DNA from: an uncultured Ktedonobacterales bacterium
Lineage (GTDB): Bacteria > Chloroflexota > DTOL01 > DAOUCN01
Assembly (NCBI GenBank): GCA_964402955.1
Contig: CAYOEZ010000003.1
Span: 588-64,587, forward strand
DNA length: 64,000 nt
Direction of reading: 5' to 3'
Below are positions 1 through 64,000 of the stretch, in pieces; position 1 is the first letter of the stretch, and each line of letters opens with the position of its first letter. The notes under the pieces are model-generated. The model saw nothing but the letters and a program-made list of their open reading frames with translations. It was not told where the DNA came from and ran no database searches. The position numbers and the translations under genes are program-made.

Positions 1-75
1 GCTCTGGAACCGGCCGTTACCGTTGTGGTTGAGGACGAGACGGGCGCGATTCCCACACCTGCGCCTGAAGCATAG
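1..75 (+). CDS. 3' end of an unidentified CDS entering from the left edge (..ALEPAVTVVVEDETGAIPTPAPEA*)
   Basis: Frame +1 is open from base 1 to TAG at 73-75. It is too short to identify. It is convergent with the next gene. Confidence 0.25.
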   Translation, partial: ALEPAVTVVVEDETGAIPTPAPEA

Positions 76-175
76 GCCAGCAGGACGGTCTGCCCGGCAG
101 CATGGTGCACCCTCCCGCCTTCGATCGTGGCAAGGTAGACGCGCCTTTCTGCTGGACAACATCTTGAGTGATGCA

Positions 176-212
176 ACAACACCGAGCACGCATCTGCGCT
201 GCTCGGTGTTGT
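176..212. terminator. Hairpin between convergent genes (12-bp stem ACAACACCGAGC / GCTCGGTGTTGT)
   Basis: Perfect 12-bp inverted repeat at 176-187 and 201-212. No U-tract on either strand. Confidence 0.35.
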
Positions 213-244
213 GCTGTCTAAGCGCATGGACACACATATGTGTC

Positions 245-1894
245 CTATTCTGCAGGGAAGAAGTGCATTTCCAGCATAATGCACAGCGCGTGGTAGAGCG
301 GCAGATGAAGTTCTTGGACGGGGCGCGCACCCCGCGCTGGCACACGCACGGCAACATCCACGAGCGGAGCGATGCGCCCGCCGTCCTGCCCAGTGAGCAA
401 AATGGTGGGCAGGCTCAGAGCCCTGGCCGTGAGCACAGCAGGGAGCACATTCACCGAGTTACCGCTCGAGCTGATTCCGATCAGAACGTCGCCCGGCCGC
501 GCCAGCGCAAGTAGCTCTTGCGCATAGCCGAGCCGGTCGGCAGCAAAGTCGTTTTGTATGGCGCTGGAGAGAATTGTGTTGGCCCCCAGCACATGCGAGC
601 GCAGGCCGCTCTGTAGATTAGCAATCAGGGGCGCGCCGCCAGCCATCTCCGCCAGACGCTGTGTCAAGAAAGCCGGCAGCGGACGGGCGCGCTCGAAGCT
701 TTTCAACAGTTCGCCGGAAATGTGCAGCGCATCGGCGAAGCTGCCTCCATTTCCGCAGAGAAAAACGGTTCCGCCACATTCCAGGCTCTGCACGAGCGTG
801 CGATAGGCGCGCAGGACATCAGCGCACACAGGCGCAAGCTCGGGGCGAGAGTCGAAGAAGTCTGCGACGTAGCGCGCAATGTCGGGTCGTAGATCGGCGC
901 CCGACGCAGGCTCAGCCGGAGGCACTGCAAAGCGCTGCTCGCCAAGCTGCTGCCGCACCAAGTGCGATAGGTTGGGAAGTGTGAGCACATGATCGCCGGC
1001 AATATGGAAGCCTTGCCCGCCCATCGATACCGGACGGTTCACGACGTTCTTGCGCGGGCGATAGTAATACTGCGGGTTGTCCGTCCCTATGCGCGAACGG
1101 TAGTCGCCCAGATCAATCAGGTCAAAGTTGGCCGTCGTAAAGGCAGCGACGCGATGGCCAAGATTGCGCGCGATCGACAGCGCCTTCAGGAACACCTCCG
1201 GCCCTGTCACGGCTGAGCCGACGTTGAGAAAAACGCCTCCTTCCAGGTCTGCCACCGAGGCCGCGAATATCTTGAAATCCTGCCCGCTGGCCCAGCCCAG
1301 TGCGCCGAAGTTGGCCGCCGGGTGCTGATCGATAATGTCCGTGCCGATGGTCTTGTGCACAGTGAACGGGATGCCCAGACGGTAAGCGGTATAGGCCACG
1401 CTCACCTCACGCAAGCGGAAACGCTCGTCGCGGGCGATCATCTCTCCCAGCGCTTCGCCGTAGCCCAGGCCGGAGCGCGCCCCGGCTTGAACGGCCTCAT
1501 TGATCAGCCGTCCCGTCTCCTCGGCCATGCCAAACGAGCCATCCTCGATGCTGGTTGGCACATCCTCGCTTGTCTCGCCGATCAAGGCCAGCTCAAAATC
1601 GTGGATTGAGCCGGCGCCGTTGGTCGCGACGTGAGTGACGACCCCGCGCTGCATCAGATCAATCAATACACGTGACAGACCGCACTTGATGACATGCGCG
1701 CCCATCATCCAGATCACAGGCCGTCCGTTGCGCCGCGCCTGCACGATGCGCCCGGCAACCTCGGCCAGGTCAGGCGAGGCAAAGGCAGGAGGCGGCGTTT
1801 CTGGCGACGCCATCTCGCTCGCTTTCACCAGGTTCTTGCGTGTCCCCAGGTGATAGGTATGAATCCCGCGCAGATCAATGGCACGAAATGGCAT
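245..1894 (-). CDS. Fusion protein: N-terminal deoxyhypusine-synthase-like domain plus C-terminal SIS (GmhA/phosphoheptose-isomerase-like) domain
   Basis: 549-aa ORF. ATG at 1894 follows a GGGGGAGA SD. The N-half has DHS-family-style motifs (GAHVIKCG, THVATNGAGSIHD). The C-half has SIS motifs (CGNGGSFADALH, GISSSGNS, LLTGQDGG). Confidence 0.8.
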   Translation of the reverse strand: MPFRAIDLRGIHTYHLGTRKNLVKASEMASPETPPPAFASPDLAEVAGRIVQARRNGRPVIWMMGAHVIKCGLSRVLIDLMQRGVVTHVATNGAGSIHDFELALIGETSEDVPTSIEDGSFGMAEETGRLINEAVQAGARSGLGYGEALGEMIARDERFRLREVSVAYTAYRLGIPFTVHKTIGTDIIDQHPAANFGALGWASGQDFKIFAASVADLEGGVFLNVGSAVTGPEVFLKALSIARNLGHRVAAFTTANFDLIDLGDYRSRIGTDNPQYYYRPRKNVVNRPVSMGGQGFHIAGDHVLTLPNLSHLVRQQLGEQRFAVPPAEPASGADLRPDIARYVADFFDSRPELAPVCADVLRAYRTLVQSLECGGTVFLCGNGGSFADALHISGELLKSFERARPLPAFLTQRLAEMAGGAPLIANLQSGLRSHVLGANTILSSAIQNDFAADRLGYAQELLALARPGDVLIGISSSGNSVNVLPAVLTARALSLPTILLTGQDGGRIAPLVDVAVRVPARGARPVQELHLPLYHALCIMLEMHFFPAE

Positions 1895-1924
1895 CGGTTT
1901 GTCTCCCCCATGTGATTATGGTCG

Positions 1925-1952
1925 ATGATAGCACGTTACACGTCGTTGTCAA
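1925..1952 (-). promoter_or_regulatory. Sigma70-like promoter for the DHS-like/SIS gene (TTGACA-16-TATCAT)
   Basis: -35 at 1947-1952 and -10 at 1925-1930 on the minus strand, about 30 nt upstream of the start codon. Confidence 0.5.
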
Positions 1953-2005
1953 GAGGGACAGAAGCATGGCGGCGTGTACGTACAAAAGAAGCGCTACCGA
2001 CAGTA

Positions 2006-2034
2006 TTGACATCCTTAACATAGCATGCTATAGT
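2006..2034 (+). promoter_or_regulatory. Near-consensus sigma70 promoter (TTGACA-17-TATAGT), ~375 nt upstream of the kinase start
   Basis: -35 at 2006-2011, -10 at 2029-2034, exact 17-nt spacer. Confidence 0.6.
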
Positions 2035-2415
2035 CGAGGCAGTGTAAGCCCTCACGATACAGAGTCCATCCATGGAGCGAGCGGCAAGGCCCCGGGGCCG
2101 GCCAGAGCGGAGAAAGCGGAGCGGTTGCAGGCTGCGTTCATCCTCGCAGATGTTGCGGGCGCGCGGCCGACGGGTCTACAGACATTACAGCCCCATGCGG
2201 CTATGCCGCACATCTTCACCTCTATGTGCTCGCAGCATCCCTCCCGATTCGTCGCCTTTGTTCGCGCGTGCGCAGGCCGGCAGGCCGCCAACCGTAGCGA
2301 CGATGCTTGTTTCTTAGAACATGAGATCAGGCGCTCCGCTGGCTCTGGGTGCCATGCTCCTACTCCAGAGCGTAATAATCGCATTCTACACAGACGTGAA
2401 AGAAGGGATGTTGGC

Positions 2416-5400
2416 ATGACACGTTCTTCGGACAAAACACGACAGGGCGCGGACACTCCTGAGGAACTACTGGCCAGCCATTGGCCCGGCGTTCGCCGGT
2501 GTATCGCCGTGTGCGCCATAGTGATGGTCTTGTACGCCCTCGCCTATCTACCGTTGAACACTCTGATCGGCAGCGGCGCTATGGCCCTTGCCCTTGTGCC
2601 GCTGCTGACCATGGCATGGCTGTTCGGGGCACGCGGTGGGATCTGCGGAGGCGCTCTGCTTGTCGTGACCAACATCGCCTTGCTTGAGCTGACCGGTCAC
2701 TCCTGGCAAGCGACCATGATAAACGACGGCTTGATTGGTTTCGTCATGATCATGCTCGTTGGCCCATCGATCGGTGTGGTGAGTGACGTGCGCCGGCGCA
2801 TGCAACGTGAGACGGACGCGCGCCAACGCACCCAGAATGAGCTTGCAGCAAGCGAAGAGCGGCTGCGTCTGGTCCTCGCAGGGAGCGATCAAGGCATCTG
2901 GGACTGGGACATGCCCAGTGGTCGCTTTCTGCTCAACGAACGAGCCGCCGAGATGCTCGGCTACGATAAGAGCCACCTCACAACCACCTTCAGGTGGGTC
3001 ATCAGGAACATGCACCGCGCTGACGTCCCCGCTCTGCGGCAGGCATTCGGAGAGCATCTGGCCGGGCGTACACCGGCCGTCGAGGTCGAATATCGCTTGC
3101 GCACGCCGTCAGGCGACTGGATGTGGATTCTCTCACGTGGCAAAGTTGTGGCAGGGGACGCACAGGGCCGGCCGCTACGCATGGCAGGCACCAACACCAA
3201 CATCACCGAACAGAAGCAGACGAAACAGGCCCTGGAGGCGTCAGAGCGCCGCTTCCGCGAGGTCATGGAAACCCTGAACCTCATCGGTCTTCTATTGGAC
3301 ACGCAGGGCACTATCACGTTCTGCAATGACTTCCTCCTGAACCTGACAGGCTGGCAACGCGACGACGTGATCGGCAAGAACTGGTTTGATCTCTTTGTGC
3401 CGTCCGACGAGAGCGCACGCCGGCGGGCAGCCTTCGTTCATTATTCCCGCACCGACGCAATTCCTCCACACATGGAAGATGACATTGTTAGCCGCTCAGG
3501 CACACGGCGCAGCATTTCATGGGACAACACCACGCAACGTGATGAACAGGGCAACGTGATTGGTACGGCCAGCATCGGCAAGGATATCACCGCTGTCAGG
3601 CGCGCCGAACAGGCGTTGCGCGAGAGCGAGCAGCGTTACCGTGCTCTGACCGATGCACTAAAGGACATGATCTTCATCGTTGACCGCGCTGACACAGTGC
3701 TCTATATCAACAAGGCCGGCGCAGAAAGCATGCACCTGCTGCCCGAGCAGATTGTGGGACAGAAACTCTCTCGCCTCTTTTCGCCTGCCACCACTGCTGT
3801 GCAGCATCGAGCGATAGAGGAGGTCATCGCAACAGGAGAGATCCAGTCATCTGAAAGCGTCTTCACTCTTGATGGCCAGGACACCTGGCACGAAAACCAG
3901 TCAATTCCGCTCAAAGATGACGCCGGCAACACGTATGCTGTCCTGGGCGTCTCGCGCGACATCTCCCAGCGCAAGCGGGTTGAGATGGCGTTGGCGCATG
4001 AACGCTATCTGCTGCATGCACTGATGGACAGTGTTCCGGATAGTATTTACTTCAAGGATGCACAGAGCCGCTTCATCCGCAACAACCTGGCGCAGGCTCG
4101 TCGTTTTGGCCTGAGTGATACGGCAGAGGTGTTGGGCAAGACAGACTTTGACTTTTTCCCTGAAGAACATGCGCGAGAAGCCTATGCCGATGAACAAGCG
4201 ATCATTCAATCTGGTGAGCCGCTTGTCGGCAAAGAGGAAAGAGCAACCGGGCCTGATGGGCGAGTAAGATGGGTCTCCACCACCAAAATGCCGCTGCGCA
4301 ACCAGGAAGGGTGCATCGTCGGAACCCTGGGCGTTTCGCGCGACATCACGGCGCGCAAGCAGGCTGAACTGGCTCTGCAGGTGGCCCTGGAGCGCTCCCG
4401 TGAGTTGACCGTGGCGGCTGAGGCCGCCAGCCGTGCCAAGGGCGAATTCCTGGCCAATATGAGCCACGAGCTACGCACGCCGCTCAATGCCATCATCGGC
4501 ATGACTGGTCTTCTGCTCAATACGGGGCTGACGCAGGAGCAACGCGAGTTTTCCGAGACGGTACGCGTCAGTGGCGAAACCCTGCTCACGTTGATCAATG
4601 ATATCCTTGATTTCTCCAAGATCGAAGCCGGCCGCATGGACTTGGAGCAACAGCCGTTCTATCTGCGCCAGTGTCTCGAGGATGCCATGGATCTGATCGC
4701 GCCGCAGGCAGCGGCGAAGAAGCTCGAGTTGGCATACAACATCGATGACGCAGTTCCTGCGGCTATCGTGGGCGATGTGACCCGTCTGCGCCAGATACTT
4801 GCCAATCTCCTCACCAATGCCGTGAAGTTTACGGAGAGGGGTGAAGTCGTTGTCACGGTGAGCGCCAAACAAACCCCAGACAAGCAGCAGGAGATTCTCT
4901 TTGCCGTCAGAGACACGGGCATCGGCATTCCGCAGCACCTCATCTCACGGCTGTTCCAAACATTCAGCCAGGTAGACGCTTCGACCACACGCAAATACGG
5001 TGGGACGGGACTGGGGCTGGCCATCAGCAAGCATATGGTCGAGATGATGGGGGGAAAGATCTGGGTGGACTCCAAGGAAGGCCAGGGGTCAAGCTTTTGC
5101 TTCACAGTCATCGTACCGGAAGCCCACCATCTTCCCGTCAGTGTGCCCGTTGGCCAGCAGCCGCAAATGGCAGGGTGCCGCGTTCTCATGGTGGATGACA
5201 ATGCGGCAAACCGCACCATCTTGAGCAAACAGTTGCAGTCGTGGGGGATGGACGTCCACGTGCATTCTGCAGCAGCGCCTGCCCTGGAGAGCATCGCGGC
5301 CGGAGACAAGTACAATCTGGCGATCCTTGATATGCAGATGCCGGAGATGGATGGCCTGGAATTGGCCGCGAACATCCGTAAGACGCCGGCAGGAAAAAAT

Positions 5401-6375
5401 CTGGCGCTTGTCATGCTCACATCCCTGGGACAGCAGGACCAGAGCATCCTCAAGACAGACTTTGCTGCCTTCATGACCAAGCCGGTTAAGGCGTCGCAAC
5501 TCTACAACACGCTTGTGACGATCCTCAGCGGCCAGGCCGCAATACCTAAGCCCGAGACAGTCGTCGTGCGCGCCGATGACGAGATCGCCAGGAACCATCC
5601 ATTACGCATCCTCGTCGCCGAAGACAACATCGTGAACCAGAAGGTGGCCATGCACATGCTGCAGCGCATAGGCTATCGGGCGGATGTTGTGTCAAACGGT
5701 GTCGAGGTCATCACAGCATTGCAGAGACAGCTCTACGACGTGGTGCTGATGGATGTGCAAATGCCGGAAATGGATGGCCTGGAAGCAACACGCCTGATTC
5801 GCGCCACCATCCCGGAGGCCCAACAGCCCCGGATCGTGGCCATGACCGCCGCAGCACAGCAGGAAGACCGCGACCGTTGTCTGGCTGCCGGAATGGACAT
5901 GTATGTCAGCAAGCCAGTCCAATTGGCTCAGTTGATCAACGCTCTGCTGAGTTGCCCGTCCCTGCAGTCGACGCAACGGACACGCCCTGAGCATAGCGAC
6001 GGTGAGGAGGCAGGGCCGGCCATTGACGAGAAAGTGCTGGGGGTGTTCGCACGCGAGATGGGATCAAGTGTCTTTTCTGCACTGGTGGCTGATGTCGTAC
6101 AACTCTATCTCGCCGATGCTCCTGGCCTACTGGAAACGATGAAGAGGGCACATGCTGAGAATGACATGTCCACACTGCAGCGTACTGCCCACACTCTCAA
6201 GTCGAGCAGCGCAACACTCGGCGCTATGACGCTCACCACTCTATGCAAGAGAATCGAGTTGCATGCCAAAGATGGCCAGATGGCTGAGGCCGGCGCCATA
6301 TTGGGCGCAGCACAAACAGAGTTCGGCCGTGTGCGCCATGGTCTGGAAGAGGTGGTCGGGAGGGCACAGTCGTGA
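2416..6375 (+). CDS. Hybrid sensor histidine kinase (4 TM, multiple PAS, HisKA, HATPase, two REC, C-terminal Hpt)
   Basis: In-frame ATG at 2416 with a GAAAGAAGGGA SD, followed by hydrophobic helices. H-box FLANMSHELRTPLN. G-boxes DTGIGI and GGTGLGL. Two DD..D..MPEMDG receiver motifs. Hpt HTLKSSS. The track ORF start at 1840 is rejected. Confidence 0.88.
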   Translation: MTRSSDKTRQGADTPEELLASHWPGVRRCIAVCAIVMVLYALAYLPLNTLIGSGAMALALVPLLTMAWLFGARGGICGGALLVVTNIALLELTGHSWQATMINDGLIGFVMIMLVGPSIGVVSDVRRRMQRETDARQRTQNELAASEERLRLVLAGSDQGIWDWDMPSGRFLLNERAAEMLGYDKSHLTTTFRWVIRNMHRADVPALRQAFGEHLAGRTPAVEVEYRLRTPSGDWMWILSRGKVVAGDAQGRPLRMAGTNTNITEQKQTKQALEASERRFREVMETLNLIGLLLDTQGTITFCNDFLLNLTGWQRDDVIGKNWFDLFVPSDESARRRAAFVHYSRTDAIPPHMEDDIVSRSGTRRSISWDNTTQRDEQGNVIGTASIGKDITAVRRAEQALRESEQRYRALTDALKDMIFIVDRADTVLYINKAGAESMHLLPEQIVGQKLSRLFSPATTAVQHRAIEEVIATGEIQSSESVFTLDGQDTWHENQSIPLKDDAGNTYAVLGVSRDISQRKRVEMALAHERYLLHALMDSVPDSIYFKDAQSRFIRNNLAQARRFGLSDTAEVLGKTDFDFFPEEHAREAYADEQAIIQSGEPLVGKEERATGPDGRVRWVSTTKMPLRNQEGCIVGTLGVSRDITARKQAELALQVALERSRELTVAAEAASRAKGEFLANMSHELRTPLNAIIGMTGLLLNTGLTQEQREFSETVRVSGETLLTLINDILDFSKIEAGRMDLEQQPFYLRQCLEDAMDLIAPQAAAKKLELAYNIDDAVPAAIVGDVTRLRQILANLLTNAVKFTERGEVVVTVSAKQTPDKQQEILFAVRDTGIGIPQHLISRLFQTFSQVDASTTRKYGGTGLGLAISKHMVEMMGGKIWVDSKEGQGSSFCFTVIVPEAHHLPVSVPVGQQPQMAGCRVLMVDDNAANRTILSKQLQSWGMDVHVHSAAAPALESIAAGDKYNLAILDMQMPEMDGLELAANIRKTPAGKNLALVMLTSLGQQDQSILKTDFAAFMTKPVKASQLYNTLVTILSGQAAIPKPETVVVRADDEIARNHPLRILVAEDNIVNQKVAMHMLQRIGYRADVVSNGVEVITALQRQLYDVVLMDVQMPEMDGLEATRLIRATIPEAQQPRIVAMTAAAQQEDRDRCLAAGMDMYVSKPVQLAQLINALLSCPSLQSTQRTRPEHSDGEEAGPAIDEKVLGVFAREMGSSVFSALVADVVQLYLADAPGLLETMKRAHAENDMSTLQRTAHTLKSSSATLGAMTLTTLCKRIELHAKDGQMAEAGAILGAAQTEFGRVRHGLEEVVGRAQS

Positions 6376-7982
6376 GTGATTACCCTGAAGCGCGGAGAAA
6401 CCTCGTCCTGGTTGTCGACGATGACCCGGTTATGCGGCGCATGGCGCGCTATGCTTTGGAAAAGGAAAACCTGCAGGTCGTCGAGGCCGTAGACGGAGCG
6501 CAAGGACTGGAGATGTTCCAGCGCCTGGCGCCCAACTTCGTCATTTTCGACGGCATGATGCCGGTGCTCGATGGTTTTTCCGCCTGCGCCGAATTGCGTC
6601 GTCTGCCAACCGGCGCATTCACTCCTGTCCTCATGGTCACAGCGCTCGACGATGAAGAATCTGTCGATCGGGCCTTCGCTGCCGGCGCGACTGATTACGT
6701 TACCAAGCCCGTACGTTGGGCGGTGTTACGCCGGCGTGTGATTCATCTGCTACAGGCCAGCCTGGTTGAGATGGTGCAGGCGCGCACGGAGGCAGTCGTG
6801 CGCCATGCCACGGATGCCATCATCACATGCAATGACCAGGGCATCATTGAATCCGCCAACCCGTCTGCAGAAAAGATCTTCTTGTGTCCTGCCAGCGAGA
6901 TGGTGGGACAGGACTTGTACCTGTTCCTGGTCGAGCAGCAGGGGTATGTTCGCAGCTTGCCCGGCGCGAGCGGGGAAGTGAGCGGCAAACGCAAAGATGG
7001 CTCCCTTGTTCCGCTTGAGTACTCGGTGAGTGAGTTCACTGCTCATGGGCAACACGTGCAGGTGCTCATCCTGCACGATATTAGCGATCGCAAGCAGGGC
7101 GAAGCTGCCCTGCGCGACAGCGAGGAACGCTACCGCTCGATCATCACATCGATGGCTGAAGGCGTCTTCGTTATTGATGAAGCAGGCCTTGTGACATCCT
7201 GCAATGCCAGCGCCGAGCGTATCTTTGGGATTTCGGCAGAGGCTTTGCGGGGACGCCCGATCGCCGACCTTGCAGAGCGGGCGATCCACGAGGATGGAAC
7301 ACCCTATCCAGTCCAGCATTGTCCGACCAGCATTACCCTCAGCAGCGGGCAGCCTCAGAACCAGGTTGTCATTGGTCTGCGTCGCCCCGATGGCGCGCTG
7401 CTCTGGCTCATGGTGAGCACGCAACCCCTGTACCAGTCGCGCGCAGATGGCCGCTTTGGGGTTGTTCTGTCGTGCCTCGACATTACCGATCGCCAGGAGC
7501 TCATGCAGAAACTGCGCTATAGCAGCACTCATGACATCCTGACCGGTCTCTACAACCGGGCCTATTTCGAGGAAGAGATGAACCGCTTGGAACACAGCCG
7601 CCAGTTGCCGGTCAGCATCGTCATGGCTGACATCGACGGCATGAAGGAAGCCAATGACGTGCATGGGCACAGCGCCGGCGATCAACTGCTCCAGTGTGCG
7701 GCGGGCGTGCTGCGCTCTGCCTTTCGCACGGAGGATGTTGTCGCTCGCGTTGGCGGCGATGAGTTCGCCGTCATTCTGCCTGCAGCAGATGAGACAGTCG
7801 CCGCGCAATCATTGCAGCGAGTTGAGCGCATTACCGGCGCATGGAACGCAGAGCATAGCGCACAACCCCTGCGTATGTCTGCAGGCGCTGCAACGGCGCA
7901 TAAAGGGCAGCCACTCATCGATGCCTGGAAACAGGCAGACGCCCACATGTACCAGGTCAAGCTCGAGCACAAGTCGCGCTAG
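6372..7982 (+). CDS. Response regulator with REC, two PAS domains and a GGDEF diguanylate cyclase domain
   Basis: GTG start overlaps the kinase stop (GTGA). REC motif VVDDD..MPVLDG. GGDEF motif RVGGDEF with upstream RxxD-type context. Confidence 0.9.
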   Translation: MSDYPEARRNLVLVVDDDPVMRRMARYALEKENLQVVEAVDGAQGLEMFQRLAPNFVIFDGMMPVLDGFSACAELRRLPTGAFTPVLMVTALDDEESVDRAFAAGATDYVTKPVRWAVLRRRVIHLLQASLVEMVQARTEAVVRHATDAIITCNDQGIIESANPSAEKIFLCPASEMVGQDLYLFLVEQQGYVRSLPGASGEVSGKRKDGSLVPLEYSVSEFTAHGQHVQVLILHDISDRKQGEAALRDSEERYRSIITSMAEGVFVIDEAGLVTSCNASAERIFGISAEALRGRPIADLAERAIHEDGTPYPVQHCPTSITLSSGQPQNQVVIGLRRPDGALLWLMVSTQPLYQSRADGRFGVVLSCLDITDRQELMQKLRYSSTHDILTGLYNRAYFEEEMNRLEHSRQLPVSIVMADIDGMKEANDVHGHSAGDQLLQCAAGVLRSAFRTEDVVARVGGDEFAVILPAADETVAAQSLQRVERITGAWNAEHSAQPLRMSAGAATAHKGQPLIDAWKQADAHMYQVKLEHKSR

Positions 7983-8101
7983 CCTGTCCGTCCATGCCAC
8001 AACAGGACGCAACTGTCCACGATTGCGGCGCGCCAAGCACTAGACAAGAATAGGGAAATCGTGTATACTAATCCCCGAAATCTACAGAAGGAGAGTATAC
8101 G

Positions 8102-8368
8102 TTGGCGAATACCAAGTCCGCGAAGAAAATGATCCGCGTGTCCGCACGGCGCCAGGCGCGCAACCAGCCCATCCGCGCCTCGCTTAAGACCAAGCTCAAG
8201 ACAGCAGTTGGATTGATTTCGACCAGTGACAGTCAGGCTCCGGCATCGGTCCTGTCAGCTATCAGTGCGCTCGACAAGGCTGCCGGCCGCGGCATCATCC
8301 ACCACAACAACGCTGCCCGGCGCAAGTCCCGTCTGATGCGCAAGCTCAACAAAATGGCTGCAGCGTAG
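8102..8368 (+). CDS. rpsT: 30S ribosomal protein S20
   Basis: MANTKSAKKMIRVSARR.. is a typical S20 N-terminus. TTG start with an AAGGAGAG SD. Confidence 0.95.
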   Translation: MANTKSAKKMIRVSARRQARNQPIRASLKTKLKTAVGLISTSDSQAPASVLSAISALDKAAGRGIIHHNNAARRKSRLMRKLNKMAAA

Positions 8369-8641
8369 GCTCACGCAGCCGGTGTGCTCGTTTGTCCCGA
8401 TCTTCCCGCTGTGGAGAGTGTGAGAAGTCTGGCGCACTCTCCACATATCGTGGAATGGCTGGAGTGCAACGCCGCACTCATCACTCTTCTGTCCCAGTCA
8501 GGAATGGAGATCATCTCTGCGCGGTCTTAATTCCTGCCTGGTCGCGAGAAGGAGGTGAGTAGACATAGCCGTTATGTTCCCGCCCATTTCGTGCCTATGG
8601 TGATAAGAGACACACAGCATACATCCACTTAGGAGGGCAAG

Positions 8642-9832
8642 ATGAAGACCCGTCGTCTGTCGTACGTGCTCGTGACCATCCTGCTTGTGGCGGCCACACT
8701 CATCAGCGCCTGTGGCGCGACGCCAACAGCAACAGCAACGCCAAAGCCGGCGCCCACCAACACCCCTGTCCCACCAACCAAGGCGCCAGCGCCAGCAGCA
8801 ACCAACACGAGTGCTCCGGCTCCTGCTGCCACAGCCGTGCCTGCAACAGCCACAAAGGCGCCCTCTGCAGCCGTCTCACCGACGGCCGGCCCAACAAACA
8901 CTCCCATTCCCATGAAGTGCGACAAGCTGCCCACCGCCTACACTGTGCCAGCGGGGCAACTGGGCGCACCCGACAAGCCGATCGTCATCACATTCGTGCC
9001 ATCGGGCGACACAGCAAAGATCACCCGTGGCGGCAACGACATGGCTGAGTGTCTGACCAAGATGACCGGCCTGAGCTACAAGATCGAAGTCGGCACCAAC
9101 TACGCAGCGTCGATCGAAGCCATGGGCGCCAACAAGGCCCAGGTCAGCTTCCTCGCCACGTTCGCTATCCTGCTTGCCCAGGCCAAGTATCAGGTCGAGC
9201 CTGCTCTCATTGCTCTGCGCAAGTACAACACCAATGCCGTTGATCCCGATAAGGCTATGGCCGGACAACTGAGCCCCTACTATAAGGGCCAGTTCATCGC
9301 CAAGAAGGATTCCGGCATCAAGAGCTTCGCCGACCTGAAGGGCAAGACCTTCTGCTTTGTCACGCCCAACTCGGCGTCTGGCGACATCATCCCGCGCATC
9401 ATCTTCAAGGCTAACGGCATTGACCCCGACAAAGATCTCAAAGCAACGCAGTATGCCGGCGGCCACGACAAAGTTGCCATCGCTGTCTATCGCGGCGATT
9501 GCGATGCTGGCGTCACGTTCGTAGACGCTCTGACCGACGCCCAGTACAATCTCAAGGCCACCTTCCCCGACATCGATGCAAAGGTCGGCGCCTTCGCTGT
9601 GAGCGATCGCATCCCGAACGACGGCCTGCAATATACCAAGGGACTCGATCAGAAGATCAAGGACATCACGACCCAGGGTCTGTTGGCAATGATGGCCGAT
9701 CCCGGTGGCAATGCCACCGTCAGGTCCGTCTACTCGTATGATGCTTTCTCAAAACTCGACAAGCCCTACTATGATGACTTCGCCGCCGTGCTGAAGAAGG
9801 CCGGTGTCGATCCCGCTACTCTGGTCAAGTAA
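8642..9832 (+). CDS. phnD: Phosphonate/phosphite ABC transporter substrate-binding lipoprotein (PhnD family)
   Basis: Lipobox LISAC followed by a Thr/Pro-rich linker. PhnD-like body. AGGAGGG SD. Followed by phnC and phnE. Confidence 0.8.
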   Translation: MKTRRLSYVLVTILLVAATLISACGATPTATATPKPAPTNTPVPPTKAPAPAATNTSAPAPAATAVPATATKAPSAAVSPTAGPTNTPIPMKCDKLPTAYTVPAGQLGAPDKPIVITFVPSGDTAKITRGGNDMAECLTKMTGLSYKIEVGTNYAASIEAMGANKAQVSFLATFAILLAQAKYQVEPALIALRKYNTNAVDPDKAMAGQLSPYYKGQFIAKKDSGIKSFADLKGKTFCFVTPNSASGDIIPRIIFKANGIDPDKDLKATQYAGGHDKVAIAVYRGDCDAGVTFVDALTDAQYNLKATFPDIDAKVGAFAVSDRIPNDGLQYTKGLDQKIKDITTQGLLAMMADPGGNATVRSVYSYDAFSKLDKPYYDDFAAVLKKAGVDPATLVK

Positions 9833-9837
9833 GCTAC

Positions 9838-9878
9838 ATCCATGGCCTGGCAGGCCTTTGGCCTGCCAGGCCATGGAT
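9838..9878 (+). terminator. Intercistronic stem-loop after phnD (perfect 19-bp stem, 3-nt loop)
   Basis: ATCCATGGCCTGGCAGGCC-TTT-GGCCTGCCAGGCCATGGAT, 6 nt after the phnD stop codon. Confidence 0.5.
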
Positions 9879-10072
9879 TTGCCTCATCTCGCCGCCCGGG
9901 GTAGACGTTTTTCTGCCCAACGCGGCTTTAAGTGTTCACAACTCGCCAGGCGATCTGCAAGAACCACGCGACGCCCGCAAGGACCTGATCACCCATCTAT
10001 GCACCCGGATGCCACTGTGTGCCATCGTACCATCAACTGCCTCGGCGAGCGGCGCCAACAAATGGAGTTCCC

Positions 10073-10831
10073 ATGCTAAAAGTTGAACACCTGACCAAGG
10101 TCTACCCCAATGGAACACAGGCGCTCAAAGACGTCAGTTTCGAAGTTGCCGATGGCGAATTTCTGGCCATCATTGGTCTCAGTGGGTCCGGAAAGTCCAC
10201 CCTGTTGCGCTGCATCAACCGTCTGATTGACCCCACCGCAGGCAGAGTCATCTGGGACGGAGTTGATATTACGGCTGCGCAGGGCGCCGAACTGCGCAAC
10301 ATCCGCCGCCAGATCGGCATGATCTTCCAGCAATTCAACCTGGTCAAACGATCCCCCGTGATAACCAATGTCCTGGCTGGCCGGCTGGGCTATGTCAACC
10401 CGCTGCAAAGTCTCCTCGGCTACTTTTCCGCCGACGACCAGGCGCGGGCGCTGGCAAGCCTGGAGCAGGTGGGCTTGAGCGACAAGGCGCATGTGCGCGC
10501 CGATTCACTATCTGGCGGCCAGCAACAGCGCGTCGGCGTTGCCCGGGCGCTCATGCAGGAGCCCAAACTTATCCTTGCCGATGAACCGGTTGCGTCTCTG
10601 GACCCCGTCCTGGCGCACTCCATCCTCAAATACCTCGAGCAACTGAACAGAGAACACAAGGTCACGGTTTTGTGTAGCCTGCATTTTCTCGATCTTGTGC
10701 ATCGCTATGCGACGCGCGCCATTGCGCTCAAGGATGGCCAGGTCGTCTTCGAGGGCTTGCCGCAGCAGATTGATGATGCCCAGTTCAAAGCAATCTACGG
10801 TAAGGAAGCCGAACGCATCTCAATCGTGTAA
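10073..10831 (+). CDS. phnC: Phosphonate ABC transporter ATP-binding protein
   Basis: MLKVEHLTKVY.., Walker A GLSGSGKST, signature LSGGQQQR, Walker B LILADEP. ATG at 10073 with a GGAG SD. This is an internal start of the track ORF. Confidence 0.9.
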   Translation: MLKVEHLTKVYPNGTQALKDVSFEVADGEFLAIIGLSGSGKSTLLRCINRLIDPTAGRVIWDGVDITAAQGAELRNIRRQIGMIFQQFNLVKRSPVITNVLAGRLGYVNPLQSLLGYFSADDQARALASLEQVGLSDKAHVRADSLSGGQQQRVGVARALMQEPKLILADEPVASLDPVLAHSILKYLEQLNREHKVTVLCSLHFLDLVHRYATRAIALKDGQVVFEGLPQQIDDAQFKAIYGKEAERISIV

Positions 10832-10853
10832 GCACAGGGAGTGCTGACTGCAC

Positions 10854-12827
10854 ATGCAACCTACGACTCTCCACCCGCCTGCCCGAACCGCGCTGCTATC
10901 CTTAGTCATTCCGGGAGCAGGCCAGGTCATGCTCAATCGCCGCTGGCGTGGAGTGCTTATCCTGCTGGCCGTGGCGCTCTTCGCCTTCCTCATCAACTGG
11001 GCGCTCGTCAACTTCAAGATTGGCGTTGTGAGCGTTGCTGGGCAGGCAACAAGCTGGCTGTGGCCCGTCCTGGCCGCCTTCTGGCTGTGGAATGTTTTGG
11101 ATGCCTACCGTCTGGCAGGGGGGCGGAGGACCAGCACCGTCCTTGGCGTCCTGCTTGTTGCCATCATACTGTATGTCATCGCCTGGGATGTCACCGACAT
11201 CAAACTTGAGCGCCTGATAACCAGGTTTGGCGATGCGCAGAAGATCATGGCCGACCTGGTTCACCCCAATCTGTTCACACGCGATGGCGGCGGCGCCCTT
11301 CACCCCAGCCAGAACTTCACCGACATCTTTGGCAAGATCGTAAACAAGCCAGCATCTGGCCTGTTCGTCAACCTGGGCCTGGTGGCAAAAGACGCCCCGA
11401 CGCCCACATTTGTGGCCGGCAAACTGATTGAGACGATTGCCATTGGCCTGTTAGCGACGATCTTCTCGACGATTCTTGCCATCCCCCTCAGCTTCTTCGC
11501 CGCACATAACATCATGTCGCACGTGCGCGGCGGCACAGCAATCTACTACGCCATGCGCACGTTCCTCAACATTGTGCGCGCCGTTGATACCATGATCTGG
11601 GGAATTATCGTCATCGTGTGGGTTGGCCTGGGATCATTTGCCGGCGTCATCGCTCTGACTATCCACTCGGTGGCTGCGCTGGGCAAGCTTTACTCTGAAG
11701 AGATCGAGCATATTGATCCGGGGCCTGTGGAGGCTCTGACGGCAACGGGCGCTAACCTGTTCCAGGTCATGCGTTATGCAGTGGTGCCCCAGGTCATACC
11801 ACCATTTCTTGGATATACACTATTACGCTGGGACATCAACATGCGCTCGGCAACTGTTGTTGGTTTTGTTGCCGGCGGCGGCATTGGCTACTTCGTCGTT
11901 GAAACCTTACGCATGGCAGCCTATAGAGACTATGCCGCAGCATTGTGGGCTGTGGCCGTCATTATTATTCTCGTCGACTACATCAGTTCCTCCTGGCGGG
12001 CGCGCATCCTAGCAGACGCCCCTCCGCCAGCAACCGACAAACCTCGCACATTCCTGGCATCACTACGCACGACCATCTATGCCATACTCGGCCTGACCAT
12101 CTTTATCTACTGCTGGCAACTCGCCAAGATAGACCTGCGCCAGCTTTTTGAGCCAGCGCCAACATTCATTCGCCTGGTACGCGATTTTCTTTCATTTGAC
12201 TTCAGCTCGACGGTTATGAACGTCGTGGTCAAGCAACTGCTTATCACCATCTTCCAGGCCTTGCTGGCAACGACGCTGGGAGCGATTATTGCCCTTCCTT
12301 TCAGTTTTCTCGCGGCAAAGAACCTGACGGGACGCAGTGCAATGCTGGCGTGGCTCTACTTCCTGACACGCGCGACCTTCAATATCCTGCGCTCCATCGA
12401 GGCGCTGCTGTACGTGGCCATCTTCGTCTTCTGGGTTGGCATCGGGCCGTTTGCCGGCACACTGGCATTGGCGATCACCAGCTTTGCCCTGATCGGAAAA
12501 CTGTTCTCAGAAGCAATCGAGAACATCGATAGTGGCCCGTTGGAAGCGATTACGGCGACTGGCGCAAACCGCCTGCAAGTGATTATGTATGGCATTCTTC
12601 CCCAGATTATCCCTCCGTTCCTGTCTTACACCATCTACCAATGGGACATCAACATCCGCATGGCCACCATCATCGGGTTTGCGGGCGGCGGCGGCATTGG
12701 CCTCCAACTGTGGACCTATTTTGGGACGTTGCAGTATCATAAGGCAGGCACAGTTGTCTTGTCCATTGTGATTGTCGTCGCTCTGATGGATTTTGCCAGC
12801 GCCAAACTGCGAGAGATGATGGTCTAA
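10854..12827 (+). CDS. phnE: Phosphonate ABC transporter permease, internally duplicated (two PhnE modules in one polypeptide)
   Basis: Two paralogous halves each carry the EEIEHIDPGPVEALTATGAN / EAIENIDSGPLEAITATGAN EAA-type loops and the ..WDIN(M/I)R.. motif. Confidence 0.85.
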   Translation: MQPTTLHPPARTALLSLVIPGAGQVMLNRRWRGVLILLAVALFAFLINWALVNFKIGVVSVAGQATSWLWPVLAAFWLWNVLDAYRLAGGRRTSTVLGVLLVAIILYVIAWDVTDIKLERLITRFGDAQKIMADLVHPNLFTRDGGGALHPSQNFTDIFGKIVNKPASGLFVNLGLVAKDAPTPTFVAGKLIETIAIGLLATIFSTILAIPLSFFAAHNIMSHVRGGTAIYYAMRTFLNIVRAVDTMIWGIIVIVWVGLGSFAGVIALTIHSVAALGKLYSEEIEHIDPGPVEALTATGANLFQVMRYAVVPQVIPPFLGYTLLRWDINMRSATVVGFVAGGGIGYFVVETLRMAAYRDYAAALWAVAVIIILVDYISSSWRARILADAPPPATDKPRTFLASLRTTIYAILGLTIFIYCWQLAKIDLRQLFEPAPTFIRLVRDFLSFDFSSTVMNVVVKQLLITIFQALLATTLGAIIALPFSFLAAKNLTGRSAMLAWLYFLTRATFNILRSIEALLYVAIFVFWVGIGPFAGTLALAITSFALIGKLFSEAIENIDSGPLEAITATGANRLQVIMYGILPQIIPPFLSYTIYQWDINIRMATIIGFAGGGGIGLQLWTYFGTLQYHKAGTVVLSIVIVVALMDFASAKLREMMV

Positions 12828-12904
12828 CAAAGGAGCGGCCACACGCTGTACGTTCGCTGCGGTGGAAGTACGCCCGCAAGCGCAGCAGTATGGAGGAGTA
12901 AACA

Positions 12905-13474
12905 ATGGCTGAGGAGAACGCTCAGGAGTTGGAGCAAGAGCAGACGATCGCACAAACGGCGACAGAGCACGTCTCAGCACGCACCGTCCAGCTTCATCAG
13001 GCGTCGGCAAACATCATTCACGCCGACAAGGATGTGACGATCCGTCAGGGCGTGGCGAAAGAGATACGGGCGCAGGATGTGACGATTCGCCAGGGCGCGG
13101 CGGCAACTATTGACGCCGACAATGTGCACTTGATTCAGGGCGCGGTTGGGTTGGTGCGCGCCGGCGACGCACAGCTAGGCGCCGGCTCAAGTAGCGTGGC
13201 GGTGCTGGCCGATAGCGTGCATCTCGATCAGGCAAGCGCACAGTTTATCCTGGCTCGCGACAGCGTGGAGATGGATCAGAGCGCAACGGGCATCCTGGTG
13301 GGGCAACACATCATAGCCAAAGACTCGGTGGCCATGCTCATGTTTGCCGACAAGGTCGAGGGCAGCGTCAGTGTGGTAATGGATCGCCAGATGGCAATCA
13401 CTTTTGGCGCAGCCATGGGTGCAGTGTTGGGGCTGGTTCTGGGTCTGTTTGGAATCTTGCGGCGGAAAAAGTAG
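12905..13474 (+). CDS. Hypothetical tail-anchored protein with beta-helix-like ~17-18-aa repeats (bactofilin-like by eye)
   Basis: Repeats of the type DVTIRQGVAKEIRAQ / DVTIRQGAAATIDAD / NVHLIQGAVGLVRAG. A single C-terminal TM (FGAAMGAVLGLVLGLFGIL) is followed by RRKK. Confidence 0.6.
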   Translation: MAEENAQELEQEQTIAQTATEHVSARTVQLHQASANIIHADKDVTIRQGVAKEIRAQDVTIRQGAAATIDADNVHLIQGAVGLVRAGDAQLGAGSSSVAVLADSVHLDQASAQFILARDSVEMDQSATGILVGQHIIAKDSVAMLMFADKVEGSVSVVMDRQMAITFGAAMGAVLGLVLGLFGILRRKK

Positions 13475-13480
13475 CTGAAG

Positions 13481-13563
13481 AAGCAGGACGCAAGATGCAG
13501 GATGCAAGATACAGGATCCAGCGTGTGGTGTGCATCTTGTATTCTGCATCTTGTATCCTGCTT
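13481..13563. terminator. Long imperfect hairpin (33-nt arms) between convergent genes, built from AGGAT/CAAGAT-type words
   Basis: Left arm 13481-13513 pairs with 13531-13563, with 2 mismatches and 3 G:U pairs on the plus-strand RNA. The right arm abuts the lexA stop. Confidence 0.5.
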
Positions 13564-14201
13564 TACCTGATCTGCCGGATCACGGTGACAACCTTGCCGC
13601 GCACCTCAACCTGGCTGGCCGGGCGATAGATCGGCTCCATGTCGGCGTTGGCTGGCTGCAAGCGAATGCGGTCGCTCCCGCTCGGGCCTTTGCCTGGCTC
13701 GCGGTAGAAGCGCTTCAGCGTAGCCTGGTTATCATCCACAATGGCCACAACAATGTCCCCGTTCTGGGCTGTCGGTTGCGGCTTCACAACCACCAGGTCA
13801 CCGTCGGCTATCAGGTCTTCGATCATGGACGTTCCCCTGACCTTCAAGACATAGCAGCCCTCCTGGGCCAGATCAGGGGTCAGGCGAATGATCTCGTCCT
13901 GATTTTCCAGCGCCTCGATCGGCTCACCGGCGGCGATGCGGCCCACAATCGGAGCATCATAGGCCGATAGCATCGCAACCGGCATGGCGGTGTTCAGCTT
14001 GATGCCACGGGAAACCTTCGGATCGCAGATCAGGTGACCTTTGCGTTCCAACCGGCGCAGGTTATAGTCAACGACCGATGTGGAGCTGATCCCCGTCCCA
14101 TGGCCAATTTCGCGATTGCTCGGCGGATAGCCATGCCCGCTCAGGTAGTCGCGGATAAAAATCAGCATCCGCTGTTGGCGGTCACTCAAACCTTCGTCCA
14201 T
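13563..14201 (-). CDS. lexA: LexA repressor (S24 autopeptidase)
   Basis: N-terminal wHTH (YPPSNREIGHGTGISSTS), cleavage-region AG, catalytic GTSM..K. 212 aa. Confidence 0.95.
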   Translation of the reverse strand: MDEGLSDRQQRMLIFIRDYLSGHGYPPSNREIGHGTGISSTSVVDYNLRRLERKGHLICDPKVSRGIKLNTAMPVAMLSAYDAPIVGRIAAGEPIEALENQDEIIRLTPDLAQEGCYVLKVRGTSMIEDLIADGDLVVVKPQPTAQNGDIVVAIVDDNQATLKRFYREPGKGPSGSDRIRLQPANADMEPIYRPASQVEVRGKVVTVIRQIR

Positions 14202-14221
14202 GTCAGTTCCTCCTATACTCT

Positions 14222-14251
14222 ATTGTACCAGAACATGCGTTCGTTTGTCAA
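14222..14251 (-). promoter_or_regulatory. lexA promoter (TTGACA-18-TACAAT) with the LexA box inside the spacer
   Basis: -35 at 14246-14251 and -10 at 14222-14227 on the minus strand. AGGAGG SD downstream. Confidence 0.6.
14231..14242. promoter_or_regulatory. LexA operator (Cheo-type box GAACATGCGTTC)
   Basis: GAAC-N4-GTTC palindrome, in context AGAACATGCGTTCG, in the 56-bp divergent region between lexA and the GH gene. Confidence 0.75.
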
Positions 14252-14257
14252 GTATAT

Positions 14258-15361
14258 ATGGATAATCCACCAAAGCATCGCCGCATCTTGCTACTTGTGC
14301 TCCTTGTGACCCTGGCCCTGCTCCTCCCCTGGGCCGGCGCGCACGTGCCCTCGCGCCGCTACGGACCGCCCAAACAGGTCGAAACGGCCAATCCCAAAGT
14401 TGGTATTCATACCCGCCTGACCGACGAGGTCGAGGAGAAGAAAATCGCCCGCACGCTGCAGATGGCGCGTGAGATGGGCGCCTCATGGGTGGTCGAGTAT
14501 TTCCCCTGGGCCTACATCGAGCCGGAGAAGGGGCGCTATGAGTGGGCGCACGCCGATATGGTGGTCGACTACGCCACTGTCGAAGGGCTGACGATGGTAG
14601 CCCGCATCGACTATGTGCCCGATTGGGCGCGTCCGCCGCAAACCACCAGCCGCTACCTTGATCCTGGCCGCTACAATGACTTTGGAGATTTCGTCTTCGC
14701 TTTCGTGTCACACTACAAGAGCCGCATCCACTACTACATCATCTGGAACGAGCCGAACCTGGCCGCCGAATGGGGCTATCGCGGCGTCAATCCGGCGGAG
14801 TACACCGCTTTGCTCAAGATCGCTTACCAGCGGGCGAAAGAAGCTGATCCACAGGCGCAGATTCTCGCCGCCGGCCTTGCTCCCACCCTGGACCCGCCCG
14901 GCAGTCCGGGGGGACTGAATGACCTGGATTTCTTGCAGGGGATGTACGATGCGGGGGCCCAGGGCTACTTCGACATTCTGGCTGTGCACAGCTATGGCTG
15001 GCAGGAGCCGGCAGATGCCGCGCCCGCAGTTGATCACATCAACTGGCGGCGCACCGAACTGCTGCGCCAGATCATGGAGCGCAACGGCGACGCGGCCAGG
15101 CCAGTGATGATCACCGAAGGCGGCTGGAACGATCACCCGCGCTGGGCGCGTGCCGTGCGCCCCGCCCAGCGCATCGCCTACACCCTGCGCGCCTACGAGA
15201 TGGCCAAGACAGACTGGCCGTGGTGCGTGGCCGTGAATATGTGGGTCTTTCGCCTGCCACGGCCTGCCCGCAGCTTCAACGACTACTTCACCTTCGTGCG
15301 CGAGGATTTTACGCCCAAACTCATCTACACTGAGGTGCAGAAATATGCGCGGGGACGATAG
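14258..15361 (+). CDS. Secreted clan GH-A (TIM-barrel, GH5/GH39-like) glycoside hydrolase
   Basis: N-terminal signal/anchor. Acid/base motif IIWNEPN and nucleophile motif MITEGGW. Confidence 0.8.
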   Translation: MDNPPKHRRILLLVLLVTLALLLPWAGAHVPSRRYGPPKQVETANPKVGIHTRLTDEVEEKKIARTLQMAREMGASWVVEYFPWAYIEPEKGRYEWAHADMVVDYATVEGLTMVARIDYVPDWARPPQTTSRYLDPGRYNDFGDFVFAFVSHYKSRIHYYIIWNEPNLAAEWGYRGVNPAEYTALLKIAYQRAKEADPQAQILAAGLAPTLDPPGSPGGLNDLDFLQGMYDAGAQGYFDILAVHSYGWQEPADAAPAVDHINWRRTELLRQIMERNGDAARPVMITEGGWNDHPRWARAVRPAQRIAYTLRAYEMAKTDWPWCVAVNMWVFRLPRPARSFNDYFTFVREDFTPKLIYTEVQKYARGR

Positions 15362-15376
15362 CTGGTTTGCGTCCTA

Positions 15377-15405
15377 TTGAATGAAACACAGGGATGATGT
15401 ATACT
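15377..15405 (+). promoter_or_regulatory. Promoter/operator of antitoxin 1 (TTGAAT-17-TATACT, overlapped by an ATGATG..ATCAT inverted repeat)
   Basis: -35 at 15377-15382, -10 at 15400-15405. A palindromic GATGATGTATAC..GTATCATT surrounds the -10. Confidence 0.5.
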
Positions 15406-15444
15406 ATGTGTATCATTGGCGTATTCCGTACGGAGGTGGTACAC

Positions 15445-15723
15445 ATGACAACCAAACTGGAGCGTATCAGCATCTACTTTCCGAAATCGGTGCTCGATGA
15501 CCTGCGCCGGCTCGTCCCAGCGCGTAAGCGCAGCGCGTTGATTGTTGAGTTGACGGAGAAGGAGGTAGATCGGCTCAAGACTCTTGCGGCTCTCGATCGA
15601 ACTGCGGGGGCATGGAAAGATGCAGACTATCCTGAGTTAGCCACGGATGAAGACATCGAAAACTATGTTCACGATCTGCGCGCTTCATGGCGCACGAGAG
15701 AGGTAACAGATAACGATGCCTGA
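15445..15723 (+). CDS. vapB: RHH/CopG-type antitoxin (VapB-like), copy 1, now lacking an intact cognate toxin
   Basis: MTTKLERISIYFPKSVLDDL.. ATG at 15445 with a GGAGGTGG SD. Paralogue of 15989-16267. Confidence 0.8.
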   Translation: MTTKLERISIYFPKSVLDDLRRLVPARKRSALIVELTEKEVDRLKTLAALDRTAGAWKDADYPELATDEDIENYVHDLRASWRTREVTDNDA

Positions 15724-15910
15724 CTACTTGCTTGACACAGGACCGCTTGTGCGTCATCTGCGCAACCGCCGGGATGCGACGCAGCTTCTCGCTGATCTGA
15801 CTACGAGAGGTAGTCTCTACAGCTTCAGCGACTACTGCACCTTCCTGCGCGAGGATCTTACGCCCAAGCCGATCTACATCGAGGTGCAGAAATATGCGCG
15901 GGGGCGATAA
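15716..15910 (+). pseudogene. Chimeric ORF: first ~35 codons of a PIN (VapC) toxin fused to a duplicated copy of the last ~29 codons of the GH gene
   Basis: MPDYLLDTGPLVRHLR..RGSLY, then SFSDYCTFLREDLTPKPIYIEVQKYARGR. Compare the GH C-terminus SFNDYFTFVREDFTPKLIYTEVQKYARGR. Confidence 0.75.
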
Positions 15911-15935
15911 CAAGTGACGCGCCATATGAATGCTC

Positions 15936-15964
15936 TTGTATGATACATAAGAATGATGTATAAT
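15936..15964 (+). promoter_or_regulatory. Promoter/operator of the vapBC-2 module (TTGTAT-17-TATAAT, flanked by the ATGATG / CATCAT inverted repeat)
   Basis: -35 at 15936-15941, -10 at 15959-15964. The inverted repeat brackets the -10. Confidence 0.55.
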
Positions 15965-15988
15965 CTATGCATCATGGAGGTGATTCAA

Positions 15989-16267
15989 ATGACGACCAAA
16001 CTCGAACGTATCAGCATCTATTTTCCCAAGCCTCTGCTCGATGATTTGCGCAAGTACGTGCCAGAGCGCAAGCGTACGGCTGTGGTTGTCGAGGCTATGG
16101 AGAAAGAGGTCAGACGCTGGAAACTCGCAGCCGCGCTTGATGATGCCTTCGGAGCGTGGAAGGATGAGGATCACCCAGAGCTAGCCACCAAGGCTGATAT
16201 CGATCGCTACATTCATGAGTTGCGGGCGCGCTGGCAGCCCCCTGTTGAGGAGAAGGACAATGTCTGA
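15989..16267 (+). CDS. vapB: RHH/CopG-type antitoxin (VapB-like), copy 2
   Basis: MTTKLERISIYFPKPLLDDL.. GGAGGTG SD. Overlaps the toxin start by 8 nt. Confidence 0.85.
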   Translation: MTTKLERISIYFPKPLLDDLRKYVPERKRTAVVVEAMEKEVRRWKLAAALDDAFGAWKDEDHPELATKADIDRYIHELRARWQPPVEEKDNV

Positions 16268-16643
16268 CTATCTCCTCGACACTGGCCCTCTCATCTATCT
16301 ACTACGCGGCCGGCAAGAGACCAGGCAGTATTTGGACAGAATTCGCCATGAGGGAGATCTCTCCATCTCCGTATTGACGCGGGCGGAGATTCTGCATGGT
16401 ATGAAAGATCACGAGCGCGAGAGAACACTGAAAGTTCTTGATGGCATACCGGCGCTTGTGGTTGACATTCCCATCGCTGATCTTGCGGGCGAACTGATGC
16501 GCCGCTGCCAACAGCAAGGCATCAGCCTTGAGCTTAGCGATGCAGTGATCGCCGCGACGGCTCTCTACAACGATCTCGTGCTTGTTACATACAACCGTAA
16601 GGACTTCCCTATGCCTGAGTTGCGCCTGGCAGATATCCCTTGA
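16260..16643 (+). CDS. vapC: PIN-domain toxin (VapC family)
   Basis: MSDYLLDTGPLIYLL.. (first acidic residue), ..TRAEIL.., ..SDAVIAATA.., ..TYNRKDF. ATG at 16260 is an internal start of the track ORF. Confidence 0.85.
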   Translation: MSDYLLDTGPLIYLLRGRQETRQYLDRIRHEGDLSISVLTRAEILHGMKDHERERTLKVLDGIPALVVDIPIADLAGELMRRCQQQGISLELSDAVIAATALYNDLVLVTYNRKDFPMPELRLADIP

Positions 16644-17434
16644 ACAAGATTCTGCACGGAACGCCCACATCTTACGCTCGTCTGCTCGCCGTTCTCCTGC
16701 TGGCCGTCCTCGTCGTGCGCGTGGCGCTCAACAACCGCCCGGACGGCAGCCTGACACGCGTGCAACAGGCGGATGTGCTCATTGTCGCCCTCGATGCCTC
16801 ATATCCCCCCTTCGAAACGACCGACGGCCAGGGCAACTTCAGCGGCTTCGACGCCGGCCTAGCTCAGGAGATCGCCAGCCGCCTGGGCGTGCAGGTGCAG
16901 TTCGCCAATGTTTCCTTCGATAGTCTCTACGATGCGCTGACCGGCCGCAAGGCGGATGTCGTCATCTCTGGCTTGCGCTACGAGGCGGAGCGGACGCGCG
17001 ACGTCTTCTATACCATATCCTATTTCGACGCCGGGCAGACGCTCGTCGTACGCGCTGCCAGCCCCATCGGCAAGACGGCAGACCTTGGCGGGCGGCGCGT
17101 GGCCGTGGAGCTGGCATCTGAGGGAGAGGTGGAAGCGCAGAAACTGGCGGCCAAAACAGCGGGGATGCAGCTTCAACAGTGTTCGACAACAGAGGATGAG
17201 CTTGTGGCCCTGCGCAACGGGGCGGTGGATGCGTTGGTCACTGATCATGTGACAGCCCTGGAGATGATCAAAGATCAGGCCGATCTACGCTTGCTCGCGC
17301 CGCCCTTCGCGCCCGACTCACTTGTCGTTGCCGGGCACATCGAGGACCGTACGCTGATGAGCGAGGTCAACCGCATCATCAAAGCACTGCGCGACGACGG
17401 AACGTTAGGCCGGCTGGAGGGCGAGTGGATGTAA
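16640..17434 (+). CDS. Amino-acid ABC transporter substrate-binding protein (family 3), orphan
   Basis: Signal anchor, then ALDASYPPFE..GFD..LA.EIA. The TTG start overlaps the vapC stop (TTGA). No permease or ATPase gene is adjacent. Confidence 0.75.
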   Translation: MNKILHGTPTSYARLLAVLLLAVLVVRVALNNRPDGSLTRVQQADVLIVALDASYPPFETTDGQGNFSGFDAGLAQEIASRLGVQVQFANVSFDSLYDALTGRKADVVISGLRYEAERTRDVFYTISYFDAGQTLVVRAASPIGKTADLGGRRVAVELASEGEVEAQKLAAKTAGMQLQQCSTTEDELVALRNGAVDALVTDHVTALEMIKDQADLRLLAPPFAPDSLVVAGHIEDRTLMSEVNRIIKALRDDGTLGRLEGEWM

Positions 17435-17440
17435 CAGGAT

Positions 17441-17535
17441 GCAGGATACCGGATACAAGATGCAAGAGGTAAGATACGGATTGCGCCCATTTGCGCCCGC
17501 ACCCCGCACCCTGCAACCCGTAACCTGTATCCTGC
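17441..17535. terminator. Imperfect long hairpin of the AGGAT/CAAGAT family between convergent genes
   Basis: GCAGGATACCGGATACAAGATGCA.. pairs with ..GTAACCTGTATCCTGC. The mismatches become G:U pairs on the minus-strand transcript. Confidence 0.4.
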
Positions 17536-17636
17536 TCCCCTACACCCGCGCCAGCGTGGCCTGCGCATCCGGCATAGCGCCGGGCGGCCCACGTTCAGAG
17601 CGGAGCGCCGCACCCTTTCACATGTATGAGCCCGGC

Positions 17637-20600
17637 TCAGGGCCGAAGTATGACCGGGAGATACAACCGCGCCCCGATCACACCCTTCACGCGGACCACG
17701 GTGCTGCCGTCTACGTCCGGGCTGGTGAGGGTGATGGTGGTGGTATAGGTTCCCCGGGTCAGGCCGGCGCCATCCAGGGACAGGGTAACCTGGTCCGGGG
17801 TAGTACCCGCCGTGGCGCTCAGGTACAGCCAGGGTGCGCCGGCCAGGGCCTGCCAGGTGAGGGTTTGCCCAGGATCCTGGCTGTCAATGGAGAGACGGGC
17901 CGTTGCCATACCAAGGGCGGGCTCCAGCAGGATAGTTTCCGGCCCGGCCACCAGGCCAGGCAGCGGTGGGGGCAACTGACTCGGATCACTCACGACAACC
18001 ACCTGCACCGTGTCTGTCGCCACGCCGCCCACCCCGTCATCCGCCCGCACGGTAATCGTATGAAAGCCCTGGCTCAGGCTGGCCACTCTCAGGCCGGCCC
18101 CCTGCCCGAGTGCGCCATCCAGGTTCGATGACCACAGTACCTGGCTGTCGGCCATGCTGCCCGTGTCCACGTCGTAGGCCACCGCCTCCAGGTCGAGCGT
18201 CTGCCCGGCGGCCACGGCGGTCATGCCTGTGGGCCGGGTGATGTGCACGGTGGGGATGCGGTTGGGCACGGTGAAGGTCCCGTCCGAGGCGTCGCTGGCG
18301 GTGTGGATACCGTCACTTGCCCAGACCCGGAAGCGCGCCTGGTTCCCGGCCGGGACGTTGGCCGCGTCTACTACAGCGCTCCGCCCGGTCTGATCCTGGG
18401 CCACCGTGAACCAGTTGGCGCCGTTGTCGGGGGTATACTGCACGATGAAGGACAGCGGATCGCCGTCCGGATCGCTGGCGGTCCAGGTGACGGTGATGGT
18501 GCTCCCTGAGAGGACCTCGCCGCCGTTGGGGGCGGTGAGAGTGACGACGGGCGCCCCGGCGCCGGCGCTGACGCTGCCAAGAACTGCGCCGCCTGCGCCC
18601 TCGATCTCGACCCGGTTCGTGCCTGCCACATAGGGCACCAACTCATTGATCAGCAGGCCTGTCACAGAGCGCCCCGAGCTCGCGGCCGGCGCGGTTGGGC
18701 CGCCGTCTACTTGTTGCGGTGTGAAGGGGTAGCGGGCCAGCACTGCCCCCGCGCCATCGCGCAGAGTGATGGCATAGCTTCCCGGCACGCGCTCTTTCAC
18801 GTCCCCGGCGTTGGGGATGATGAAGAGCGGCTGCAAGCTAACCTGGCCCGTGGTGGCATCCAGGGTGCCCACCACCAGAAGGCGGTCGGTCTGGTCCAGG
18901 GTGCGGCGGTCGGCTGTAACGGCCGGGGCCGGCTGGAAGGTGTTCATCAGGCCTTCATAGGTAAACCGTCCCGTCCACTCGTTGTCACAGTATGTCATCA
19001 CGTCGTGCCAGGCCGGCCCGTAGATGGCCCGGGTGCCGGCGTCAAAGCCATAAACCGCGCCGTTGCCCGTGAGGTCAGCGCTGATACGCCCGTCGGGATA
19101 GGGGTAGGACGGGCCGAACTCGGCGCCGCAGAAGTTAGCGTGGCCGCGGCCGTAGGTGTGGCCCAACTCATGGCCGCCGTACCAATCGCCATAGGTGCCG
19201 TCAAAGTCCCAGCCCCAGTCGCGGGTGCCGGTGGGCCCGGAGGCGACCACGCCAACGGCGCAGCCGCGCATGAAGCCGGCGTTGTCGGCTACCATGGCAT
19301 AATAGCGGGACGCCAGAGGGATTGAGGGGTTGACAACCATATCCCAGAGCTTCTGCCCCGCCAGGAACGCATCGACCGTGGCGCAATTGGGATTGATCAA
19401 TTCGCCCCCGAGGGCCACGGCGGTGCCCCAGTCGCTGGTTCGCTCCCAGTACGTGTACCCGGAAATTGGATAGGCGCGCAAGAGCCAGTCCATCATGGCA
19501 TCGACGTCGCTGGCGGGCGGCCAGAAGTGGGTGCTGCCCACGTTGTAGCCCAGCCGGTAAACCATGACTGCGATGGGAGACCCGGGCTGGAACGTCACGG
19601 TCGTCGACTTGGTGTTGTTGGCGTAGGTCACCTCGACCGGGTCATGGACGCGCGCCGACGTCACCGGGTTGACCTCGGCGTTGATGGTGGTTGTGCCAAA
19701 GATGAAGTCGACGGGAAGCTCGAAAAGGAAGGCCTGGTCAAGCACGGCCCGGTCAGGCGACGGGCGCACCGTAATCTGCCCTCCGCTATTGATGGGCGCA
19801 AGCCGCATCGAGGCTCCCAGGCTGTTCGTGACGAACAGATCTGCGTAGGTCAGGTAATTGCCAGCGTTTGAGTGGACGTGGAAGCGCACGAAGGTGCGCT
19901 TGCCCGCCACCAGGGCGATGCTGTTGTTCAGGTCCTGGACGCTCTGCGTCACTTCAAGGGCATCGGCCACCAGGTCGGCAGTAACCACCGGCGTCACCGT
20001 GGCAGTGGATGTGGCCGTAGGGACGGAGGTCGGCGTCGCCGTGCAGGGTAGCGCGGAGACATACGTCAAGAGCAGGCGGGGTGGTGCTGCGCCGTGGCGG
20101 CTGGCGAAGGCGCGATAGCGCCCGTTGCCCGTCAGCATCAGCCCGTAGTTGGGCACGCTGCCCGCGTACCAGTCGCGGATAAGCTGGCTGACATCCCACA
20201 CCGTGTCAGTGCCCTGGCCGCGCGCAATTCCGCTGGCGACGGCGTCTTCGGCAGCCGGGCTGTTGTTCCAGGTGACGCCGCTTTCGGACCATGTCTGGCC
20301 AATGCGCAGCACGGTAACGAGCGCGTTGACGGGGCTGCCGCCATCGTCGCTGATGCGGGCCAAGAGCTGTGCCCGCAGGAGAATCGTCCCCGCCGGAATG
20401 GGCGGCAAGGTAAAGCGCAGCAGGCTGGACGTGACGCCGAACTGGGAGGCCCAGCCCTGCAGCCCTACAAGCAGCCCGGGTGCGCTGCCGTAGTTGGTAT
20501 TCGGGTTCAGACTGTCCTTATAGGTATCGGCCACGGGTATGATCGTCAGGACAGTGGCGAAGCTGCAGCCGACGGGAGGCGTATCGGTAGCCGTGGCGGT

Positions 20601-20780
20601 GCGCGTGCGCGTGCGTGTCGGCGTATAGGTCGCGGTGAAGGTACGGGTGGCTGTCCGGGTCGGCGTGGAGGTACTGGTGCCCGTAGTGGTGCTGGTGGCG
20701 GTGTTGGTGCTGGTCGCGGTGGGGAGAGTTGTCGGCGTGTTCGGGGCCAGGTCATCCCAGAACTTGTTGTCGGTCAGCAC
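17637..20780 (-). CDS. Secreted metzincin-type zinc metalloprotease body (Thr-rich linker, DNRLRE-like domain, HELGHTYGRGH protease, Ig-like repeats). No signal peptide of its own.
   Basis: HExxHxxGxxH motif. DNRLRE-style segment (ADTYKDSLNPNTNYG..LLRF..). Directly continues the frame of 20781-21260 across a TAG. Confidence 0.8.
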   Translation of the reverse strand: MLTDNKFWDDLAPNTPTTLPTATSTNTATSTTTGTSTSTPTRTATRTFTATYTPTRTRTRTATATDTPPVGCSFATVLTIIPVADTYKDSLNPNTNYGSAPGLLVGLQGWASQFGVTSSLLRFTLPPIPAGTILLRAQLLARISDDGGSPVNALVTVLRIGQTWSESGVTWNNSPAAEDAVASGIARGQGTDTVWDVSQLIRDWYAGSVPNYGLMLTGNGRYRAFASRHGAAPPRLLLTYVSALPCTATPTSVPTATSTATVTPVVTADLVADALEVTQSVQDLNNSIALVAGKRTFVRFHVHSNAGNYLTYADLFVTNSLGASMRLAPINSGGQITVRPSPDRAVLDQAFLFELPVDFIFGTTTINAEVNPVTSARVHDPVEVTYANNTKSTTVTFQPGSPIAVMVYRLGYNVGSTHFWPPASDVDAMMDWLLRAYPISGYTYWERTSDWGTAVALGGELINPNCATVDAFLAGQKLWDMVVNPSIPLASRYYAMVADNAGFMRGCAVGVVASGPTGTRDWGWDFDGTYGDWYGGHELGHTYGRGHANFCGAEFGPSYPYPDGRISADLTGNGAVYGFDAGTRAIYGPAWHDVMTYCDNEWTGRFTYEGLMNTFQPAPAVTADRRTLDQTDRLLVVGTLDATTGQVSLQPLFIIPNAGDVKERVPGSYAITLRDGAGAVLARYPFTPQQVDGGPTAPAASSGRSVTGLLINELVPYVAGTNRVEIEGAGGAVLGSVSAGAGAPVVTLTAPNGGEVLSGSTITVTWTASDPDGDPLSFIVQYTPDNGANWFTVAQDQTGRSAVVDAANVPAGNQARFRVWASDGIHTASDASDGTFTVPNRIPTVHITRPTGMTAVAAGQTLDLEAVAYDVDTGSMADSQVLWSSNLDGALGQGAGLRVASLSQGFHTITVRADDGVGGVATDTVQVVVVSDPSQLPPPLPGLVAGPETILLEPALGMATARLSIDSQDPGQTLTWQALAGAPWLYLSATAGTTPDQVTLSLDGAGLTRGTYTTTITLTSPDVDGSTVVRVKGVIGARLYLPVILRP

Positions 20781-21260
20781 CTAGCCTGCCAGGGGATTGG
20801 TATATTGGATCCAGTTCAGATTCACGACTGCACCGTCCACCGAGCTTGCAAACTCGGAGACATAGCCGGCCGGGTCGACCTCAAAGATGTTGTAGTACTC
20901 CCATATCCCCGGCGGCACGAGTCCATACCAGCCGATGCCGTTGGTGGACGTGCGGTCACAGAGTGTTCCCAAGGCATGGGGGTCGTTAGAACAGTAGAGC
21001 TGGACCTCCACCTCGGCCAGAGGCTGCCTCTCGTCCCCTTTCTGGCCGCGGAAGACCTGACCTTCCAACATCGGCGCGGAGAGGGCGGAGTCTGGCACGA
21101 CAGCCGTGGCCATCAGGCTGGCAGCGGTGAGGTGGCTCCCGACCTCAGCGGGCAGGGGGGCCAGGGAGGCTGGGGTATTGTTCAGCAGGCCGAGCAAGAC
21201 GAGCGCCACCAGGGTAAACAGGCCGGCGGTCAGCCGGAATGGGCCTCGTCGGTTAGTCAT
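20781..21260 (-). CDS. N-terminal fragment of the same protease (signal anchor plus SdrD-B/carboxypeptidase-regulatory-like fold), ending at an in-frame TAG
   Basis: AAGGAG SD before ATG 21260. TM/signal LTAGLFTLVALVLLGLL. Stop TAG at 20781-20783 falls inside a ..NPLAG*VLTDNKFWD strand motif. Confidence 0.7.
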   Translation of the reverse strand: MTNRRGPFRLTAGLFTLVALVLLGLLNNTPASLAPLPAEVGSHLTAASLMATAVVPDSALSAPMLEGQVFRGQKGDERQPLAEVEVQLYCSNDPHALGTLCDRTSTNGIGWYGLVPPGIWEYYNIFEVDPAGYVSEFASSVDGAVVNLNWIQYTNPLAG

Positions 21261-21550
21261 GATGCTCCTTACTGTACCAACGCTTGGGGCGGCCGGTGGG
21301 GAATGCTCCGAACTCGATACTATTGCATATATACAAACGCCTAACTAGCTGAAAAGGTACGGGGCCGGCCGGCAGAAGCCACGGCCAGAGACCAGCATCG
21401 ATTGAGCCTCTATTGGGCTGTACAACAGGCGTCCGAAGGCATGACCTGCTCCTGCACGAAGCTGAACCTGGGCTCTGTCTCGTTGGCCGACTATGCTGCG
21501 GGGAAGATCGGACGTCACAACGGGTATGGAAGGTCAATGCTCGCATGACG

Positions 21551-21820
21551 CTACAACTCGTCCAGTGCGACTTTGCCGGCGATGAGCGCCAGCTTGGCTG
21601 GACGGTGCTTCTTTTTGATCGCGGCTTCGCGGCGGCGGGCGTCGCCGGCGCTGGGCAGTTCTTCGGAGTAGACGAGGCGCAAGGGGAGACGCGCGCGGGT
21701 GTAGCGTCCGCCGCGGCCGGCCTGATGCGCTGCCAGGCGCGCCGCCAGGTCAGTCGTCCAGCCGCAATAAAGCATGCCGCCGCGGCATTCGAGGAGATAA
21801 ACGAAGAAAGACAAAGACAT
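21551..21820 (-). CDS. GIY-YIG nuclease superfamily protein (small, UPF0213/YhbQ-like)
   Basis: FFVYLLEC..G.LYCGWTTDLAARLAAH..G....YTR.. (GIY...YIG...R...E pattern). Starts 5 nt after the CHAT gene stop. Confidence 0.85.
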   Translation of the reverse strand: MSLSFFVYLLECRGGMLYCGWTTDLAARLAAHQAGRGGRYTRARLPLRLVYSEELPSAGDARRREAAIKKKHRPAKLALIAGKVALDEL

Positions 21821-21825
21821 TGAGG

Positions 21826-24800
21826 CTACCTATCCAGCGCCCTCACGTACAGCCCATTGCTTGTCGCCACAAGCAGGTCGTGCGGCTCGGCCGGGTGAAC
21901 GGCGATCGCTTGCACGAAGGGCGCGATGTCGCCGCTCCACTGCTGCCAGCTATCGCCGCCGTCGCGGCTGACATAGACGCCCTGGCTGCTGGTCCCGGCA
22001 AAAACTGTGGCTGGCGACGCGTCGGTTAACGCACGTGGCGTTACCGCCAGCGTCACCACCGCGATCTTGTCCAGTCCGACACGCGTCCAGGTCGACCCGC
22101 CGTTACTCCCTCGCCACACGCCGCCCCGACTGTCACCGGCAAAGATGTAGCCGCTACTGGGATCGATCGCCAGCGTATACACCGGGGCATCGTGCACCTG
22201 CGTCCACGTTCTTCCAGCGTCCTTGCTGCGATAGATACCGCTGCCGATACCGCTGCCCGATCCGGCATAGACGAGCGACGAATCGCGCGGGTCAACCGCC
22301 AGCGCCATCACCTGCGCCTGGCTGACAAGCGTGTCGGCTTTGATCCAGCGTTCTCCCTGCGTGTCGCTGCGATAGACCCAACCATTGCCGGCGCTGACAT
22401 AGAGCATCGCACTATTGGAGGGGGCAACAGCCAACACGACCGGCGCATCCTGGGACAGGCCCGTATTGATCGACTGCCATTTCATCCCCAGGTCTGTGCT
22501 CTTGAACACGCCATCGGTCGTGAGCACGTAAATCGTTGACGGTGAGGTGGGGTCTGCGACCAGGGATGAGATATCCTCTGTGCTCAAGCCCGTCTGGCGC
22601 GGCGTCCAGGTGCGCCCGCCGTCCGCGCTATAGAAGATGCCCTTGAGATAGGCGGCGACTAACATGCCGTCGCGCACCGCGGGGTCGCCAACGACACCCG
22701 ATACATTCAGCACATTGAGATTACCCTGCACCGCCGACCAGTTGCGCCCGCCATCCGTGCTGCGGAACAGACCGTCGCCCCAGGTCCCGGCCAGCAGGCG
22801 GAACGGCGCGGCAACGAGCACCTGCACCGAGCGCCCGGCCAGCCCGGCGCTGGCCGCGTCCCAGCGATCGCCGCTGTTGGCGCTGCGGAAGACGCGTCCC
22901 CCATCGGTGCCCACATAGAGCACCTGGGGATCAAGCGGATCAACGGCCATCGCCCGCACGCGCACATTGTCCATGCCCTGGTTGATAAGCGTCCACGTAT
23001 CCCCGCCGTCGCGCGTGCGATAGACGCCTTCGCCCGCCACCCCGGCGTAGACGATCTTCTCGTCATACGGGTTGCCAACCAGGTCGCGAATGTCCGGCTT
23101 CGGCTCCACCTTGCGCAGAGGCAATTCTTTCCATGTTGCGCCGTTGTCGAGCGTCAGGTAGACGCCGTTCTTGGCGCCGACATAGAGCCGTCCCGGACGG
23201 CCTGGCTTGGTCGGGACAGGATAGAAGACGTTGATATACTCGGCCGACGGCTGGCTCGCTGCGGCTTTCCAGGTGCGCGCCCCGTCGTCGCTCATATACA
23301 CACGTCCTGTTCCCGTGCCCGCCCACAAACGGGTGTGGTCCGCTTCCACGACAGCCGACAGCGCATAAATGTACCTGGAGTCGATACCGGTCGTTGCCGT
23401 GACCCAACTCTCTCCGCTGTTGTCGCTGCGGAATAGCCCGGCGCCATTCGTTCCGGCGTAGAGGATCGTCGGCGAGATAGGATCCAGCACGACGCTCCAG
23501 ATATGCTGGTTGGCCAGACCATTGTTGATGCCCTGCCAGGTCTGGCCGCCATCCGTTGACCGCTGCACGCCGCCGCCCCACGTACCCAGATAGATGCTCT
23601 GGCCCAGGCCATCGACGGCAATGCTGCGCACGATCGCCCCGCCCAGATTATCTGCCCGCACCCATCCCGCCGGCCGCGTGGGCGTCGCCGTCGGGGTCAC
23701 CACAGGAGATGGCTCTGGCGTCACATACACAATGATGATCGTCGTTGGCGAGACCAACTCGGTTTTCGCAGGAGCAGGCGTTGGCGGCAGCGGCGTTGCC
23801 GTGGGCGTGGCAACGCCAAAAGCGCGCCAGCCGCTATACAGCGCTACCACCGCGAGCAGGAAGATCACCCCCAGCAGTCCGGCCAGAACCGCCGGCGGCA
23901 AGGTTGGGCGTTGCAACTCAGCCGTCACCTTCGCTTCTATCTGGGGCAATAGCTCAGCCAGGTCGGGATAATCCGGCGCCTGGACCTGGATGCGTTCAAG
24001 ATTGTCCAGCGCCATACGCCAATGGCGCTTCCCGGCCTGGCGCTTTGCTTCGGCCATCAGCCTGGCCAACTCGATCTGGCGACGCGCCTCAAGCAGAGAT
24101 GGCTGAGCATCGGCGTGGCCGGACTCGGCAGCAACAACAGGAGCCAACGCATCGACTGCCTTCTGCCACTCGCCCTGCTTGTAGAAAGCCATGCCGTCGC
24201 TGTACAAACCGTCGAGACGCGCTTTTTCCGCCTGCGCCGCACCGATCCTGAGCGCCAGGGCATCGGCTTCTGCGGACGGGCTGCGCTGTTTGACCAGGTC
24301 AACAATGGCCAGCGCAGCGTCCCACTCTCCGGCGCTGAAATCCTTCTCAGCGCGAGCAATCATCTCGCTCGAGGTTTCAGCAATGCGCAGGGCAGGATCG
24401 CCATAGAAGATGAACGATGCCCAGGTGGCGTCGGTGGGCCGGTGCTCACGCACAATCGAGCGCGCCGCCTGTATGGCGTCGCCCGTGCTGGCGCCGTTGA
24501 GCAACGCGCCGTAGAAATTGATGGCAAAGTCGCGCGAACCAGCGTCGAAAATCGGCCACTGTGCACCGAGGAAACCGGCAGCGCCGCCGGAAACGAAGGC
24601 AGACGCCAATCCTTCGGCCTGCGGGCCCGTATAGCCTACTTCCCAACCCACTTCTTGCGCCTCACCCTGGCGCGCCGATGAGCAGGCATTGAGGAAAACG
24701 ATTGGCCGGCCGCGTAGAATGCCCTCGATCTGGCTGGCTGGAAGATTGCGGCCGCCGGCCAGGTGCAGACCGCTGCGATCGGGGTGTTCACCCTCGAAGA

Positions 24801-25458
24801 AGGCATGTCCGGTATAGTGGATGACCTCATAGCGACCCGACACCAGTGCCTGCTGTACGCCGATATAGGTGGCGCGCGAGCCGCGCAAGAGATCATAGGC
24901 AATGCCGCGTGCATCCAGAAGCGCCATCAACTCGTCGGCTTCCGTGTCGGCTTCGGGGAGATCGCCCAGGGGGTTGCTGATGATGAGGAACGTCGGTTCG
25001 GCTGTCACTGAGCCTTCCGGCCCGGCCACCCAGCGCGTGACCATCAAGCGGCGCGTGATGGGCGCGCGCAGACCCAGGAACGACTGCCCATCGTGCAGGA
25101 GTTCCCAGGGAATCTGGCTATCATTGGTTGAGATAATGAGCGAGACATCTAGATCGCGCAGAGCATTTTGGATGAGCGGGGGCAGGAAGAGACCATACAT
25201 GAGCTGGCCAAATTCCTCCAGGCTCCCCACCTCACAGACCTGCGCCATTGCCGACACGTCGCCACGGTACGGCGACTCGCTTCCCGCCTGGCGATTGATC
25301 AGCGCAGTGACGGCGTCTACAATGCGTACGATATCCTGGCGGTGCTCATTCCCAACCCATACCGTACCAGCCAACGCCAGCGGCCCTTTGCGTGGCGTCT
25401 CCAACGTGACCGTATAGCGGTCGTCGGCTTGTAGGATGGAGAGAACTGCAGAGTCCAT
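21826..25458 (-). CDS. Transmembrane CHAT-domain (caspase-like) protease with TPR-like helical region, one TM helix, Pro/Thr linker and ~13 Asp-box (BNR/sortilin-like) propeller repeats
   Basis: CHAT dyad motifs VIHYTGHAFF and VFLNACSS. TM LPPAVLAGLLGVIFLLAVVALYSGW (aa ~520-544). Repeated S/T-x-D-x-G-x-T/S-W boxes (RSTDGGQTW, RSDNSGESW, MSDDGARTW and others). Confidence 0.9.
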   Translation of the reverse strand: MDSAVLSILQADDRYTVTLETPRKGPLALAGTVWVGNEHRQDIVRIVDAVTALINRQAGSESPYRGDVSAMAQVCEVGSLEEFGQLMYGLFLPPLIQNALRDLDVSLIISTNDSQIPWELLHDGQSFLGLRAPITRRLMVTRWVAGPEGSVTAEPTFLIISNPLGDLPEADTEADELMALLDARGIAYDLLRGSRATYIGVQQALVSGRYEVIHYTGHAFFEGEHPDRSGLHLAGGRNLPASQIEGILRGRPIVFLNACSSARQGEAQEVGWEVGYTGPQAEGLASAFVSGGAAGFLGAQWPIFDAGSRDFAINFYGALLNGASTGDAIQAARSIVREHRPTDATWASFIFYGDPALRIAETSSEMIARAEKDFSAGEWDAALAIVDLVKQRSPSAEADALALRIGAAQAEKARLDGLYSDGMAFYKQGEWQKAVDALAPVVAAESGHADAQPSLLEARRQIELARLMAEAKRQAGKRHWRMALDNLERIQVQAPDYPDLAELLPQIEAKVTAELQRPTLPPAVLAGLLGVIFLLAVVALYSGWRAFGVATPTATPLPPTPAPAKTELVSPTTIIIVYVTPEPSPVVTPTATPTRPAGWVRADNLGGAIVRSIAVDGLGQSIYLGTWGGGVQRSTDGGQTWQGINNGLANQHIWSVVLDPISPTILYAGTNGAGLFRSDNSGESWVTATTGIDSRYIYALSAVVEADHTRLWAGTGTGRVYMSDDGARTWKAAASQPSAEYINVFYPVPTKPGRPGRLYVGAKNGVYLTLDNGATWKELPLRKVEPKPDIRDLVGNPYDEKIVYAGVAGEGVYRTRDGGDTWTLINQGMDNVRVRAMAVDPLDPQVLYVGTDGGRVFRSANSGDRWDAASAGLAGRSVQVLVAAPFRLLAGTWGDGLFRSTDGGRNWSAVQGNLNVLNVSGVVGDPAVRDGMLVAAYLKGIFYSADGGRTWTPRQTGLSTEDISSLVADPTSPSTIYVLTTDGVFKSTDLGMKWQSINTGLSQDAPVVLAVAPSNSAMLYVSAGNGWVYRSDTQGERWIKADTLVSQAQVMALAVDPRDSSLVYAGSGSGIGSGIYRSKDAGRTWTQVHDAPVYTLAIDPSSGYIFAGDSRGGVWRGSNGGSTWTRVGLDKIAVVTLAVTPRALTDASPATVFAGTSSQGVYVSRDGGDSWQQWSGDIAPFVQAIAVHPAEPHDLLVATSNGLYVRALDR

Positions 25459-25533
25459 AGCTCTCTTTATTGCTTACGCTAGATCGCCCCCTCGCAGGGC
25501 GGTTCTTGCTGCATATTGTCAGTATGATAAACG

Positions 25534-26382
25534 TCACAGGGTCAACGGAAGTTCCCATATTTTGCCCGATCTTTCGATGCGTACCAGATAGTGGCCGGGA
25601 GTAATGTCAGGAAAACGCGCTTCGCTCTCTCCCGGACGCACGGTCTTGATCTCCTGCGCCTGTCCCCTTTCATTGCACAGAGCAATGCGAACGCCGGTCA
25701 ACGTCTGCCCCGATGACAGCATCTTCATGGCAACCGCCAGCCAGCGCGCCTGCAGCGCCTCAGTCACATTCATAGAAATGCAGATATCTTGCGCCTGATC
25801 GTCCACGGAGAGCGACACCAGGTTGTCCCTGGCCTTGCTGCGCGGGCCACGCCGGGCAGCCGGCGCGGCGGCGTAGGAAACAGCCAGCCCGGGCGGCGGC
25901 GAGAAGAGCGCCTCGCCGAGCAATGCCAGAGCGGCGGGAATATCGAAGGCAAGACGGCGCACGCCTGCTTGCGCTTGCGTCCACAACTCGACGACGCGTT
26001 GCTGGGGCAGGAATGAAAGATCGAACGTAGGATAGCGCGGCGGCTCGGCCAGAGCGCCCTGCCCGACCAGCGCCATAACGCGCTCCCAGGAGGCCGCTTG
26101 CGCTGCACACGCCGCGCAGTGAGCCAGATGTGCGCCCACGGTTGCGATACCCTCACCCCCGCCAGAGCGGTAGGCGTCCAGTCGCGAGCGCGCCTCTGCG
26201 CAGGTTATCTCGTCTGCATCAGACGATTCTATGGCGCACACGAAACGCGCCATAGAACTGTGGCAGGCAGCGCAGCCTGTCACATGTGCGCGGGCTTCTG
26301 CCAGGTCACTCTGGGCAAGCCCCTGGTCAAACGCGCCTCGGGCAAGAATTTCTCGTGCAGATTGGCATTCAATCAACGCCAT
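25534..26382 (-). CDS. Putative anti-sigma factor with two zf-HC2-like H-x3-C-x2-C motifs and no obvious TM
   Basis: HVTGCAAC and HLAHCAAC motifs in the N-terminal 100 aa. Beta-rich C-terminus (..ITPGHYLVRIERSGKIWELPL). Located directly downstream of the ECF sigma gene. Confidence 0.65.
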   Translation of the reverse strand: MALIECQSAREILARGAFDQGLAQSDLAEARAHVTGCAACHSSMARFVCAIESSDADEITCAEARSRLDAYRSGGGEGIATVGAHLAHCAACAAQAASWERVMALVGQGALAEPPRYPTFDLSFLPQQRVVELWTQAQAGVRRLAFDIPAALALLGEALFSPPPGLAVSYAAAPAARRGPRSKARDNLVSLSVDDQAQDICISMNVTEALQARWLAVAMKMLSSGQTLTGVRIALCNERGQAQEIKTVRPGESEARFPDITPGHYLVRIERSGKIWELPLTL

Positions 26383-26489
26383 GCTCCTTAGACATGGAAC
26401 TCGTACGGTATGGGTAGACGGGACTATTGCGGCGTTCCGCAGCGAATCCTGAATCCTACTTCCGAACTATATGACGTAAAAGGCAGGGG

Positions 26490-27176
26490 CTATTCTTTCA
26501 TATACTCATCGAGTAGGCGCAGAAACGTGGCATCGGCGCGCAGATGGTCGAGATCGCGTGAGCGAATGGTGTGGATGTTGCTGCGTGTGGTGTGCAGAGC
26601 GGTCGCCAGCATGCCATCGTCCCAGTCATTCAGAAACCCGCGAATCAACACGATTTTCGATTTGTCACTCAGCACGGAATGGCCGGCGATGCCATCGGTG
26701 AGAAGCTCAACAAGCTCGCGACGCGAAAAATGCGCGTCGGGCAAGTTTTCCGGAATATCAGCGATGGTGTCCTGCAACTGGCCGCCCGACTCGCGTATCT
26801 CATCGAGGCTGTTCTGCCTGCCCAGGGGAATGCGACGGCGGCGCGCAATCTGGGCTGCGGCAGCGGCGCCGGCCTGCTCCCCGCCGAGCCCGACTCCGAG
26901 CCGCCGGCACGAGTCGTACACCTTGTTGATGACGACGCGCGCCGACCAGCTCAGGAAACGATCGGGGTCTTCCACCCCATCCAGGCTCTGCCAGACGGTG
27001 ATCAGCGCTTCTTGTGAGCAGTCTTCCGCCAGGTCATGGAGCTGGGCGCGGTCACGCACCAGGTTGTAGGCAACCTGGTACAGGTAGCGGCCCAGGGTCT
27101 GAAACGCCTCCACCTGCGCCTGCCCGCCGGACCGGCAGGCTTCGTAGAGCTTCCGTCCATCGATTGGCACTGCCAT
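26490..27176 (-). CDS. ECF-type RNA polymerase sigma factor (sigma-70 regions 2 and 4)
   Basis: Region 2 is ..DCSQEALITVWQ..PDRFLSWSARVVINK. Region 4 HTH is ..MLATALHTTRSNIHTIRSR. ATG at 27176 has a GGAGAG SD and lies downstream of the predicted -10. The track TTG at 27224 coincides with the -35. Confidence 0.85.
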   Translation of the reverse strand: MAVPIDGRKLYEACRSGGQAQVEAFQTLGRYLYQVAYNLVRDRAQLHDLAEDCSQEALITVWQSLDGVEDPDRFLSWSARVVINKVYDSCRRLGVGLGGEQAGAAAAAQIARRRRIPLGRQNSLDEIRESGGQLQDTIADIPENLPDAHFSRRELVELLTDGIAGHSVLSDKSKIVLIRGFLNDWDDGMLATALHTTRSNIHTIRSRDLDHLRADATFLRLLDEYMKE

Positions 27177-27194
27177 CCGTCTCTCCGCGCGGGC

Positions 27195-27224
27195 AGTATA
27201 GCACATTTGCACAGTGAGCGGCAA
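27195..27224 (-). promoter_or_regulatory. Promoter of the sigma operon (TTGCCG-18-TATACT with TGC extended -10)
   Basis: -10 at 27195-27200 and -35 at 27219-27224 on the minus strand. Confidence 0.45.
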
Positions 27225-27262
27225 GGGAGTAATCGACCTCTCTACCCCAAAGCCTTTCCCTG

Positions 27263-27271
27263 TGCTATAAT
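27263..27271 (+). promoter_or_regulatory. Extended -10 promoter element (TGCTATAAT) for the M50 protease gene
   Basis: TGnTATAAT at 27263-27271, 34 nt upstream of GTG 27305. AAAGGAG SD. Confidence 0.45.
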
Positions 27272-27304
27272 AGAAGGGGGCAACCTATCTCTGGCCAAAG
27301 GAGC

Positions 27305-28411
27305 GTGTCCGTGGCGACCAATGATTCAGCAGCGGTCGAGAGCCTCAGCATTCGTTTAACTGAGGCTGTGCGCGATGTTTTTCGTGTTCAGGATGTCACC
27401 GTAGGCTTCGGGCCATACCACAGCGTCCGCTTGCGCGGCCGGCTGCTGGTTGACGCCAGCCTGGCCTATGATCGCATCAATCCCCGCTTTCAGACGATGG
27501 GGCAGACTCTCCTCTTGCGCAGCGAGGGCGACCTGCACACGATTGAGGCGCTGCCTGTCACCTTTCCGATGGTGAAACCGAATGTGCGGGTTGCATTCAT
27601 CCTCTTCATCGCAACGGTGCTCTCGACCATCTATGCCGGCTCGCAGTGGGCAAGTGAGCCAACGCTACAATCCCGCTTGTTCGCTGGCCTGACTTTCAGC
27701 GGTACCCTGATGCTCATCCTTGGCGCGCACGAGCTAGGCCACTACATTATGTCTCGCCGCGTGGGCACGCCGGCCACCCTGCCCTATTTTATCCCGCTGC
27801 CGATCTTTCTTTTCGGCACCATGGGCGCCTTCATCCAGATGAAGGCGCCGCCGCGCAATCGCCGCACGTTGCTGGCTGTCGCTGCAGCCGGACCTTTGGC
27901 TGGACTGGTCTTCTGCATCCCGCTTCTCTTCATCGGCCTGATGACGTCTTCCGTGAGCACTCAGCCGCCGGGACAATCATACTTGCAGGAAGGCAATTCG
28001 CTCCTCTACCTCCTGATGAAGTTCATCGTCTTTGGCAAATGGCTGCCAGCGAACGGACTGGACGTTTTCATCAACCCGGTTGCGATGGCTGGATGGGCCG
28101 GGTTGTTTGTCACCGGCATGAACCTGATTCCCGCCGGTCAGCTTGACGGTGGGCACATCATGTATGCGCTGATCGGCGCAAAAGCACGCTACGTCAGCTA
28201 TGCTGTGCTGGGCGTCATGCTGGTGTTGGCCCTGGTCGTTGACACGAACTGGCTGTTGTGGGTGGTCCTCGTCTATTTCCTTGCCCGCGGCGAGACCCCC
28301 CTCCTGGACACAATCACGGCGCTGACCCCCAGGCAACGCATCCTGGCCGCCGTGATGGTGATCGTCTTCATTCTTGTGTTCATCCCGCGTCCCTTCATTA
28401 TCGTCAACTAA
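27305..28411 (+). CDS. Site-2 protease family (peptidase M50) integral membrane metalloprotease
   Basis: [11 protein letters not shown] (HExxH) and [13 protein letters not shown] (NxxPxxxLDG) motifs. Multiple TM helices. Confidence 0.88.
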
Positions 28412-28433
28412 CCGCCAGGAACAGGAGAAAAGC

Positions 28434-29516
28434 ATGAAAGGCTTCAACGGTTTACACATGGACATGGGTAACCTGTCGCTCCTCTCCAACGCCGCCACGC
28501 GCTCGATCAGCCCGGAGAACCGCAGCGGAGAGAAGGGCAAAGGCGGCATGGCTACTGAAGGCACCGGCGCAGACTGCGCCCGCGACCTGGGCCAGGGCTG
28601 GAAGATCTCACCCTCGCTGCGCATGCCGCCGCACAGTACGCTGACTCTCGCCGACATGCAGGGATCGGGCGCCATCCAGCAGATTTGGCTGACCGTCACG
28701 GGGCGCTGGCGCTACAGCATCCTGCGCATGTACTGGGATGGCGAGCAAACGCCGTCGGTTGAGGTTCCTGTTGGCGACTTCTTCTGCATGGGTTGGGGCC
28801 GTTATGCGCAGATCAACTCATTGCCTGTGACCGTCAACCCCGGCAGCGCCTTCAACTGCTACTGGGAGATGCCTTTCCGCAGTGGCGCACGCATCACCAT
28901 CGAGAATCTGGACGACGAGCAGCAGACGATCTACTACCAGATTAACTACACCCTGACCGATGTGCCCGACGACGCGGCCATGTTCCACGCTCAGTTCCGC
29001 CGCTCAAACCCATTGCCCTACAAAGAGGTGCATACGCTTCTTGACGGGGTACGCGGGCAGGGGCAGTATGTAGGGACGTACATGGCCTGGGGCGTGAACA
29101 ACACCGGCTGGTGGGGCGAGGGTGAGATCAAGTTCTACATGGATAACGACGGGGATTTCCCGACGATCTGCGGCACGGGCAGCGAGGACTACTTTGGCGG
29201 CTCCTACGACTTCGAGTACCCCCGTGGCGTGAGCTACTGCCCGTTCAGCGGTCCCTATACCGGCCTGCCCCAGGTGATCAACCCGAATACTCTGTATGAC
29301 TCGCAGATGCGCTTCGGCCTTTATCGTTGGCACATTACTGACCCGGTGCGCTTCCAGAAAGATCTGCGGGTAACGATGCAGGCGCTAGGGTGGCGCTCTG
29401 GCCACCGCTATCTGCCGCTGCAAGACGACATCGCCTCGACGGTCTTCTGGTATCAGAGCGAGCCGCACGCTCCCTTCCCCACGCTGCCGGAGCGCGATGG
29501 GCTGGAAGTGATCTAA
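28434..29516 (+). CDS. DUF2961 / GH172-family glycoside hydrolase
   Basis: MKGFNGL..SISPEN..GEKG.GG..WLTV....LRMYWDGE..PSVE.PVGDFF..GW.. and C-terminal ..GTGSEDYFGG. ATG at 28434 with an AGGAG SD. Confidence 0.85.
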   Translation: MKGFNGLHMDMGNLSLLSNAATRSISPENRSGEKGKGGMATEGTGADCARDLGQGWKISPSLRMPPHSTLTLADMQGSGAIQQIWLTVTGRWRYSILRMYWDGEQTPSVEVPVGDFFCMGWGRYAQINSLPVTVNPGSAFNCYWEMPFRSGARITIENLDDEQQTIYYQINYTLTDVPDDAAMFHAQFRRSNPLPYKEVHTLLDGVRGQGQYVGTYMAWGVNNTGWWGEGEIKFYMDNDGDFPTICGTGSEDYFGGSYDFEYPRGVSYCPFSGPYTGLPQVINPNTLYDSQMRFGLYRWHITDPVRFQKDLRVTMQALGWRSGHRYLPLQDDIASTVFWYQSEPHAPFPTLPERDGLEVI

Positions 29517-29533
29517 CAACAGCAGCAGATTCA

Positions 29534-29566
29534 AGACTTCCGAAGTCCCGGGGACTTCGAAAGTCT
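29534..29566 (+). terminator. Hairpin AGACTTCCGAAGTCCC/GGGACTTCGAAAGTCT after the GH172 gene
   Basis: 16-bp stem with one mismatch, 18 nt after the stop. Member of the GACTTCCGAAG hairpin family. Confidence 0.45.
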
Positions 29567-29593
29567 GGGCTATGTGGAGGGCATCCCGTGACG

Positions 29594-31759
29594 ATGGTTG
29601 AGCCCGGATCAAGGGTTTTCCTTGAGGACCTGCGCAGTCAGTTGACAGATCGCCTGGCTATCTTCCTCATGGCCAGCAGTGCGCTCTTGCTGTGGCTCAG
29701 TATGATCCAGCGGCCCTTCTTGCTCGTCTTTTTCGCCCTCCTGGCAGCGCTTCTTACCCTCGGCATTGCAACACGCAGCCTCCTCTCATCGTCGCCCGTT
29801 GCGGCCCGCCACCTCCTAGTCTGGGGACTCTGCGCTGGACTTGTCATCGCCATGTATCTCTTCCCAGACACCTGGCTGCCTTTCATTGGCCTACCTCTGA
29901 CGTTTGTCGGCGCACTGCTGGTATCAGGTGGCGGCCTGGCGACGGCAGGTATCGTTGCGGCCGCAGCCGTCTGGCTGGCAACCACCCTGGAGAGGGCGTA
30001 TACAACACCGGGGATCGTGATTGTCCTGGCTGTGGCTGTGGTCGTCGCCTGGCTGGCTGTGCGCACTGTCTACACAGCCCTGGAATGGGCCTATACGATG
30101 CAGCAACGGGCTGATGGCCTGCTTGAGGTGGCACGCGACCGCCAGGGTGAGCTGAACCGGGTGCTCAAGTCGCTCGATATGGCGAACACGCTCCTGCGCC
30201 GTACCCAGGGCGAGCTTGTTGGAGCGCGTAAGCATGCTGAGGAAGCACAGCTTATGAAGGAGCAGTTCGCAGCCAACATCAGCCATGAACTGCGCACGCC
30301 GCTCAACCTCATCCTGGGCTTCAGTGAGGTCATGTACCTCTCACCGGAAACATATGGCCCAATGCAGTGGCCGCCCAAGCTGCGCCGCTCCGTGCATCAA
30401 ATATACCACAATAGCAGGCACCTCTCGCAGATGATTGATGATATTCTTGATCTGTCGCGCTTTGAGATCGCGGGCTATACACTCAACAGAGAGACGACGC
30501 CTCTCAGCCAGTTGCTCATGGAAACGGTAACAATGGTCAGTGATATGTTTGCCGGCAGCCCTGTGCGCCTGGAAACGGACATTCCCGATAACCTGCCTGC
30601 CCTCATCCTTGACCGCACGCGCATCCGGCAGGTGCTGCTAAACCTCTTACGCAATGCCCATCGCTTCACAGAGCAAGGATACGTTCGGGTGAGTGCGAGA
30701 GTAGAGTCAGATCAGATAACGATCAGTGTCAGTGATACGGGGCCCGGCATTCCAGCCGACAAACAATCACGCATCTTTGAGGAATTCTACCAGGCCGACA
30801 CCTCACTGCGCCGTAAGCACGGCGGCGTGGGGTTGGGCCTGGCCATTAGCAAGCGCTTCGTCGAGGCCCACGGCGGACGTATCGGGGTGGAGAGCCATGA
30901 TGGCGCCGGCTCAACCTTCTTTTTCACGCTGCCGCTGATCGCTGATCCTGTGCTTGTGGCGTCGCCACACATGGAGGATCAGGCTGAAAAAAGCGCGCCC
31001 CTAACCCGTCCGACCCTTATGGTTGTCGAACAAGATAGCACGGTTGTCTCTCTGATTCGCAGAAACATCGAGGAGATGGACGTTGTTCAAATCGAAGACG
31101 CATCGGGCGTGGAAGAGAAAGTGAAGCTGTACCATCCGCATGCAGTCATCTTCAATCTGCCGCCAGGTGAGCATGCCGATATGGCCCGCCTGGCTCTGCC
31201 GGTGCCGGTCATCGAATGCTCGTTGCCCAGCCAATCCTGGGTAGCCAGCAGGCTCGCCGTGCGTTCCTGTCTGACCAAGCCTGTCTCTGCCAGCCAGCTT
31301 CTGCACGAGGTAGAGCGTGTGGGAAACGTACACAACGTGCTCGTTATCGACGATGAGCGTGGTTTCTGCCAACTGGTGACTGCGATGCTGCAGGAGCCTG
31401 CGCCCGATCTGCATGTGCGCCACGCTTACGACGGCGTGGAAGGGCTACGCAGCATGCACGCGCGCAAACCGGACCTGGTATTCCTCGATCTGGTGATGCC
31501 AGAAATGGATGGCCTGCGCGTGCTTGAGACAATGCGCTCGCAGCCCCAACTGGCCGATGTTCCTGTTGTCCTGGTAACTGCCACCAGCTACGTTGCAGAC
31601 ACACTGTCACAGATCGGAAAGCAGCTCACTGTACGCCGTGCTGATGGATTGTCCACGGCCGAGGTTCTACGCTGCCTGCACGCGCTGGCAGCACTGCTCC
31701 AACCCCACTATGACGAACAGGCAGTGCCCCAGGAGGCAATGGCCAGCCGAGATACGTAG
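29594..31759 (+). CDS. Membrane hybrid histidine kinase (multi-TM sensor, HisKA, HATPase, C-terminal REC)
   Basis: H-box FAANISHELRTPLN. DTGPGI and GGVGLGL boxes. REC motif VIDDE..DLVMPEMDG. Start is ATG 29594, or GTG 29588, which sits closer to the GGAGGG SD. Confidence 0.85.
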   Translation: MVEPGSRVFLEDLRSQLTDRLAIFLMASSALLLWLSMIQRPFLLVFFALLAALLTLGIATRSLLSSSPVAARHLLVWGLCAGLVIAMYLFPDTWLPFIGLPLTFVGALLVSGGGLATAGIVAAAAVWLATTLERAYTTPGIVIVLAVAVVVAWLAVRTVYTALEWAYTMQQRADGLLEVARDRQGELNRVLKSLDMANTLLRRTQGELVGARKHAEEAQLMKEQFAANISHELRTPLNLILGFSEVMYLSPETYGPMQWPPKLRRSVHQIYHNSRHLSQMIDDILDLSRFEIAGYTLNRETTPLSQLLMETVTMVSDMFAGSPVRLETDIPDNLPALILDRTRIRQVLLNLLRNAHRFTEQGYVRVSARVESDQITISVSDTGPGIPADKQSRIFEEFYQADTSLRRKHGGVGLGLAISKRFVEAHGGRIGVESHDGAGSTFFFTLPLIADPVLVASPHMEDQAEKSAPLTRPTLMVVEQDSTVVSLIRRNIEEMDVVQIEDASGVEEKVKLYHPHAVIFNLPPGEHADMARLALPVPVIECSLPSQSWVASRLAVRSCLTKPVSASQLLHEVERVGNVHNVLVIDDERGFCQLVTAMLQEPAPDLHVRHAYDGVEGLRSMHARKPDLVFLDLVMPEMDGLRVLETMRSQPQLADVPVVLVTATSYVADTLSQIGKQLTVRRADGLSTAEVLRCLHALAALLQPHYDEQAVPQEAMASRDT

Positions 31760-31821
31760 CAGAATGCGCAGCAAGAATATGCTGGCGCCGGATGACTGTG
31801 TTCAGCATCGTACAGCCTGTC

Positions 31822-32658
31822 TCACAACACCCCCATTTGTCGCAGTGCTGCCAGAACATCCTGCTGGCTCACCGCTTTTGTCAAGACATGGGATGCACCC
31901 AGAGAATAGGCCAGGTCGGGATTATTGATCACAGAACAGACGATAACAGGAATGCCATTTGTCTGTGGGTGGTTGCGCAGTCGCTGCAAAAACTCCCAGC
32001 CGTCCACATCCGGCATCATCACATCGAGGATGATGGCATCCGGCGGCGTTTCCTGCGCCAGAAGTAGGCCCTCACGGCCGCTGCGCGCCGTCAGTACGCG
32101 ACAGGCATGCCCGGCCAGATACGTTTCCATGAGTTCCAGGAAGCCTACGTTGTCATCAATCACCAGAATACTTGCACAGTGCGCCGCCATCCGGACATTG
32201 ATCACGCGTACGGGACCAGGGAACACTTCTTGCAAGATTTTCCACCCCAGCCGCTGCGCAAGTTGCGCAACCACAGCATTCCCCTCGGGCGCAGTCGCCT
32301 GCGCAGATTCTGGAGTATAGCTCACGGACAATGTTGCCTCCAAGCTATCGTTGGTCAGTGTCAGGTTGATAGGAACATTGGCAGACCGCGATACCGCCTG
32401 GCTGAGCGTATTGACCAGTATCTGCCGCGCAATGACGGGATCGGTTGACAACATCACCGGTTCCGCCGGGACATGAGAGGAAAAGCTTGTCTTTCTGCGC
32501 AGCGCCAGAGGCTGCACTGCAATAAGCGCGTGATCAAGAAGCAGCCTTAGATCCTGAGTCTCAGGGCGTAAATCAAGAGGCTCAATCTCAGTTTGAATAG
32601 AGGTCGCGGGTGATGGCGTTGGCTCCGTCTTGGCATGTGCCCACTGCAAAAAGGTCAT
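31822..32658 (-). CDS. Degenerate kinase-like (N-box only, no H-box, no G-boxes) domain fused to a REC receiver domain
   Basis: STDPVIARQILVNTLSQAV resembles an HATPase N-box, but DxGxG/GxGL are absent. C-terminal REC motif VIDDN..DVMMPDVDGW..K. Confidence 0.8.
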   Translation of the reverse strand: MTFLQWAHAKTEPTPSPATSIQTEIEPLDLRPETQDLRLLLDHALIAVQPLALRRKTSFSSHVPAEPVMLSTDPVIARQILVNTLSQAVSRSANVPINLTLTNDSLEATLSVSYTPESAQATAPEGNAVVAQLAQRLGWKILQEVFPGPVRVINVRMAAHCASILVIDDNVGFLELMETYLAGHACRVLTARSGREGLLLAQETPPDAIILDVMMPDVDGWEFLQRLRNHPQTNGIPVIVCSVINNPDLAYSLGASHVLTKAVSQQDVLAALRQMGVL

Positions 32659-33197
32659 CAGACTTCGCCTGGTGGGGAGACGGCATCAAAACGACGTGCC
32701 TTGGATGCCATTTCGGCCCTAATGAGGCTATTTCGGGTCACTAAATGGGGCAAATGCTCAGTTCGATCGACCATTTGACCTTCTTGCAGTGGGCACTTGG
32801 CATTGCCAGCACAGTGGGCCCAGAGAATAGCAGCGATGCTCTGCTCACCATGCGTCAAGTCACGGTGTGCCTGCCGGCGCGAGATACCTAGCTCATGCGC
32901 CGTTTCCACAATGGTCATGCTCTCAACATAATGGAAGACAAGCAAGTGGTAGAACCGGGCACGAGGCGAGCGAAAGGGAACATTGCGTCCGGGGTTTAGT
33001 GATTCAATCGCCGATATTAACTCGCGTCGCAATCGCTGGCCAGGAGTCTCCGCCCCGGATGCGGCGCCACCGGGCAGTTTCTGAGCTAATGGATGGCGCT
33101 CGATCAGCGGGAAATCATAGAGGTGATTGAGGGCATCCTTGACCTGGGCGACAAACTCAGGCGCAGGGCTTACTTGCCTGGGGGCATCCATACTCAT
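32658..33197 (-). CDS. Sigma-70 region-4-like HTH protein (no region 2)
   Basis: HTH MTIVETAHELGISRRQAHRDL. Its stop overlaps the next gene start by 1 nt (TGATG). ATG at 33197 is chosen over the track start at 33275. Confidence 0.6.
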   Translation of the reverse strand: MSMDAPRQVSPAPEFVAQVKDALNHLYDFPLIERHPLAQKLPGGAASGAETPGQRLRRELISAIESLNPGRNVPFRSPRARFYHLLVFHYVESMTIVETAHELGISRRQAHRDLTHGEQSIAAILWAHCAGNAKCPLQEGQMVDRTEHLPHLVTRNSLIRAEMASKARRFDAVSPPGEV

Positions 33198-33605
33198 GTG
33201 ATCCGTGCGGTCCACACCGTCTCTCCTCTCGCTCGGCCACAGCGATGGCACACCTGTGTCACACTCATGTCTCACTCATGGAACAAGAAGCGTAGACAGC
33301 GGCCTGACCGGCACTCTATAATACCAATACAACTGCTCGGTCTGGGTGCCTATCAATCTCTTCATCGAGCCAGGTCCACTTGGTCAAGCATACACTTACA
33401 TTTCTGCCCTGTCAAGACTCCCCAGGCCTGTAAGAGCATTTGGTGCACGGCGGTCTCGACATTGGGCTGGCGCCACAAGGTAAGGATTGAACCAGATAGG
33501 CGGACGTGAAGGAGGTGACGCTCTGGCAAGATATGACGGTCGGAGTCATCGCAGTTTCCACGTTGATCTCTAGAATCTCTGCCATGTACGTAGGAGGAGG
33601 ATAAC

Positions 33606-34979
33606 ATGGATAGCAAAGGTATGAGCCGCCGTGGTTTCTTGCGGCTGTCGGCGGCCAGCCTGGCTGGCGCCGCGCTGGCTGCCTGTGGGGCCGCGCCGAC
33701 GCCCACCCCGGCCCCTGTGGCCACAGCAACAAAGGCCCCGGCTACTGCTGCGCCGACGGCTGTTCCGGCCGCCCCGGCCAAGAAGGTGTCGCTCAAGTTC
33801 CTGCAATGGAATGGCGGCGACCACCTCGCCTGGATCGAGAAAACGCTCATTCCCGGGTTCCTGAAGGAGACACCCACGGTCGAGAAGATCGATCTCGTCA
33901 CCACAGATACAGGAAAGGTGAATGAGGTCCTGCTGGCGGCCTTCGCTGCGGGCGATCCTTACGACGTGTTTGAGCACGGCTCAGCGGCGTCGGGCGCCAG
34001 TTGGGCAGCATCGGGCCAGACGTTGCCCCTCGACGAGTTCTTCGCTGCCCTGCCGGACAAGGCCGACTACTATGATGTCGCCATCAAGACATCCATGTAC
34101 AAGGGCAAACTGTACTCGCTTCCCAGAATCGTCACCCCAACTGCTCTCGTCTACCGCAAGGACTGGTTTAAGGAAGCCGGCCTCGATCCTGCCAAACCGC
34201 CGACCACATGGGATGAACTGCGCCAGTACGCTAAAGCTCTGACCAAAACGTCCGGCGATAAGATCACGCGCGCTGGCTACTGGACTCCGAGTTCAAGCTG
34301 GGATGGCATTCAGAGCGGCTGGTTCAATTACCTGCACCAGAACGGCGTCAGTATCCTGAGCGATGACCTAACGAAGACCAACTTCGACAACGAGGCCGGA
34401 TTCCTGGCGATGAACTTCTACCACGATCTGCTCTGGAAGGACAAGGTGGATGTTCTCGGCGGCCTGCCGACAGGCATCGCCGGTAATCCGGTTGCTGTGG
34501 GCACGGCTGCAATGGGCATCGGCAACGCGGGCATGCTTCCCGTCCTGCGCAAGAACTTCCCCGATGTCCTGCCGCAGATTGCTGTGGTTGCACCCACGAG
34601 CAAGGCCCGGCCAGGCTGCATCCTGGCCGTAGACCGTACATTCCTCGCCGCCAAGTCCAAGTCGCCCGACCAGGCCTGGAAATTCATGGCCTACAAGAAC
34701 CGGCTCGACAACCTGACCGAATGCTTCAAGGTTAATCCCGGGGCGCTGCCACCGCTAAAGAGCTTCATGCAAAGCGACGTGGTGAAGAATGATGCCTTGC
34801 TGCCGCTGTTCCTCAAGAATATCGAGGTCGGCTATCAGTGGCCGGGTACGCCCAAGTGGAATGACATTCGTTCGTACTTCACTACCATGAGTGACGGTTT
34901 CATGGCGCAAGCTGGCGCAGTTGACCAGTTTGTCAAGGACGGAGCCAAGGAAATCAACGCCATTCTATCCAAGGTGTAG
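33606..34979 (+). CDS. Sugar ABC transporter substrate-binding protein (family 1), Tat/lipoprotein signal
   Basis: MSRRGFLRLSAASLAGAALAACG lipobox. GGAGGAGG SD. Confidence 0.9.
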   Translation: MDSKGMSRRGFLRLSAASLAGAALAACGAAPTPTPAPVATATKAPATAAPTAVPAAPAKKVSLKFLQWNGGDHLAWIEKTLIPGFLKETPTVEKIDLVTTDTGKVNEVLLAAFAAGDPYDVFEHGSAASGASWAASGQTLPLDEFFAALPDKADYYDVAIKTSMYKGKLYSLPRIVTPTALVYRKDWFKEAGLDPAKPPTTWDELRQYAKALTKTSGDKITRAGYWTPSSSWDGIQSGWFNYLHQNGVSILSDDLTKTNFDNEAGFLAMNFYHDLLWKDKVDVLGGLPTGIAGNPVAVGTAAMGIGNAGMLPVLRKNFPDVLPQIAVVAPTSKARPGCILAVDRTFLAAKSKSPDQAWKFMAYKNRLDNLTECFKVNPGALPPLKSFMQSDVVKNDALLPLFLKNIEVGYQWPGTPKWNDIRSYFTTMSDGFMAQAGAVDQFVKDGAKEINAILSKV

Positions 34980-35072
34980 GCTCGCGCGGGGAGGGGTATG
35001 GACATCGTTCGCGTCGATGCGCCTCCCCCGTTTGTCATCTCCACGTTATGGGGTCCTCAGAGGGAGGATTGC

Positions 35073-35990
35073 ATGAAGCTTTCTGCACTGCCACGCGTAC
35101 CCATGATCAGCTTGAGAGGCGGACACCAGCGATCTCAGGAATTGACCGCCTATCTCTTCCTGGCTCCTGCGTTTCTTGGCCTGATGGTTTTCACATTCAT
35201 CCCGTTTCTGGCATCATTCTACTATAGCCTGACCGACTACAACGTCCTGTCGGCGCCTGTCTGGCGCGGGCTGGCGAACTACCAGAAGCTTTTCCAGAGC
35301 AAGATCTTCTGGAGGGCCCTCTGGAATACCTTCTACTACACAATTGGCACCATTCCGCCCAAGATGATCATTGGCCTGGCTCTGGCCATTATGCTCAACC
35401 GTGGTCTGCGTGGTATGTCGGTCTTCCGTGCCCTCTACTACCTGCCGGTTGTCACTGCGACCATTGCCGTCTCTGTGATCTGGCTCTGGATTTTCAACCC
35501 TAGCTACGGCCTGGCCAACATGATTCTCAATGCCATCGGCCTGCCCTCACAGACCTGGCTACTCAACCCAAAGCTGGCGATGCCCAGTTTGATGGTTCTT
35601 GGCGTTTGGAAATACATCGGTGGAACGATGATCATCTTTCTGGCCGGGTTGCAGGGTATTCCTGAGATGTACTATGAAGCGGCCAGTATTGACGGCGCCA
35701 CTCGCTGGCAGCAATTCCGCCACATCACGGTACCGATGCTTCAGCCGGCCACCTTCTTCAACTTTGTCACTCTAGCGATTGCCAGCTTCCAGGTCTTTGA
35801 GCAGATGTACATCATGACGGAAGGTGGTCCAGGATTTGCCACAACGACCTTGGTCTATGAAATCTACAGGGAGGCATTCGAGCGCTTTCATATGGGCTAT
35901 GCGTCCTCCCTTGCTGTTGTCCTTTTCGCTGTCGTTCTTGCCTTGACCATGGTCAACTTCAAGTTCGGTGGGTCAACATTCGAATATTGA
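35073..35990 (+). CDS. Sugar ABC transporter permease (MalF/CUT1-type)
   Basis: ATG at 35073 with an AGGGAGGA SD. EAA loop YYEAASIDGATRWQQFRHITVP. Confidence 0.9.
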   Translation: MKLSALPRVPMISLRGGHQRSQELTAYLFLAPAFLGLMVFTFIPFLASFYYSLTDYNVLSAPVWRGLANYQKLFQSKIFWRALWNTFYYTIGTIPPKMIIGLALAIMLNRGLRGMSVFRALYYLPVVTATIAVSVIWLWIFNPSYGLANMILNAIGLPSQTWLLNPKLAMPSLMVLGVWKYIGGTMIIFLAGLQGIPEMYYEAASIDGATRWQQFRHITVPMLQPATFFNFVTLAIASFQVFEQMYIMTEGGPGFATTTLVYEIYREAFERFHMGYASSLAVVLFAVVLALTMVNFKFGGSTFEY

Positions 35991-36011
35991 GCGAGGTAGA
36001 AGGGGAATGCT

Positions 36012-36923
36012 ATGCGTGTGATCACCCGCTCGCAGCCAGGTCATGTTTTCAGCCTTAAGGGAGCCCTCTACAACCTCTTGTACTATGCTGTGCTCTGCGC
36101 AGGGGCGGTGGTGATGTTTGCCCCATTTTTCTTTCTGGCCACCAGCTCGCTGAAGACGGATACCGAGGTTCTGATCTTCCCTCCCACGTTGATACCCAAG
36201 ATCTGGCAATGGAACAACTATCCCGATGTCTGGCAAAAGTACAATTTTGGCGTCTACTTCCTGAACTCGGCCTTCGTTACGCTTGGTCGCACAACCCTTA
36301 TCCTGTTTACCAGCACACTTGCCGCCTACACCTTTGCCCGCATGGAGTTCAGAGGACGCAATCTCTTCTTCATGCTATTTCTCTCCACGATGATGTTGCC
36401 CAGCCAGGTGACGCTCATTCCAGTGTATGTCATCATCAAACGCATGCCGTTCATGGGAGGCAACGATCTGTTCGGTGCGGGAGGGACAGGCCTGATCAAT
36501 ACCTACGCAGGGCTTATCATCCCGGGCTTTGTCTCTGCGACGGGCATCTTCTTGCTGCGAGAATTCATGCGCACGTTGCCGCGCGATCTGGACGATGCAG
36601 CGCGCATCGATGGCTGCGGAGAGTTTGGCATCTTCTACCGCATCATCCTACCGTTAACCAAGCCTGCCCTGGCTACTCTTGCCGTCCTGACATTCCAGGG
36701 CGTTTGGAATGATTTCCTATGGCCATTGCTGGTCGGACAGAAGAAGGAGTTGTGGACCCTGCAGGTGGCGCTGGCGCACATGCGCAGCAGCGTCTTGACG
36801 CAATCTGTGAGTTGGCCCCATATGCTGGCTGCCACAATGATCGCGACCTTGCCCATTATTGTTGTTTTCCTGTTTGCACAGCGCTACTTCATGCGCGGCA
36901 TTGCACTGACGGGCATGAAATAG
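36012..36923 (+). CDS. Sugar ABC transporter permease (MalG/CUT1-type)
   Basis: EAA loop LDDAARIDGCGEFGIFYRIILP. 6 TM. Confidence 0.9.
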   Translation: MRVITRSQPGHVFSLKGALYNLLYYAVLCAGAVVMFAPFFFLATSSLKTDTEVLIFPPTLIPKIWQWNNYPDVWQKYNFGVYFLNSAFVTLGRTTLILFTSTLAAYTFARMEFRGRNLFFMLFLSTMMLPSQVTLIPVYVIIKRMPFMGGNDLFGAGGTGLINTYAGLIIPGFVSATGIFLLREFMRTLPRDLDDAARIDGCGEFGIFYRIILPLTKPALATLAVLTFQGVWNDFLWPLLVGQKKELWTLQVALAHMRSSVLTQSVSWPHMLAATMIATLPIIVVFLFAQRYFMRGIALTGMK

Positions 36924-36944
36924 AAACAACTTCTGGAGGTCACA

Positions 36945-38303
36945 ATGAATACCATCCATGAAGAACCACGTGATATCCCCATCGCCGGCGATTTTGATAT
37001 CTGTGTCATCGGCGGCAGTTGTACCGGCGTGTTCGCGGCGCTACGAGCTGCCCAACTGGGAGCGAAGGTTGCCATCGTCGAAGGCAATGGTTTCTTCGGC
37101 GGCGTGGCCACGGCCAGTCTGGTCAGCATCTGGCACTCGATCTATAACACGACCTGTGAACAACAAATCATCGCTGGGCTGACCAGCGAATGCGTGGATC
37201 GGCTCAAGAAGCGCAACGCTGTCACCATCTATGATCGCGATGTCAGTCGCTATGCTGTGCTCAACACAGAAGAGCTCAAGATCGAGCTGGATGATATGGT
37301 TGTCGGCGCAGGCATCCGGCCATTCCTGCATACCTGGTTTGCTGCACCTATTATGAAGGAGGGGCGGCTCGTCGCCGTGGCCGTTGAGGACAAGACGGGC
37401 CGGCGGGCCATCAAAGCAGCCTACTTCATCGATGCCACCGGCGACGGCGATCTGATCGCCCGTATGGGGCTGCCCTGTTATGCCCGCGAGCGCGTGCAGC
37501 CGCCGACAACCTGCGCCATCATACGTGGTATCAAGGGCATCAAGCAGCAGATCCCCGGCTTCTCGTTTGCCCATGAAGTCTACAACCCCGCTTATCCCCA
37601 GCACCTGAAGAAAGGTTTTTTGTGGTATGCGGACGTGCCAGGCTCGGTCGATGACACAATGCTGGCCGGCACGCGCGTCTTCGGCGCTGATTGTAGCGAC
37701 GCTGACCAGCTTACGCAGGCCGAGATCGAGGGGCGGCGCCAGGTACGGGCAATCTGCGACATTCTGCGCGAGAATTTCCTGCCCGCAGGCATGAACCCGC
37801 TGGTGGCCCTGCCGGCGCGTATCGGCATTCGCGAGAGCCGGCACGCGGTCTGCCTCCATTCGGTAACGGAGCAAGAGGTCTTGACCGGCGAACGCTTCTC
37901 CGATGCCATCGCCAACGGCACCTACCGGGTGGACGTGCACCAGGCCGATGGCCCGGGCATCATTTTCCGCTACCTAGACGGCCGCGAGGAGTTTTCCACG
38001 TCAGACTTCGAGCATGAATGGCGGCGCTGGCGGCCAGAGACGCCGGATAACCCCACCTTCTACCAGATTCCCTACCGGGCGCTGGTGCCGCGAGGTCCAA
38101 GCAACGTGCTGGTGGCCGGCCGCCCGCTTGACGCCGACGAAGGTGCGTTCGGCGCCCTGCGCGTGATGGTCAACTGCAACCAGACCGGCGAGGCAGCAGG
38201 CGTCGCGTCCTACCTGGCGTTGAACAGCGGCGTTTCCGTGAGCGATGTTGACCCGGCCAAGCTGCGCGCAACAATGGCCAGGCAGGGCTCGATTATCGTC
38301 TAG
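36945..38303 (+). CDS. FAD-dependent oxidoreductase (FAD_oxidored-like), last gene of the sugar ABC operon
   Basis: Dinucleotide-binding motif DICVIGGSCTGVFAALRAAQLGAKVAIVE. Confidence 0.85.
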   Translation: MNTIHEEPRDIPIAGDFDICVIGGSCTGVFAALRAAQLGAKVAIVEGNGFFGGVATASLVSIWHSIYNTTCEQQIIAGLTSECVDRLKKRNAVTIYDRDVSRYAVLNTEELKIELDDMVVGAGIRPFLHTWFAAPIMKEGRLVAVAVEDKTGRRAIKAAYFIDATGDGDLIARMGLPCYARERVQPPTTCAIIRGIKGIKQQIPGFSFAHEVYNPAYPQHLKKGFLWYADVPGSVDDTMLAGTRVFGADCSDADQLTQAEIEGRRQVRAICDILRENFLPAGMNPLVALPARIGIRESRHAVCLHSVTEQEVLTGERFSDAIANGTYRVDVHQADGPGIIFRYLDGREEFSTSDFEHEWRRWRPETPDNPTFYQIPYRALVPRGPSNVLVAGRPLDADEGAFGALRVMVNCNQTGEAAGVASYLALNSGVSVSDVDPAKLRATMARQGSIIV

Positions 38304-38322
38304 AGACGCAGCCGGAAAGTCC
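38301..38322 (+). repeat. 22-bp repeat copy A (TAGAGACGCAGCCGGAAAGTCC). Starts at the TAG stop of the oxidoreductase.
   Basis: Inverted relative to copies B and C. 21/22 match to the reverse complement of B. Confidence 0.85.
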
Positions 38323-38453
38323 GTATTCCGGCGGTACCGTATGCTGGCGCCCCATCAGAGCATGGATTTGAGCCTGAGAACGACCCGGATCACCCACTTT
38401 GGCGCCGAAAAGGACTCGCAGACGATCAGTCATCGCCCACAAATTCTGACGAT

Positions 38454-38475
38454 GGAGTTTCCGGCTGCGTCTCTA
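38454..38475 (-). repeat. 22-bp repeat copy B (reads GGAGTTTCCGGCTGCGTCTCTA on the plus strand)
   Basis: Direct repeat of copy C (21/22). Inverted partner of copy A (131-nt loop). Confidence 0.85.
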
Positions 38476-38529
38476 CTAGCGTATCTGGCATCACGGGGCG
38501 CGATGTGGCGACACCACGACACGGGGACG

Positions 38530-38558
38530 TTGACAGTGCCATCGGAACATGATAGATT
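38530..38558 (+). promoter_or_regulatory. Promoter of the orphan gene (TTGACA-17-TAGATT)
   Basis: -35 at 38530-38535, -10 at 38553-38558. Confidence 0.5.
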
Positions 38559-38599
38559 ACGCATGCACAACGCGGTATCATGATCAATGGAGCACACAA

Positions 38600-39829
38600 A
38601 TGAGTCATAAGAAGAAGACCCCGGCCCATAAGCACACGAAGCCGCCGCAACACGCCGCCGAGTCATGGCAGGCTAAGGGGTGGAAACAGTATCTGCAGCG
38701 CACGTCTCCCCCTCCCACTGCCCCGGACTTGTCCCGCGCCCGCGTCACGGATGACGACCCCGATATGATCAGAGACATCCTACCCTTGATCACGACCAAG
38801 GGTAAGGGCGGCGACTCGACCATTAGCCTGTCAGAAGAGATCCTGTACAGCCTGGTCGCCAACGCCCACCTTGCCGATGAGCCAGAGTTCCAGGACCTCT
38901 TCTTCCAACCAATGGATTGCATTGAGACATGGGCCAAAGTGGCCACAGAGAAGGGTATCGATCCAGAATCGCTGCTCAAGATGGCGGAGGACGAACGCGC
39001 GGACAAGCAGGCGGAGCTGATGGCGGAATGCACCCAACGGCTTCTGACAAACGAGATGGCGCAAGATATCATTAAGCGGCTCACTGCCCTGCGGCTGCGC
39101 TTGAAGCAATCAGACAAGCAGGTCGAAGCGGCTCGCGTCTCCGCCCTGAAGTCGTTTCTGGGCATGGGAACAAGCAATAGCATTCTGTTAAGCACAGGTC
39201 TGGTTCAGGAGATTTTCGGGCGTAGCCTGGAGGCCGGCTTCGAGCTGGCCAGGTCCGTGGCCGAGGTGGGTGCAGGCAACCTCGACGACGAAACTCAGTT
39301 GCTAGAGAAGCCCAATGGATCACCACGTACCAGGGCGGCCGAGGCGCTCCTGAACAAGATTCCAGGCTTGCGCGGCTACCTGGAGAATCAGGCGGACAAG
39401 GCGTGGGACGAGGGACAGGAGGCCCTATTTGGAGGCCACCTGTTCCTCGGCATCTACTCCGACGAAGAAAAGAAACGTGCTCTCATACTCATCACGGATG
39501 CGATGGGCTATGACATGTCGCCGGGCATCCCCGACGAGGAGCGTGCGCCCAAGAAACTGCCCAAAGACGCGAAAAAACGCTTCATGGAGCGGTTGCACGA
39601 GTATATCACCGAGATTCTTACACATGAACGGCTCGAGCAATTGCGCGAGAGGATGGCTGTTCTTGAAAAGGACACTTCGTACGACCGCAAGTGGTTGCCT
39701 TTCGTCACCATGATAAGAGGCTACATGCAGGATAAGGATGCCGTGAAAAGCGAAATACCATTCCTTACCAACGCACTCTTGGGTGAGATGCGGCTCTTGG
39801 CCGAGGCTAAAGCAGGGAAGAAAGACTGA
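38600..39829 (+). CDS. Hypothetical all-alpha, Lys/Glu-rich protein, no family recognised
   Basis: ATG at 38600 with a GGAG SD. 409 aa. Basic N-terminus MSHKKKTPAHKHTKPP. Sits in a visibly AT-richer segment bracketed by the 22-bp repeats. Confidence 0.7.
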   Translation: MSHKKKTPAHKHTKPPQHAAESWQAKGWKQYLQRTSPPPTAPDLSRARVTDDDPDMIRDILPLITTKGKGGDSTISLSEEILYSLVANAHLADEPEFQDLFFQPMDCIETWAKVATEKGIDPESLLKMAEDERADKQAELMAECTQRLLTNEMAQDIIKRLTALRLRLKQSDKQVEAARVSALKSFLGMGTSNSILLSTGLVQEIFGRSLEAGFELARSVAEVGAGNLDDETQLLEKPNGSPRTRAAEALLNKIPGLRGYLENQADKAWDEGQEALFGGHLFLGIYSDEEKKRALILITDAMGYDMSPGIPDEERAPKKLPKDAKKRFMERLHEYITEILTHERLEQLRERMAVLEKDTSYDRKWLPFVTMIRGYMQDKDAVKSEIPFLTNALLGEMRLLAEAKAGKKD

Positions 39830-39992
39830 GCTTCCTTTTGGCCTGACCCTGGGGCCTGCCGCCTCCCTCTCCGGCGCTGGCCTGCGTGGGCGCGGCAGTA
39901 GCACCGAGTACGTCTATGACGGCATTGGCTGCGTGCACGTGACGACGGGCATCGGAACAACAGGGCGCATTCTCAACACCGAGTTGCACGTT

Positions 39993-40014
39993 GGAGTTTC
40001 CGGCTGCGTTTCTA
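39993..40014 (-). repeat. 22-bp repeat copy C. On the minus strand it starts at the TAG stop of cysE.
   Basis: GGAGTTTCCGGCTGCGTTTCTA on the plus strand. 40012-40014 is the cysE stop codon. Confidence 0.85.
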
Positions 40015-40731
40015 GATCACCACGCCGTCGCCGTCATCTGATGGAATCACATATTGATACGAGAGTGCTGGAATCTGGTGCAAGTGCTGGTTCTCGTATA
40101 GCACATGCACCTCGCTTTCGAGATGAGCAATGCGCGCCGTCAGATTCTGAATCACCTGCATCGTGGCATCGGGCATCATATTGTGCTGCAGGTCCACGCC
40201 ATCTTGCACCTTCATGCCATCGCGATAGGTCACACGGCCGGGTATGCCGGTCACCACAGAATCGCTGGGTACGTCCTTGACAACCACCGCGTTGGCGCCG
40301 ATGCGTGAGCGCGCGCCGATGCGAATCGGCCCCAGCACCTGCGCGCCCGCGCCCACCACCACATGATCCTCCAGCGTCGGGTGGCGCTTCTCCTTCCTCC
40401 AGCTTACCCCGCCCAGGGTCACGTTGTGGTACAGCGTGACATCGTCGCCGATCTCTGCGGTCTCGCCAATGACCGTTGCCATGCCGTGGTCAATGAAGAA
40501 ACCCGAGCCGATGGTTGCTCCGGGATGAATCTCGACGCCGGTCAGAAAGCGCCCCAGATGCGAGACCCAGCGCCCCAGGAAGTACAGCTTGTGCGTCCAC
40601 AGCCAGTGCGACAGGCGATACATCCACAGCGCATGCAACCCTGGATAGGAAAACAGGATGGCCATTGTGCTGCGCGCCGCGGGGTCACGCTCATAGATCA
40701 CCTTAATGTCACGACGAAGTGTTGATAACAT
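40012..40731 (-). CDS. cysE: Serine O-acetyltransferase
   Basis: [10 protein letters not shown].., hexapeptide repeats [18 protein letters not shown]...[12 protein letters not shown]. Confidence 0.95.
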
Positions 40732-40874
40732 GAGACACCTCTCAGGTTAGAACGCTGACGAACGCAGATTCAGCGCAGACAAACGCTGCCGCCGTGATCG
40801 GCTGTGCCTGACGTCCTGGGACAAGATCAGGAAGGGTCAGGTCTGTCTGCGTTTTGTCAGCGTTCGTCAGATTT

Positions 40875-41834
40875 CTACTGTGCTGTCAGTGCAGCAGCAG
40901 CCTGGCGTAGCTCCTCGAACAGAAGCGTCGACAGGTAGCGCTCGCCGCACGATGGGATGATGACAACGATGAGTTTGCCCTTGTTTTCGGGCCGGCGCGC
41001 CACTTGCACCGCAGCATGGACGGCTGCACCGGACGAGATCCCAACCAATACACCCTCTTCTTTGGCCATGCGCCGGGCCATGATGAATGACTCGTCATTG
41101 GTCACTTGCACGACTTCATCGATGACAGCCATGTTCAGCACCTTGGGCACAAAGCCGGCGCCAATTCCCTGAATCTTGTGTGGCCCCGCCTTGCCGCCAG
41201 AGAGCACCGGCGACGCGGCCGGCTCAACGGCAATCGTCTTGAAGCCCGGCTTGCGCGCCTTGATGACCTCAGAAACCCCCGTGATCGTGCCCCCCGTACC
41301 CACTCCGGACACCAGAATATCGACTTTGCCGTCAGTATCGCGCCAGATCTCTTCGGCGGTGGCACGACGATGAATCTCCGGGTTAGCCGGGTTCTCAAAT
41401 TGCTGTGGGATCAGGTAGCGCGCATCGTTGGCAGCCATTTCCTGTGCCTTGCGAATGGTCCCGGACATGCCCTGCGCCCCGGGCGTCAGAATCAATTCGG
41501 CGCCATAGGCCATCAAAAGAATGCGCCGCTCCATGCTCATCGTATCAGGCATCACCAGGGTGCATTTATACCCTTTGGCCGCACAGACAAAGGCCAGGGC
41601 AATACCGGTGTTACCGCTCGTCGGCTCCAGAATAATCGTATCAGGGCCGATCTTCCCTGCTTTCTCCGCAGCCTCAATCATGCTGGCGCCAATACGATCT
41701 TTGACGCTGGATGCCGGGTTGTAGAACTCGAGCTTGGCCACAACGGTGGCCACGGCCCCATCGGTCACACGGTTCAGCCGCACCAGCGGCGTATTGCCGA
41801 CCAGATCAACTGCTGAATTCGCAATGCGTGCCAT
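40875..41834 (-). CDS. cysK: Cysteine synthase A (O-acetylserine sulfhydrylase)
   Basis: [22 protein letters not shown].., PLP lysine motif [14 protein letters not shown] loop. ATG at 41834 with an AGGAGGA SD. Confidence 0.95.
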
Positions 41835-41910
41835 AGTTCCAGGTCCTCCTCGTGAAACGATTAATGAATCGAGACGTCCGTTGTGTCGAACAGCGCGGGC
41901 GTCGCAGAAC

Positions 41911-42295
41911 ACAAAACAAAAACGCTTCTCGTCCAGGGGACGAGAAGCGTCGTGATACCACCCCTATGTGTTGCTGCCTCGCGGCCCGCAACCTCAGCCG
42001 GTCCGGTCGTCGAACGTACACCGACCAGATCGTGGCCTGTGATAACGGTGGCCGCCTGATCAGCCGGCATGGTCTGCCAGCCGCTCAGTTTCTTCCGACA
42101 CAGCGTACTTGGCAGTACTACACCCTGCCGTTCCGCCTGTAGCTCAGGGATGCACGCACGCCAACCCCAGGCCCCGATTCTCAGCGTTCCTCGGTTCTCT
42201 GTCGCCTGCTTGAGTCTGGCGTGCCCTTCCCGTCATCGCCTCTTGATATGTCCGCATCTGGCTGCACACTGCCAGACAACGGTCGTAATATGACC
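41911..42295 (-). promoter_or_regulatory. T-box leader (tRNA-sensing riboswitch) with intrinsic terminator, controlling cysK-cysE. Specifier read as UGC (Cys).
   Basis: On the minus strand: GCGAUGA..UGAGC K-turn pair, AGAGA box, specifier-loop UGC-A (complement of 42151-42154), T-box GGGUGGUAUCACGACG (41948-41963), then terminator ACGCUUCUCGUCC-CCU-GGACGAGAAGCGU plus UUUUUGUUUUG. Confidence 0.8.
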
Positions 42296-42301
42296 GCCAT
42301 G

Positions 42302-42330
42302 ATATTATCACGTTCATGGTCGATTGTCAA
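42302..42330 (-). promoter_or_regulatory. Promoter of the T-box/cysKE transcript (TTGACA-17-TAATAT)
   Basis: -35 at 42325-42330 and -10 at 42302-42307 on the minus strand. Confidence 0.65.
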
Positions 42331-42345
42331 GAGCAGTGTGACAAA

Positions 42346-42379
42346 AGCGCTGGGTGAACTGGCGTGTTCACCCAGCGCT
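42346..42379 (-). terminator. Intrinsic terminator (14-bp perfect stem AGCGCTGGGTGAAC / GTTCACCCAGCGCT, then TTTTG on the minus strand)
   Basis: 25 nt downstream of the small ORF stop, immediately upstream of the cysK promoter. Confidence 0.6.
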
Positions 42380-42403
42380 CAATAGTCATCGAACCCCGCG
42401 CAC

Positions 42404-42493
42404 TTATGCCCTCAGCAACCAGCGCAGAGCCAGCAGGATGCCCAGGACATACAACACAAACCGCTCCGGCGTCAGACCGGCCAATACCCTCAT
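42404..42493 (-). CDS. Candidate small hydrophobic protein (29 aa, MRVLAGLTPERFVLYVLGILLALRWLLRA)
   Basis: ATG preceded by GAGGAGGAGACGAG (strong SD) and followed by a strong terminator. One predicted TM. Below the ORF-track size cutoff. Confidence 0.35.
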   Translation of the reverse strand: MRVLAGLTPERFVLYVLGILLALRWLLRA

Positions 42494-42524
42494 CTCGTCT
42501 CCTCCTCTTGCGAGGTTCACGGTG

Positions 42525-42983
42525 CTACGTCTGCATGTCTACATGGGCCTCAGGAGTTCCACTGGCGAGCAGGATACGGCGAATCGTTTCCCGACCGATG
42601 GCCGGGGCAAGCCCTGATTCGGCCAAGTGCCGCTGCAAGGCGCTGAGCGTCCAGGAATGCATGGGCAAGCCCAGGCTCGCGGGGTCCGTCTGCGCAAGCT
42701 GCCACACCGTCTCGCGCTCCTCCTGGCCATAGATACGCGGCCGGCCCGACCGTGGCCGGTCAATCAGGCCATCGAGGCCCTGGGTGTTGAAGCGGCGGAT
42801 GCGCGTGCGCACGCTGTGATGATGCAGACCAAGATGCAGAGAGATGCGGGGGACTGTCCATTTCTGACTGGACAGCAAAATCACCTGTGCTCGCAGCGCG
42901 AGCATTTCTGAGGCCTGGCGCGCTGCTGCCCACTCCTTGAGGACGTGCTCCTCAGTTTCGGTCAACCTTCTGACCTGAATCAT
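42525..42983 (-). mobile_element. IS630-family transposase remnant (N-terminal HTH/wHTH part only, DDE domain missing)
   Basis: ..RISLHLGLHHHSVRTRIRRFNTQGLDGLIDRPRSGRP..WTLSALQRHL..ETIRRIL.. then premature end. ATG at 42983 with a GGAGG SD. Confidence 0.65.
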
Positions 42984-43525
42984 GACCTTCTTGCCTCCGC
43001 TCGTGTGTTGGACACTGCCGTGGTTTGTCGTCAACATAGTTATTAGCCAACACCAATGGTCCGTATTTTGTCGTCCATGTAACGCAGAATTGGTGTTATC
43101 CTCCTCAACTATACACGACGAACGACGGGCCAAAACGTGATTGCAAATCAGCTACTTTTTCCCGATACACCCTCCTTTCCCCAAAACTGCGGCAAGATGC
43201 AGCCTGGCGCAGCGCGACGCCCGCACAGACAGCGCGCAGACAGCGCGCTACAATTATGAATCTTATCGGACCTTTTATCCCATAAGAACTATACCATATT
43301 TATCGCCCTTTGTCCAGTATTTATCGGAGAAGTTCGCCGCTACTTGACAGCCCATGCCGTCTGTACTACACTGGAAGCATGAGAAGTGATAGTCATTGAT
43401 CTGAGCGCAGCCGTCGCTGCCGTTGAGCAGCAGACCGGATACCAGGTCGAGCAGCATTGGCTTGAGCTTTTTGGCCTCTGCCCCACATGCCGCCAAAAAG
43501 CACAGCAACAAGGAGGGTGAGCACG

Positions 43526-43834
43526 ATGCTTGTCGTCCATGTTCATGTCCACGTCAAGCTCGAGTCGGTCGAGGGCTTCAAGAAGGCGACCATTGAGAAT
43601 GCCGGCGAGAGTCTTAAAGAGGCGGGTGTGGCGCGCTTCGATGTCGTGCAAGAGATGGGGGGAGACGGTACGCGCTTTATCCTCGTCGAAGCCTACCGTT
43701 CAGCCGACGACGCCAATCATCACAAAGAGACGCCTCACTATCTGCGCTGGCGCGACACGGTGGCCGAGATGATGGCCGAGCCCCGGCGCAGTATCAAGTA
43801 TGCGCGCATCTACCCCGCGGACAAGGGGTGGTAG
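43526..43834 (+). CDS. Antibiotic-biosynthesis-monooxygenase (ABM) domain protein
   Basis: MLVVHVHVHVK..F..A...N....EAGV.RFDV.Q......FILVEAY.S.....HKETPHY..W. AGGAGGG SD. Confidence 0.8.
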   Translation: MLVVHVHVHVKLESVEGFKKATIENAGESLKEAGVARFDVVQEMGGDGTRFILVEAYRSADDANHHKETPHYLRWRDTVAEMMAEPRRSIKYARIYPADKGW

Positions 43835-43859
43835 TCGCTGAGGCCTGTGGAGTGTAGCT

Positions 43860-43925
43860 GTGGAGTGCGACGAATCCTTTCGTCGTTGGCACATAACCGC
43901 GACGAAAGGATTCGTCGCACTCCAC
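43860..43925. repeat. Perfect 26-bp inverted repeat (GTGGAGTGCGACGAATCCTTTCGTCG / complement). Each arm is itself a hairpin.
   Basis: Arms at 43860-43885 and 43900-43925. Flanked by extra direct copies of CTGTGGAGTG (43845, 43858) and CGTCGCACTCCACA (43913, 43940). Confidence 0.85.
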
Positions 43926-43979
43926 ATTGACCACAGGAGTCGTCGCACTCCACACTGCTATCCCGGCAGGGAGATAGTT

Positions 43980-45134
43980 ATGCGCTTTGAGTTTGCGACC
44001 GCACAGCGGATTATCTTTGGCGCCGGCGCTCTGGCCGAGGTTGGCCCGCTAGCGCGCAGCATGGGACGGAGCGCGCTCCTGGCCGTGGGCAGCGCTGTGG
44101 AGCGCGTGCAGCCGCTGCTCGACGTGCTGGGCGCGCATGGCGTCAGCTACACACTACTTAAGGTGACGGGAGAGCCGGACCTGGACCTCGTGCGCCGTGG
44201 CGTGCAGATGGCGCACGACGCCGGCTGCGATCTGCTGATCGGCTGTGGCGGCGGCAGCGCCCTGGATACAGCCAAGGCCGTCGCTGCTGTGGCGGCCAAT
44301 GGCGGCGACCCGCTCGACTATCTTGAGGTGATCGGCCAGGGTAAGCCCATCACCATCTCACCGCTGCCCGTCATCGCCATCCCCACCACGGCGGGCACGG
44401 GCGCCGAGGTGACGCGCAATGCCGTGCTCGCCTCGCCCGAACACCACGTCAAGGCCAGCCTGCGCAGCCCGCCCATGCTGCCGCGCCTGGCGATCATCTA
44501 CCCTGTCCTCACCTACAGCATGCCGCCGCAGGTCACCGCCAGCACCGGCCTCGATGCGCTGACCCAGGTGATCGAGCCTTTCGTCTCGGTGCGCGCCAAT
44601 CCGTTGGCTGGCGCCCTGTGCCGCGAGGGGATAGCGCGCGCTGCCCGCTCGCTATGGCGCGCCTTTGCGCACGGTGACGACGCGGGCGCCCGTGAAGACA
44701 TGGCGCTTGCCAGCCTGCTGGGCGGCCTGGCGCTGGCCAATGCTGGGTTGGGGGCGGTGCACGGCATTGCCAGCGTGATTGGCGGCATGTTTCCTGCCCC
44801 GCACGGCGCCGTCTGCGCCCGCCTGCTGCCCGCAGTCATGGCGATGAACGTGCGCGCCCTGCACGCGCGCCAGCCGCAAAGCGAAGCGCTGCGTCGCTAC
44901 GACGAGGTGGCCCGCCTGCTCACCGGCAGCAGTGCGGCGACGGCGCACGATGGCGTGGCCTGGGTGCGCGCCTTGTGCGCCGATTTGGGCGTGCCCCCGC
45001 TCTCCGCTTACGGCATGGCTGCACAGGACATTCCCGCCATCGTCGAGAAATCGCTCGTTGCTAGCAGTACGAAGGCCAACCCGATTGTGTTGACGGCAGA
45101 AGAGATGAGGGAGATATTGCAGGAGGCGCTGTAG
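43980..45134 (+). CDS. Iron-containing (group III) alcohol dehydrogenase
   Basis: ..GCGGGSALDTAKAVA.., ..PTTAGTGAEVT.., His-rich metal site region. ATG at 43980 is an internal start of the track ORF. Confidence 0.9.
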   Translation: MRFEFATAQRIIFGAGALAEVGPLARSMGRSALLAVGSAVERVQPLLDVLGAHGVSYTLLKVTGEPDLDLVRRGVQMAHDAGCDLLIGCGGGSALDTAKAVAAVAANGGDPLDYLEVIGQGKPITISPLPVIAIPTTAGTGAEVTRNAVLASPEHHVKASLRSPPMLPRLAIIYPVLTYSMPPQVTASTGLDALTQVIEPFVSVRANPLAGALCREGIARAARSLWRAFAHGDDAGAREDMALASLLGGLALANAGLGAVHGIASVIGGMFPAPHGAVCARLLPAVMAMNVRALHARQPQSEALRRYDEVARLLTGSSAATAHDGVAWVRALCADLGVPPLSAYGMAAQDIPAIVEKSLVASSTKANPIVLTAEEMREILQEAL

Positions 45135-45188
45135 CAGTAGTGCTGTCTACGGATTCTGGCCCGGATGGCACGGTGGCTGTGCACAGAT

Positions 45189-45538
45189 GCCCGCCCTCAC
45201 CCCAGCCCTCTCCCGACCTCGGGAGAGGGAGTCCGCGCCTGCATCCGTACTTCCCGTGTCGTCCGGGCCAGAATCCGTGCTTTCCGTGCCATCCGCGCCT
45301 GCATCCGTGGACAGCGTCCGTGTCATCCGAGTTCAGAATCCGTTGCCAGCGGCCCGCCCTCACCCCGCCCCTCTCCCAACCTTGGGAGAGGGAGTCTGCG
45401 CCGACATCCGTGTCTTCCGTGCCTGAATCCGTGCCTCCGCTTCATCCGTGTTCAGAATCCGTTGCCAGCATCCGTGTCATCCGTGCTTACATCCGTGGAC
45501 AGCCTCCGTGTCATCCGTGTTCAGAATCCGTTGCCAGC
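45189..45538. repeat. Composite intergenic repeat array (two ~50-bp CCCTCTCCC..GGGAGAGGG hairpin units, three ~29-bp TCATCCGTGTTCAGAATCCGTTGCCAGC units, many ATCCGT words)
   Basis: Unit A at 45189-45239 and 45352-45402. Unit B at 45322-45350, 45441-45469 and 45510-45538. A ~49-bp unit at 45302-45350 recurs at 45490-45538. Confidence 0.85.
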
Positions 45539-48157
45539 CTCCGTTGCCACCGTCAGCCTCTGCCCCACTCCCAACTCCACCTCTTTGCCGAATTCCACCA
45601 CCATCTGCTTCCCCACCAGGCCGGCAGTGGCAGCCACTTTTCCCTCCGGGCCAGTTACCCTCACATGCTCTGGCGAGACGCCGTCAGGCAGCGCCAGCCC
45701 TAGCGTGCGAAAAGCCAGGCGGCCATAGCGCACCTCGACGGTGCACGTCATTGCGCTGCCCTCCACCTTCTGGCTGAAACTGCCCCAGCCGCTGCCTGTG
45801 CTGAAGAAGCAGCGGAAGTCGCTGGCATTCACGCGCGGGGCAAAGCTGATGCGACGCGCCGGTGCGCTGTAGTGATAGCCGGAGAGCGCCAGCAGCAGCG
45901 ACCAGCTCGACATCGCCCGCGCATAATGGTGGCCGCACTCGAACTCATTCCAGGGATTGCGGGCGACGCCGTCGTGACGCTGGCGCGCCCTCTTCACAAT
46001 CCCCAGCCCCTGCTCAACCATGCCTTCATAGATCAGGTGCGCGGCCACCTGGTACTCGAAACCTGTCCACACCTCGTCGGCGTAGGGGAAGGGGTAGCGC
46101 GGGCGGCCGCCGTTTGGCCACGAGCAGAGCAGCAGCCCTCCCTCGCCGTTGAGCGCGTAGGTGCGCTGGCAATTGTGGTGCGCCGACATGTCTTTGCGGA
46201 CGTTGTACTTGACGATAGAGCGCATGGTGCGGCGCACGTGCGCCTGCGGCAGCAGATAGCCCAGGCCAACCACGTGGGCGAACCATTGGCCGAGCATCTG
46301 GTCGGCCAGGCAGCCGGGGCCATATTGGTAGCGCGGCTGATCCTCGCCCTCGCGAATGGCCGGTGGGTGGCGCCCCTCGTATCTGTCCTTGATCGAATCG
46401 CCTGGCCTGGGGTTGCGCACCTTCTGCACATAGAACTCCCCGTTCCATAGCTCCCTGTCCAGCTTCTTGCTGCCCGATTGGTAGATACTTCGGTACTCAT
46501 CGGCAGAGGCGTTCTCGCCCAAAGCGCGCGCTATCTCTTCCGCCGCGCGCAGCGCTCCCAGGTAGAGCGCGCCCATGAATGTGTTGGGGCCATAGAACTC
46601 GACGTCGTACGTGTTGTGCTGCTCGCCTTCCATCACGCCGTCACGGTCTTTGTCCCACACCTGCCAGGCATACTCCAGCGCCTGTTTGGCCGCGGGCCAG
46701 AGCGCGCGCAAGAAGGCATCGTCGCCCGAAAGCTGCCACTCACGGTAGAGCTTGAGGATACCGCCCATCTGCCCGTCGGCAGCGGGCACGTAGTTCCACA
46801 GCGCGCCCGATGTGATCGGTAGCAAGGTGCGGAAACGCTGCTCGCCCGTCGGCAGGGTGTTGGTATCGTAGTCGGTGCGGCGCATGGTACGCTCCAGGTC
46901 CGGGAAGAGGTGCGCCAGCGCCTGCTCGTAGTTCCAGACGTGGGTGCAGTTCATCGGACAGCAGCCGGAATTGTCGTTGCAGCCCTCGAAGCCGTGGAAA
47001 CGCCCATCTTCGGTGCGCAGGCAGGTCGTCGTGCGTATGATGGCCGACTGGCTCGATGCCGCGTCCAAAACGACGGCCGGCAGCGTGCTCTCGAAGAGCG
47101 TATCGTGGTAGGCGATCGTCTCGGCATCGAGTCGCTTCAGGTTGGCGGACGTGTAGCGCGCTGTATCCCATGCGTTGGCGAAGCGTGTCGTGTAGTAGTT
47201 GCCCAGGCGCCGCCCCTTGACCTCCTCTTCCTTGTTCCAGTAGTTGGTCAGGTTGGGGAAGTGCCAGGACAGGATGAACGGCAGTTCCACGGTCTCACCC
47301 GGCGCAAGATGGGCTACCAGCCCCAGCGTGCCCACATCGGTTTCGCCATCGGGCGAAGGAGCGGCTGCGGCGTCGCCGGGCAAGCGGCCATTGGCGCGCA
47401 AGGTGTCCCAGAAGTCTTGCAGCGCGTCAAACCAGCCTGCCCGTTCCCAGCGCAGGGCAAAGGTCGTCTCTGGCCATGACGTGGCGACGGCGAGTGACCC
47501 GGCGCCCGGTCCAGCCGTTGCCGTACCGGTCATGTGCAGGCCCGCCAGGCCCTTCTCCGTTACCCACTCGTTGAGGTTGCCGCCGAAGAGGGAGCAGGAG
47601 CGGCCACGCAGGCGTGACTCGCCGTCGTACCCGGCGGCGTTGAGCAGGCTGAAGGCAACGGTCGCATCCACCGCCACCGGCAGGGGATTGTGCAGCCGCC
47701 AGCGGAAAATGGCCACCGGCAGGCCCGAATCATCAGCATCGAGTGGGATGAAGGGATTGAAAGCATCCAATTCCACCTGCAACGGCAGCGCACCGTCGGC
47801 AAAGCGCATATGCGCCAGGGGATAGGCGCCGCAAAACTCCGCCTCGGCCAGGCGCGGCAAGCCGGCCATCTGGTCGAACGGTATGCCGCCGCCGGCCACA
47901 AACGGGGGCATCAGCCGGCGTTCGAGCACGCGCGCCACAGACGCGCCGCCATCCGGTTTAGCCCACAGGGAGAAAAACGTGAATGGTAGATGCGTGCCAT
48001 AGGCCGGCCGGTTGAAGATCTCCCAGTCGCGCAGGTCGCCGCGCCCGCCCAGGCAGACGGTGCCTGTGCCGATACCACCCAGGGGAAAAGCAATCTGCTG
48101 CAACGATTTGCCGGAAAAGGTGCGCTGTGTGCCCAGGCCAATAGGGGATGTGGTCAT
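45521..48157 (-). CDS. GH116-family beta-glucosidase (GBA2-type non-lysosomal glucosylceramidase-like)
   Basis: N-terminus MTTSPIGLGT..IAFPLGGIGTG.V.LGGRG.LRDWEIFN. ATG at 48157 with a GGGAGGAAACA SD. The last 6 codons and the stop lie inside repeat unit B. Confidence 0.9.
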   Translation of the reverse strand: MTTSPIGLGTQRTFSGKSLQQIAFPLGGIGTGTVCLGGRGDLRDWEIFNRPAYGTHLPFTFFSLWAKPDGGASVARVLERRLMPPFVAGGGIPFDQMAGLPRLAEAEFCGAYPLAHMRFADGALPLQVELDAFNPFIPLDADDSGLPVAIFRWRLHNPLPVAVDATVAFSLLNAAGYDGESRLRGRSCSLFGGNLNEWVTEKGLAGLHMTGTATAGPGAGSLAVATSWPETTFALRWERAGWFDALQDFWDTLRANGRLPGDAAAAPSPDGETDVGTLGLVAHLAPGETVELPFILSWHFPNLTNYWNKEEEVKGRRLGNYYTTRFANAWDTARYTSANLKRLDAETIAYHDTLFESTLPAVVLDAASSQSAIIRTTTCLRTEDGRFHGFEGCNDNSGCCPMNCTHVWNYEQALAHLFPDLERTMRRTDYDTNTLPTGEQRFRTLLPITSGALWNYVPAADGQMGGILKLYREWQLSGDDAFLRALWPAAKQALEYAWQVWDKDRDGVMEGEQHNTYDVEFYGPNTFMGALYLGALRAAEEIARALGENASADEYRSIYQSGSKKLDRELWNGEFYVQKVRNPRPGDSIKDRYEGRHPPAIREGEDQPRYQYGPGCLADQMLGQWFAHVVGLGYLLPQAHVRRTMRSIVKYNVRKDMSAHHNCQRTYALNGEGGLLLCSWPNGGRPRYPFPYADEVWTGFEYQVAAHLIYEGMVEQGLGIVKRARQRHDGVARNPWNEFECGHHYARAMSSWSLLLALSGYHYSAPARRISFAPRVNASDFRCFFSTGSGWGSFSQKVEGSAMTCTVEVRYGRLAFRTLGLALPDGVSPEHVRVTGPEGKVAATAGLVGKQMVVEFGKEVELGVGQRLTVATEAGNGF

Positions 48158-48198
48158 TGTTTCCTCCCGTGCGGAGATTTGGAGACCTCGAGATCTTG

Positions 48199-48232
48199 AG
48201 ACCACCGAGGTTCCCGAAAACTTCGGTGGTCT
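48199..48232 (-). terminator. Hairpin AGACCACCGAGGTT..AACTTCGGTGGTCT downstream of sodX
   Basis: 14-bp stem (one G:U), 6-nt loop, 11 nt after the sodX stop. Confidence 0.45.
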
Positions 48233-48242
48233 GACGATGCGA

Positions 48243-48530
48243 TTAGCGCCTGATGCGCCAGATGACCTTGCCCACGACCGACGCGCGGTTGATGGGGCCG
48301 AACTCGCGGCTATCAACACTCTTGTCGTGAATGCCGACGACGTAGAGCTGGTTGTCGGGCAAGATGCGTTCGACCTGCTTGATCATGATGTCGTAGACTG
48401 GGTGGCGAAAGACCACCACGTCGCCGCGCCTGACGCCCCCGCTCACAAAGGGGGGCGCGACAAGCACGTAATCGCCATCCTGATACAGTGGCCACAGGCT
48501 CTGGCCGGAGACTTTGAGTAGTTTGAACAT
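48243..48530 (-). CDS. sodX: Ni-SOD maturation protease (S26 signal-peptidase-like)
   Basis: 95 aa. Ser motif VSGQSLWP and Lys motif MIKQV. Immediately downstream of sodN. Confidence 0.85.
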   Translation of the reverse strand: MFKLLKVSGQSLWPLYQDGDYVLVAPPFVSGGVRRGDVVVFRHPVYDIMIKQVERILPDNQLYVVGIHDKSVDSREFGPINRASVVGKVIWRIRR

Positions 48531-48549
48531 GAAGAATGAAGGGGTTTCG

Positions 48550-48592
48550 GTTCAGAGTTCCGATCTCTTTGCGGGAGATCGGAACTCTGAAC
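48550..48592 (-). terminator. Intercistronic 18-bp perfect hairpin between sodN and sodX
   Basis: GTTCAGAGTTCCGATCTC / GAGATCGGAACTCTGAAC, 7-nt loop. Confidence 0.5.
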
Positions 48593-48599
48593 GACATAG

Positions 48600-49100
48600 C
48601 TACAGGGCGGGATAGACCAGTTCCAGGTTCGGGGCGTAGGGCGCCTTGGCGCGCTTGGTGGCAACGCCCTTGGTGTCCCAGAAGATGGCGGCGAATTCGT
48701 TCACCGCTTCAACCAGGTCGAGCGCGGTCTGGCGGTCAACCCCCTGGCGCACCTTGGATCCCAGGGCAAAAATCTTGTGCGTCAAAGCCAGGAGGCCCGG
48801 ATGCTTCTCCAGGTGCGGGGCCTTGAAGTAGTCGCCCATGATCACGCGCACTTCTTTCTTGAGCTTCTCGGCGTGCTCTTCCTTGACCAGGATGTAGCGC
48901 ACCTCGGTATTGGTGCGGGCTGCGCCGGCCTGGGTTAAGCTCTTCTCGATATCGGTGATCAAATCGATCATCCTGACCACAGTCAGGGCATCGATCTGTG
49001 CCAGGATCGGGTCGTAAATGCCACAGGGCACATCACAGTGCGCCCTGGCGTGATCGAACCCGAGCCGCTTGTCCAATTCGTTCACGAGGTTGTACAACAT
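48600..49100 (-). CDS. sodN: Nickel-containing superoxide dismutase precursor
   Basis: Propeptide, then the Ni-hook HCDVPCGIYDP. AAGGAGGA SD. Confidence 0.95.
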   Translation of the reverse strand: MLYNLVNELDKRLGFDHARAHCDVPCGIYDPILAQIDALTVVRMIDLITDIEKSLTQAGAARTNTEVRYILVKEEHAEKLKKEVRVIMGDYFKAPHLEKHPGLLALTHKIFALGSKVRQGVDRQTALDLVEAVNEFAAIFWDTKGVATKRAKAPYAPNLELVYPAL

Positions 49101-49198
49101 GTCAGTCCTCCTTAAGTACGTAACTGAGCGATTAGCTCAGGGTTTCACAGTGGCGGGCAATCTTGCACGTGTCCATGGTTTGTTGCCCTGCGAATAGT

Positions 49199-49227
49199 AG
49201 CATACTGCTAAACAAGGGTTTTGTCAA
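49199..49227 (-). promoter_or_regulatory. sodN promoter (TTGACA-17-TATGCT)
   Basis: -35 at 49222-49227 and -10 at 49199-49204 on the minus strand. Flanked by two copies of GTGCAAGATT. Confidence 0.55.
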
Positions 49228-49307
49228 GTAAAAACTACGCCAAATCTTGCACTGGGAACAGGGCGCGCTGTGCACTGTGGGCGTCGCGACGTGCAGGCGA
49301 CGCCGAC

Positions 49308-49455
49308 GGGTGAGCGTCATCTTCATCGACCGTGTAGGGCGCGGTCTCTACCGCGCCAGAAGGGCGCTGTTTTTGCACTTGGACGGCGCAAGGGAGCGCC
49401 TTACTACACGGATTGGGAAGGCTGGCGCTGTCTCCAGAAAGGATGACGCTCACCC
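49308..49455. ncRNA. Candidate structured RNA or palindromic element (nested perfect stems). Strand and function unknown.
   Basis: 14-bp closing stem at 49308-49321/49442-49455. 8-bp stem at 49330-49337/49404-49411. Inner hairpins at 49338-49357 and 49360-49402. An extra hairpin lies at 49280-49304. Confidence 0.3.
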
Positions 49456-49471
49456 ACGCCAGCCGGGGGTC

Positions 49472-49500
49472 TTGACAAATGCTACTGGTGCAATTATAAT
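49472..49500 (+). promoter_or_regulatory. Consensus sigma70 promoter (TTGACA-17-TATAAT) for the metalloprotease gene
   Basis: -35 at 49472-49477, -10 at 49495-49500. ~110-nt leader, AAGAGGAGGAG SD. Confidence 0.7.
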
Positions 49501-49617
49501 CCTACTACATCAATTAAGGTATTGACTAAATTGATGAACCGGCGCGTGCGACAGCCAGTTCCGCCATAGCCGGGCAGGGCAGGACCGGTCAGTGTCCTCT
49601 AATAAGAGGAGGAGACA

Positions 49618-52600
49618 ATGAAAGGTTCACGGCTCTATCGATCGTTAGCGTTCGTTGTGAGTATCGTCCTACTGGCGGCGTCATTGGGTATCCCCGCCCA
49701 GGTGCAGCCAGCAGGAGCACAGACGTCACTTGCTCCCCAGGCCTATGCAGTAGCAGACGCGGGCTCGCAAGATGCAGTCCACGCTCAGGCGTTATCAGAC
49801 GCGGTGGTGATCGATAACCATGACTACGCCACGGCAGCCGATGACCCACAGGCAACCCCCCACCCCCATAGCGGCGATGCGACTGATATCGTCCCTCTGG
49901 ATGTGCTGGGAACAAAACGCGTCATGGTGCTGCGCGTCTACTTCCACGACTACGCCAACGCCTCGCGCTACAGCACAGCGCAGGTTGATGGCTTCTTCGG
50001 TGAGCTTGATACTCTCTGGCGCAATACGTCCTACAACAAGATCAACATCGAGGCACGCGTCACAGATCTTTTCCAGTTGCCCGCTAACCGTAGCGCCTAC
50101 ATCGACGATTTCTCCGATGGCGATCTCTCCAACGGGAGCAAGTTCAGCAAAGTCCTCAACGATTCGATCGCCAACGCCCCGGGTGGGCTCGACTGGAGCA
50201 ACCTGGACGCCGTGATGGTGGTGATGGCCGAGACGAGCATGGCGCAATTCCACCGCGGCCAGGGCGGCGGCGGCTGTAATCTCAACATGGGTCCAGGTGG
50301 GCCAATCAAGAGTGTAGGCTGCGCCATCTTCAGTGAAAACCCCATCGATAGTGACAGGGCTGTGTGGGGGCGATGGGCGCACGAGATCGGCCATGCCTTC
50401 CAGGTGGGCGGCCCGGCCCACCCCAGCAACTACAACAACGAATTCGAGTTGATGGACCGCAACATGCCGGGCCAGACGGGCGTCTTCGAGAAGCAGTCCA
50501 ATGCTGGCTTCCCGGGCTGGCTGCCCGCTGCCAAGTACGCCAGCTTCACCCCGTCGTGCGCCGTGGGCGGCTGTGTCGGCGTCGGCGGCGGCACGGCTTT
50601 CATCTGGGCAGAAGAGTACGATCCCACCGGCATGCCCAACAAGCAGGCCGTCAAAGCCTACATCTCCAATAGCCTATACTACCTGATCAGCGTGCGCCGC
50701 CGTGTCCTGGGCGACGATCTGAACGCCGCCTACGGCGGCATCCCGGACGAAGGTGTGCTCATCGAGCGTGTGTCCGAGGGATCCGATCCCTGGGTGACCG
50801 TGCAGGGCAAGGGCGGCGTTCGCACCGTTCTATGGAAGCAGGGCGACCTGTATACCAATGCTAGCGATGGTATTTCCATCAGCGTCGCCAAGAAGGTTGA
50901 CGACGACAACTACCAGGTCTTCGTGCGCTATGGCGACAACTCACTGCGCCCCGACGTCGGCCTCAACCCCTGGGTGTCGCCGCCGGGCAATACCTGGGAA
51001 ACGACCGACATCTGGGTCGATAGCCCGGTCAACGGCTACGGGACATACCGCTACGGCTCGTGGAGCGACGGCGCCGGCGGCACGGTGCCCCGCGGCAACG
51101 GCGACGACCCGGCCGTTGGTCAACTCAATCGCCTCTACGCCCGCGTGCGCAATTTCGGCGGGCAGACCGCAACCAATATCGTCGTGCGCTTCGATATCAC
51201 CGATCCGCCGGGCAAGGGCATCAACGGCGCCAATGGCTTCATCGGCCTGGGGACGGTCACATCGGTGCAGTTCCCGTCTCTGGCCAGCCTGGCCGCGGGC
51301 AGCTTCACCGATGTCTATCTGGAATGGACGCCCAGCTTCCCGCTTACGCCGGAACAGATCGCTGCGGGCATTTTCTACTTCCATACCTGCGTGCGGGTGA
51401 GGCTCGATGCAGTCTCTGGCGAGACCGTTCTGGGCAACCAGGACGGCGTCGACGAGCAGGAGAACATCGACTACTTCCAGACGCCGGCTCCCGGCATGGG
51501 CGCGGCCAAGTATAGCGATTTCATACATCTGCGCAATGATGATCCGGCGCGGCGCAAGTACTTCTACTTGAACTATGTGCCACATCTGCCCGATGGCTGG
51601 ACAGTTGACCTGAACAACGGCGTCTTTGGGCTGGAGCTTGACCCAGGGCAGCAAGTTGATATCCCGATCGTCATCCAGAGCGGCGGCTCGGTCACACCGA
51701 CCGTCGGCGACATCTTCAATGTGGACGTGGCTGCGTCGAGCCAGCGCATGCTTGTCAACGCACTCGATCCGAAGGACATGCACGTCGAGTTCAAGCAGTT
51801 GGGTGGGGTTACCGTCCAGGCCTACGTGCTGCAGATGCCGCGCCTGCGCTGCGACGGGATTTCGACGGCCTCCCCCAATCATCCGTTCATCTGGGGCCGT
51901 CTGGAAAACATCGGAGACTATCTTCCTCCCACCGGTCAGGGGTTGCCCATCTTCCTTGAGGGCGTCGATTCCAAGCGCAACTTCCTGCCCCTCTCGGCGC
52001 AGATCGTCTATACCGACCGCGATGGCAACTTCATGGGCTACTTGAACGACCGCAACCAGATGCCGCTGCGCGAGGTAATCTGCCTCTTCGCCGGCACCGA
52101 CAAGCTGGCCAGCGCATCGAGCGGCTACGTGCGCCTGCATGACCCACAACGGGTGGCCTACGTCTACAATGCCGGCGACAACGCCATGGGCTCGTTCAAC
52201 ACGTTCCTGAGCAACCACGGTTTGGCGGTCGACCAGGTTCCGCTCGCGCAAGCAAGCTTCTTCGACTTCTCGGCCGACATCGCGATCATCGTCGGCGCCA
52301 ACACCGGCGGTCAGGGATCGTTCTTCTCCGCCAGCGCGGCAAATGCCCTCAAGGCATCCGGCAAGCCGCTGCTAGGCTTGAGCGAGGGCGGAGCGGCGCT
52401 GTTCGACGCCTACGGTCTGGATATCGGCTATGGCGATACCTGGTATGCGACAGGAAGCGGCATCATCGTTGTCAATAGCCTCCACAGCGTCTGGTCGTCA
52501 CCCTGGCCGCTGGCGGTGTCTACCAACGAGTTGCTGTCTCTCTATAACGCTGACGCTGCGCTGCTAGCTGTATATCGGCCAACGCCCAGGCGCGGTATCA

Positions 52601-52803
52601 CGCCAATCGGCCGCCAGATCGGCGCTGCAAGCCACTATCCGCTCATCTCGCAGTCAATGAACGGGCAATGCGCTACACTGTGGGGTTTTAGCGGCGCGCC
52701 GGTCAGTATGACATCCACTGGCAAAGACGTGTTCTTGAACCTGGTGCTCGACGCCACCTGCCAGTCATCCGTCTTCCTGCCGACGATTCTCAGCAACAAC
52801 TGA
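49618..52803 (+). CDS. Large secreted zinc metalloprotease (HEIGH motif, M6/InhA-like by eye) with C-terminal accessory domains
   Basis: Signal peptide MKGSRLYRSLAFVVSIVLLAASLG. WAHEIGHAF zinc motif. 1061 aa. Ends ..SSVFLPTILSNN. Confidence 0.85.
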   Translation: MKGSRLYRSLAFVVSIVLLAASLGIPAQVQPAGAQTSLAPQAYAVADAGSQDAVHAQALSDAVVIDNHDYATAADDPQATPHPHSGDATDIVPLDVLGTKRVMVLRVYFHDYANASRYSTAQVDGFFGELDTLWRNTSYNKINIEARVTDLFQLPANRSAYIDDFSDGDLSNGSKFSKVLNDSIANAPGGLDWSNLDAVMVVMAETSMAQFHRGQGGGGCNLNMGPGGPIKSVGCAIFSENPIDSDRAVWGRWAHEIGHAFQVGGPAHPSNYNNEFELMDRNMPGQTGVFEKQSNAGFPGWLPAAKYASFTPSCAVGGCVGVGGGTAFIWAEEYDPTGMPNKQAVKAYISNSLYYLISVRRRVLGDDLNAAYGGIPDEGVLIERVSEGSDPWVTVQGKGGVRTVLWKQGDLYTNASDGISISVAKKVDDDNYQVFVRYGDNSLRPDVGLNPWVSPPGNTWETTDIWVDSPVNGYGTYRYGSWSDGAGGTVPRGNGDDPAVGQLNRLYARVRNFGGQTATNIVVRFDITDPPGKGINGANGFIGLGTVTSVQFPSLASLAAGSFTDVYLEWTPSFPLTPEQIAAGIFYFHTCVRVRLDAVSGETVLGNQDGVDEQENIDYFQTPAPGMGAAKYSDFIHLRNDDPARRKYFYLNYVPHLPDGWTVDLNNGVFGLELDPGQQVDIPIVIQSGGSVTPTVGDIFNVDVAASSQRMLVNALDPKDMHVEFKQLGGVTVQAYVLQMPRLRCDGISTASPNHPFIWGRLENIGDYLPPTGQGLPIFLEGVDSKRNFLPLSAQIVYTDRDGNFMGYLNDRNQMPLREVICLFAGTDKLASASSGYVRLHDPQRVAYVYNAGDNAMGSFNTFLSNHGLAVDQVPLAQASFFDFSADIAIIVGANTGGQGSFFSASAANALKASGKPLLGLSEGGAALFDAYGLDIGYGDTWYATGSGIIVVNSLHSVWSSPWPLAVSTNELLSLYNADAALLAVYRPTPRRGITPIGRQIGAASHYPLISQSMNGQCATLWGFSGAPVSMTSTGKDVFLNLVLDATCQSSVFLPTILSNN

Positions 52804-52870
52804 GGCAGGGGGACGGGAACGGGGACGCGGATAGGAGCAAAAGAGCCGCGGATGATCGCGGATAGAAAGA

Positions 52871-52902
52871 GACTTCCGAAGTTTTCGAAAACTTCGGAAG
52901 TC
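52871..52902. terminator. Perfect 32-nt palindrome GACTTCCGAAGTTTTC/GAAAACTTCGGAAGTC between convergent genes
   Basis: Nested inside a larger imperfect palindrome whose outer arms are 52821-52833 and 52952-52964. Confidence 0.55.
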
Positions 52903-52977
52903 TTGTTCAAAGTCTTGTTCTATCGGCGCAAGTCTGCGGCCTTTCTATTCTTATCCGCGTCCCCGTCCTCACTCCCG

Positions 52978-54936
52978 CTATAGCAATTCCTTCAGCCGCT
53001 GTGCTGCGGCGCGGGTCATGCCCGGCACGGCGGCGACGTCATCCAGCGCCGCGTCGCGGATCGCCTGTACATTGCCGAACTTCTTGATCAGCGCCGCCTT
53101 GCGGCGCGGGCCGATTCCCGGCACCTCGTCCAGCAGCGAGCGCATGCCCTTCTTCTGGCGCAGCGTCTTATGGTAGGTGATGGCGAAGCGGTGCCCCCCG
53201 TCGCGGATGCGCTGCACCAGATAGAGCGCCTGCGACGTGCGCGGCAGTAGCAGCGGCTCCGACTGGCCGGGCTGGAAGATCTCCTCACGCTCCTTGGCCA
53301 GGCCAACGGTCGGCACCTCGGTGACGCCAAGCTCGTCCATGATCTCCATAGCCGCGCTCAATTGCCCCTTGCCGCCATCGACGATCACCAGGTTGGGCAG
53401 GATCGTCCAGGGGTCGGCCTCGGCTGTAGCGGCGGCGACCGCCGCCGCCGTCCCTGATTCCGCCTGCTCCCTGCCCGCTGGTTCTTCCTCCCTGCCCCCT
53501 GCTCCCTGCTCCCTGCTCTCTTCTCCCCCCGTCTCCTCTTGCGGATGGCGCGCCCGCTTGAAGCGCCGCCGCAGCACCTCCTGCATCATGGCGAAGTCAT
53601 TGGCGCCCTGCACTGTCTTGATCTTGAAGCGGCGATAGTGGGCGTTGCGCGGCGCGCCGTTCTCGAAGACGACCATCGAGCCGACGGGGTTTGTGCCCTG
53701 GATGTTAGAGATGTCGTAGCACTCGATGCGCAGCGGGGCAGTGGTCAGCCCCAGGTACTCCTGTAGCTCCAGTACGGCGCCCATCGTCTTGTTGCTGTCG
53801 GCCAGCCATTGGGCGCGCAGTTGAGCCAGCGTCTCGGTGGCGTTCTCTGCGGCCATTGCCACAAGCTGCCTGTCCTCGGCTTTGCGCTGCACGCGCAGGC
53901 TGACGCGCGTCCCCTTTTTGCTCTTCAGCCACGACTCGATGATGTGCACCTCTTCGATCTCGTTGGGCAGGAGAATTTTGGGCGGGATGTCGGTGGCGCT
54001 GTCGTAGAATTGCTGCAGGAAGCTGCCCAGTACCTCTTTGTCTCCAGACTCCTTCGTTCCTTCCAGGACATAGTTCTCGCGGCCGATCAGCCGCCCGCCG
54101 CGGATGAAAAAGAGCTGGACGCAGGCCTCGCCGTTGGAGCGGGCAAAGGCGATCACGTCTTGATCGGAGAAGGTGGTCGAGACGACGCGTTGCGTTTCGG
54201 CCACACGCTTGATAGCCTGCAGCTTATCGCGCAGCGCCGCGGCCCGCTCGAAGCGCAGCGTCTCGGCGGCCTCGTTCATGTGGCGGGCAATGTCCTTGAC
54301 CACTCCGTCATGCCTGCCTTCAAGAAAGAGGATGGCCTGCTGCACCGCTTCATCGTACTCGGCCTTGGTCGTCACGCCGATGCACGGCCCCAGGCAGCGG
54401 TGGATGTAGAGGTACAGGCAGGCGCGTTTGTCCTTGCCGGTGATGACGCGGTTGCAGGTGCGGTAGGGGAAGAGCCGGTTGAGTAATTCCATCGTCGAGC
54501 GCACCGAGCGGGCGCTGGCATAGGGGCCAAAGTAGCGCGCTCCGTCCTGCTCGACGCGGCGTGTCGTGAAGACGCGCGGCCATTCTTCGTTGGTCGTGAT
54601 CTTGATGTAGAGGTAGTTCTTGTCGTCGCGCAGGCGGATGTTGAAGAAGGGGCGATGCTTCTTGATCAGCGTACACTCGAGAATGAGGGCTTCCAACTCT
54701 GAGGCTGTGACGATGTATTCGATGTCTTCGATCAGCGCAACCAGACGGCGCGTTTTCATCTCCTGGCCGTCGTGCGAGTGGAAGTAGGAGCGCACGCGGT
54801 TGCGCAGGCTGATTGCCTTGCCCACGTAGATCACCTTGCCGGTGGCATCCTTCATGATGTAGACGCCGGGCTTGGCGGGCAGGTTCTTGAGCGTTGTTTG
54901 AAGTCTGGCTTGCGCGTCTGAGGCTTGCTGTGCCAT
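52978..54936 (-). CDS. uvrC: Excinuclease ABC subunit C
   Basis: GIY-YIG N-terminus PGVYIMKD..G.VIYVGKA..L..R. UvrBC motif. C-terminal (HhH)2. ATG at 54936. Confidence 0.95.
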   Translation of the reverse strand: MAQQASDAQARLQTTLKNLPAKPGVYIMKDATGKVIYVGKAISLRNRVRSYFHSHDGQEMKTRRLVALIEDIEYIVTASELEALILECTLIKKHRPFFNIRLRDDKNYLYIKITTNEEWPRVFTTRRVEQDGARYFGPYASARSVRSTMELLNRLFPYRTCNRVITGKDKRACLYLYIHRCLGPCIGVTTKAEYDEAVQQAILFLEGRHDGVVKDIARHMNEAAETLRFERAAALRDKLQAIKRVAETQRVVSTTFSDQDVIAFARSNGEACVQLFFIRGGRLIGRENYVLEGTKESGDKEVLGSFLQQFYDSATDIPPKILLPNEIEEVHIIESWLKSKKGTRVSLRVQRKAEDRQLVAMAAENATETLAQLRAQWLADSNKTMGAVLELQEYLGLTTAPLRIECYDISNIQGTNPVGSMVVFENGAPRNAHYRRFKIKTVQGANDFAMMQEVLRRRFKRARHPQEETGGEESREQGAGGREEEPAGREQAESGTAAAVAAATAEADPWTILPNLVIVDGGKGQLSAAMEIMDELGVTEVPTVGLAKEREEIFQPGQSEPLLLPRTSQALYLVQRIRDGGHRFAITYHKTLRQKKGMRSLLDEVPGIGPRRKAALIKKFGNVQAIRDAALDDVAAVPGMTRAAAQRLKELL

Positions 54937-54981
54937 GATAGGGATATTGTAGCACAAATGAGCGGTTTTTGCATGATTGCG

Positions 54982-55010
54982 TTGACACGACCCAGTGATT
55001 GGGGTATACT
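54982..55010 (+). promoter_or_regulatory. Promoter of brnTA (TTGACA-17-TATACT)
   Basis: -35 at 54982-54987, -10 at 55005-55010. Confidence 0.6.
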
Positions 55011-55051
55011 CTGATCAGGGTGCTAGCCACCACCGCACGGGAAGGAATACC

Positions 55052-55339
55052 ATGGAGTTGGAGTGGGATCCTAAGAAGGCAGCCAGCAATCTGAAGAAGC
55101 ACCGGGTGTCCTTTGCTGAGGCCGCGACCGTATTCAGCGACCGGCTCAGCATTACGATCCCTGATCCCGATCATTCAGTAAACGAAGATCGACAGATTAC
55201 CGTTGGCATGTCCGATCGTTCTCGCTTGCTTATGGTGGCGCACGCAGAACGTGGCGACCGTATCCGTATCATTAGCGCACGTGAGCTGACGAAAGCTGAG
55301 AAAGAATCCTATGCAGAAGCAAACGAATTCAGAACCTGA
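55052..55339 (+). CDS. brnT: BrnT-family (DUF497) toxin
   Basis: MELEWDPKKAASNLKKHRVSFAEA..VF.D......PD..HS..E.R....G......L.V.H.ERGD.IRIISAR..T..E. Confidence 0.85.
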   Translation: MELEWDPKKAASNLKKHRVSFAEAATVFSDRLSITIPDPDHSVNEDRQITVGMSDRSRLLMVAHAERGDRIRIISARELTKAEKESYAEANEFRT

Positions 55340-55556
55340 AGATGACTTGCGGCCCGAGTATGATCTGAAAGAACTGCTTAAGGGCGGCGCGCGTGGCAAG
55401 TACGCTGAACGCTATCAAGCGGGTACTAACCTTGTGTTACTGGAACCCGATGTGGCGAAGGCATTCCCGACCGAGAAATCGGTCAACGACGCCCTGCGCC
55501 TCGTGCTGGAGTTGTCCAGGATACCCGAAAGCCAGAAACGTACTGCCAAGGCGTAG
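55311..55556 (+). CDS. brnA: BrnA-type antitoxin
   Basis: Overlaps brnT by 29 nt. ..DDLRPEYDL...LKGGARGKYAERY..GTNLVLLEPDVAKAFP....VN.ALR. Confidence 0.75.
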   Translation: MQKQTNSEPEDDLRPEYDLKELLKGGARGKYAERYQAGTNLVLLEPDVAKAFPTEKSVNDALRLVLELSRIPESQKRTAKA

Positions 55557-55593
55557 CAGCGCCGCATCGAGGCTGAACAGTGAGGACTCGCCC

Positions 55594-55809
55594 ATGACCG
55601 AGCTGATCTGGGATGGCAAGTATGACGCCAACGGATGCTGCTCTATGATCGGTGGAACCGCAGGTCGAGAGGTTTTGTCCGAAATCCCCAACCATATTAC
55701 GTCATATGATCCATCTAGGGAGAGCGGGGTCTGTGGCGAACACGCCGCCAAGCCGAGGAGCTGGCAACTTGACCACGCCAAGACGGAACGAGGCAATCAT
55801 GCTCTATGA
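55594..55809 (+). pseudogene. Possible remnant of a DNA methyltransferase N-terminus (MTELIWDGKYDANG..) followed by unrelated sequence
   Basis: The L-x-W-x-GKYD N-terminal motif is typical of Mod/N6-adenine methylases as I recall. The remaining ~58 codons do not look methylase-like. GTGAGGA SD. The stop overlaps the next start. Confidence 0.3.
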
Positions 55810-56233
55810 AAGCGATGTGATCGACGCAGTGTGCCGTCACCTAGCAGGGCACGGCTTCACGATCCTCCAGAGACTCTCCACCACTCAGCACGGGATCGAC
55901 ATCATCGCTTCGCGAGAAGAACCAAGTCCTATGGAATTGTCGATTGAGGCCAAGGGCGAGACAAGCGAGCGCAAGGAAAGCCAGCGATTCGGCAAGCCCT
56001 TCGATAGCGCCCAGGTCAAGATCCATGTCGCCGAAGCCATCTACGCAGCGGCTGCACTCATCTCCTCACCGCAGGTTCACCCCTACCGCCGCGTGGCTGT
56101 TGCGTTCCCTCAGGATCCCCTTCATCAGAGGTACGCTGCTTCAGTGCAGCCGGCCCTTACCGCCCTTACTGTCGGCGTCTTCTGGGTCACAGACGACAAG
56201 AAGGTCTCTCTGGTCGCACCGTGGGAGCTCTAG
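55799..56233 (+). CDS. Small PD-(D/E)XK nuclease-fold protein (YraN/restriction-endonuclease-like)
   Basis: ..HGIDIIAS..(12 aa)..ELSIEAKGE.. gives a D..ExK arrangement after an N-terminal helix. ATG at 55799 with a GAGG SD. Confidence 0.55.
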   Translation: MLYESDVIDAVCRHLAGHGFTILQRLSTTQHGIDIIASREEPSPMELSIEAKGETSERKESQRFGKPFDSAQVKIHVAEAIYAAAALISSPQVHPYRRVAVAFPQDPLHQRYAASVQPALTALTVGVFWVTDDKKVSLVAPWEL

Positions 56234-56472
56234 TGTCCCTTCGACGGGCAAAGCCGCCTAACAACTCGCTGGAGCTGACGGCGGCTGGCATGCCGAAAAG
56301 CCGGAGAAGCCTTGCCTGCCGAGTTGCCGTATAGTGCAACTGGGGAGGGGAATGCGGCGAACATGCGGCCTAATTTCCCCTTGGTGGTTACACGGAAAAA
56401 TCCCGCATAAGCAATGGTTATGCCCCTTGTTCAAGCATGAGTGAGGCAAGCCAGCGTAGGAGTGATTCAGTC

Positions 56473-57087
56473 ATGGGTTTTGATTTTGCAAAAGCCGCCG
56501 AACATACTGAACACGTAGCAAAATCGGCATCGAGTATCAGCAGTGGTATGACCCAACTACTGGACTACTGCGAAGCGATTTCACCTAGCCCGGCTTGGTC
56601 TAGCATCCGGCGCCTGGACTTCGAAGATGATAGCGCAGACCTGCGCCTATGGCTGGAAAAGGTCTTGTCAAGCGAACCGCCATCTCAGGAAGTCAATGCG
56701 TTCTGGTTTGGACTGTTCAACCCGGTCCTGGATAATGGTGAAACCAGTTGTGGTCTGTATGTTTCCGGCTCCACCTCGTTTGACCCCGAGGACGAGACGG
56801 CAGAATGGGCAGTTCCGACTGGCGACTCCTATTTGCCCGAAGGGAGATATGCTCATTCACGTGTGCTCGGAGATGCCTATCGCCTCGTCAACAAGAATGG
56901 CGTGGCCGATATCGGAGAATATGTCCTGTGTTTGGGATACGCCAGCCTTGCAGTAAGAACAATCAGTCGTTCCTTGAGCCCGAAACTGCTATTGGGCAGA
57001 CGCAAATCACGCGCTATCGCGGTGGGATTTGACTCTGGCGACTTCATAATCCTCGATGATATCAGCACGCAAAGGTTCCCATTGTGA
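56473..57087 (+). CDS. Hypothetical protein (204 aa), no family recognised
   Basis: ATG at 56473 has an AGGAG SD. The track start at 56437 has none. The region is AT-richer than its flanks by eye. Confidence 0.6.
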   Translation: MGFDFAKAAEHTEHVAKSASSISSGMTQLLDYCEAISPSPAWSSIRRLDFEDDSADLRLWLEKVLSSEPPSQEVNAFWFGLFNPVLDNGETSCGLYVSGSTSFDPEDETAEWAVPTGDSYLPEGRYAHSRVLGDAYRLVNKNGVADIGEYVLCLGYASLAVRTISRSLSPKLLLGRRKSRAIAVGFDSGDFIILDDISTQRFPL

Positions 57088-57102
57088 CCTAGAGGCATCC
57101 CC

Positions 57103-57765
57103 ATGAAACCGATCCTCCTTGGCATCCTGACCTTTGTGATCGTCGCCAGCTTCTTCATCAGCGGCCTGGCCATCGGCCGCGGTGTGGCGATTACCGACGC
57201 CATCCGCTCGCTTATTCAGGGCGTGTCCGCCACGCCGACCACCGTCATCTCGCGCGCCGCGGTCATCGAGCAGATTCGTCGCATCCAGCGCCTGGAAACG
57301 ACCACCTACACCATCGAGCGTACCGTCGCCAAACAGACCGACAGTTTCTGGCCGGAGTGGCTGCGCGGCGAACGATTGCTTCTGGTGGCCCACGGCACGA
57401 TCGTTGCCGGCGTCGATCTGGACGGATTGAGCGAGAACAACGTGATCGTCTCAGACGACGGGACGTCGGTCGTGATCAACCTGCCGGCTGTGGCGATCTT
57501 CAACCAGAACACCATCCTCGACAACGAAAAGACGTACGTGTACGACCGCCAACGCGGCATCCTCTCACCGTTCACTATCGATCTTGAGGCCACAGCGCGC
57601 CGCGAGGCCGGCAAGCAGCTCCTGCTCGCTGCATGTGAAGGCGGCATTTTGCGCCAGGCCACCGCCGACAGCCAGCGGGCGATAGAGCATCTCCTTGCTC
57701 TCTTGCAGATAGCGGTCACCGTGAACTCGGCGCCGGTTCCCCCCTGTCCTGTCACAGCATCGTGA
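57103..57765 (+). CDS. DUF4230-family membrane-anchored protein
   Basis: N-terminal TM. ..IEQIRRIQRLETTTYTIE..V........W......LLLVAHGTIVAGVDL..L pattern typical of DUF4230. Confidence 0.75.
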   Translation: MKPILLGILTFVIVASFFISGLAIGRGVAITDAIRSLIQGVSATPTTVISRAAVIEQIRRIQRLETTTYTIERTVAKQTDSFWPEWLRGERLLLVAHGTIVAGVDLDGLSENNVIVSDDGTSVVINLPAVAIFNQNTILDNEKTYVYDRQRGILSPFTIDLEATARREAGKQLLLAACEGGILRQATADSQRAIEHLLALLQIAVTVNSAPVPPCPVTAS

Positions 57766-57843
57766 CCTCTGCGCCTTTGCGTCTCCGCTTCCTTTGTGCT
57801 ACAATGCCCCTGCACCCTCATTTCCGCTCGAAGGAGAGAGCAT

Positions 57844-59634
57844 ATGGCACAACCACGTTCAGAGTATCCGCGACCGCAATTCGTGCGCCCTGATTGGCTT
57901 TGCCTGAATGGCGAATGGCACTTTGAGATTGACCATGGCGATAGCGGTCTGGAGCGCGGCCTGCGCGAGCGAGAGCTGACGCAACGCATCGTGGTTCCCT
58001 TCGCCCCAGAGTCCACACTGTCCGGCATCGGCAATACCGACTTCATGCGCGCCGTCTGGTATCGCAAGCAAGCGACGATCCCCGCACACTGGGCAGGCAA
58101 AGACATCCTGCTCCACTTCCAGGCTGTCGATTATGACAGCACCGTCTGGGTCAACGGCGTCGAGGTAGGGCGCCATCGCGGCGGCTACACGCCCTTCACC
58201 TGCAACCTGCGCGGCATTGCCAAAGCCGGCGAGACAGTCACTATTGTCGTGCGCGCCCGCGACGACTGGCGCCCAACCCAGCCACGCGGCAAGCAATCGC
58301 AGCGCTACGAGAACTATGGCTGCCTCTACACCCGCACCACTGGTATCTGGCAGACGGTGTGGCTGGAGCCTGTGCCCGCCTGCGCGCTCAAGCGCCCACG
58401 GCTAACGCCCGATCTGGCCAACAGCAGCATCCGTTTGGAGCAGCCGCTCTCGGCTGCCCGCGCCGGCTTGCGCCTGCGCGCCACCGTGAGCGACGCAGGA
58501 GGCGCCGTGTGCACAGCCGAGTGCGCCGCCGACCAAGACTTCGCGCCGCAGCTTACCCTGCCGATCCCACCTGACCGCCGCCGCTTGTGGTCGCCCGCAG
58601 ACCCGCATCTCTATGGTATTGCGATCGAGCTAATCGATCGCGCCGGGCAGGTTGTTGATCGTGCGGTGACCTATGCCGGCCTGCGCGGCGTCACCATCGA
58701 AGGCAAGGCGATCAAGCTCAACGGCAAGACCGTCTTCCAGCGCCTCGTGCTCGATCAGGGCTTCTATCCCGATGGCATCTACACGGCTGCCACCGACGCT
58801 GATCTGCGCGCCGACATCGAGCTGAGCATGGCCGCCGGCTTCAACGGCGCACGCCTGCACCAGAAGGTGTTTGAAGAGCGCTTCTTCTACCACGCCGACC
58901 GCCTGGGTTACCTGTTGTGGGCCGAGTTCCCCGACTGGGGCTGCCGCGGCTACGGGCCGGAGGAGGATCACCAGCAGCCGACAGCTTCCTACATCACGCA
59001 GTGGCTCGAAGAGATCGAGCGCGACTACTCGCATCCCAGCATCATCGGCTGGTGCCCGCTCAACGAAACCGGGCAGCCGCTGACGGATCGCATCAGCGTT
59101 CTTGACGACGTGACGCGCGGCATGTTCCTGGCTGCCAAAGCCTTGGACGCCACCCGGCCAGTCCTCGACACGTCCGGTTATTCGCACCGTGTGCCGGAGA
59201 CAGACGTCTTCGACTGCCACGACTACGACCAGAACGTGGCCACCTTCACGGAGCGCCACGCCCACGTGGCCGAGGGCAAGCCCTACTACAACAGTCGCAA
59301 CGACCGCGCCTGGTCCATCCCCTATTCCGGGCAGCCCTTCATGGTTAGCGAGTTTGGCGGCACGTGGTGGAACCCTGACGCAGCCGCAGATGCAGATAGG
59401 ACCACGTCGTGGGGCTACGGCAATGCGCCGAAGACGATCGAAGAAGTGTACCAGCGCTTCGAGGGATTGTGCAGCGCCCTGCTCAATGACCCTGCCATGT
59501 TCGGCTACTGCTACACCCAGTTGACAGACGTCTACCAGGAGCAAAACGGCATCTACACCTTCGACCGCACGCCCAAGTTCGACCTCACTCGTATCAGGGC
59601 CGTCCAGACCAAAAGGGCAGCAATCGAAAAATGA
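57844..59634 (+). CDS. Glycoside hydrolase family 2 (beta-galactosidase/glucuronidase-like)
   Basis: EYPRPQFVR..W..LNGEW.F. Acid/base motif WCPLNE. Nucleophile motif MVSEFGG. ATG at 57844 with a GAAGGAGAG SD. Confidence 0.9.
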   Translation: MAQPRSEYPRPQFVRPDWLCLNGEWHFEIDHGDSGLERGLRERELTQRIVVPFAPESTLSGIGNTDFMRAVWYRKQATIPAHWAGKDILLHFQAVDYDSTVWVNGVEVGRHRGGYTPFTCNLRGIAKAGETVTIVVRARDDWRPTQPRGKQSQRYENYGCLYTRTTGIWQTVWLEPVPACALKRPRLTPDLANSSIRLEQPLSAARAGLRLRATVSDAGGAVCTAECAADQDFAPQLTLPIPPDRRRLWSPADPHLYGIAIELIDRAGQVVDRAVTYAGLRGVTIEGKAIKLNGKTVFQRLVLDQGFYPDGIYTAATDADLRADIELSMAAGFNGARLHQKVFEERFFYHADRLGYLLWAEFPDWGCRGYGPEEDHQQPTASYITQWLEEIERDYSHPSIIGWCPLNETGQPLTDRISVLDDVTRGMFLAAKALDATRPVLDTSGYSHRVPETDVFDCHDYDQNVATFTERHAHVAEGKPYYNSRNDRAWSIPYSGQPFMVSEFGGTWWNPDAAADADRTTSWGYGNAPKTIEEVYQRFEGLCSALLNDPAMFGYCYTQLTDVYQEQNGIYTFDRTPKFDLTRIRAVQTKRAAIEK

Positions 59635-59662
59635 TCCGGGAACTGAAAGTTCCCGGCTAAGA

Positions 59663-59712
59663 AAACGGAAGTCCCTGCGGGACTGTGGCTAGTCCCGCAG
59701 GGACTTCCGTTT
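59663..59712. terminator. Perfect 22-bp-stem hairpin (AAACGGAAGTCCCTGCGGGACT..), flanked by two smaller hairpins (59636-59656, 59719-59739)
   Basis: Three consecutive stem-loops fill the 106-nt gap between the convergent GH2 and deacylase genes. Confidence 0.6.
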
Positions 59713-59740
59713 GTTCAGCACGACACTTTGAGTGTCGTGG

Positions 59741-60778
59741 CTACAGCGTCGGCGCAACCCACGCGCTATCGGCATGCGACGTGTCAGCGACAAAGAAGGC
59801 CCAGTCGCCGGGACGCACGGGGTAGGTGCGCGCAATTAGCGTCAAGACGCCGTCGCTCGGCGCAACCAGTTCTTCCAAGACCTCGAAGGTATAGGGACTG
59901 ACGACGCGCCCCAGCACCTCGCCCTTCTTCACCTCGCGCCCGATCTCATCCGGCTCGTGCACCGGCACCAGCAGGCCGCCCTTCGACGGATCAACGCGGT
60001 GGTTGAGGGAGAAGTCGAGGAAGCGCTTGGGCAGCACCATCTTGCCGTCGAGCATGCCCAGGTGATACATCACGTTGCGCACGCCCTGCCAGTTGAAGTT
60101 GAGCCACTTGGTCTCGATTTCCAGGCCAAAGCCCATGCCACCAACCTCGGCCGCGATGCCAGGGATGCCGTACTTGACGCCGGCATAGCCCATGACCGAC
60201 TTGGGGCCCGGGTAGCCGGATGCGCCTGTCACCTTGTGCAGCAAGGGCCAGCCGTAGGCCTGGGCCAGGTTGCGGGTCTTTTCGTTCAGTCCGGGTTTGG
60301 GGTAGTCTGTGGTGTAGGTGGTCAGGCCAAGCAGGTTGCCCCACATCCCGAAGTGGAAATCGAGCAGGGCGTCCACCCTGGGCAGAACCTCACGATCCAC
60401 CACTTTGGCGATCGCCTCAGCGATCCAGTTGAACCCGCCCGGCCAGATGCGGTTCATATCGGGCCCGTCAGCAGAGAACTGTGTCAGGCGTGTGAGCGTG
60501 CCAAGTGCGGTGGGGCTGCACACGGGGATCACCACCACCGTGCCCGCCAGAACGGCCACATCCGTTTCGCTCACGACCTTGCGGAACAATTGCAGCTCAC
60601 CCCACTCATCGCCGTGCTGCACTCCTACCAGCAACAGTGTTGGTCCCGGCCTGGCGCCGGCCAACACGTGAACTGTCACCGCAACCTCGCCGCCGTCGAG
60701 ATCGACGGTGACGGGAAGACGCACTGTGCCTTTGGTGACTCGTGCAAACTTCTTGCCGCCAAGCTCAAAATCAGCCAT
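59741..60778 (-). CDS. Succinylglutamate desuccinylase/aspartoacylase-family (M14-like) deacylase
   Basis: ..GPTLLLVGVQHGDEW.. zinc-site motif near the N-terminus. 345 aa. Confidence 0.8.
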   Translation of the reverse strand: MADFELGGKKFARVTKGTVRLPVTVDLDGGEVAVTVHVLAGARPGPTLLLVGVQHGDEWGELQLFRKVVSETDVAVLAGTVVVIPVCSPTALGTLTRLTQFSADGPDMNRIWPGGFNWIAEAIAKVVDREVLPRVDALLDFHFGMWGNLLGLTTYTTDYPKPGLNEKTRNLAQAYGWPLLHKVTGASGYPGPKSVMGYAGVKYGIPGIAAEVGGMGFGLEIETKWLNFNWQGVRNVMYHLGMLDGKMVLPKRFLDFSLNHRVDPSKGGLLVPVHEPDEIGREVKKGEVLGRVVSPYTFEVLEELVAPSDGVLTLIARTYPVRPGDWAFFVADTSHADSAWVAPTL

Positions 60779-60833
60779 GTACAGCCTCCATTTTGGATTT
60801 CGCGCGGTCGTCGTTCACGAACAGAGAAGCAAA

Positions 60834-61640
60834 CTAACGAGTATAACTGCTTAAGAATGCCGTCACTGCCGCCATATAGGCATCGAAACTTTCGCGGCGG
60901 ATGTTGTGGCCGGCATCGGGAATGTGCACCACCTGAATCCTGGGGTTGAGCAGCGTCACCTTGCGCGCGACCTCCGGCGTGACGATGCCACCCTGCGCCG
61001 GGTCGGCGCTGATCAACAGCGTCGGGCAGGCGACCCGTGCCACAATGTCCTGATAGCCAGGCATGGGCTTGAGCAGAAGCTGCACAATGCTCAGGCTGAC
61101 GCGCTTTTTGGCCTCACTCCAGGGGCCAAACTCACTCTTGTCCCACTTCGCCACGCCTGGATTGGCACGCGTTGCGTGCTCGACCATTTGCTCAAGGGAC
61201 ATGCTCTTGCGCGCATCGATATCCATCTGCCAGTTGGTCGCCCACGCAATCCTTTCGGCCTCCGTCCCCGCCGCATCGCGCCAGGGCGGATCCTCCAGAA
61301 CCAGCCGCCCCACCAGATCAGGATGGCGAACCGCGGCAAACGCAGCCGTCATGGCGCCCATCGAGTGGCCCATGACGCACGGCTTACGCAGACCAAGCGA
61401 CTGAATGACGCCCGCCACGTCGTCCGCCAGGATATTGTACGTGTAGCCGGAATCGGGCGCGGCAGACAGGCCGTGGGCGCGCGCATCGAGCATGATCAGA
61501 TCGTAGTCATTGCCCAGGGCTGCGGCCACGCGTGGCCAACACTGGCCGCTGTCGCCCAGGCCGTGGCACAACAGCAGCGGAGGCTTGGCCCCGCCGCTGC
61601 GTTCATAGTGGATCTTGATGCCGTTGCTCAACACATCCAT
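60834..61640 (-). CDS. Alpha/beta hydrolase
   Basis: HGLGDS oxyanion region and GHSMGA nucleophile elbow. ATG at 61640 with a GGAGG SD. Confidence 0.85.
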   Translation of the reverse strand: MDVLSNGIKIHYERSGGAKPPLLLCHGLGDSGQCWPRVAAALGNDYDLIMLDARAHGLSAAPDSGYTYNILADDVAGVIQSLGLRKPCVMGHSMGAMTAAFAAVRHPDLVGRLVLEDPPWRDAAGTEAERIAWATNWQMDIDARKSMSLEQMVEHATRANPGVAKWDKSEFGPWSEAKKRVSLSIVQLLLKPMPGYQDIVARVACPTLLISADPAQGGIVTPEVARKVTLLNPRIQVVHIPDAGHNIRRESFDAYMAAVTAFLSSYTR

Positions 61641-61779
61641 TGCACAACCTCCACTGTTGGCGTGACGAAAAGAGGCAGGACCGCGCTGCCCACACCGTGC
61701 ACGGGCGGCGGCGTTGCCTGCCCTGAAGGATGCGGCAGATAATCTTAGCATTCAGAGGGGGGAATGTCAAGATTTCGAG

Positions 61780-61808
61780 TTGACACGACGGCGCGTCTCC
61801 ACTATACT
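61780..61808 (+). promoter_or_regulatory. Promoter of the beta-mannosidase gene (TTGACA-17-TATACT)
   Basis: -35 at 61780-61785, -10 at 61803-61808. Confidence 0.55.
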
Positions 61809-61910
61809 CAAAGCAGGACGAAATCTCTTTCTGCTGGCTCGGCCAATGGCCGCGAGGTCAGATCGGGGGTCTTGCTACGGTTTGAGCCGCCGCAGACGTG
61901 GAGGATGCGC

Positions 61911-64000
61911 ATGTTTGAGCTATGGAAGCTACACGATTATGCCCCGGGCGAGGGTGTCCGCAGGGGAGCGGCCAACGAGAGCTTCGACGACAGCGACTGG
62001 ATCGATGTGCGGGCGCCCGGCGATGTCCACTCGGCGCTGCTCGCCGCCGGACGCATCGAGGACCCTTTCTACGATCAGAATGAGTCGACATGCGCCTGGG
62101 TGCAGGATCGCGAATGGTGGTATCGCCTGCGTTTCAGTGGGCCGGCCGGCAAGTTGCAGGCCAGTGAGCGGCTGTTGCTGGCCTTTGAGGGACTCGACAC
62201 CTTTGCCACCGTCTATCTGAATGGCAACAACCTGGGCAGCACAGCCAATATGTTCCGCGAGTTCACCTTCGACGTCAGTAAGCTATTGCGTATTGGTGCA
62301 TCCAATACCCTGGTCGTTGGTTTCGATCCTCACCTGGCGCACGTGCAGGGGAAGGACAGACGGAGCTGGAACAATACGAACCCGGCGCGCGTTGCCATGC
62401 GTAAGGCGCAGTTTGGCTATGGCTGGGACTGGGGGCCCGTGCTGCCGACATTCGGCATCTGGCGTCCGGTGGAGCTTCGCCGCCAGCGTAATGCAGCCAT
62501 CACAAGCGTCCACGCCTACACCGTCAAGATCGATATCGCACCCGACCAGGCTCTCGTTGGCGTCACAGTCGAGGCCGAGCGCTTTGCCAGCGACGAGCCG
62601 CTGACGGCCGAGATCACGCTGACGCCTCCCAGCCGCGCGGGCGGCGCAGGCGCAGCGCGGGGTAAGATCACGCTCGACGGCGATGGCGCGGCTATTTCGG
62701 GCACAGGCTATCTGACGCTCAAGAATGCGCAACTATGGTGGACCAACGGTTTGGGTGAGCAGCCGCTCTATACGCTGACGGTGACGCTCAAGCAGGGCGA
62801 CGACACCCTGGCCACAAAGCAGCAGCCGGTTGGCATCCGCACCATTGCGCTTGACCAGTCGCCCGACCCTGACGAGCGGGGCACGCGCTTCTTCCGCTTC
62901 ATTCTCAATGGCGTGCCCATCTTCGCCAAGGGCGCCGACTGGATACCCTGCCATTCCTTCGTGGGCGCGATTACGGCGCAACGCTATGAAAAACTGCTGA
63001 CAGCCGCCCGCGAAGCCAACATGAACATGCTGCAGGTGTGGGGCGGCGGCATCTATGAGCACGACGCTTTCTACGACTACTGCGACCAGATGGGCCTTCT
63101 GCTCTGGCAAGACTTCATGTTCGCCTGCGCCTGGTATCCGGAACACGACCCCGCCTTTGTGGCCGAGGTTGACGCCGAGGCGCGCTACCAGGTGCGCCGC
63201 CTGCGCAGCCACCCCTGCATGTCCCTCTGGTGCGGCAACAACGAGAACCAGTGGATTCACGAGCGCAACTACTGGGATCAGCCCGATTTCCACGTGCCCG
63301 GCGCTCTTTTCTACAACAAGATTCTGCAGGAGGCCGTCGCCGAGCTTGACGGGCAGATCCCCTACTGGCCTGGCAGCCCTTATGGCGGCGACGACTACAA
63401 TAGCCCCGACGACGGCGACGCACACAACTGGCATGTCTGGCATGGCAATGTGCCGCGCCACTTCAACGAGAAGCCGCAGCGCATCAACACGCCGGAGAAC
63501 GTCTCCTATGTCCACTATGCCGACGACATGAGTCGCTTCGTCAGCGAGTATGGCATGCACGCCGCGCCGGTCTACGAGACGCTGCGCCGCAACATCCCCG
63601 CCGATCAGCTCTATCACCACAGCGCGTCGATGGATCATCACAACAAGGATAACCCCAAGAACAAGGGCGACAACCTGATGATCGCCTCGACCGGCCTGCC
63701 CAAAACGCTCGATGAGTACATCGACTTCAGCATGATCGCCCAGGCTGAGGGGCTCAAGCTCGCTATCGAGCATTTCCGCCGCCGCATGCCCCATTGCTCA
63801 GGCTCGCTCTTCTGGCAGCTCAACGACTGCTGGCCGGTGCTCTCGTGGGCCGTCATCGACTACTACGGTTTCGGTAAGGCCGGCTACTACTACGCGCGGC
63901 GGGCCTATGAGCCAGTGCTGCCGTCATTCAAGGCGCTGCCCGGCGGCGCGGCTGAGCTGTGGCTGACCAACGAGTTGTGGGAAGAGATCGAAGACACGTT
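61911..64000 (+). CDS. GH2 beta-mannosidase, 5' partial (runs off the right edge)
   Basis: MFELWKLHDYAPGEG..DDSDWIDVRAPGDVHSAL..DPFYD.NE....W. Later FGYGWDWGP and WCGNNENQW. GGAGG SD. Not in the ORF track because there is no stop within the window. Confidence 0.85.
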   Translation, partial: MFELWKLHDYAPGEGVRRGAANESFDDSDWIDVRAPGDVHSALLAAGRIEDPFYDQNESTCAWVQDREWWYRLRFSGPAGKLQASERLLLAFEGLDTFATVYLNGNNLGSTANMFREFTFDVSKLLRIGASNTLVVGFDPHLAHVQGKDRRSWNNTNPARVAMRKAQFGYGWDWGPVLPTFGIWRPVELRRQRNAAITSVHAYTVKIDIAPDQALVGVTVEAERFASDEPLTAEITLTPPSRAGGAGAARGKITLDGDGAAISGTGYLTLKNAQLWWTNGLGEQPLYTLTVTLKQGDDTLATKQQPVGIRTIALDQSPDPDERGTRFFRFILNGVPIFAKGADWIPCHSFVGAITAQRYEKLLTAAREANMNMLQVWGGGIYEHDAFYDYCDQMGLLLWQDFMFACAWYPEHDPAFVAEVDAEARYQVRRLRSHPCMSLWCGNNENQWIHERNYWDQPDFHVPGALFYNKILQEAVAELDGQIPYWPGSPYGGDDYNSPDDGDAHNWHVWHGNVPRHFNEKPQRINTPENVSYVHYADDMSRFVSEYGMHAAPVYETLRRNIPADQLYHHSASMDHHNKDNPKNKGDNLMIASTGLPKTLDEYIDFSMIAQAEGLKLAIEHFRRRMPHCSGSLFWQLNDCWPVLSWAVIDYYGFGKAGYYYARRAYEPVLPSFKALPGGAAELWLTNELWEEIEDT

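Follow-up and report, generated by a model that had tools for sequence, protein, structure and literature searches.

A gene for an ECF-type sigma factor, a gene for a soluble zinc-binding anti-sigma (ZAS) factor, and a gene for a receptor carrying a CHAT protease domain form a conserved signaling unit of Chloroflexota, one copy of which lies in the 64,000-nt stretch of DNA analyzed here, which as a whole is referred to as the window. We estimate a probability of about one half that this locus works as a three-component protease-gated sigma switch, in which the sensor-activated CHAT protease would cleave the anti-sigma factor and thereby free the sigma factor. The dedicated soluble anti-sigma family, which combines a ZAS unit, an FDLSFL linker, and a beta-sandwich, is new, as is the transmembrane propeller form of the receptor.

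Linkage of the three genes

The initial annotation described four minus-strand genes with gaps of 107, 75, and 5 nt as a candidate signaling or defense module. The four open reading frames were recovered on the minus strand at 26490–27224, 25534–26382, 21826–25458, and 21551–21820 with exactly this spacing, and the domain assignments were borne out by Pfam and NCBIfam matches and motif inspection. The sigma, anti-sigma, and CHAT genes proved to be a conserved trio, but the fourth gene, encoding a GIY-YIG protein, fell outside it. All features described below lie on the minus strand unless stated otherwise.

Seventeen further distinct loci had an anti-sigma gene of this family directly 5′ of a same-subfamily CHAT gene. 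This was the case in all 12 close loci (L001–L005 and L008–L014), and the same arrangement was found in four more contexts with anti-sigma factors of 26–28% identity (L015–18, L019, L023, and L024/25). The sigma gene preceded the anti-sigma gene in each locus where the contig extends far enough, and all related loci that were informative placed the CHAT homologue beside genes for an anti-sigma and a sigma factor, so that the proposed synteny held. The surrounding genes varied (DHODH/ADH/M55, DUF362/glycerate kinase, NADH dehydrogenase/POR, Tubulin_2, or helicase-KH), while the three proteins diverged jointly (sigma 20–24%, anti-sigma about 27%, and CHAT 38%).

Architecture of the sigma factor, receptor, and anti-sigma factor

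The sigma gene (26490..27176) encodes an ECF-type protein of 228 aa (Sigma70_r2, 1.1e-10) with an Arg-rich insertion separating sigma2 from sigma4. Its score against TIGR02937 was 41.0 bits, slightly below the cutoff of 42.9, and its C-terminus aligned with the Sigma70_r4_2-positive homologues of L003, L015, and L019. The ATG at 27176 is more likely to be the start than the TTG of the ORF 26490–27224, since an ORF beginning at the TTG runs into the promoter and the alignment with every homologue begins at the Met of this ATG.

The receptor of 1210 aa (21826..25458) begins with a small alpha+beta domain (residues 1–56, 25291..25458), for which AlphaFold2 (AF2) predicted three strands and a helix (E3-11, E14-20, E28-34, H37-55). 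It is followed by a CHAT protease domain of the separase/caspase fold (24394..25221; residues 82–354, Pfam CHAT 4.3e-33). The AF2 model was confident, with a pLDDT of 88 and a pTM of 0.82, and its best Foldseek matches were separase, Craspase Csx29, SAVED-CHAT, and DdvA. The catalytic residues are His218 (24805–24807) and Cys259 (24682–24684). Both motifs reported at the outset were intact, HYTGH at residues 214–218 and NAC at 257–259, and the latter position confirms the earlier numbering of Cys259. H214, H218, and C259 were invariant in two alignments of 12 and 11 homologues and, among 31 homologues, either invariant or conserved to at least 90%; the His/Cys pair is thus conserved in orthologues.

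TPR-like juxtamembrane helices (residues 363–516, 23911..24372; AF2 pLDDT >90) lead to one strong transmembrane helix (residues 520–543, 23830..23901; Kyte-Doolittle 2.74), which identifies the receptor as the membrane-spanning component, as had been proposed. An equivalent lone helix was found in L003, L004, L005, L007, L008, and L009. Beyond a Pro/Thr-rich linker (23659–23829), the protein ends in an extracytoplasmic BNR/Asp-box beta-propeller region of the Sortilin-Vps10/F510_1955-like type, the presumed sensor (21829..23658; Pfam Sortilin-Vps10 4.3e-43, NCBIfam NF045728 2.1e-69), and ten strict Asp-boxes were counted in the receptor. Its N-terminus is predicted to be cytoplasmic because a signal peptide is lacking, the paralogues fused to STAND domains are cytosolic, and the domains past the helix are a Pro/Thr linker and BNR repeats.

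The N-terminal domain was conserved alongside CHAT in all sigma-linked relatives, including the STAND-fused ones (38% identity over receptor residues 1–362), and was missing from P0055 (L022), whose neighborhood has neither a sigma nor an anti-sigma gene. Likened by description, it matches the published domain "EACC2". The sensor part attached to this N-domain–CHAT unit varied. A transmembrane helix led to BNR propellers in the window and, in other loci, to a PD40 propeller or to a small domain, while still other loci had a STAND NTPase with TPRs in the cytosol. This exchange of sensors on one module identifies the CHAT protein as the component that senses.

The anti-sigma factor of 282 aa (25534..26382) contains two CHCC-type ZAS units, a linker, and a C-terminal beta-sandwich, in agreement with the double zinc finger reported initially. 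ZAS motif 1 (H33-x3-C37-x2-C40, 26263..26286, with C6 at 26365–26367) is an N-terminal add-on of the window clade that is missing from the subfamily of 257–259 aa; 37 of 123 family representatives had two HxxxCxxC motifs. ZAS motif 2 (H85-x3-C89-x2-C92, 26107..26130, with C61 at 26200–26202) is the universal zinc site. Its residues C61, H85, C89, and C92 were invariant in an alignment of 30 sequences, and it aligned with the HLxxCxxC of RsiW (5wuq_C) and DdvA-Nt (8rlz_A); it is probably the sigma-binding unit. The ZAS cysteines could themselves act as a sensor, possibly of redox state. The window protein had no Pfam match apart from a sub-threshold one to RsrA, and its weak matches were RsiW, DdvA-Nt, and RsrA, whereas some homologues matched zf-HC2 (PF13490) or carried the source name "anti-sigma factor RsiW". 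The family comprised 387 representatives at E ≤ 1e-10.

The hallmark of the family is the linker L111–R143 (LAEPPRYPTFDLSFL...W134...RR, 25954..26052), in which L111, P114, F120, S123, F124, L125, W134, and R143 were invariant in the family alignment; a strict regular expression found the FDLSFL-like motif in 62 of 123 representatives. The linker was predicted to be disordered, with AF2 pLDDT values below 50 at residues 115–128 and 136–183. Conservation combined with low model confidence is what would be expected of a substrate or docking segment, which makes the linker a candidate docking or cleavage region for the protease. A distant relative, P0054 (L020/L021), kept an EPPRYPxxDLSFL motif and the sigma neighbor, but the next 3.5 kb or so downstream contained no CHAT gene; the motif could thus be needed for binding sigma instead of for recognition by CHAT. 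The C-terminal beta-sandwich (25537..25821), of MG/Ig/CarboxypepD_reg-like type, terminates in an invariant WEL and was modeled with a pLDDT of about 85–90. It gave weak MG/FN3/CnaB-like matches in Foldseek, and homologues gave sub-threshold bMG3 and CarboxypepD_reg matches.

The earlier observation that the anti-sigma factor has no convincing transmembrane helix was upheld, since the Kyte-Doolittle maximum was 1.41 within a stretch containing D and E, and no helix was found in any family member examined. Consequently, regulated intramembrane proteolysis (RIP) of the anti-sigma factor cannot apply, and the signal must cross the membrane via the receptor protein.

Transcription signals and alternative readings

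The sigma70-like promoter that had been placed in front of the gene cluster was recovered by a promoter scan as an extended −10 promoter 5′ of the sigma gene (TTGCCG-18-TG-TATACT, 27195..27224) and was kept in homologous loci, but it is weak on its own, scoring 9/12 with the TG extension, and 8 kb of sequence contained four such sites where 1.8 would be expected. TGTGCTATACT was invariant 5′ of the sigma gene in four homologous loci, CTTGCC was conserved in L001 and L008, and the −10 element was retained in L004 and L002. A sigma-70-like promoter also precedes the sigma gene of the distant L015 module. A conserved housekeeping-type promoter at this position fits a pre-made sentinel system. As stated in the initial annotation, no terminator-like site was found by scanning the sigma/anti-sigma and anti-sigma/CHAT gaps of the window, both of which folded no better than shuffled sequence (z −0.7 and +0.3).

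A candidate promoter of ECF type (GGAAC-N17-CGTT, 25530..25555), which would serve the CHAT gene, overlaps the anti-sigma stop codon. The motif GGGAACTT-N15-CGTY was conserved across this stop codon, which suggests that the CHAT gene may have its own promoter. TGGGAACT...CGT was invariant in six loci, with CGT(C/T) lying 3′ of differing stop codons, or within coding sequence in L004, and with divergent sequence downstream. Two rare codons were retained in the motif, GAA (33% of Glu codons) and CTT, which makes up 10% of Leu codons. The L009 clade and L015 lacked the motif, and the remaining GGAAC-N16-18-CGTY sites in the window were all intragenic. An ECF-like promoter before the CHAT gene is equally compatible with CHAT as a mere regulon member.

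The receptor could thus be a target of the sigma factor, with the ZAS anti-sigma factor sensing a cytoplasmic thiol or redox cue, as in RsrA-SigR. The sigma factor would then raise receptor expression, and CHAT would act on, for example, envelope-remodeling or cell-death substrates. The GGGAACTT-N15-CGTC motif conserved directly 5′ of CHAT in six loci favors this reading, as do the HxxxCxxC motifs that produce the sub-threshold RsrA match and the long hairpins between anti-sigma and CHAT in several homologous loci, which hint at separate units. However, the only recognizable sensor domains are on the CHAT protein and are swapped among loci, including the STAND NTPase-TPR, a classic intracellular receptor, and the three genes of the STAND-type loci are tightly packed (29–31 nt) and lack the ECF motif. 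To our knowledge, moreover, the majority of ZAS anti-sigma factors are not redox sensors, and we regard this explanation as rather unlikely. The roles of CHAT as target and as regulator are compatible, and feedback is possible. Still less probable is a partner switch without proteolysis, in which the anti-sigma factor would dock through its linker and beta-sandwich onto the cytoplasmic portion of the receptor, and its signal-dependent sequestration at the membrane would free sigma, while CHAT would serve autoprocessing or be unused. Such a role would suit the well-folded beta-sandwich, which has no obvious part in sigma binding; autopeptidase activation has been proposed for EACC2-caspase proteins by Kaur et al., and the CHAT of DdvA was proposed to act on DdvA itself. 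The strict retention of the His/Cys dyad across all linked homologues nevertheless argues that catalysis matters, and the characterized analogues Csx29/Csx30 and CalpL/CalpT cut a sigma inhibitor.

The genes flanking the trio, encoding a GIY-YIG protein and an M50 peptidase, are neighbors outside the module. The GIY-YIG protein (89 aa, 21551..21820; Pfam GIY-YIG 8.5e-15), which presumably belongs to the ubiquitous small YhbQ-like type (E. coli YhbQ), was rejected as a module member. It was first suggested that CHAT might also license this nuclease in a four-gene defense module, a reading to which we give very little credence. Its gene lies 5 nt downstream of CHAT in the same direction and also follows CHAT in L001, L002, and L004, where the genes beyond it differ from those of the window, and nucleases activated by proteases are known in immunity (PMC12799240). 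This amounts to four of seven close loci and none of the distant ones, since the gene is missing 3′ of CHAT in L003, L009, all STAND-type loci, and L008, which holds the closest CHAT relative (89% identity). The protein also has no extra domain or pro-peptide for cleavage, and PADLOC gave no match for it. A Peptidase_M50 gene at 27305–28411, unmentioned in the initial annotation, lies on the opposite strand, with its start 80 nt upstream of the promoter. As the gene is likewise divergent from the module in L001, and the single-pass receptor with its bulky ectodomain resembles RIP substrates, the encoded site-2 protease might release a soluble CHAT fragment acting on the anti-sigma factor. This too is highly improbable, because the gene is not beside the module in L002, L003, L004, L008, L009, or any STAND locus, and the STAND versions involve no membrane step.

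Proposed switch and known systems

In the proteolytic switch that we favor, the sigma, anti-sigma, and receptor genes would be transcribed from the housekeeping-type promoter, and the soluble ZAS factor would hold the sigma factor. The single-pass receptor would keep its N-terminal domain, CHAT, and TPR-like helices inside the cell and expose about 610 residues of BNR propellers outside. Binding of a putative ligand or clustering of the propellers would activate CHAT through the transmembrane and juxtamembrane helices, and CHAT would cut the anti-sigma factor, the probable site being the conserved flexible linker that joins the ZAS helices to the beta-sandwich. The freed sigma factor would then bind RNA polymerase and serve a presumed regulon, possibly one with a role in defense, and the conserved GGAAC...CGTC motif before the CHAT gene suggests that the receptor is subject to positive feedback.

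The initial annotation knew of no ECF system regulated by a CHAT protease. This overstated the novelty, as Craspase, DdvA-DdvS, and CalpL-CalpT-CalpS have been characterized and a computational precedent exists. By analogy, Csx29/Csx30/CASP-sigma, CalpL/CalpT/CalpS, and the caspase-to-ECF-sigma output proposed by Kaur et al. 2021 may be taken as precedents for protease-to-sigma logic. In type III-E Craspase, Csx29 (TPR-CHAT), which was among the best structural matches of our CHAT model (8eex_B, 7zoq, and 7xsq), is a sensor-activated cytoplasmic CHAT protease that cleaves the soluble Csx30, an inhibitor of the ECF-like (RpoE-like) CASP-sigma (PMC10028731). Its sensor is the RNA-guided Cas7-11 complex, whereas here a transmembrane helix links sensor and CHAT in one protein, and no cas genes or CRISPR array were found at this locus. 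None of the searches that used the anti-sigma family recovered Csx30, and descriptions of Csx30 do not call it a ZAS protein, in contrast to that family.

DdvA-DdvS of Myxococcus xanthus likewise unites an ECF sigma factor, a CHCC-type ZAS, and CHAT in one membrane-spanning unit, and DdvA was a match for our CHAT domain both by profile and by model (8rot), as well as for the ZAS2 motif (8rlz). DdvA is, however, a transmembrane anti-sigma factor with ZAS and a periplasmic TPR-CHAT of incomplete active site in one polypeptide, and release is proposed to occur via RseP; here, a CHAT domain with a complete dyad lies in the cytoplasm, on a protein separate from the soluble anti-sigma factor and with a BNR propeller outside. 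In the type III-B CalpL-CalpT-CalpS system and in SAVED-CHAT–PCaspase–PCc-sigma, a signal-activated cytoplasmic protease cleaves a soluble anti-sigma-like protein or a sigma factor and so reprograms transcription, CalpL cutting CalpT to release CalpS. These are activated by cyclic oligoadenylate through a SAVED domain and have no membrane receptor, and CalpL is Lon-like, not CHAT. Canonical RIP (RseA/DegS/RseP; RsiW) shares with the proposed switch an extracytoplasmic cue, proteolysis of a ZAS or ASD anti-sigma factor, and a freed ECF sigma factor, but the anti-sigma factor here has no transmembrane segment.

The closest description is that of the EACC2-caspase systems (Kaur, Iyer, Burroughs & Aravind 2021, eLife e70394, PMC8195603), a computational study in which "EACC2+caspase+variable C-terminus" proteins usually adjoin an ECF sigma gene and which proposed an output running from stimulus via caspase to sigma. 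As here, a constant N-terminal alpha+beta domain and a caspase-fold protease are joined to a variable C-terminus, either extracellular with a transmembrane helix or intracellular (STAND NTPase, trypsin, and others), with an ECF sigma gene in most neighborhoods. The TM-BNR, TM-PD40, STAND-TPR, trypsin (P0009), and CsgG (P0010) architectures of our loci fit this description. In that paper, the third partner is a TPR protein (DUF1822) and an anti-sigma factor is never mentioned, whereas here the soluble ZAS/FDLSFL/beta-sandwich anti-sigma factor is the invariant partner, and DUF1822 had no match in any locus.

Since a cytosolic STAND NTPase with TPRs replaces the transmembrane helix and propellers in sister modules, the constant unit of sigma factor, anti-sigma factor, N-terminal domain, and CHAT would be a sensor-exchangeable output device that is able to couple to varied sensors.

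Gene order, promoters, and intergenic elements

The cluster comprised four consecutive open reading frames on the minus strand, encoding a sigma factor (26490-27224), a 282-aa anti-sigma (25534-26382), a 1210-aa CHAT receptor (21826-25458), and an 89-aa GIY-YIG protein (21551-21820). The ORF calls returned the coordinates of the initial annotation, with gaps of 107, 75, and 5 nt, and profile searches bore out its domain assignments (Sigma70_r2, CHAT, Sortilin-Vps10/BNR, and GIY-YIG). It had also described the genes as uninterrupted by terminators; a scan of both intergenic gaps found no terminator-like site, and RNA structure in either gap of the window showed no excess over shuffled sequence.

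The sigma protein matched PF04542 Sigma70_r2 at 1.1e-10 (41.6 bits; cutoff 24) and TIGR02937 over residues 40-229 with 41.0 bits, below the cutoff of 42.9. The Pfam search gave no region 4 match for the window sigma; its C-terminus aligned with Sigma70_r4_2-positive homologues from three homologous loci on other contigs, L003 (1e-11), L019 (5e-9), and L015 (2e-6). The protein has 228 aa and carries a linker insertion. Translation is likely to start at an ATG (27176): the homologues align from this Met, and the longer ORF that begins with TTG overlaps the promoter. The promoter-like site proposed upstream of the sigma gene (27224-27195) was recovered by a promoter scan, and four related loci keep its extended -10 element, TGTGCTATACT, unchanged in front of the sigma gene. 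The sigma gene promoter is of the housekeeping type, both in the window clade and in the distant L015 clade.

In the window clade, an ECF-type motif straddled the anti-sigma stop codon, consisting of TGGGAACTT, a spacer of about 15 nt, and CGT(C/T). The CGT was kept after TGA, TAA, or TAG, and in locus L004 it lay inside coding sequence, while the downstream sequence diverged; the rare codons GAA and CTT were also kept. The motif is a candidate for a sigma-dependent promoter that drives the receptor gene, which would amount to positive feedback. Part of the motif is forced by an invariant Trp-Glu-Leu, the same WEL-derived motif also occurs inside the CHAT ORF, and the motif was absent from the L009 clade and L015. 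Across the window, GGAAC-N16-18-CGTY occurred at 9 sites versus 2.4 expected from shuffles, a surplus that is possibly a codon or composition effect; all copies outside the sigma locus were intragenic (e.g., 5591, 16658, 56791, and 59104). A mismatch-tolerant search of the window showed no enrichment (42 versus 48 expected), and no further copies in promoter context were found there, so that a regulon could not be called.

In the window, the 75-nt gap from anti-sigma to CHAT held a stem of only 6 bp. In close relatives, the same gap contained stable GC-rich hairpins (L001 7815-8000, L008 5865-6000, and L013 993-1125; z -2.9 to -4.2), possibly an attenuator or an RNA-stability element. Long palindromic hairpins were seen at L009 5900-6000, in L010, and at L012 870-960, as well as upstream of sigma in L009, L011, and L014. 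They were built of tandem heptamers, such as AATCAGG repeats facing CCTGATT repeats, with RNAfold z values of -10 to -12.6, and they filled the anti-sigma/CHAT gap and extended into the C-terminal coding region of the anti-sigma (GNQ repeats). A second heptamer type (GACGAAC...) occurred in L011 and L014, and none of the heptamer-type hairpins had a T-tail.

The CHAT receptor and the soluble anti-sigma

The 1210-aa protein matched PF12770 CHAT over residues 82-354 (4.3e-33), Sortilin-Vps10/BNR (4.3e-43), and an NCBIfam F510_1955-like profile (2.1e-69). The catalytic motifs were intact, as had been read from the sequence, with HYTGH at residues 214-218 and NAC at 257-259; every linked homologue keeps H218 and C259, and their conservation in a wider set is at least 90%. 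One strong hydrophobic helix was present at residues 520-543 (Kyte-Doolittle 2.74). The CHAT domain precedes this helix and there is no signal peptide; the receptor would have an N-in topology. The AF2 model of residues 1-520 (pLDDT 88, pTM 0.82) consisted of a small alpha+beta N-domain of three strands and a helix (residues 3-55), a CHAT fold (80-355), and a TPR-like helical stack (363-516) running into the transmembrane (TM) helix. The best Foldseek matches of the CHAT model were separase (E about 1e-9), Craspase Csx29 (5e-9), SAVED-CHAT, and DdvA. By its fold and its intact His-Cys dyad, the domain belongs with the CHAT/separase-type cysteine proteases of clan CD. The only PADLOC match was a weak, generic CHAT-domain match to BovA of Borvo (5e-7); sigma, anti-sigma, and the GIY-YIG protein gave none.

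The 282-aa protein had no Pfam match, RsrA remaining sub-threshold. The double zinc finger proposed for it was recovered as two HxxxCxxC motifs, each with an upstream Cys, giving the CHCC sets C6/H33xxxC37xxC40 and C61/H85xxxC89xxC92. In an alignment of 30 sequences, C61, H85, C89, and C92 were invariant, and the second zinc unit is universal in the family, the first being an N-terminal addition found in 37 of 123 representatives. PF13490 was precomputed for several homologues and detected in a relative from locus L007, and the gene adjoined that of its presumed cognate ECF sigma in every locus. The family profile matched RsiW and the N-terminal part of DdvA only weakly (E 0.23-0.65).

Hydropathy likewise agreed with the initial reading of an anti-sigma lacking a TM helix. 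The Kyte-Doolittle maximum was 1.41 in the window protein, in a segment containing Asp and Glu, and 1.58 or less in the homologues, marking the protein as soluble. The segment at residues 144-162 was rejected as a TM helix, given this value, its charged residues, and the lack of hydrophobicity of the same segment in homologues.

The AF2 model of the anti-sigma (pLDDT 69) comprised two three-helix zinc units, a low-confidence segment (115-183), and a confident beta-sandwich (188-281), for which Foldseek returned only generic MG/Ig-like matches. The most conserved residues of the family fell in the low-confidence segment (L111, P114, F120, S123, F124, L125, W134, and R143). A separase-like ExxR cleavage site at E113-P-P-R116 was considered and rejected, an EPPR-like motif being present in only 6 of 123 representatives, while the FDLSFL motif is widespread. 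This linker may serve sigma binding rather than CHAT recognition, since a distant relative in locus L020 keeps the EPPRYPxxDLSFL motif and its sigma neighbour in the absence of an adjacent CHAT gene. The family has no Pfam model of its own; it numbered 59 representatives at a cutoff of E<=1e-30, rising to 387 at E<=1e-10 and to 2,207 at E<=1e-3, the weaker bands also taking in unrelated large repetitive Ig-like proteins.

A three-gene unit with exchangeable sensors

Related loci were found using the cytoplasmic CHAT part as the query, followed by contig look-ups and a metagenome scan, which yielded twelve loci (L001-L005 and L008-L014). In each of them, tblastn placed a homologue of the 282-aa protein directly before the CHAT gene, and this homologue was in turn preceded by a sigma homologue wherever the contig reached far enough. 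The synteny expected for a genuine module was thus present, while the flanking genes varied by locus (NADH dehydrogenase and POR; DHODH, ADH, and M55; DUF362 and glycerate kinase). A scan of genome contigs returned a single locus, in a Chloroflexota MAG, and the taxonomy therefore rests on that record. In a plasmid collection, the CHAT proteins recovered were all distant, and the anti-sigma had no homologue.

Profile searching with the 282-aa family led to a subfamily of 257-259 aa, 26-28% identical, in which the order sigma, anti-sigma, CHAT recurred in three more unrelated contexts (L015-18, L023, and L024/25). The CHAT protein of these loci lacks a TM helix; its continuation is a STAND NTPase of the AAA_16/NACHT type with TPR repeats. 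Loci differ in the C-terminal part of their CHAT protein, which is interchangeable, the forms being TM plus BNR propellers in the window, TM plus a PD40 propeller in L003, TM plus a small ectodomain in L005, and STAND NTPase plus TPR. The three proteins diverged in parallel (sigma 20-24%, anti-sigma about 27%, CHAT residues 1-362 38%), and P0055 (locus L022), a CHAT relative without the N-terminal domain, had neither a sigma nor an anti-sigma neighbour. On the basis of this linkage, the parallel divergence, and P0055, the conserved unit is sigma, anti-sigma, and the N-domain joined to CHAT.

Several loci showed further variation. In L019, an anti-sigma variant of 419 aa (3352-4611; P0037, P0038), in which the linker (W...VRRF...IP) and beta-sandwich are duplicated in tandem, is followed by a CHAT N-terminus. 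L007 encodes a CHAT-CsgG protein; the zf-HC2/beta-sandwich protein encoded two genes upstream of it is weakly related to the anti-sigma. In the PD40-propeller variant L003, a Uma2-family (PD-(D/E)XK-like) gene lies between sigma and anti-sigma (6453-7178), and the N-terminus of the anti-sigma aligns poorly. After the TPR gene of the STAND-type loci L015-L018, a very large protein (>1230 aa, from 12641 onward) has a Peptidase_C25-like match, which could place a second clan-CD protease in this operon. In L001, the closest long contig, frameshifts split both the sigma (6092-6773) and the CHAT (8001-11620) gene, through an error of assembly or because the copy is decaying, and IS/transposase genes lie a few kb downstream.

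Further genes surround the cluster in the window. A 159-aa protein whose N-terminus forms a TM or signal helix (20781-21260, minus strand) has its stop codon abutted by the gene for a 1047-aa secreted-type protein with a Thr/Pro-rich N-terminus and CBM96 and Big_7/fn3 matches (17637-20780, minus strand); the two genes share the strand of the GIY-YIG gene, from which they lie 290 nt downstream, and were not found beside the module in the other loci. At 45232-45544 there are tandem repeats whose periods are 30-35 nt (2.6-3.2 copies, 79% matches); they lie mostly upstream of a 932-aa minus-strand ORF (45521-48319) and overlap about the first 24 nt of its 5' end.

Proposed signalling mode and its relation to known systems

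The locus is a real, conserved three-gene module. In the mechanism that we consider best supported, the fused sensor, i.e., the extracellular BNR propellers in the window and the STAND NTPase elsewhere, would switch on the cytoplasmic CHAT protease, which would cut the soluble anti-sigma and thereby free the sigma factor. We give this reading a probability of roughly 0.5. That the anti-sigma is the CHAT substrate, and in which region it would be cleaved, we infer; the receptor ligand, the regulon, and any defence role are presumptive. Held more tentatively, and with slightly less than even confidence, is the wider notion of a one-polypeptide caspase receptor, in which ligand binding to the extracellular propellers would directly activate cytoplasmic CHAT, and the protease would destroy the anti-sigma and release the ECF sigma, with the same cassette also carried on NLR-like STAND sensors; this would be a mode of membrane signalling not characterised before in bacteria.

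Four other explanations were weighed against this mechanism. CHAT might be a mere member of the sigma regulon, with the zinc-binding anti-sigma (ZAS) unit acting as the sensor. The anti-sigma might also be sequestered without proteolysis. The initial annotation had favoured a four-gene model including the nuclease. The 89-aa protein is indeed a GIY-YIG domain (PF01541, 8.5e-15), a bare one, and its gene comes after CHAT in the window, L001, L002, and L004. In L008, where the CHAT domain shares 89% identity with that of the window, and in L009, L003, and the STAND-type loci, the gene is missing from that position, and it was rejected as a module member on this synteny.

A step of regulated intramembrane proteolysis (RIP) acting on the receptor would depend on M50. 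A Peptidase_M50 gene of the site-2-protease family (Pfam; 27305-28411, plus strand), absent from the initial annotation, is oriented divergently to the sigma promoter region, with a DUF2961/GH172 gene next after it (28374-29516, plus strand). The pair flanks the module only in the window and L001, and the M50 protease was rejected as a component on this distribution. The interpretation offered initially is partly supported: it stood as to a conserved module of sigma, anti-sigma, and CHAT receptor and fell as to the nuclease.

Its further claim that no ECF system was known to be under a CHAT protease also failed, as the ECF-like CASP-sigma is inhibited by Csx30, which the TPR-CHAT protein Csx29 cleaves (PMC10028731). 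The logic is shared by CalpL-CalpT-CalpS and SAVED-CHAT/PCaspase/PCc-sigma, and the module would work like the Craspase and CalpL systems. By membership, it falls outside Craspase, the DdvA-type anti-sigmas, and RIP-controlled systems. Neighbouring genes had no cas domains and the window no CRISPR-like array, and membership in type III-E Craspase, which goes with Cas7-11/gRAMP, a CRISPR array, and Csx30/Csx31, or another CRISPR association was accordingly rejected. DdvA unites ZAS, TM helix, and periplasmic TPR-CHAT domain in one transmembrane anti-sigma (PMC11506125), whereas here ZAS and CHAT are separate, the anti-sigma has no TM helix, and CHAT stands N-terminal to the TM helix without a signal peptide. 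In RIP-controlled ECF systems (S1P/S2P) the substrate is a membrane-spanning anti-sigma, unlike the soluble one found here. The main text of the ECF classification paper does not mention CHAT.

A close counterpart is the EACC2-caspase group, in which a constant alpha+beta domain (EACC2) and a caspase are joined to a hypervariable C-terminus bearing TM plus extracellular domains, STAND NTPase, trypsin, or others; in most of their neighbourhoods there are genes for an ECF sigma and for a TPR protein of family DUF1822 (Kaur et al., 2021; PMC8195603). With its three-strand-plus-helix N-domain, which may be EACC2, and its variable C-terminus, the architecture seen here fits that published description, and an ECF sigma gene adjoins here too. 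However, the invariant partner here is a soluble anti-sigma, unmentioned in Kaur et al. (2021; PMC8195603), and no DUF1822 match was obtained among the window proteins and the locus genes scanned or precomputed. If the proposal is true, the anti-sigma would be the missing partner, as the substrate, of the neighbourhoods of EACC2-caspase and ECF sigma predicted computationally in 2021.

Canonical extracytoplasmic release of ECF sigmas proceeds by RIP of a membrane-spanning anti-sigma. Here, in contrast, the anti-sigma is soluble, and only the receptor, a caspase-like protease, is a membrane protein; should the anti-sigma be cut by CHAT, the module would be a compact outside-in proteolytic pathway, and the receptor-protease arrangement a distinct mode of transmembrane signalling. 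Defining the unannotated anti-sigma family would improve annotation and provide a clean, testable protease-substrate pair. The coupling of the cassette to STAND proteins ties NLR-like bacterial sensors to a transcriptional rather than a suicidal output, with precedent in Craspase and CalpL, and would, if true, give bacterial innate-immunity-like sensing a widespread protease-to-transcription arm operating without CRISPR or cyclic-nucleotide signalling.
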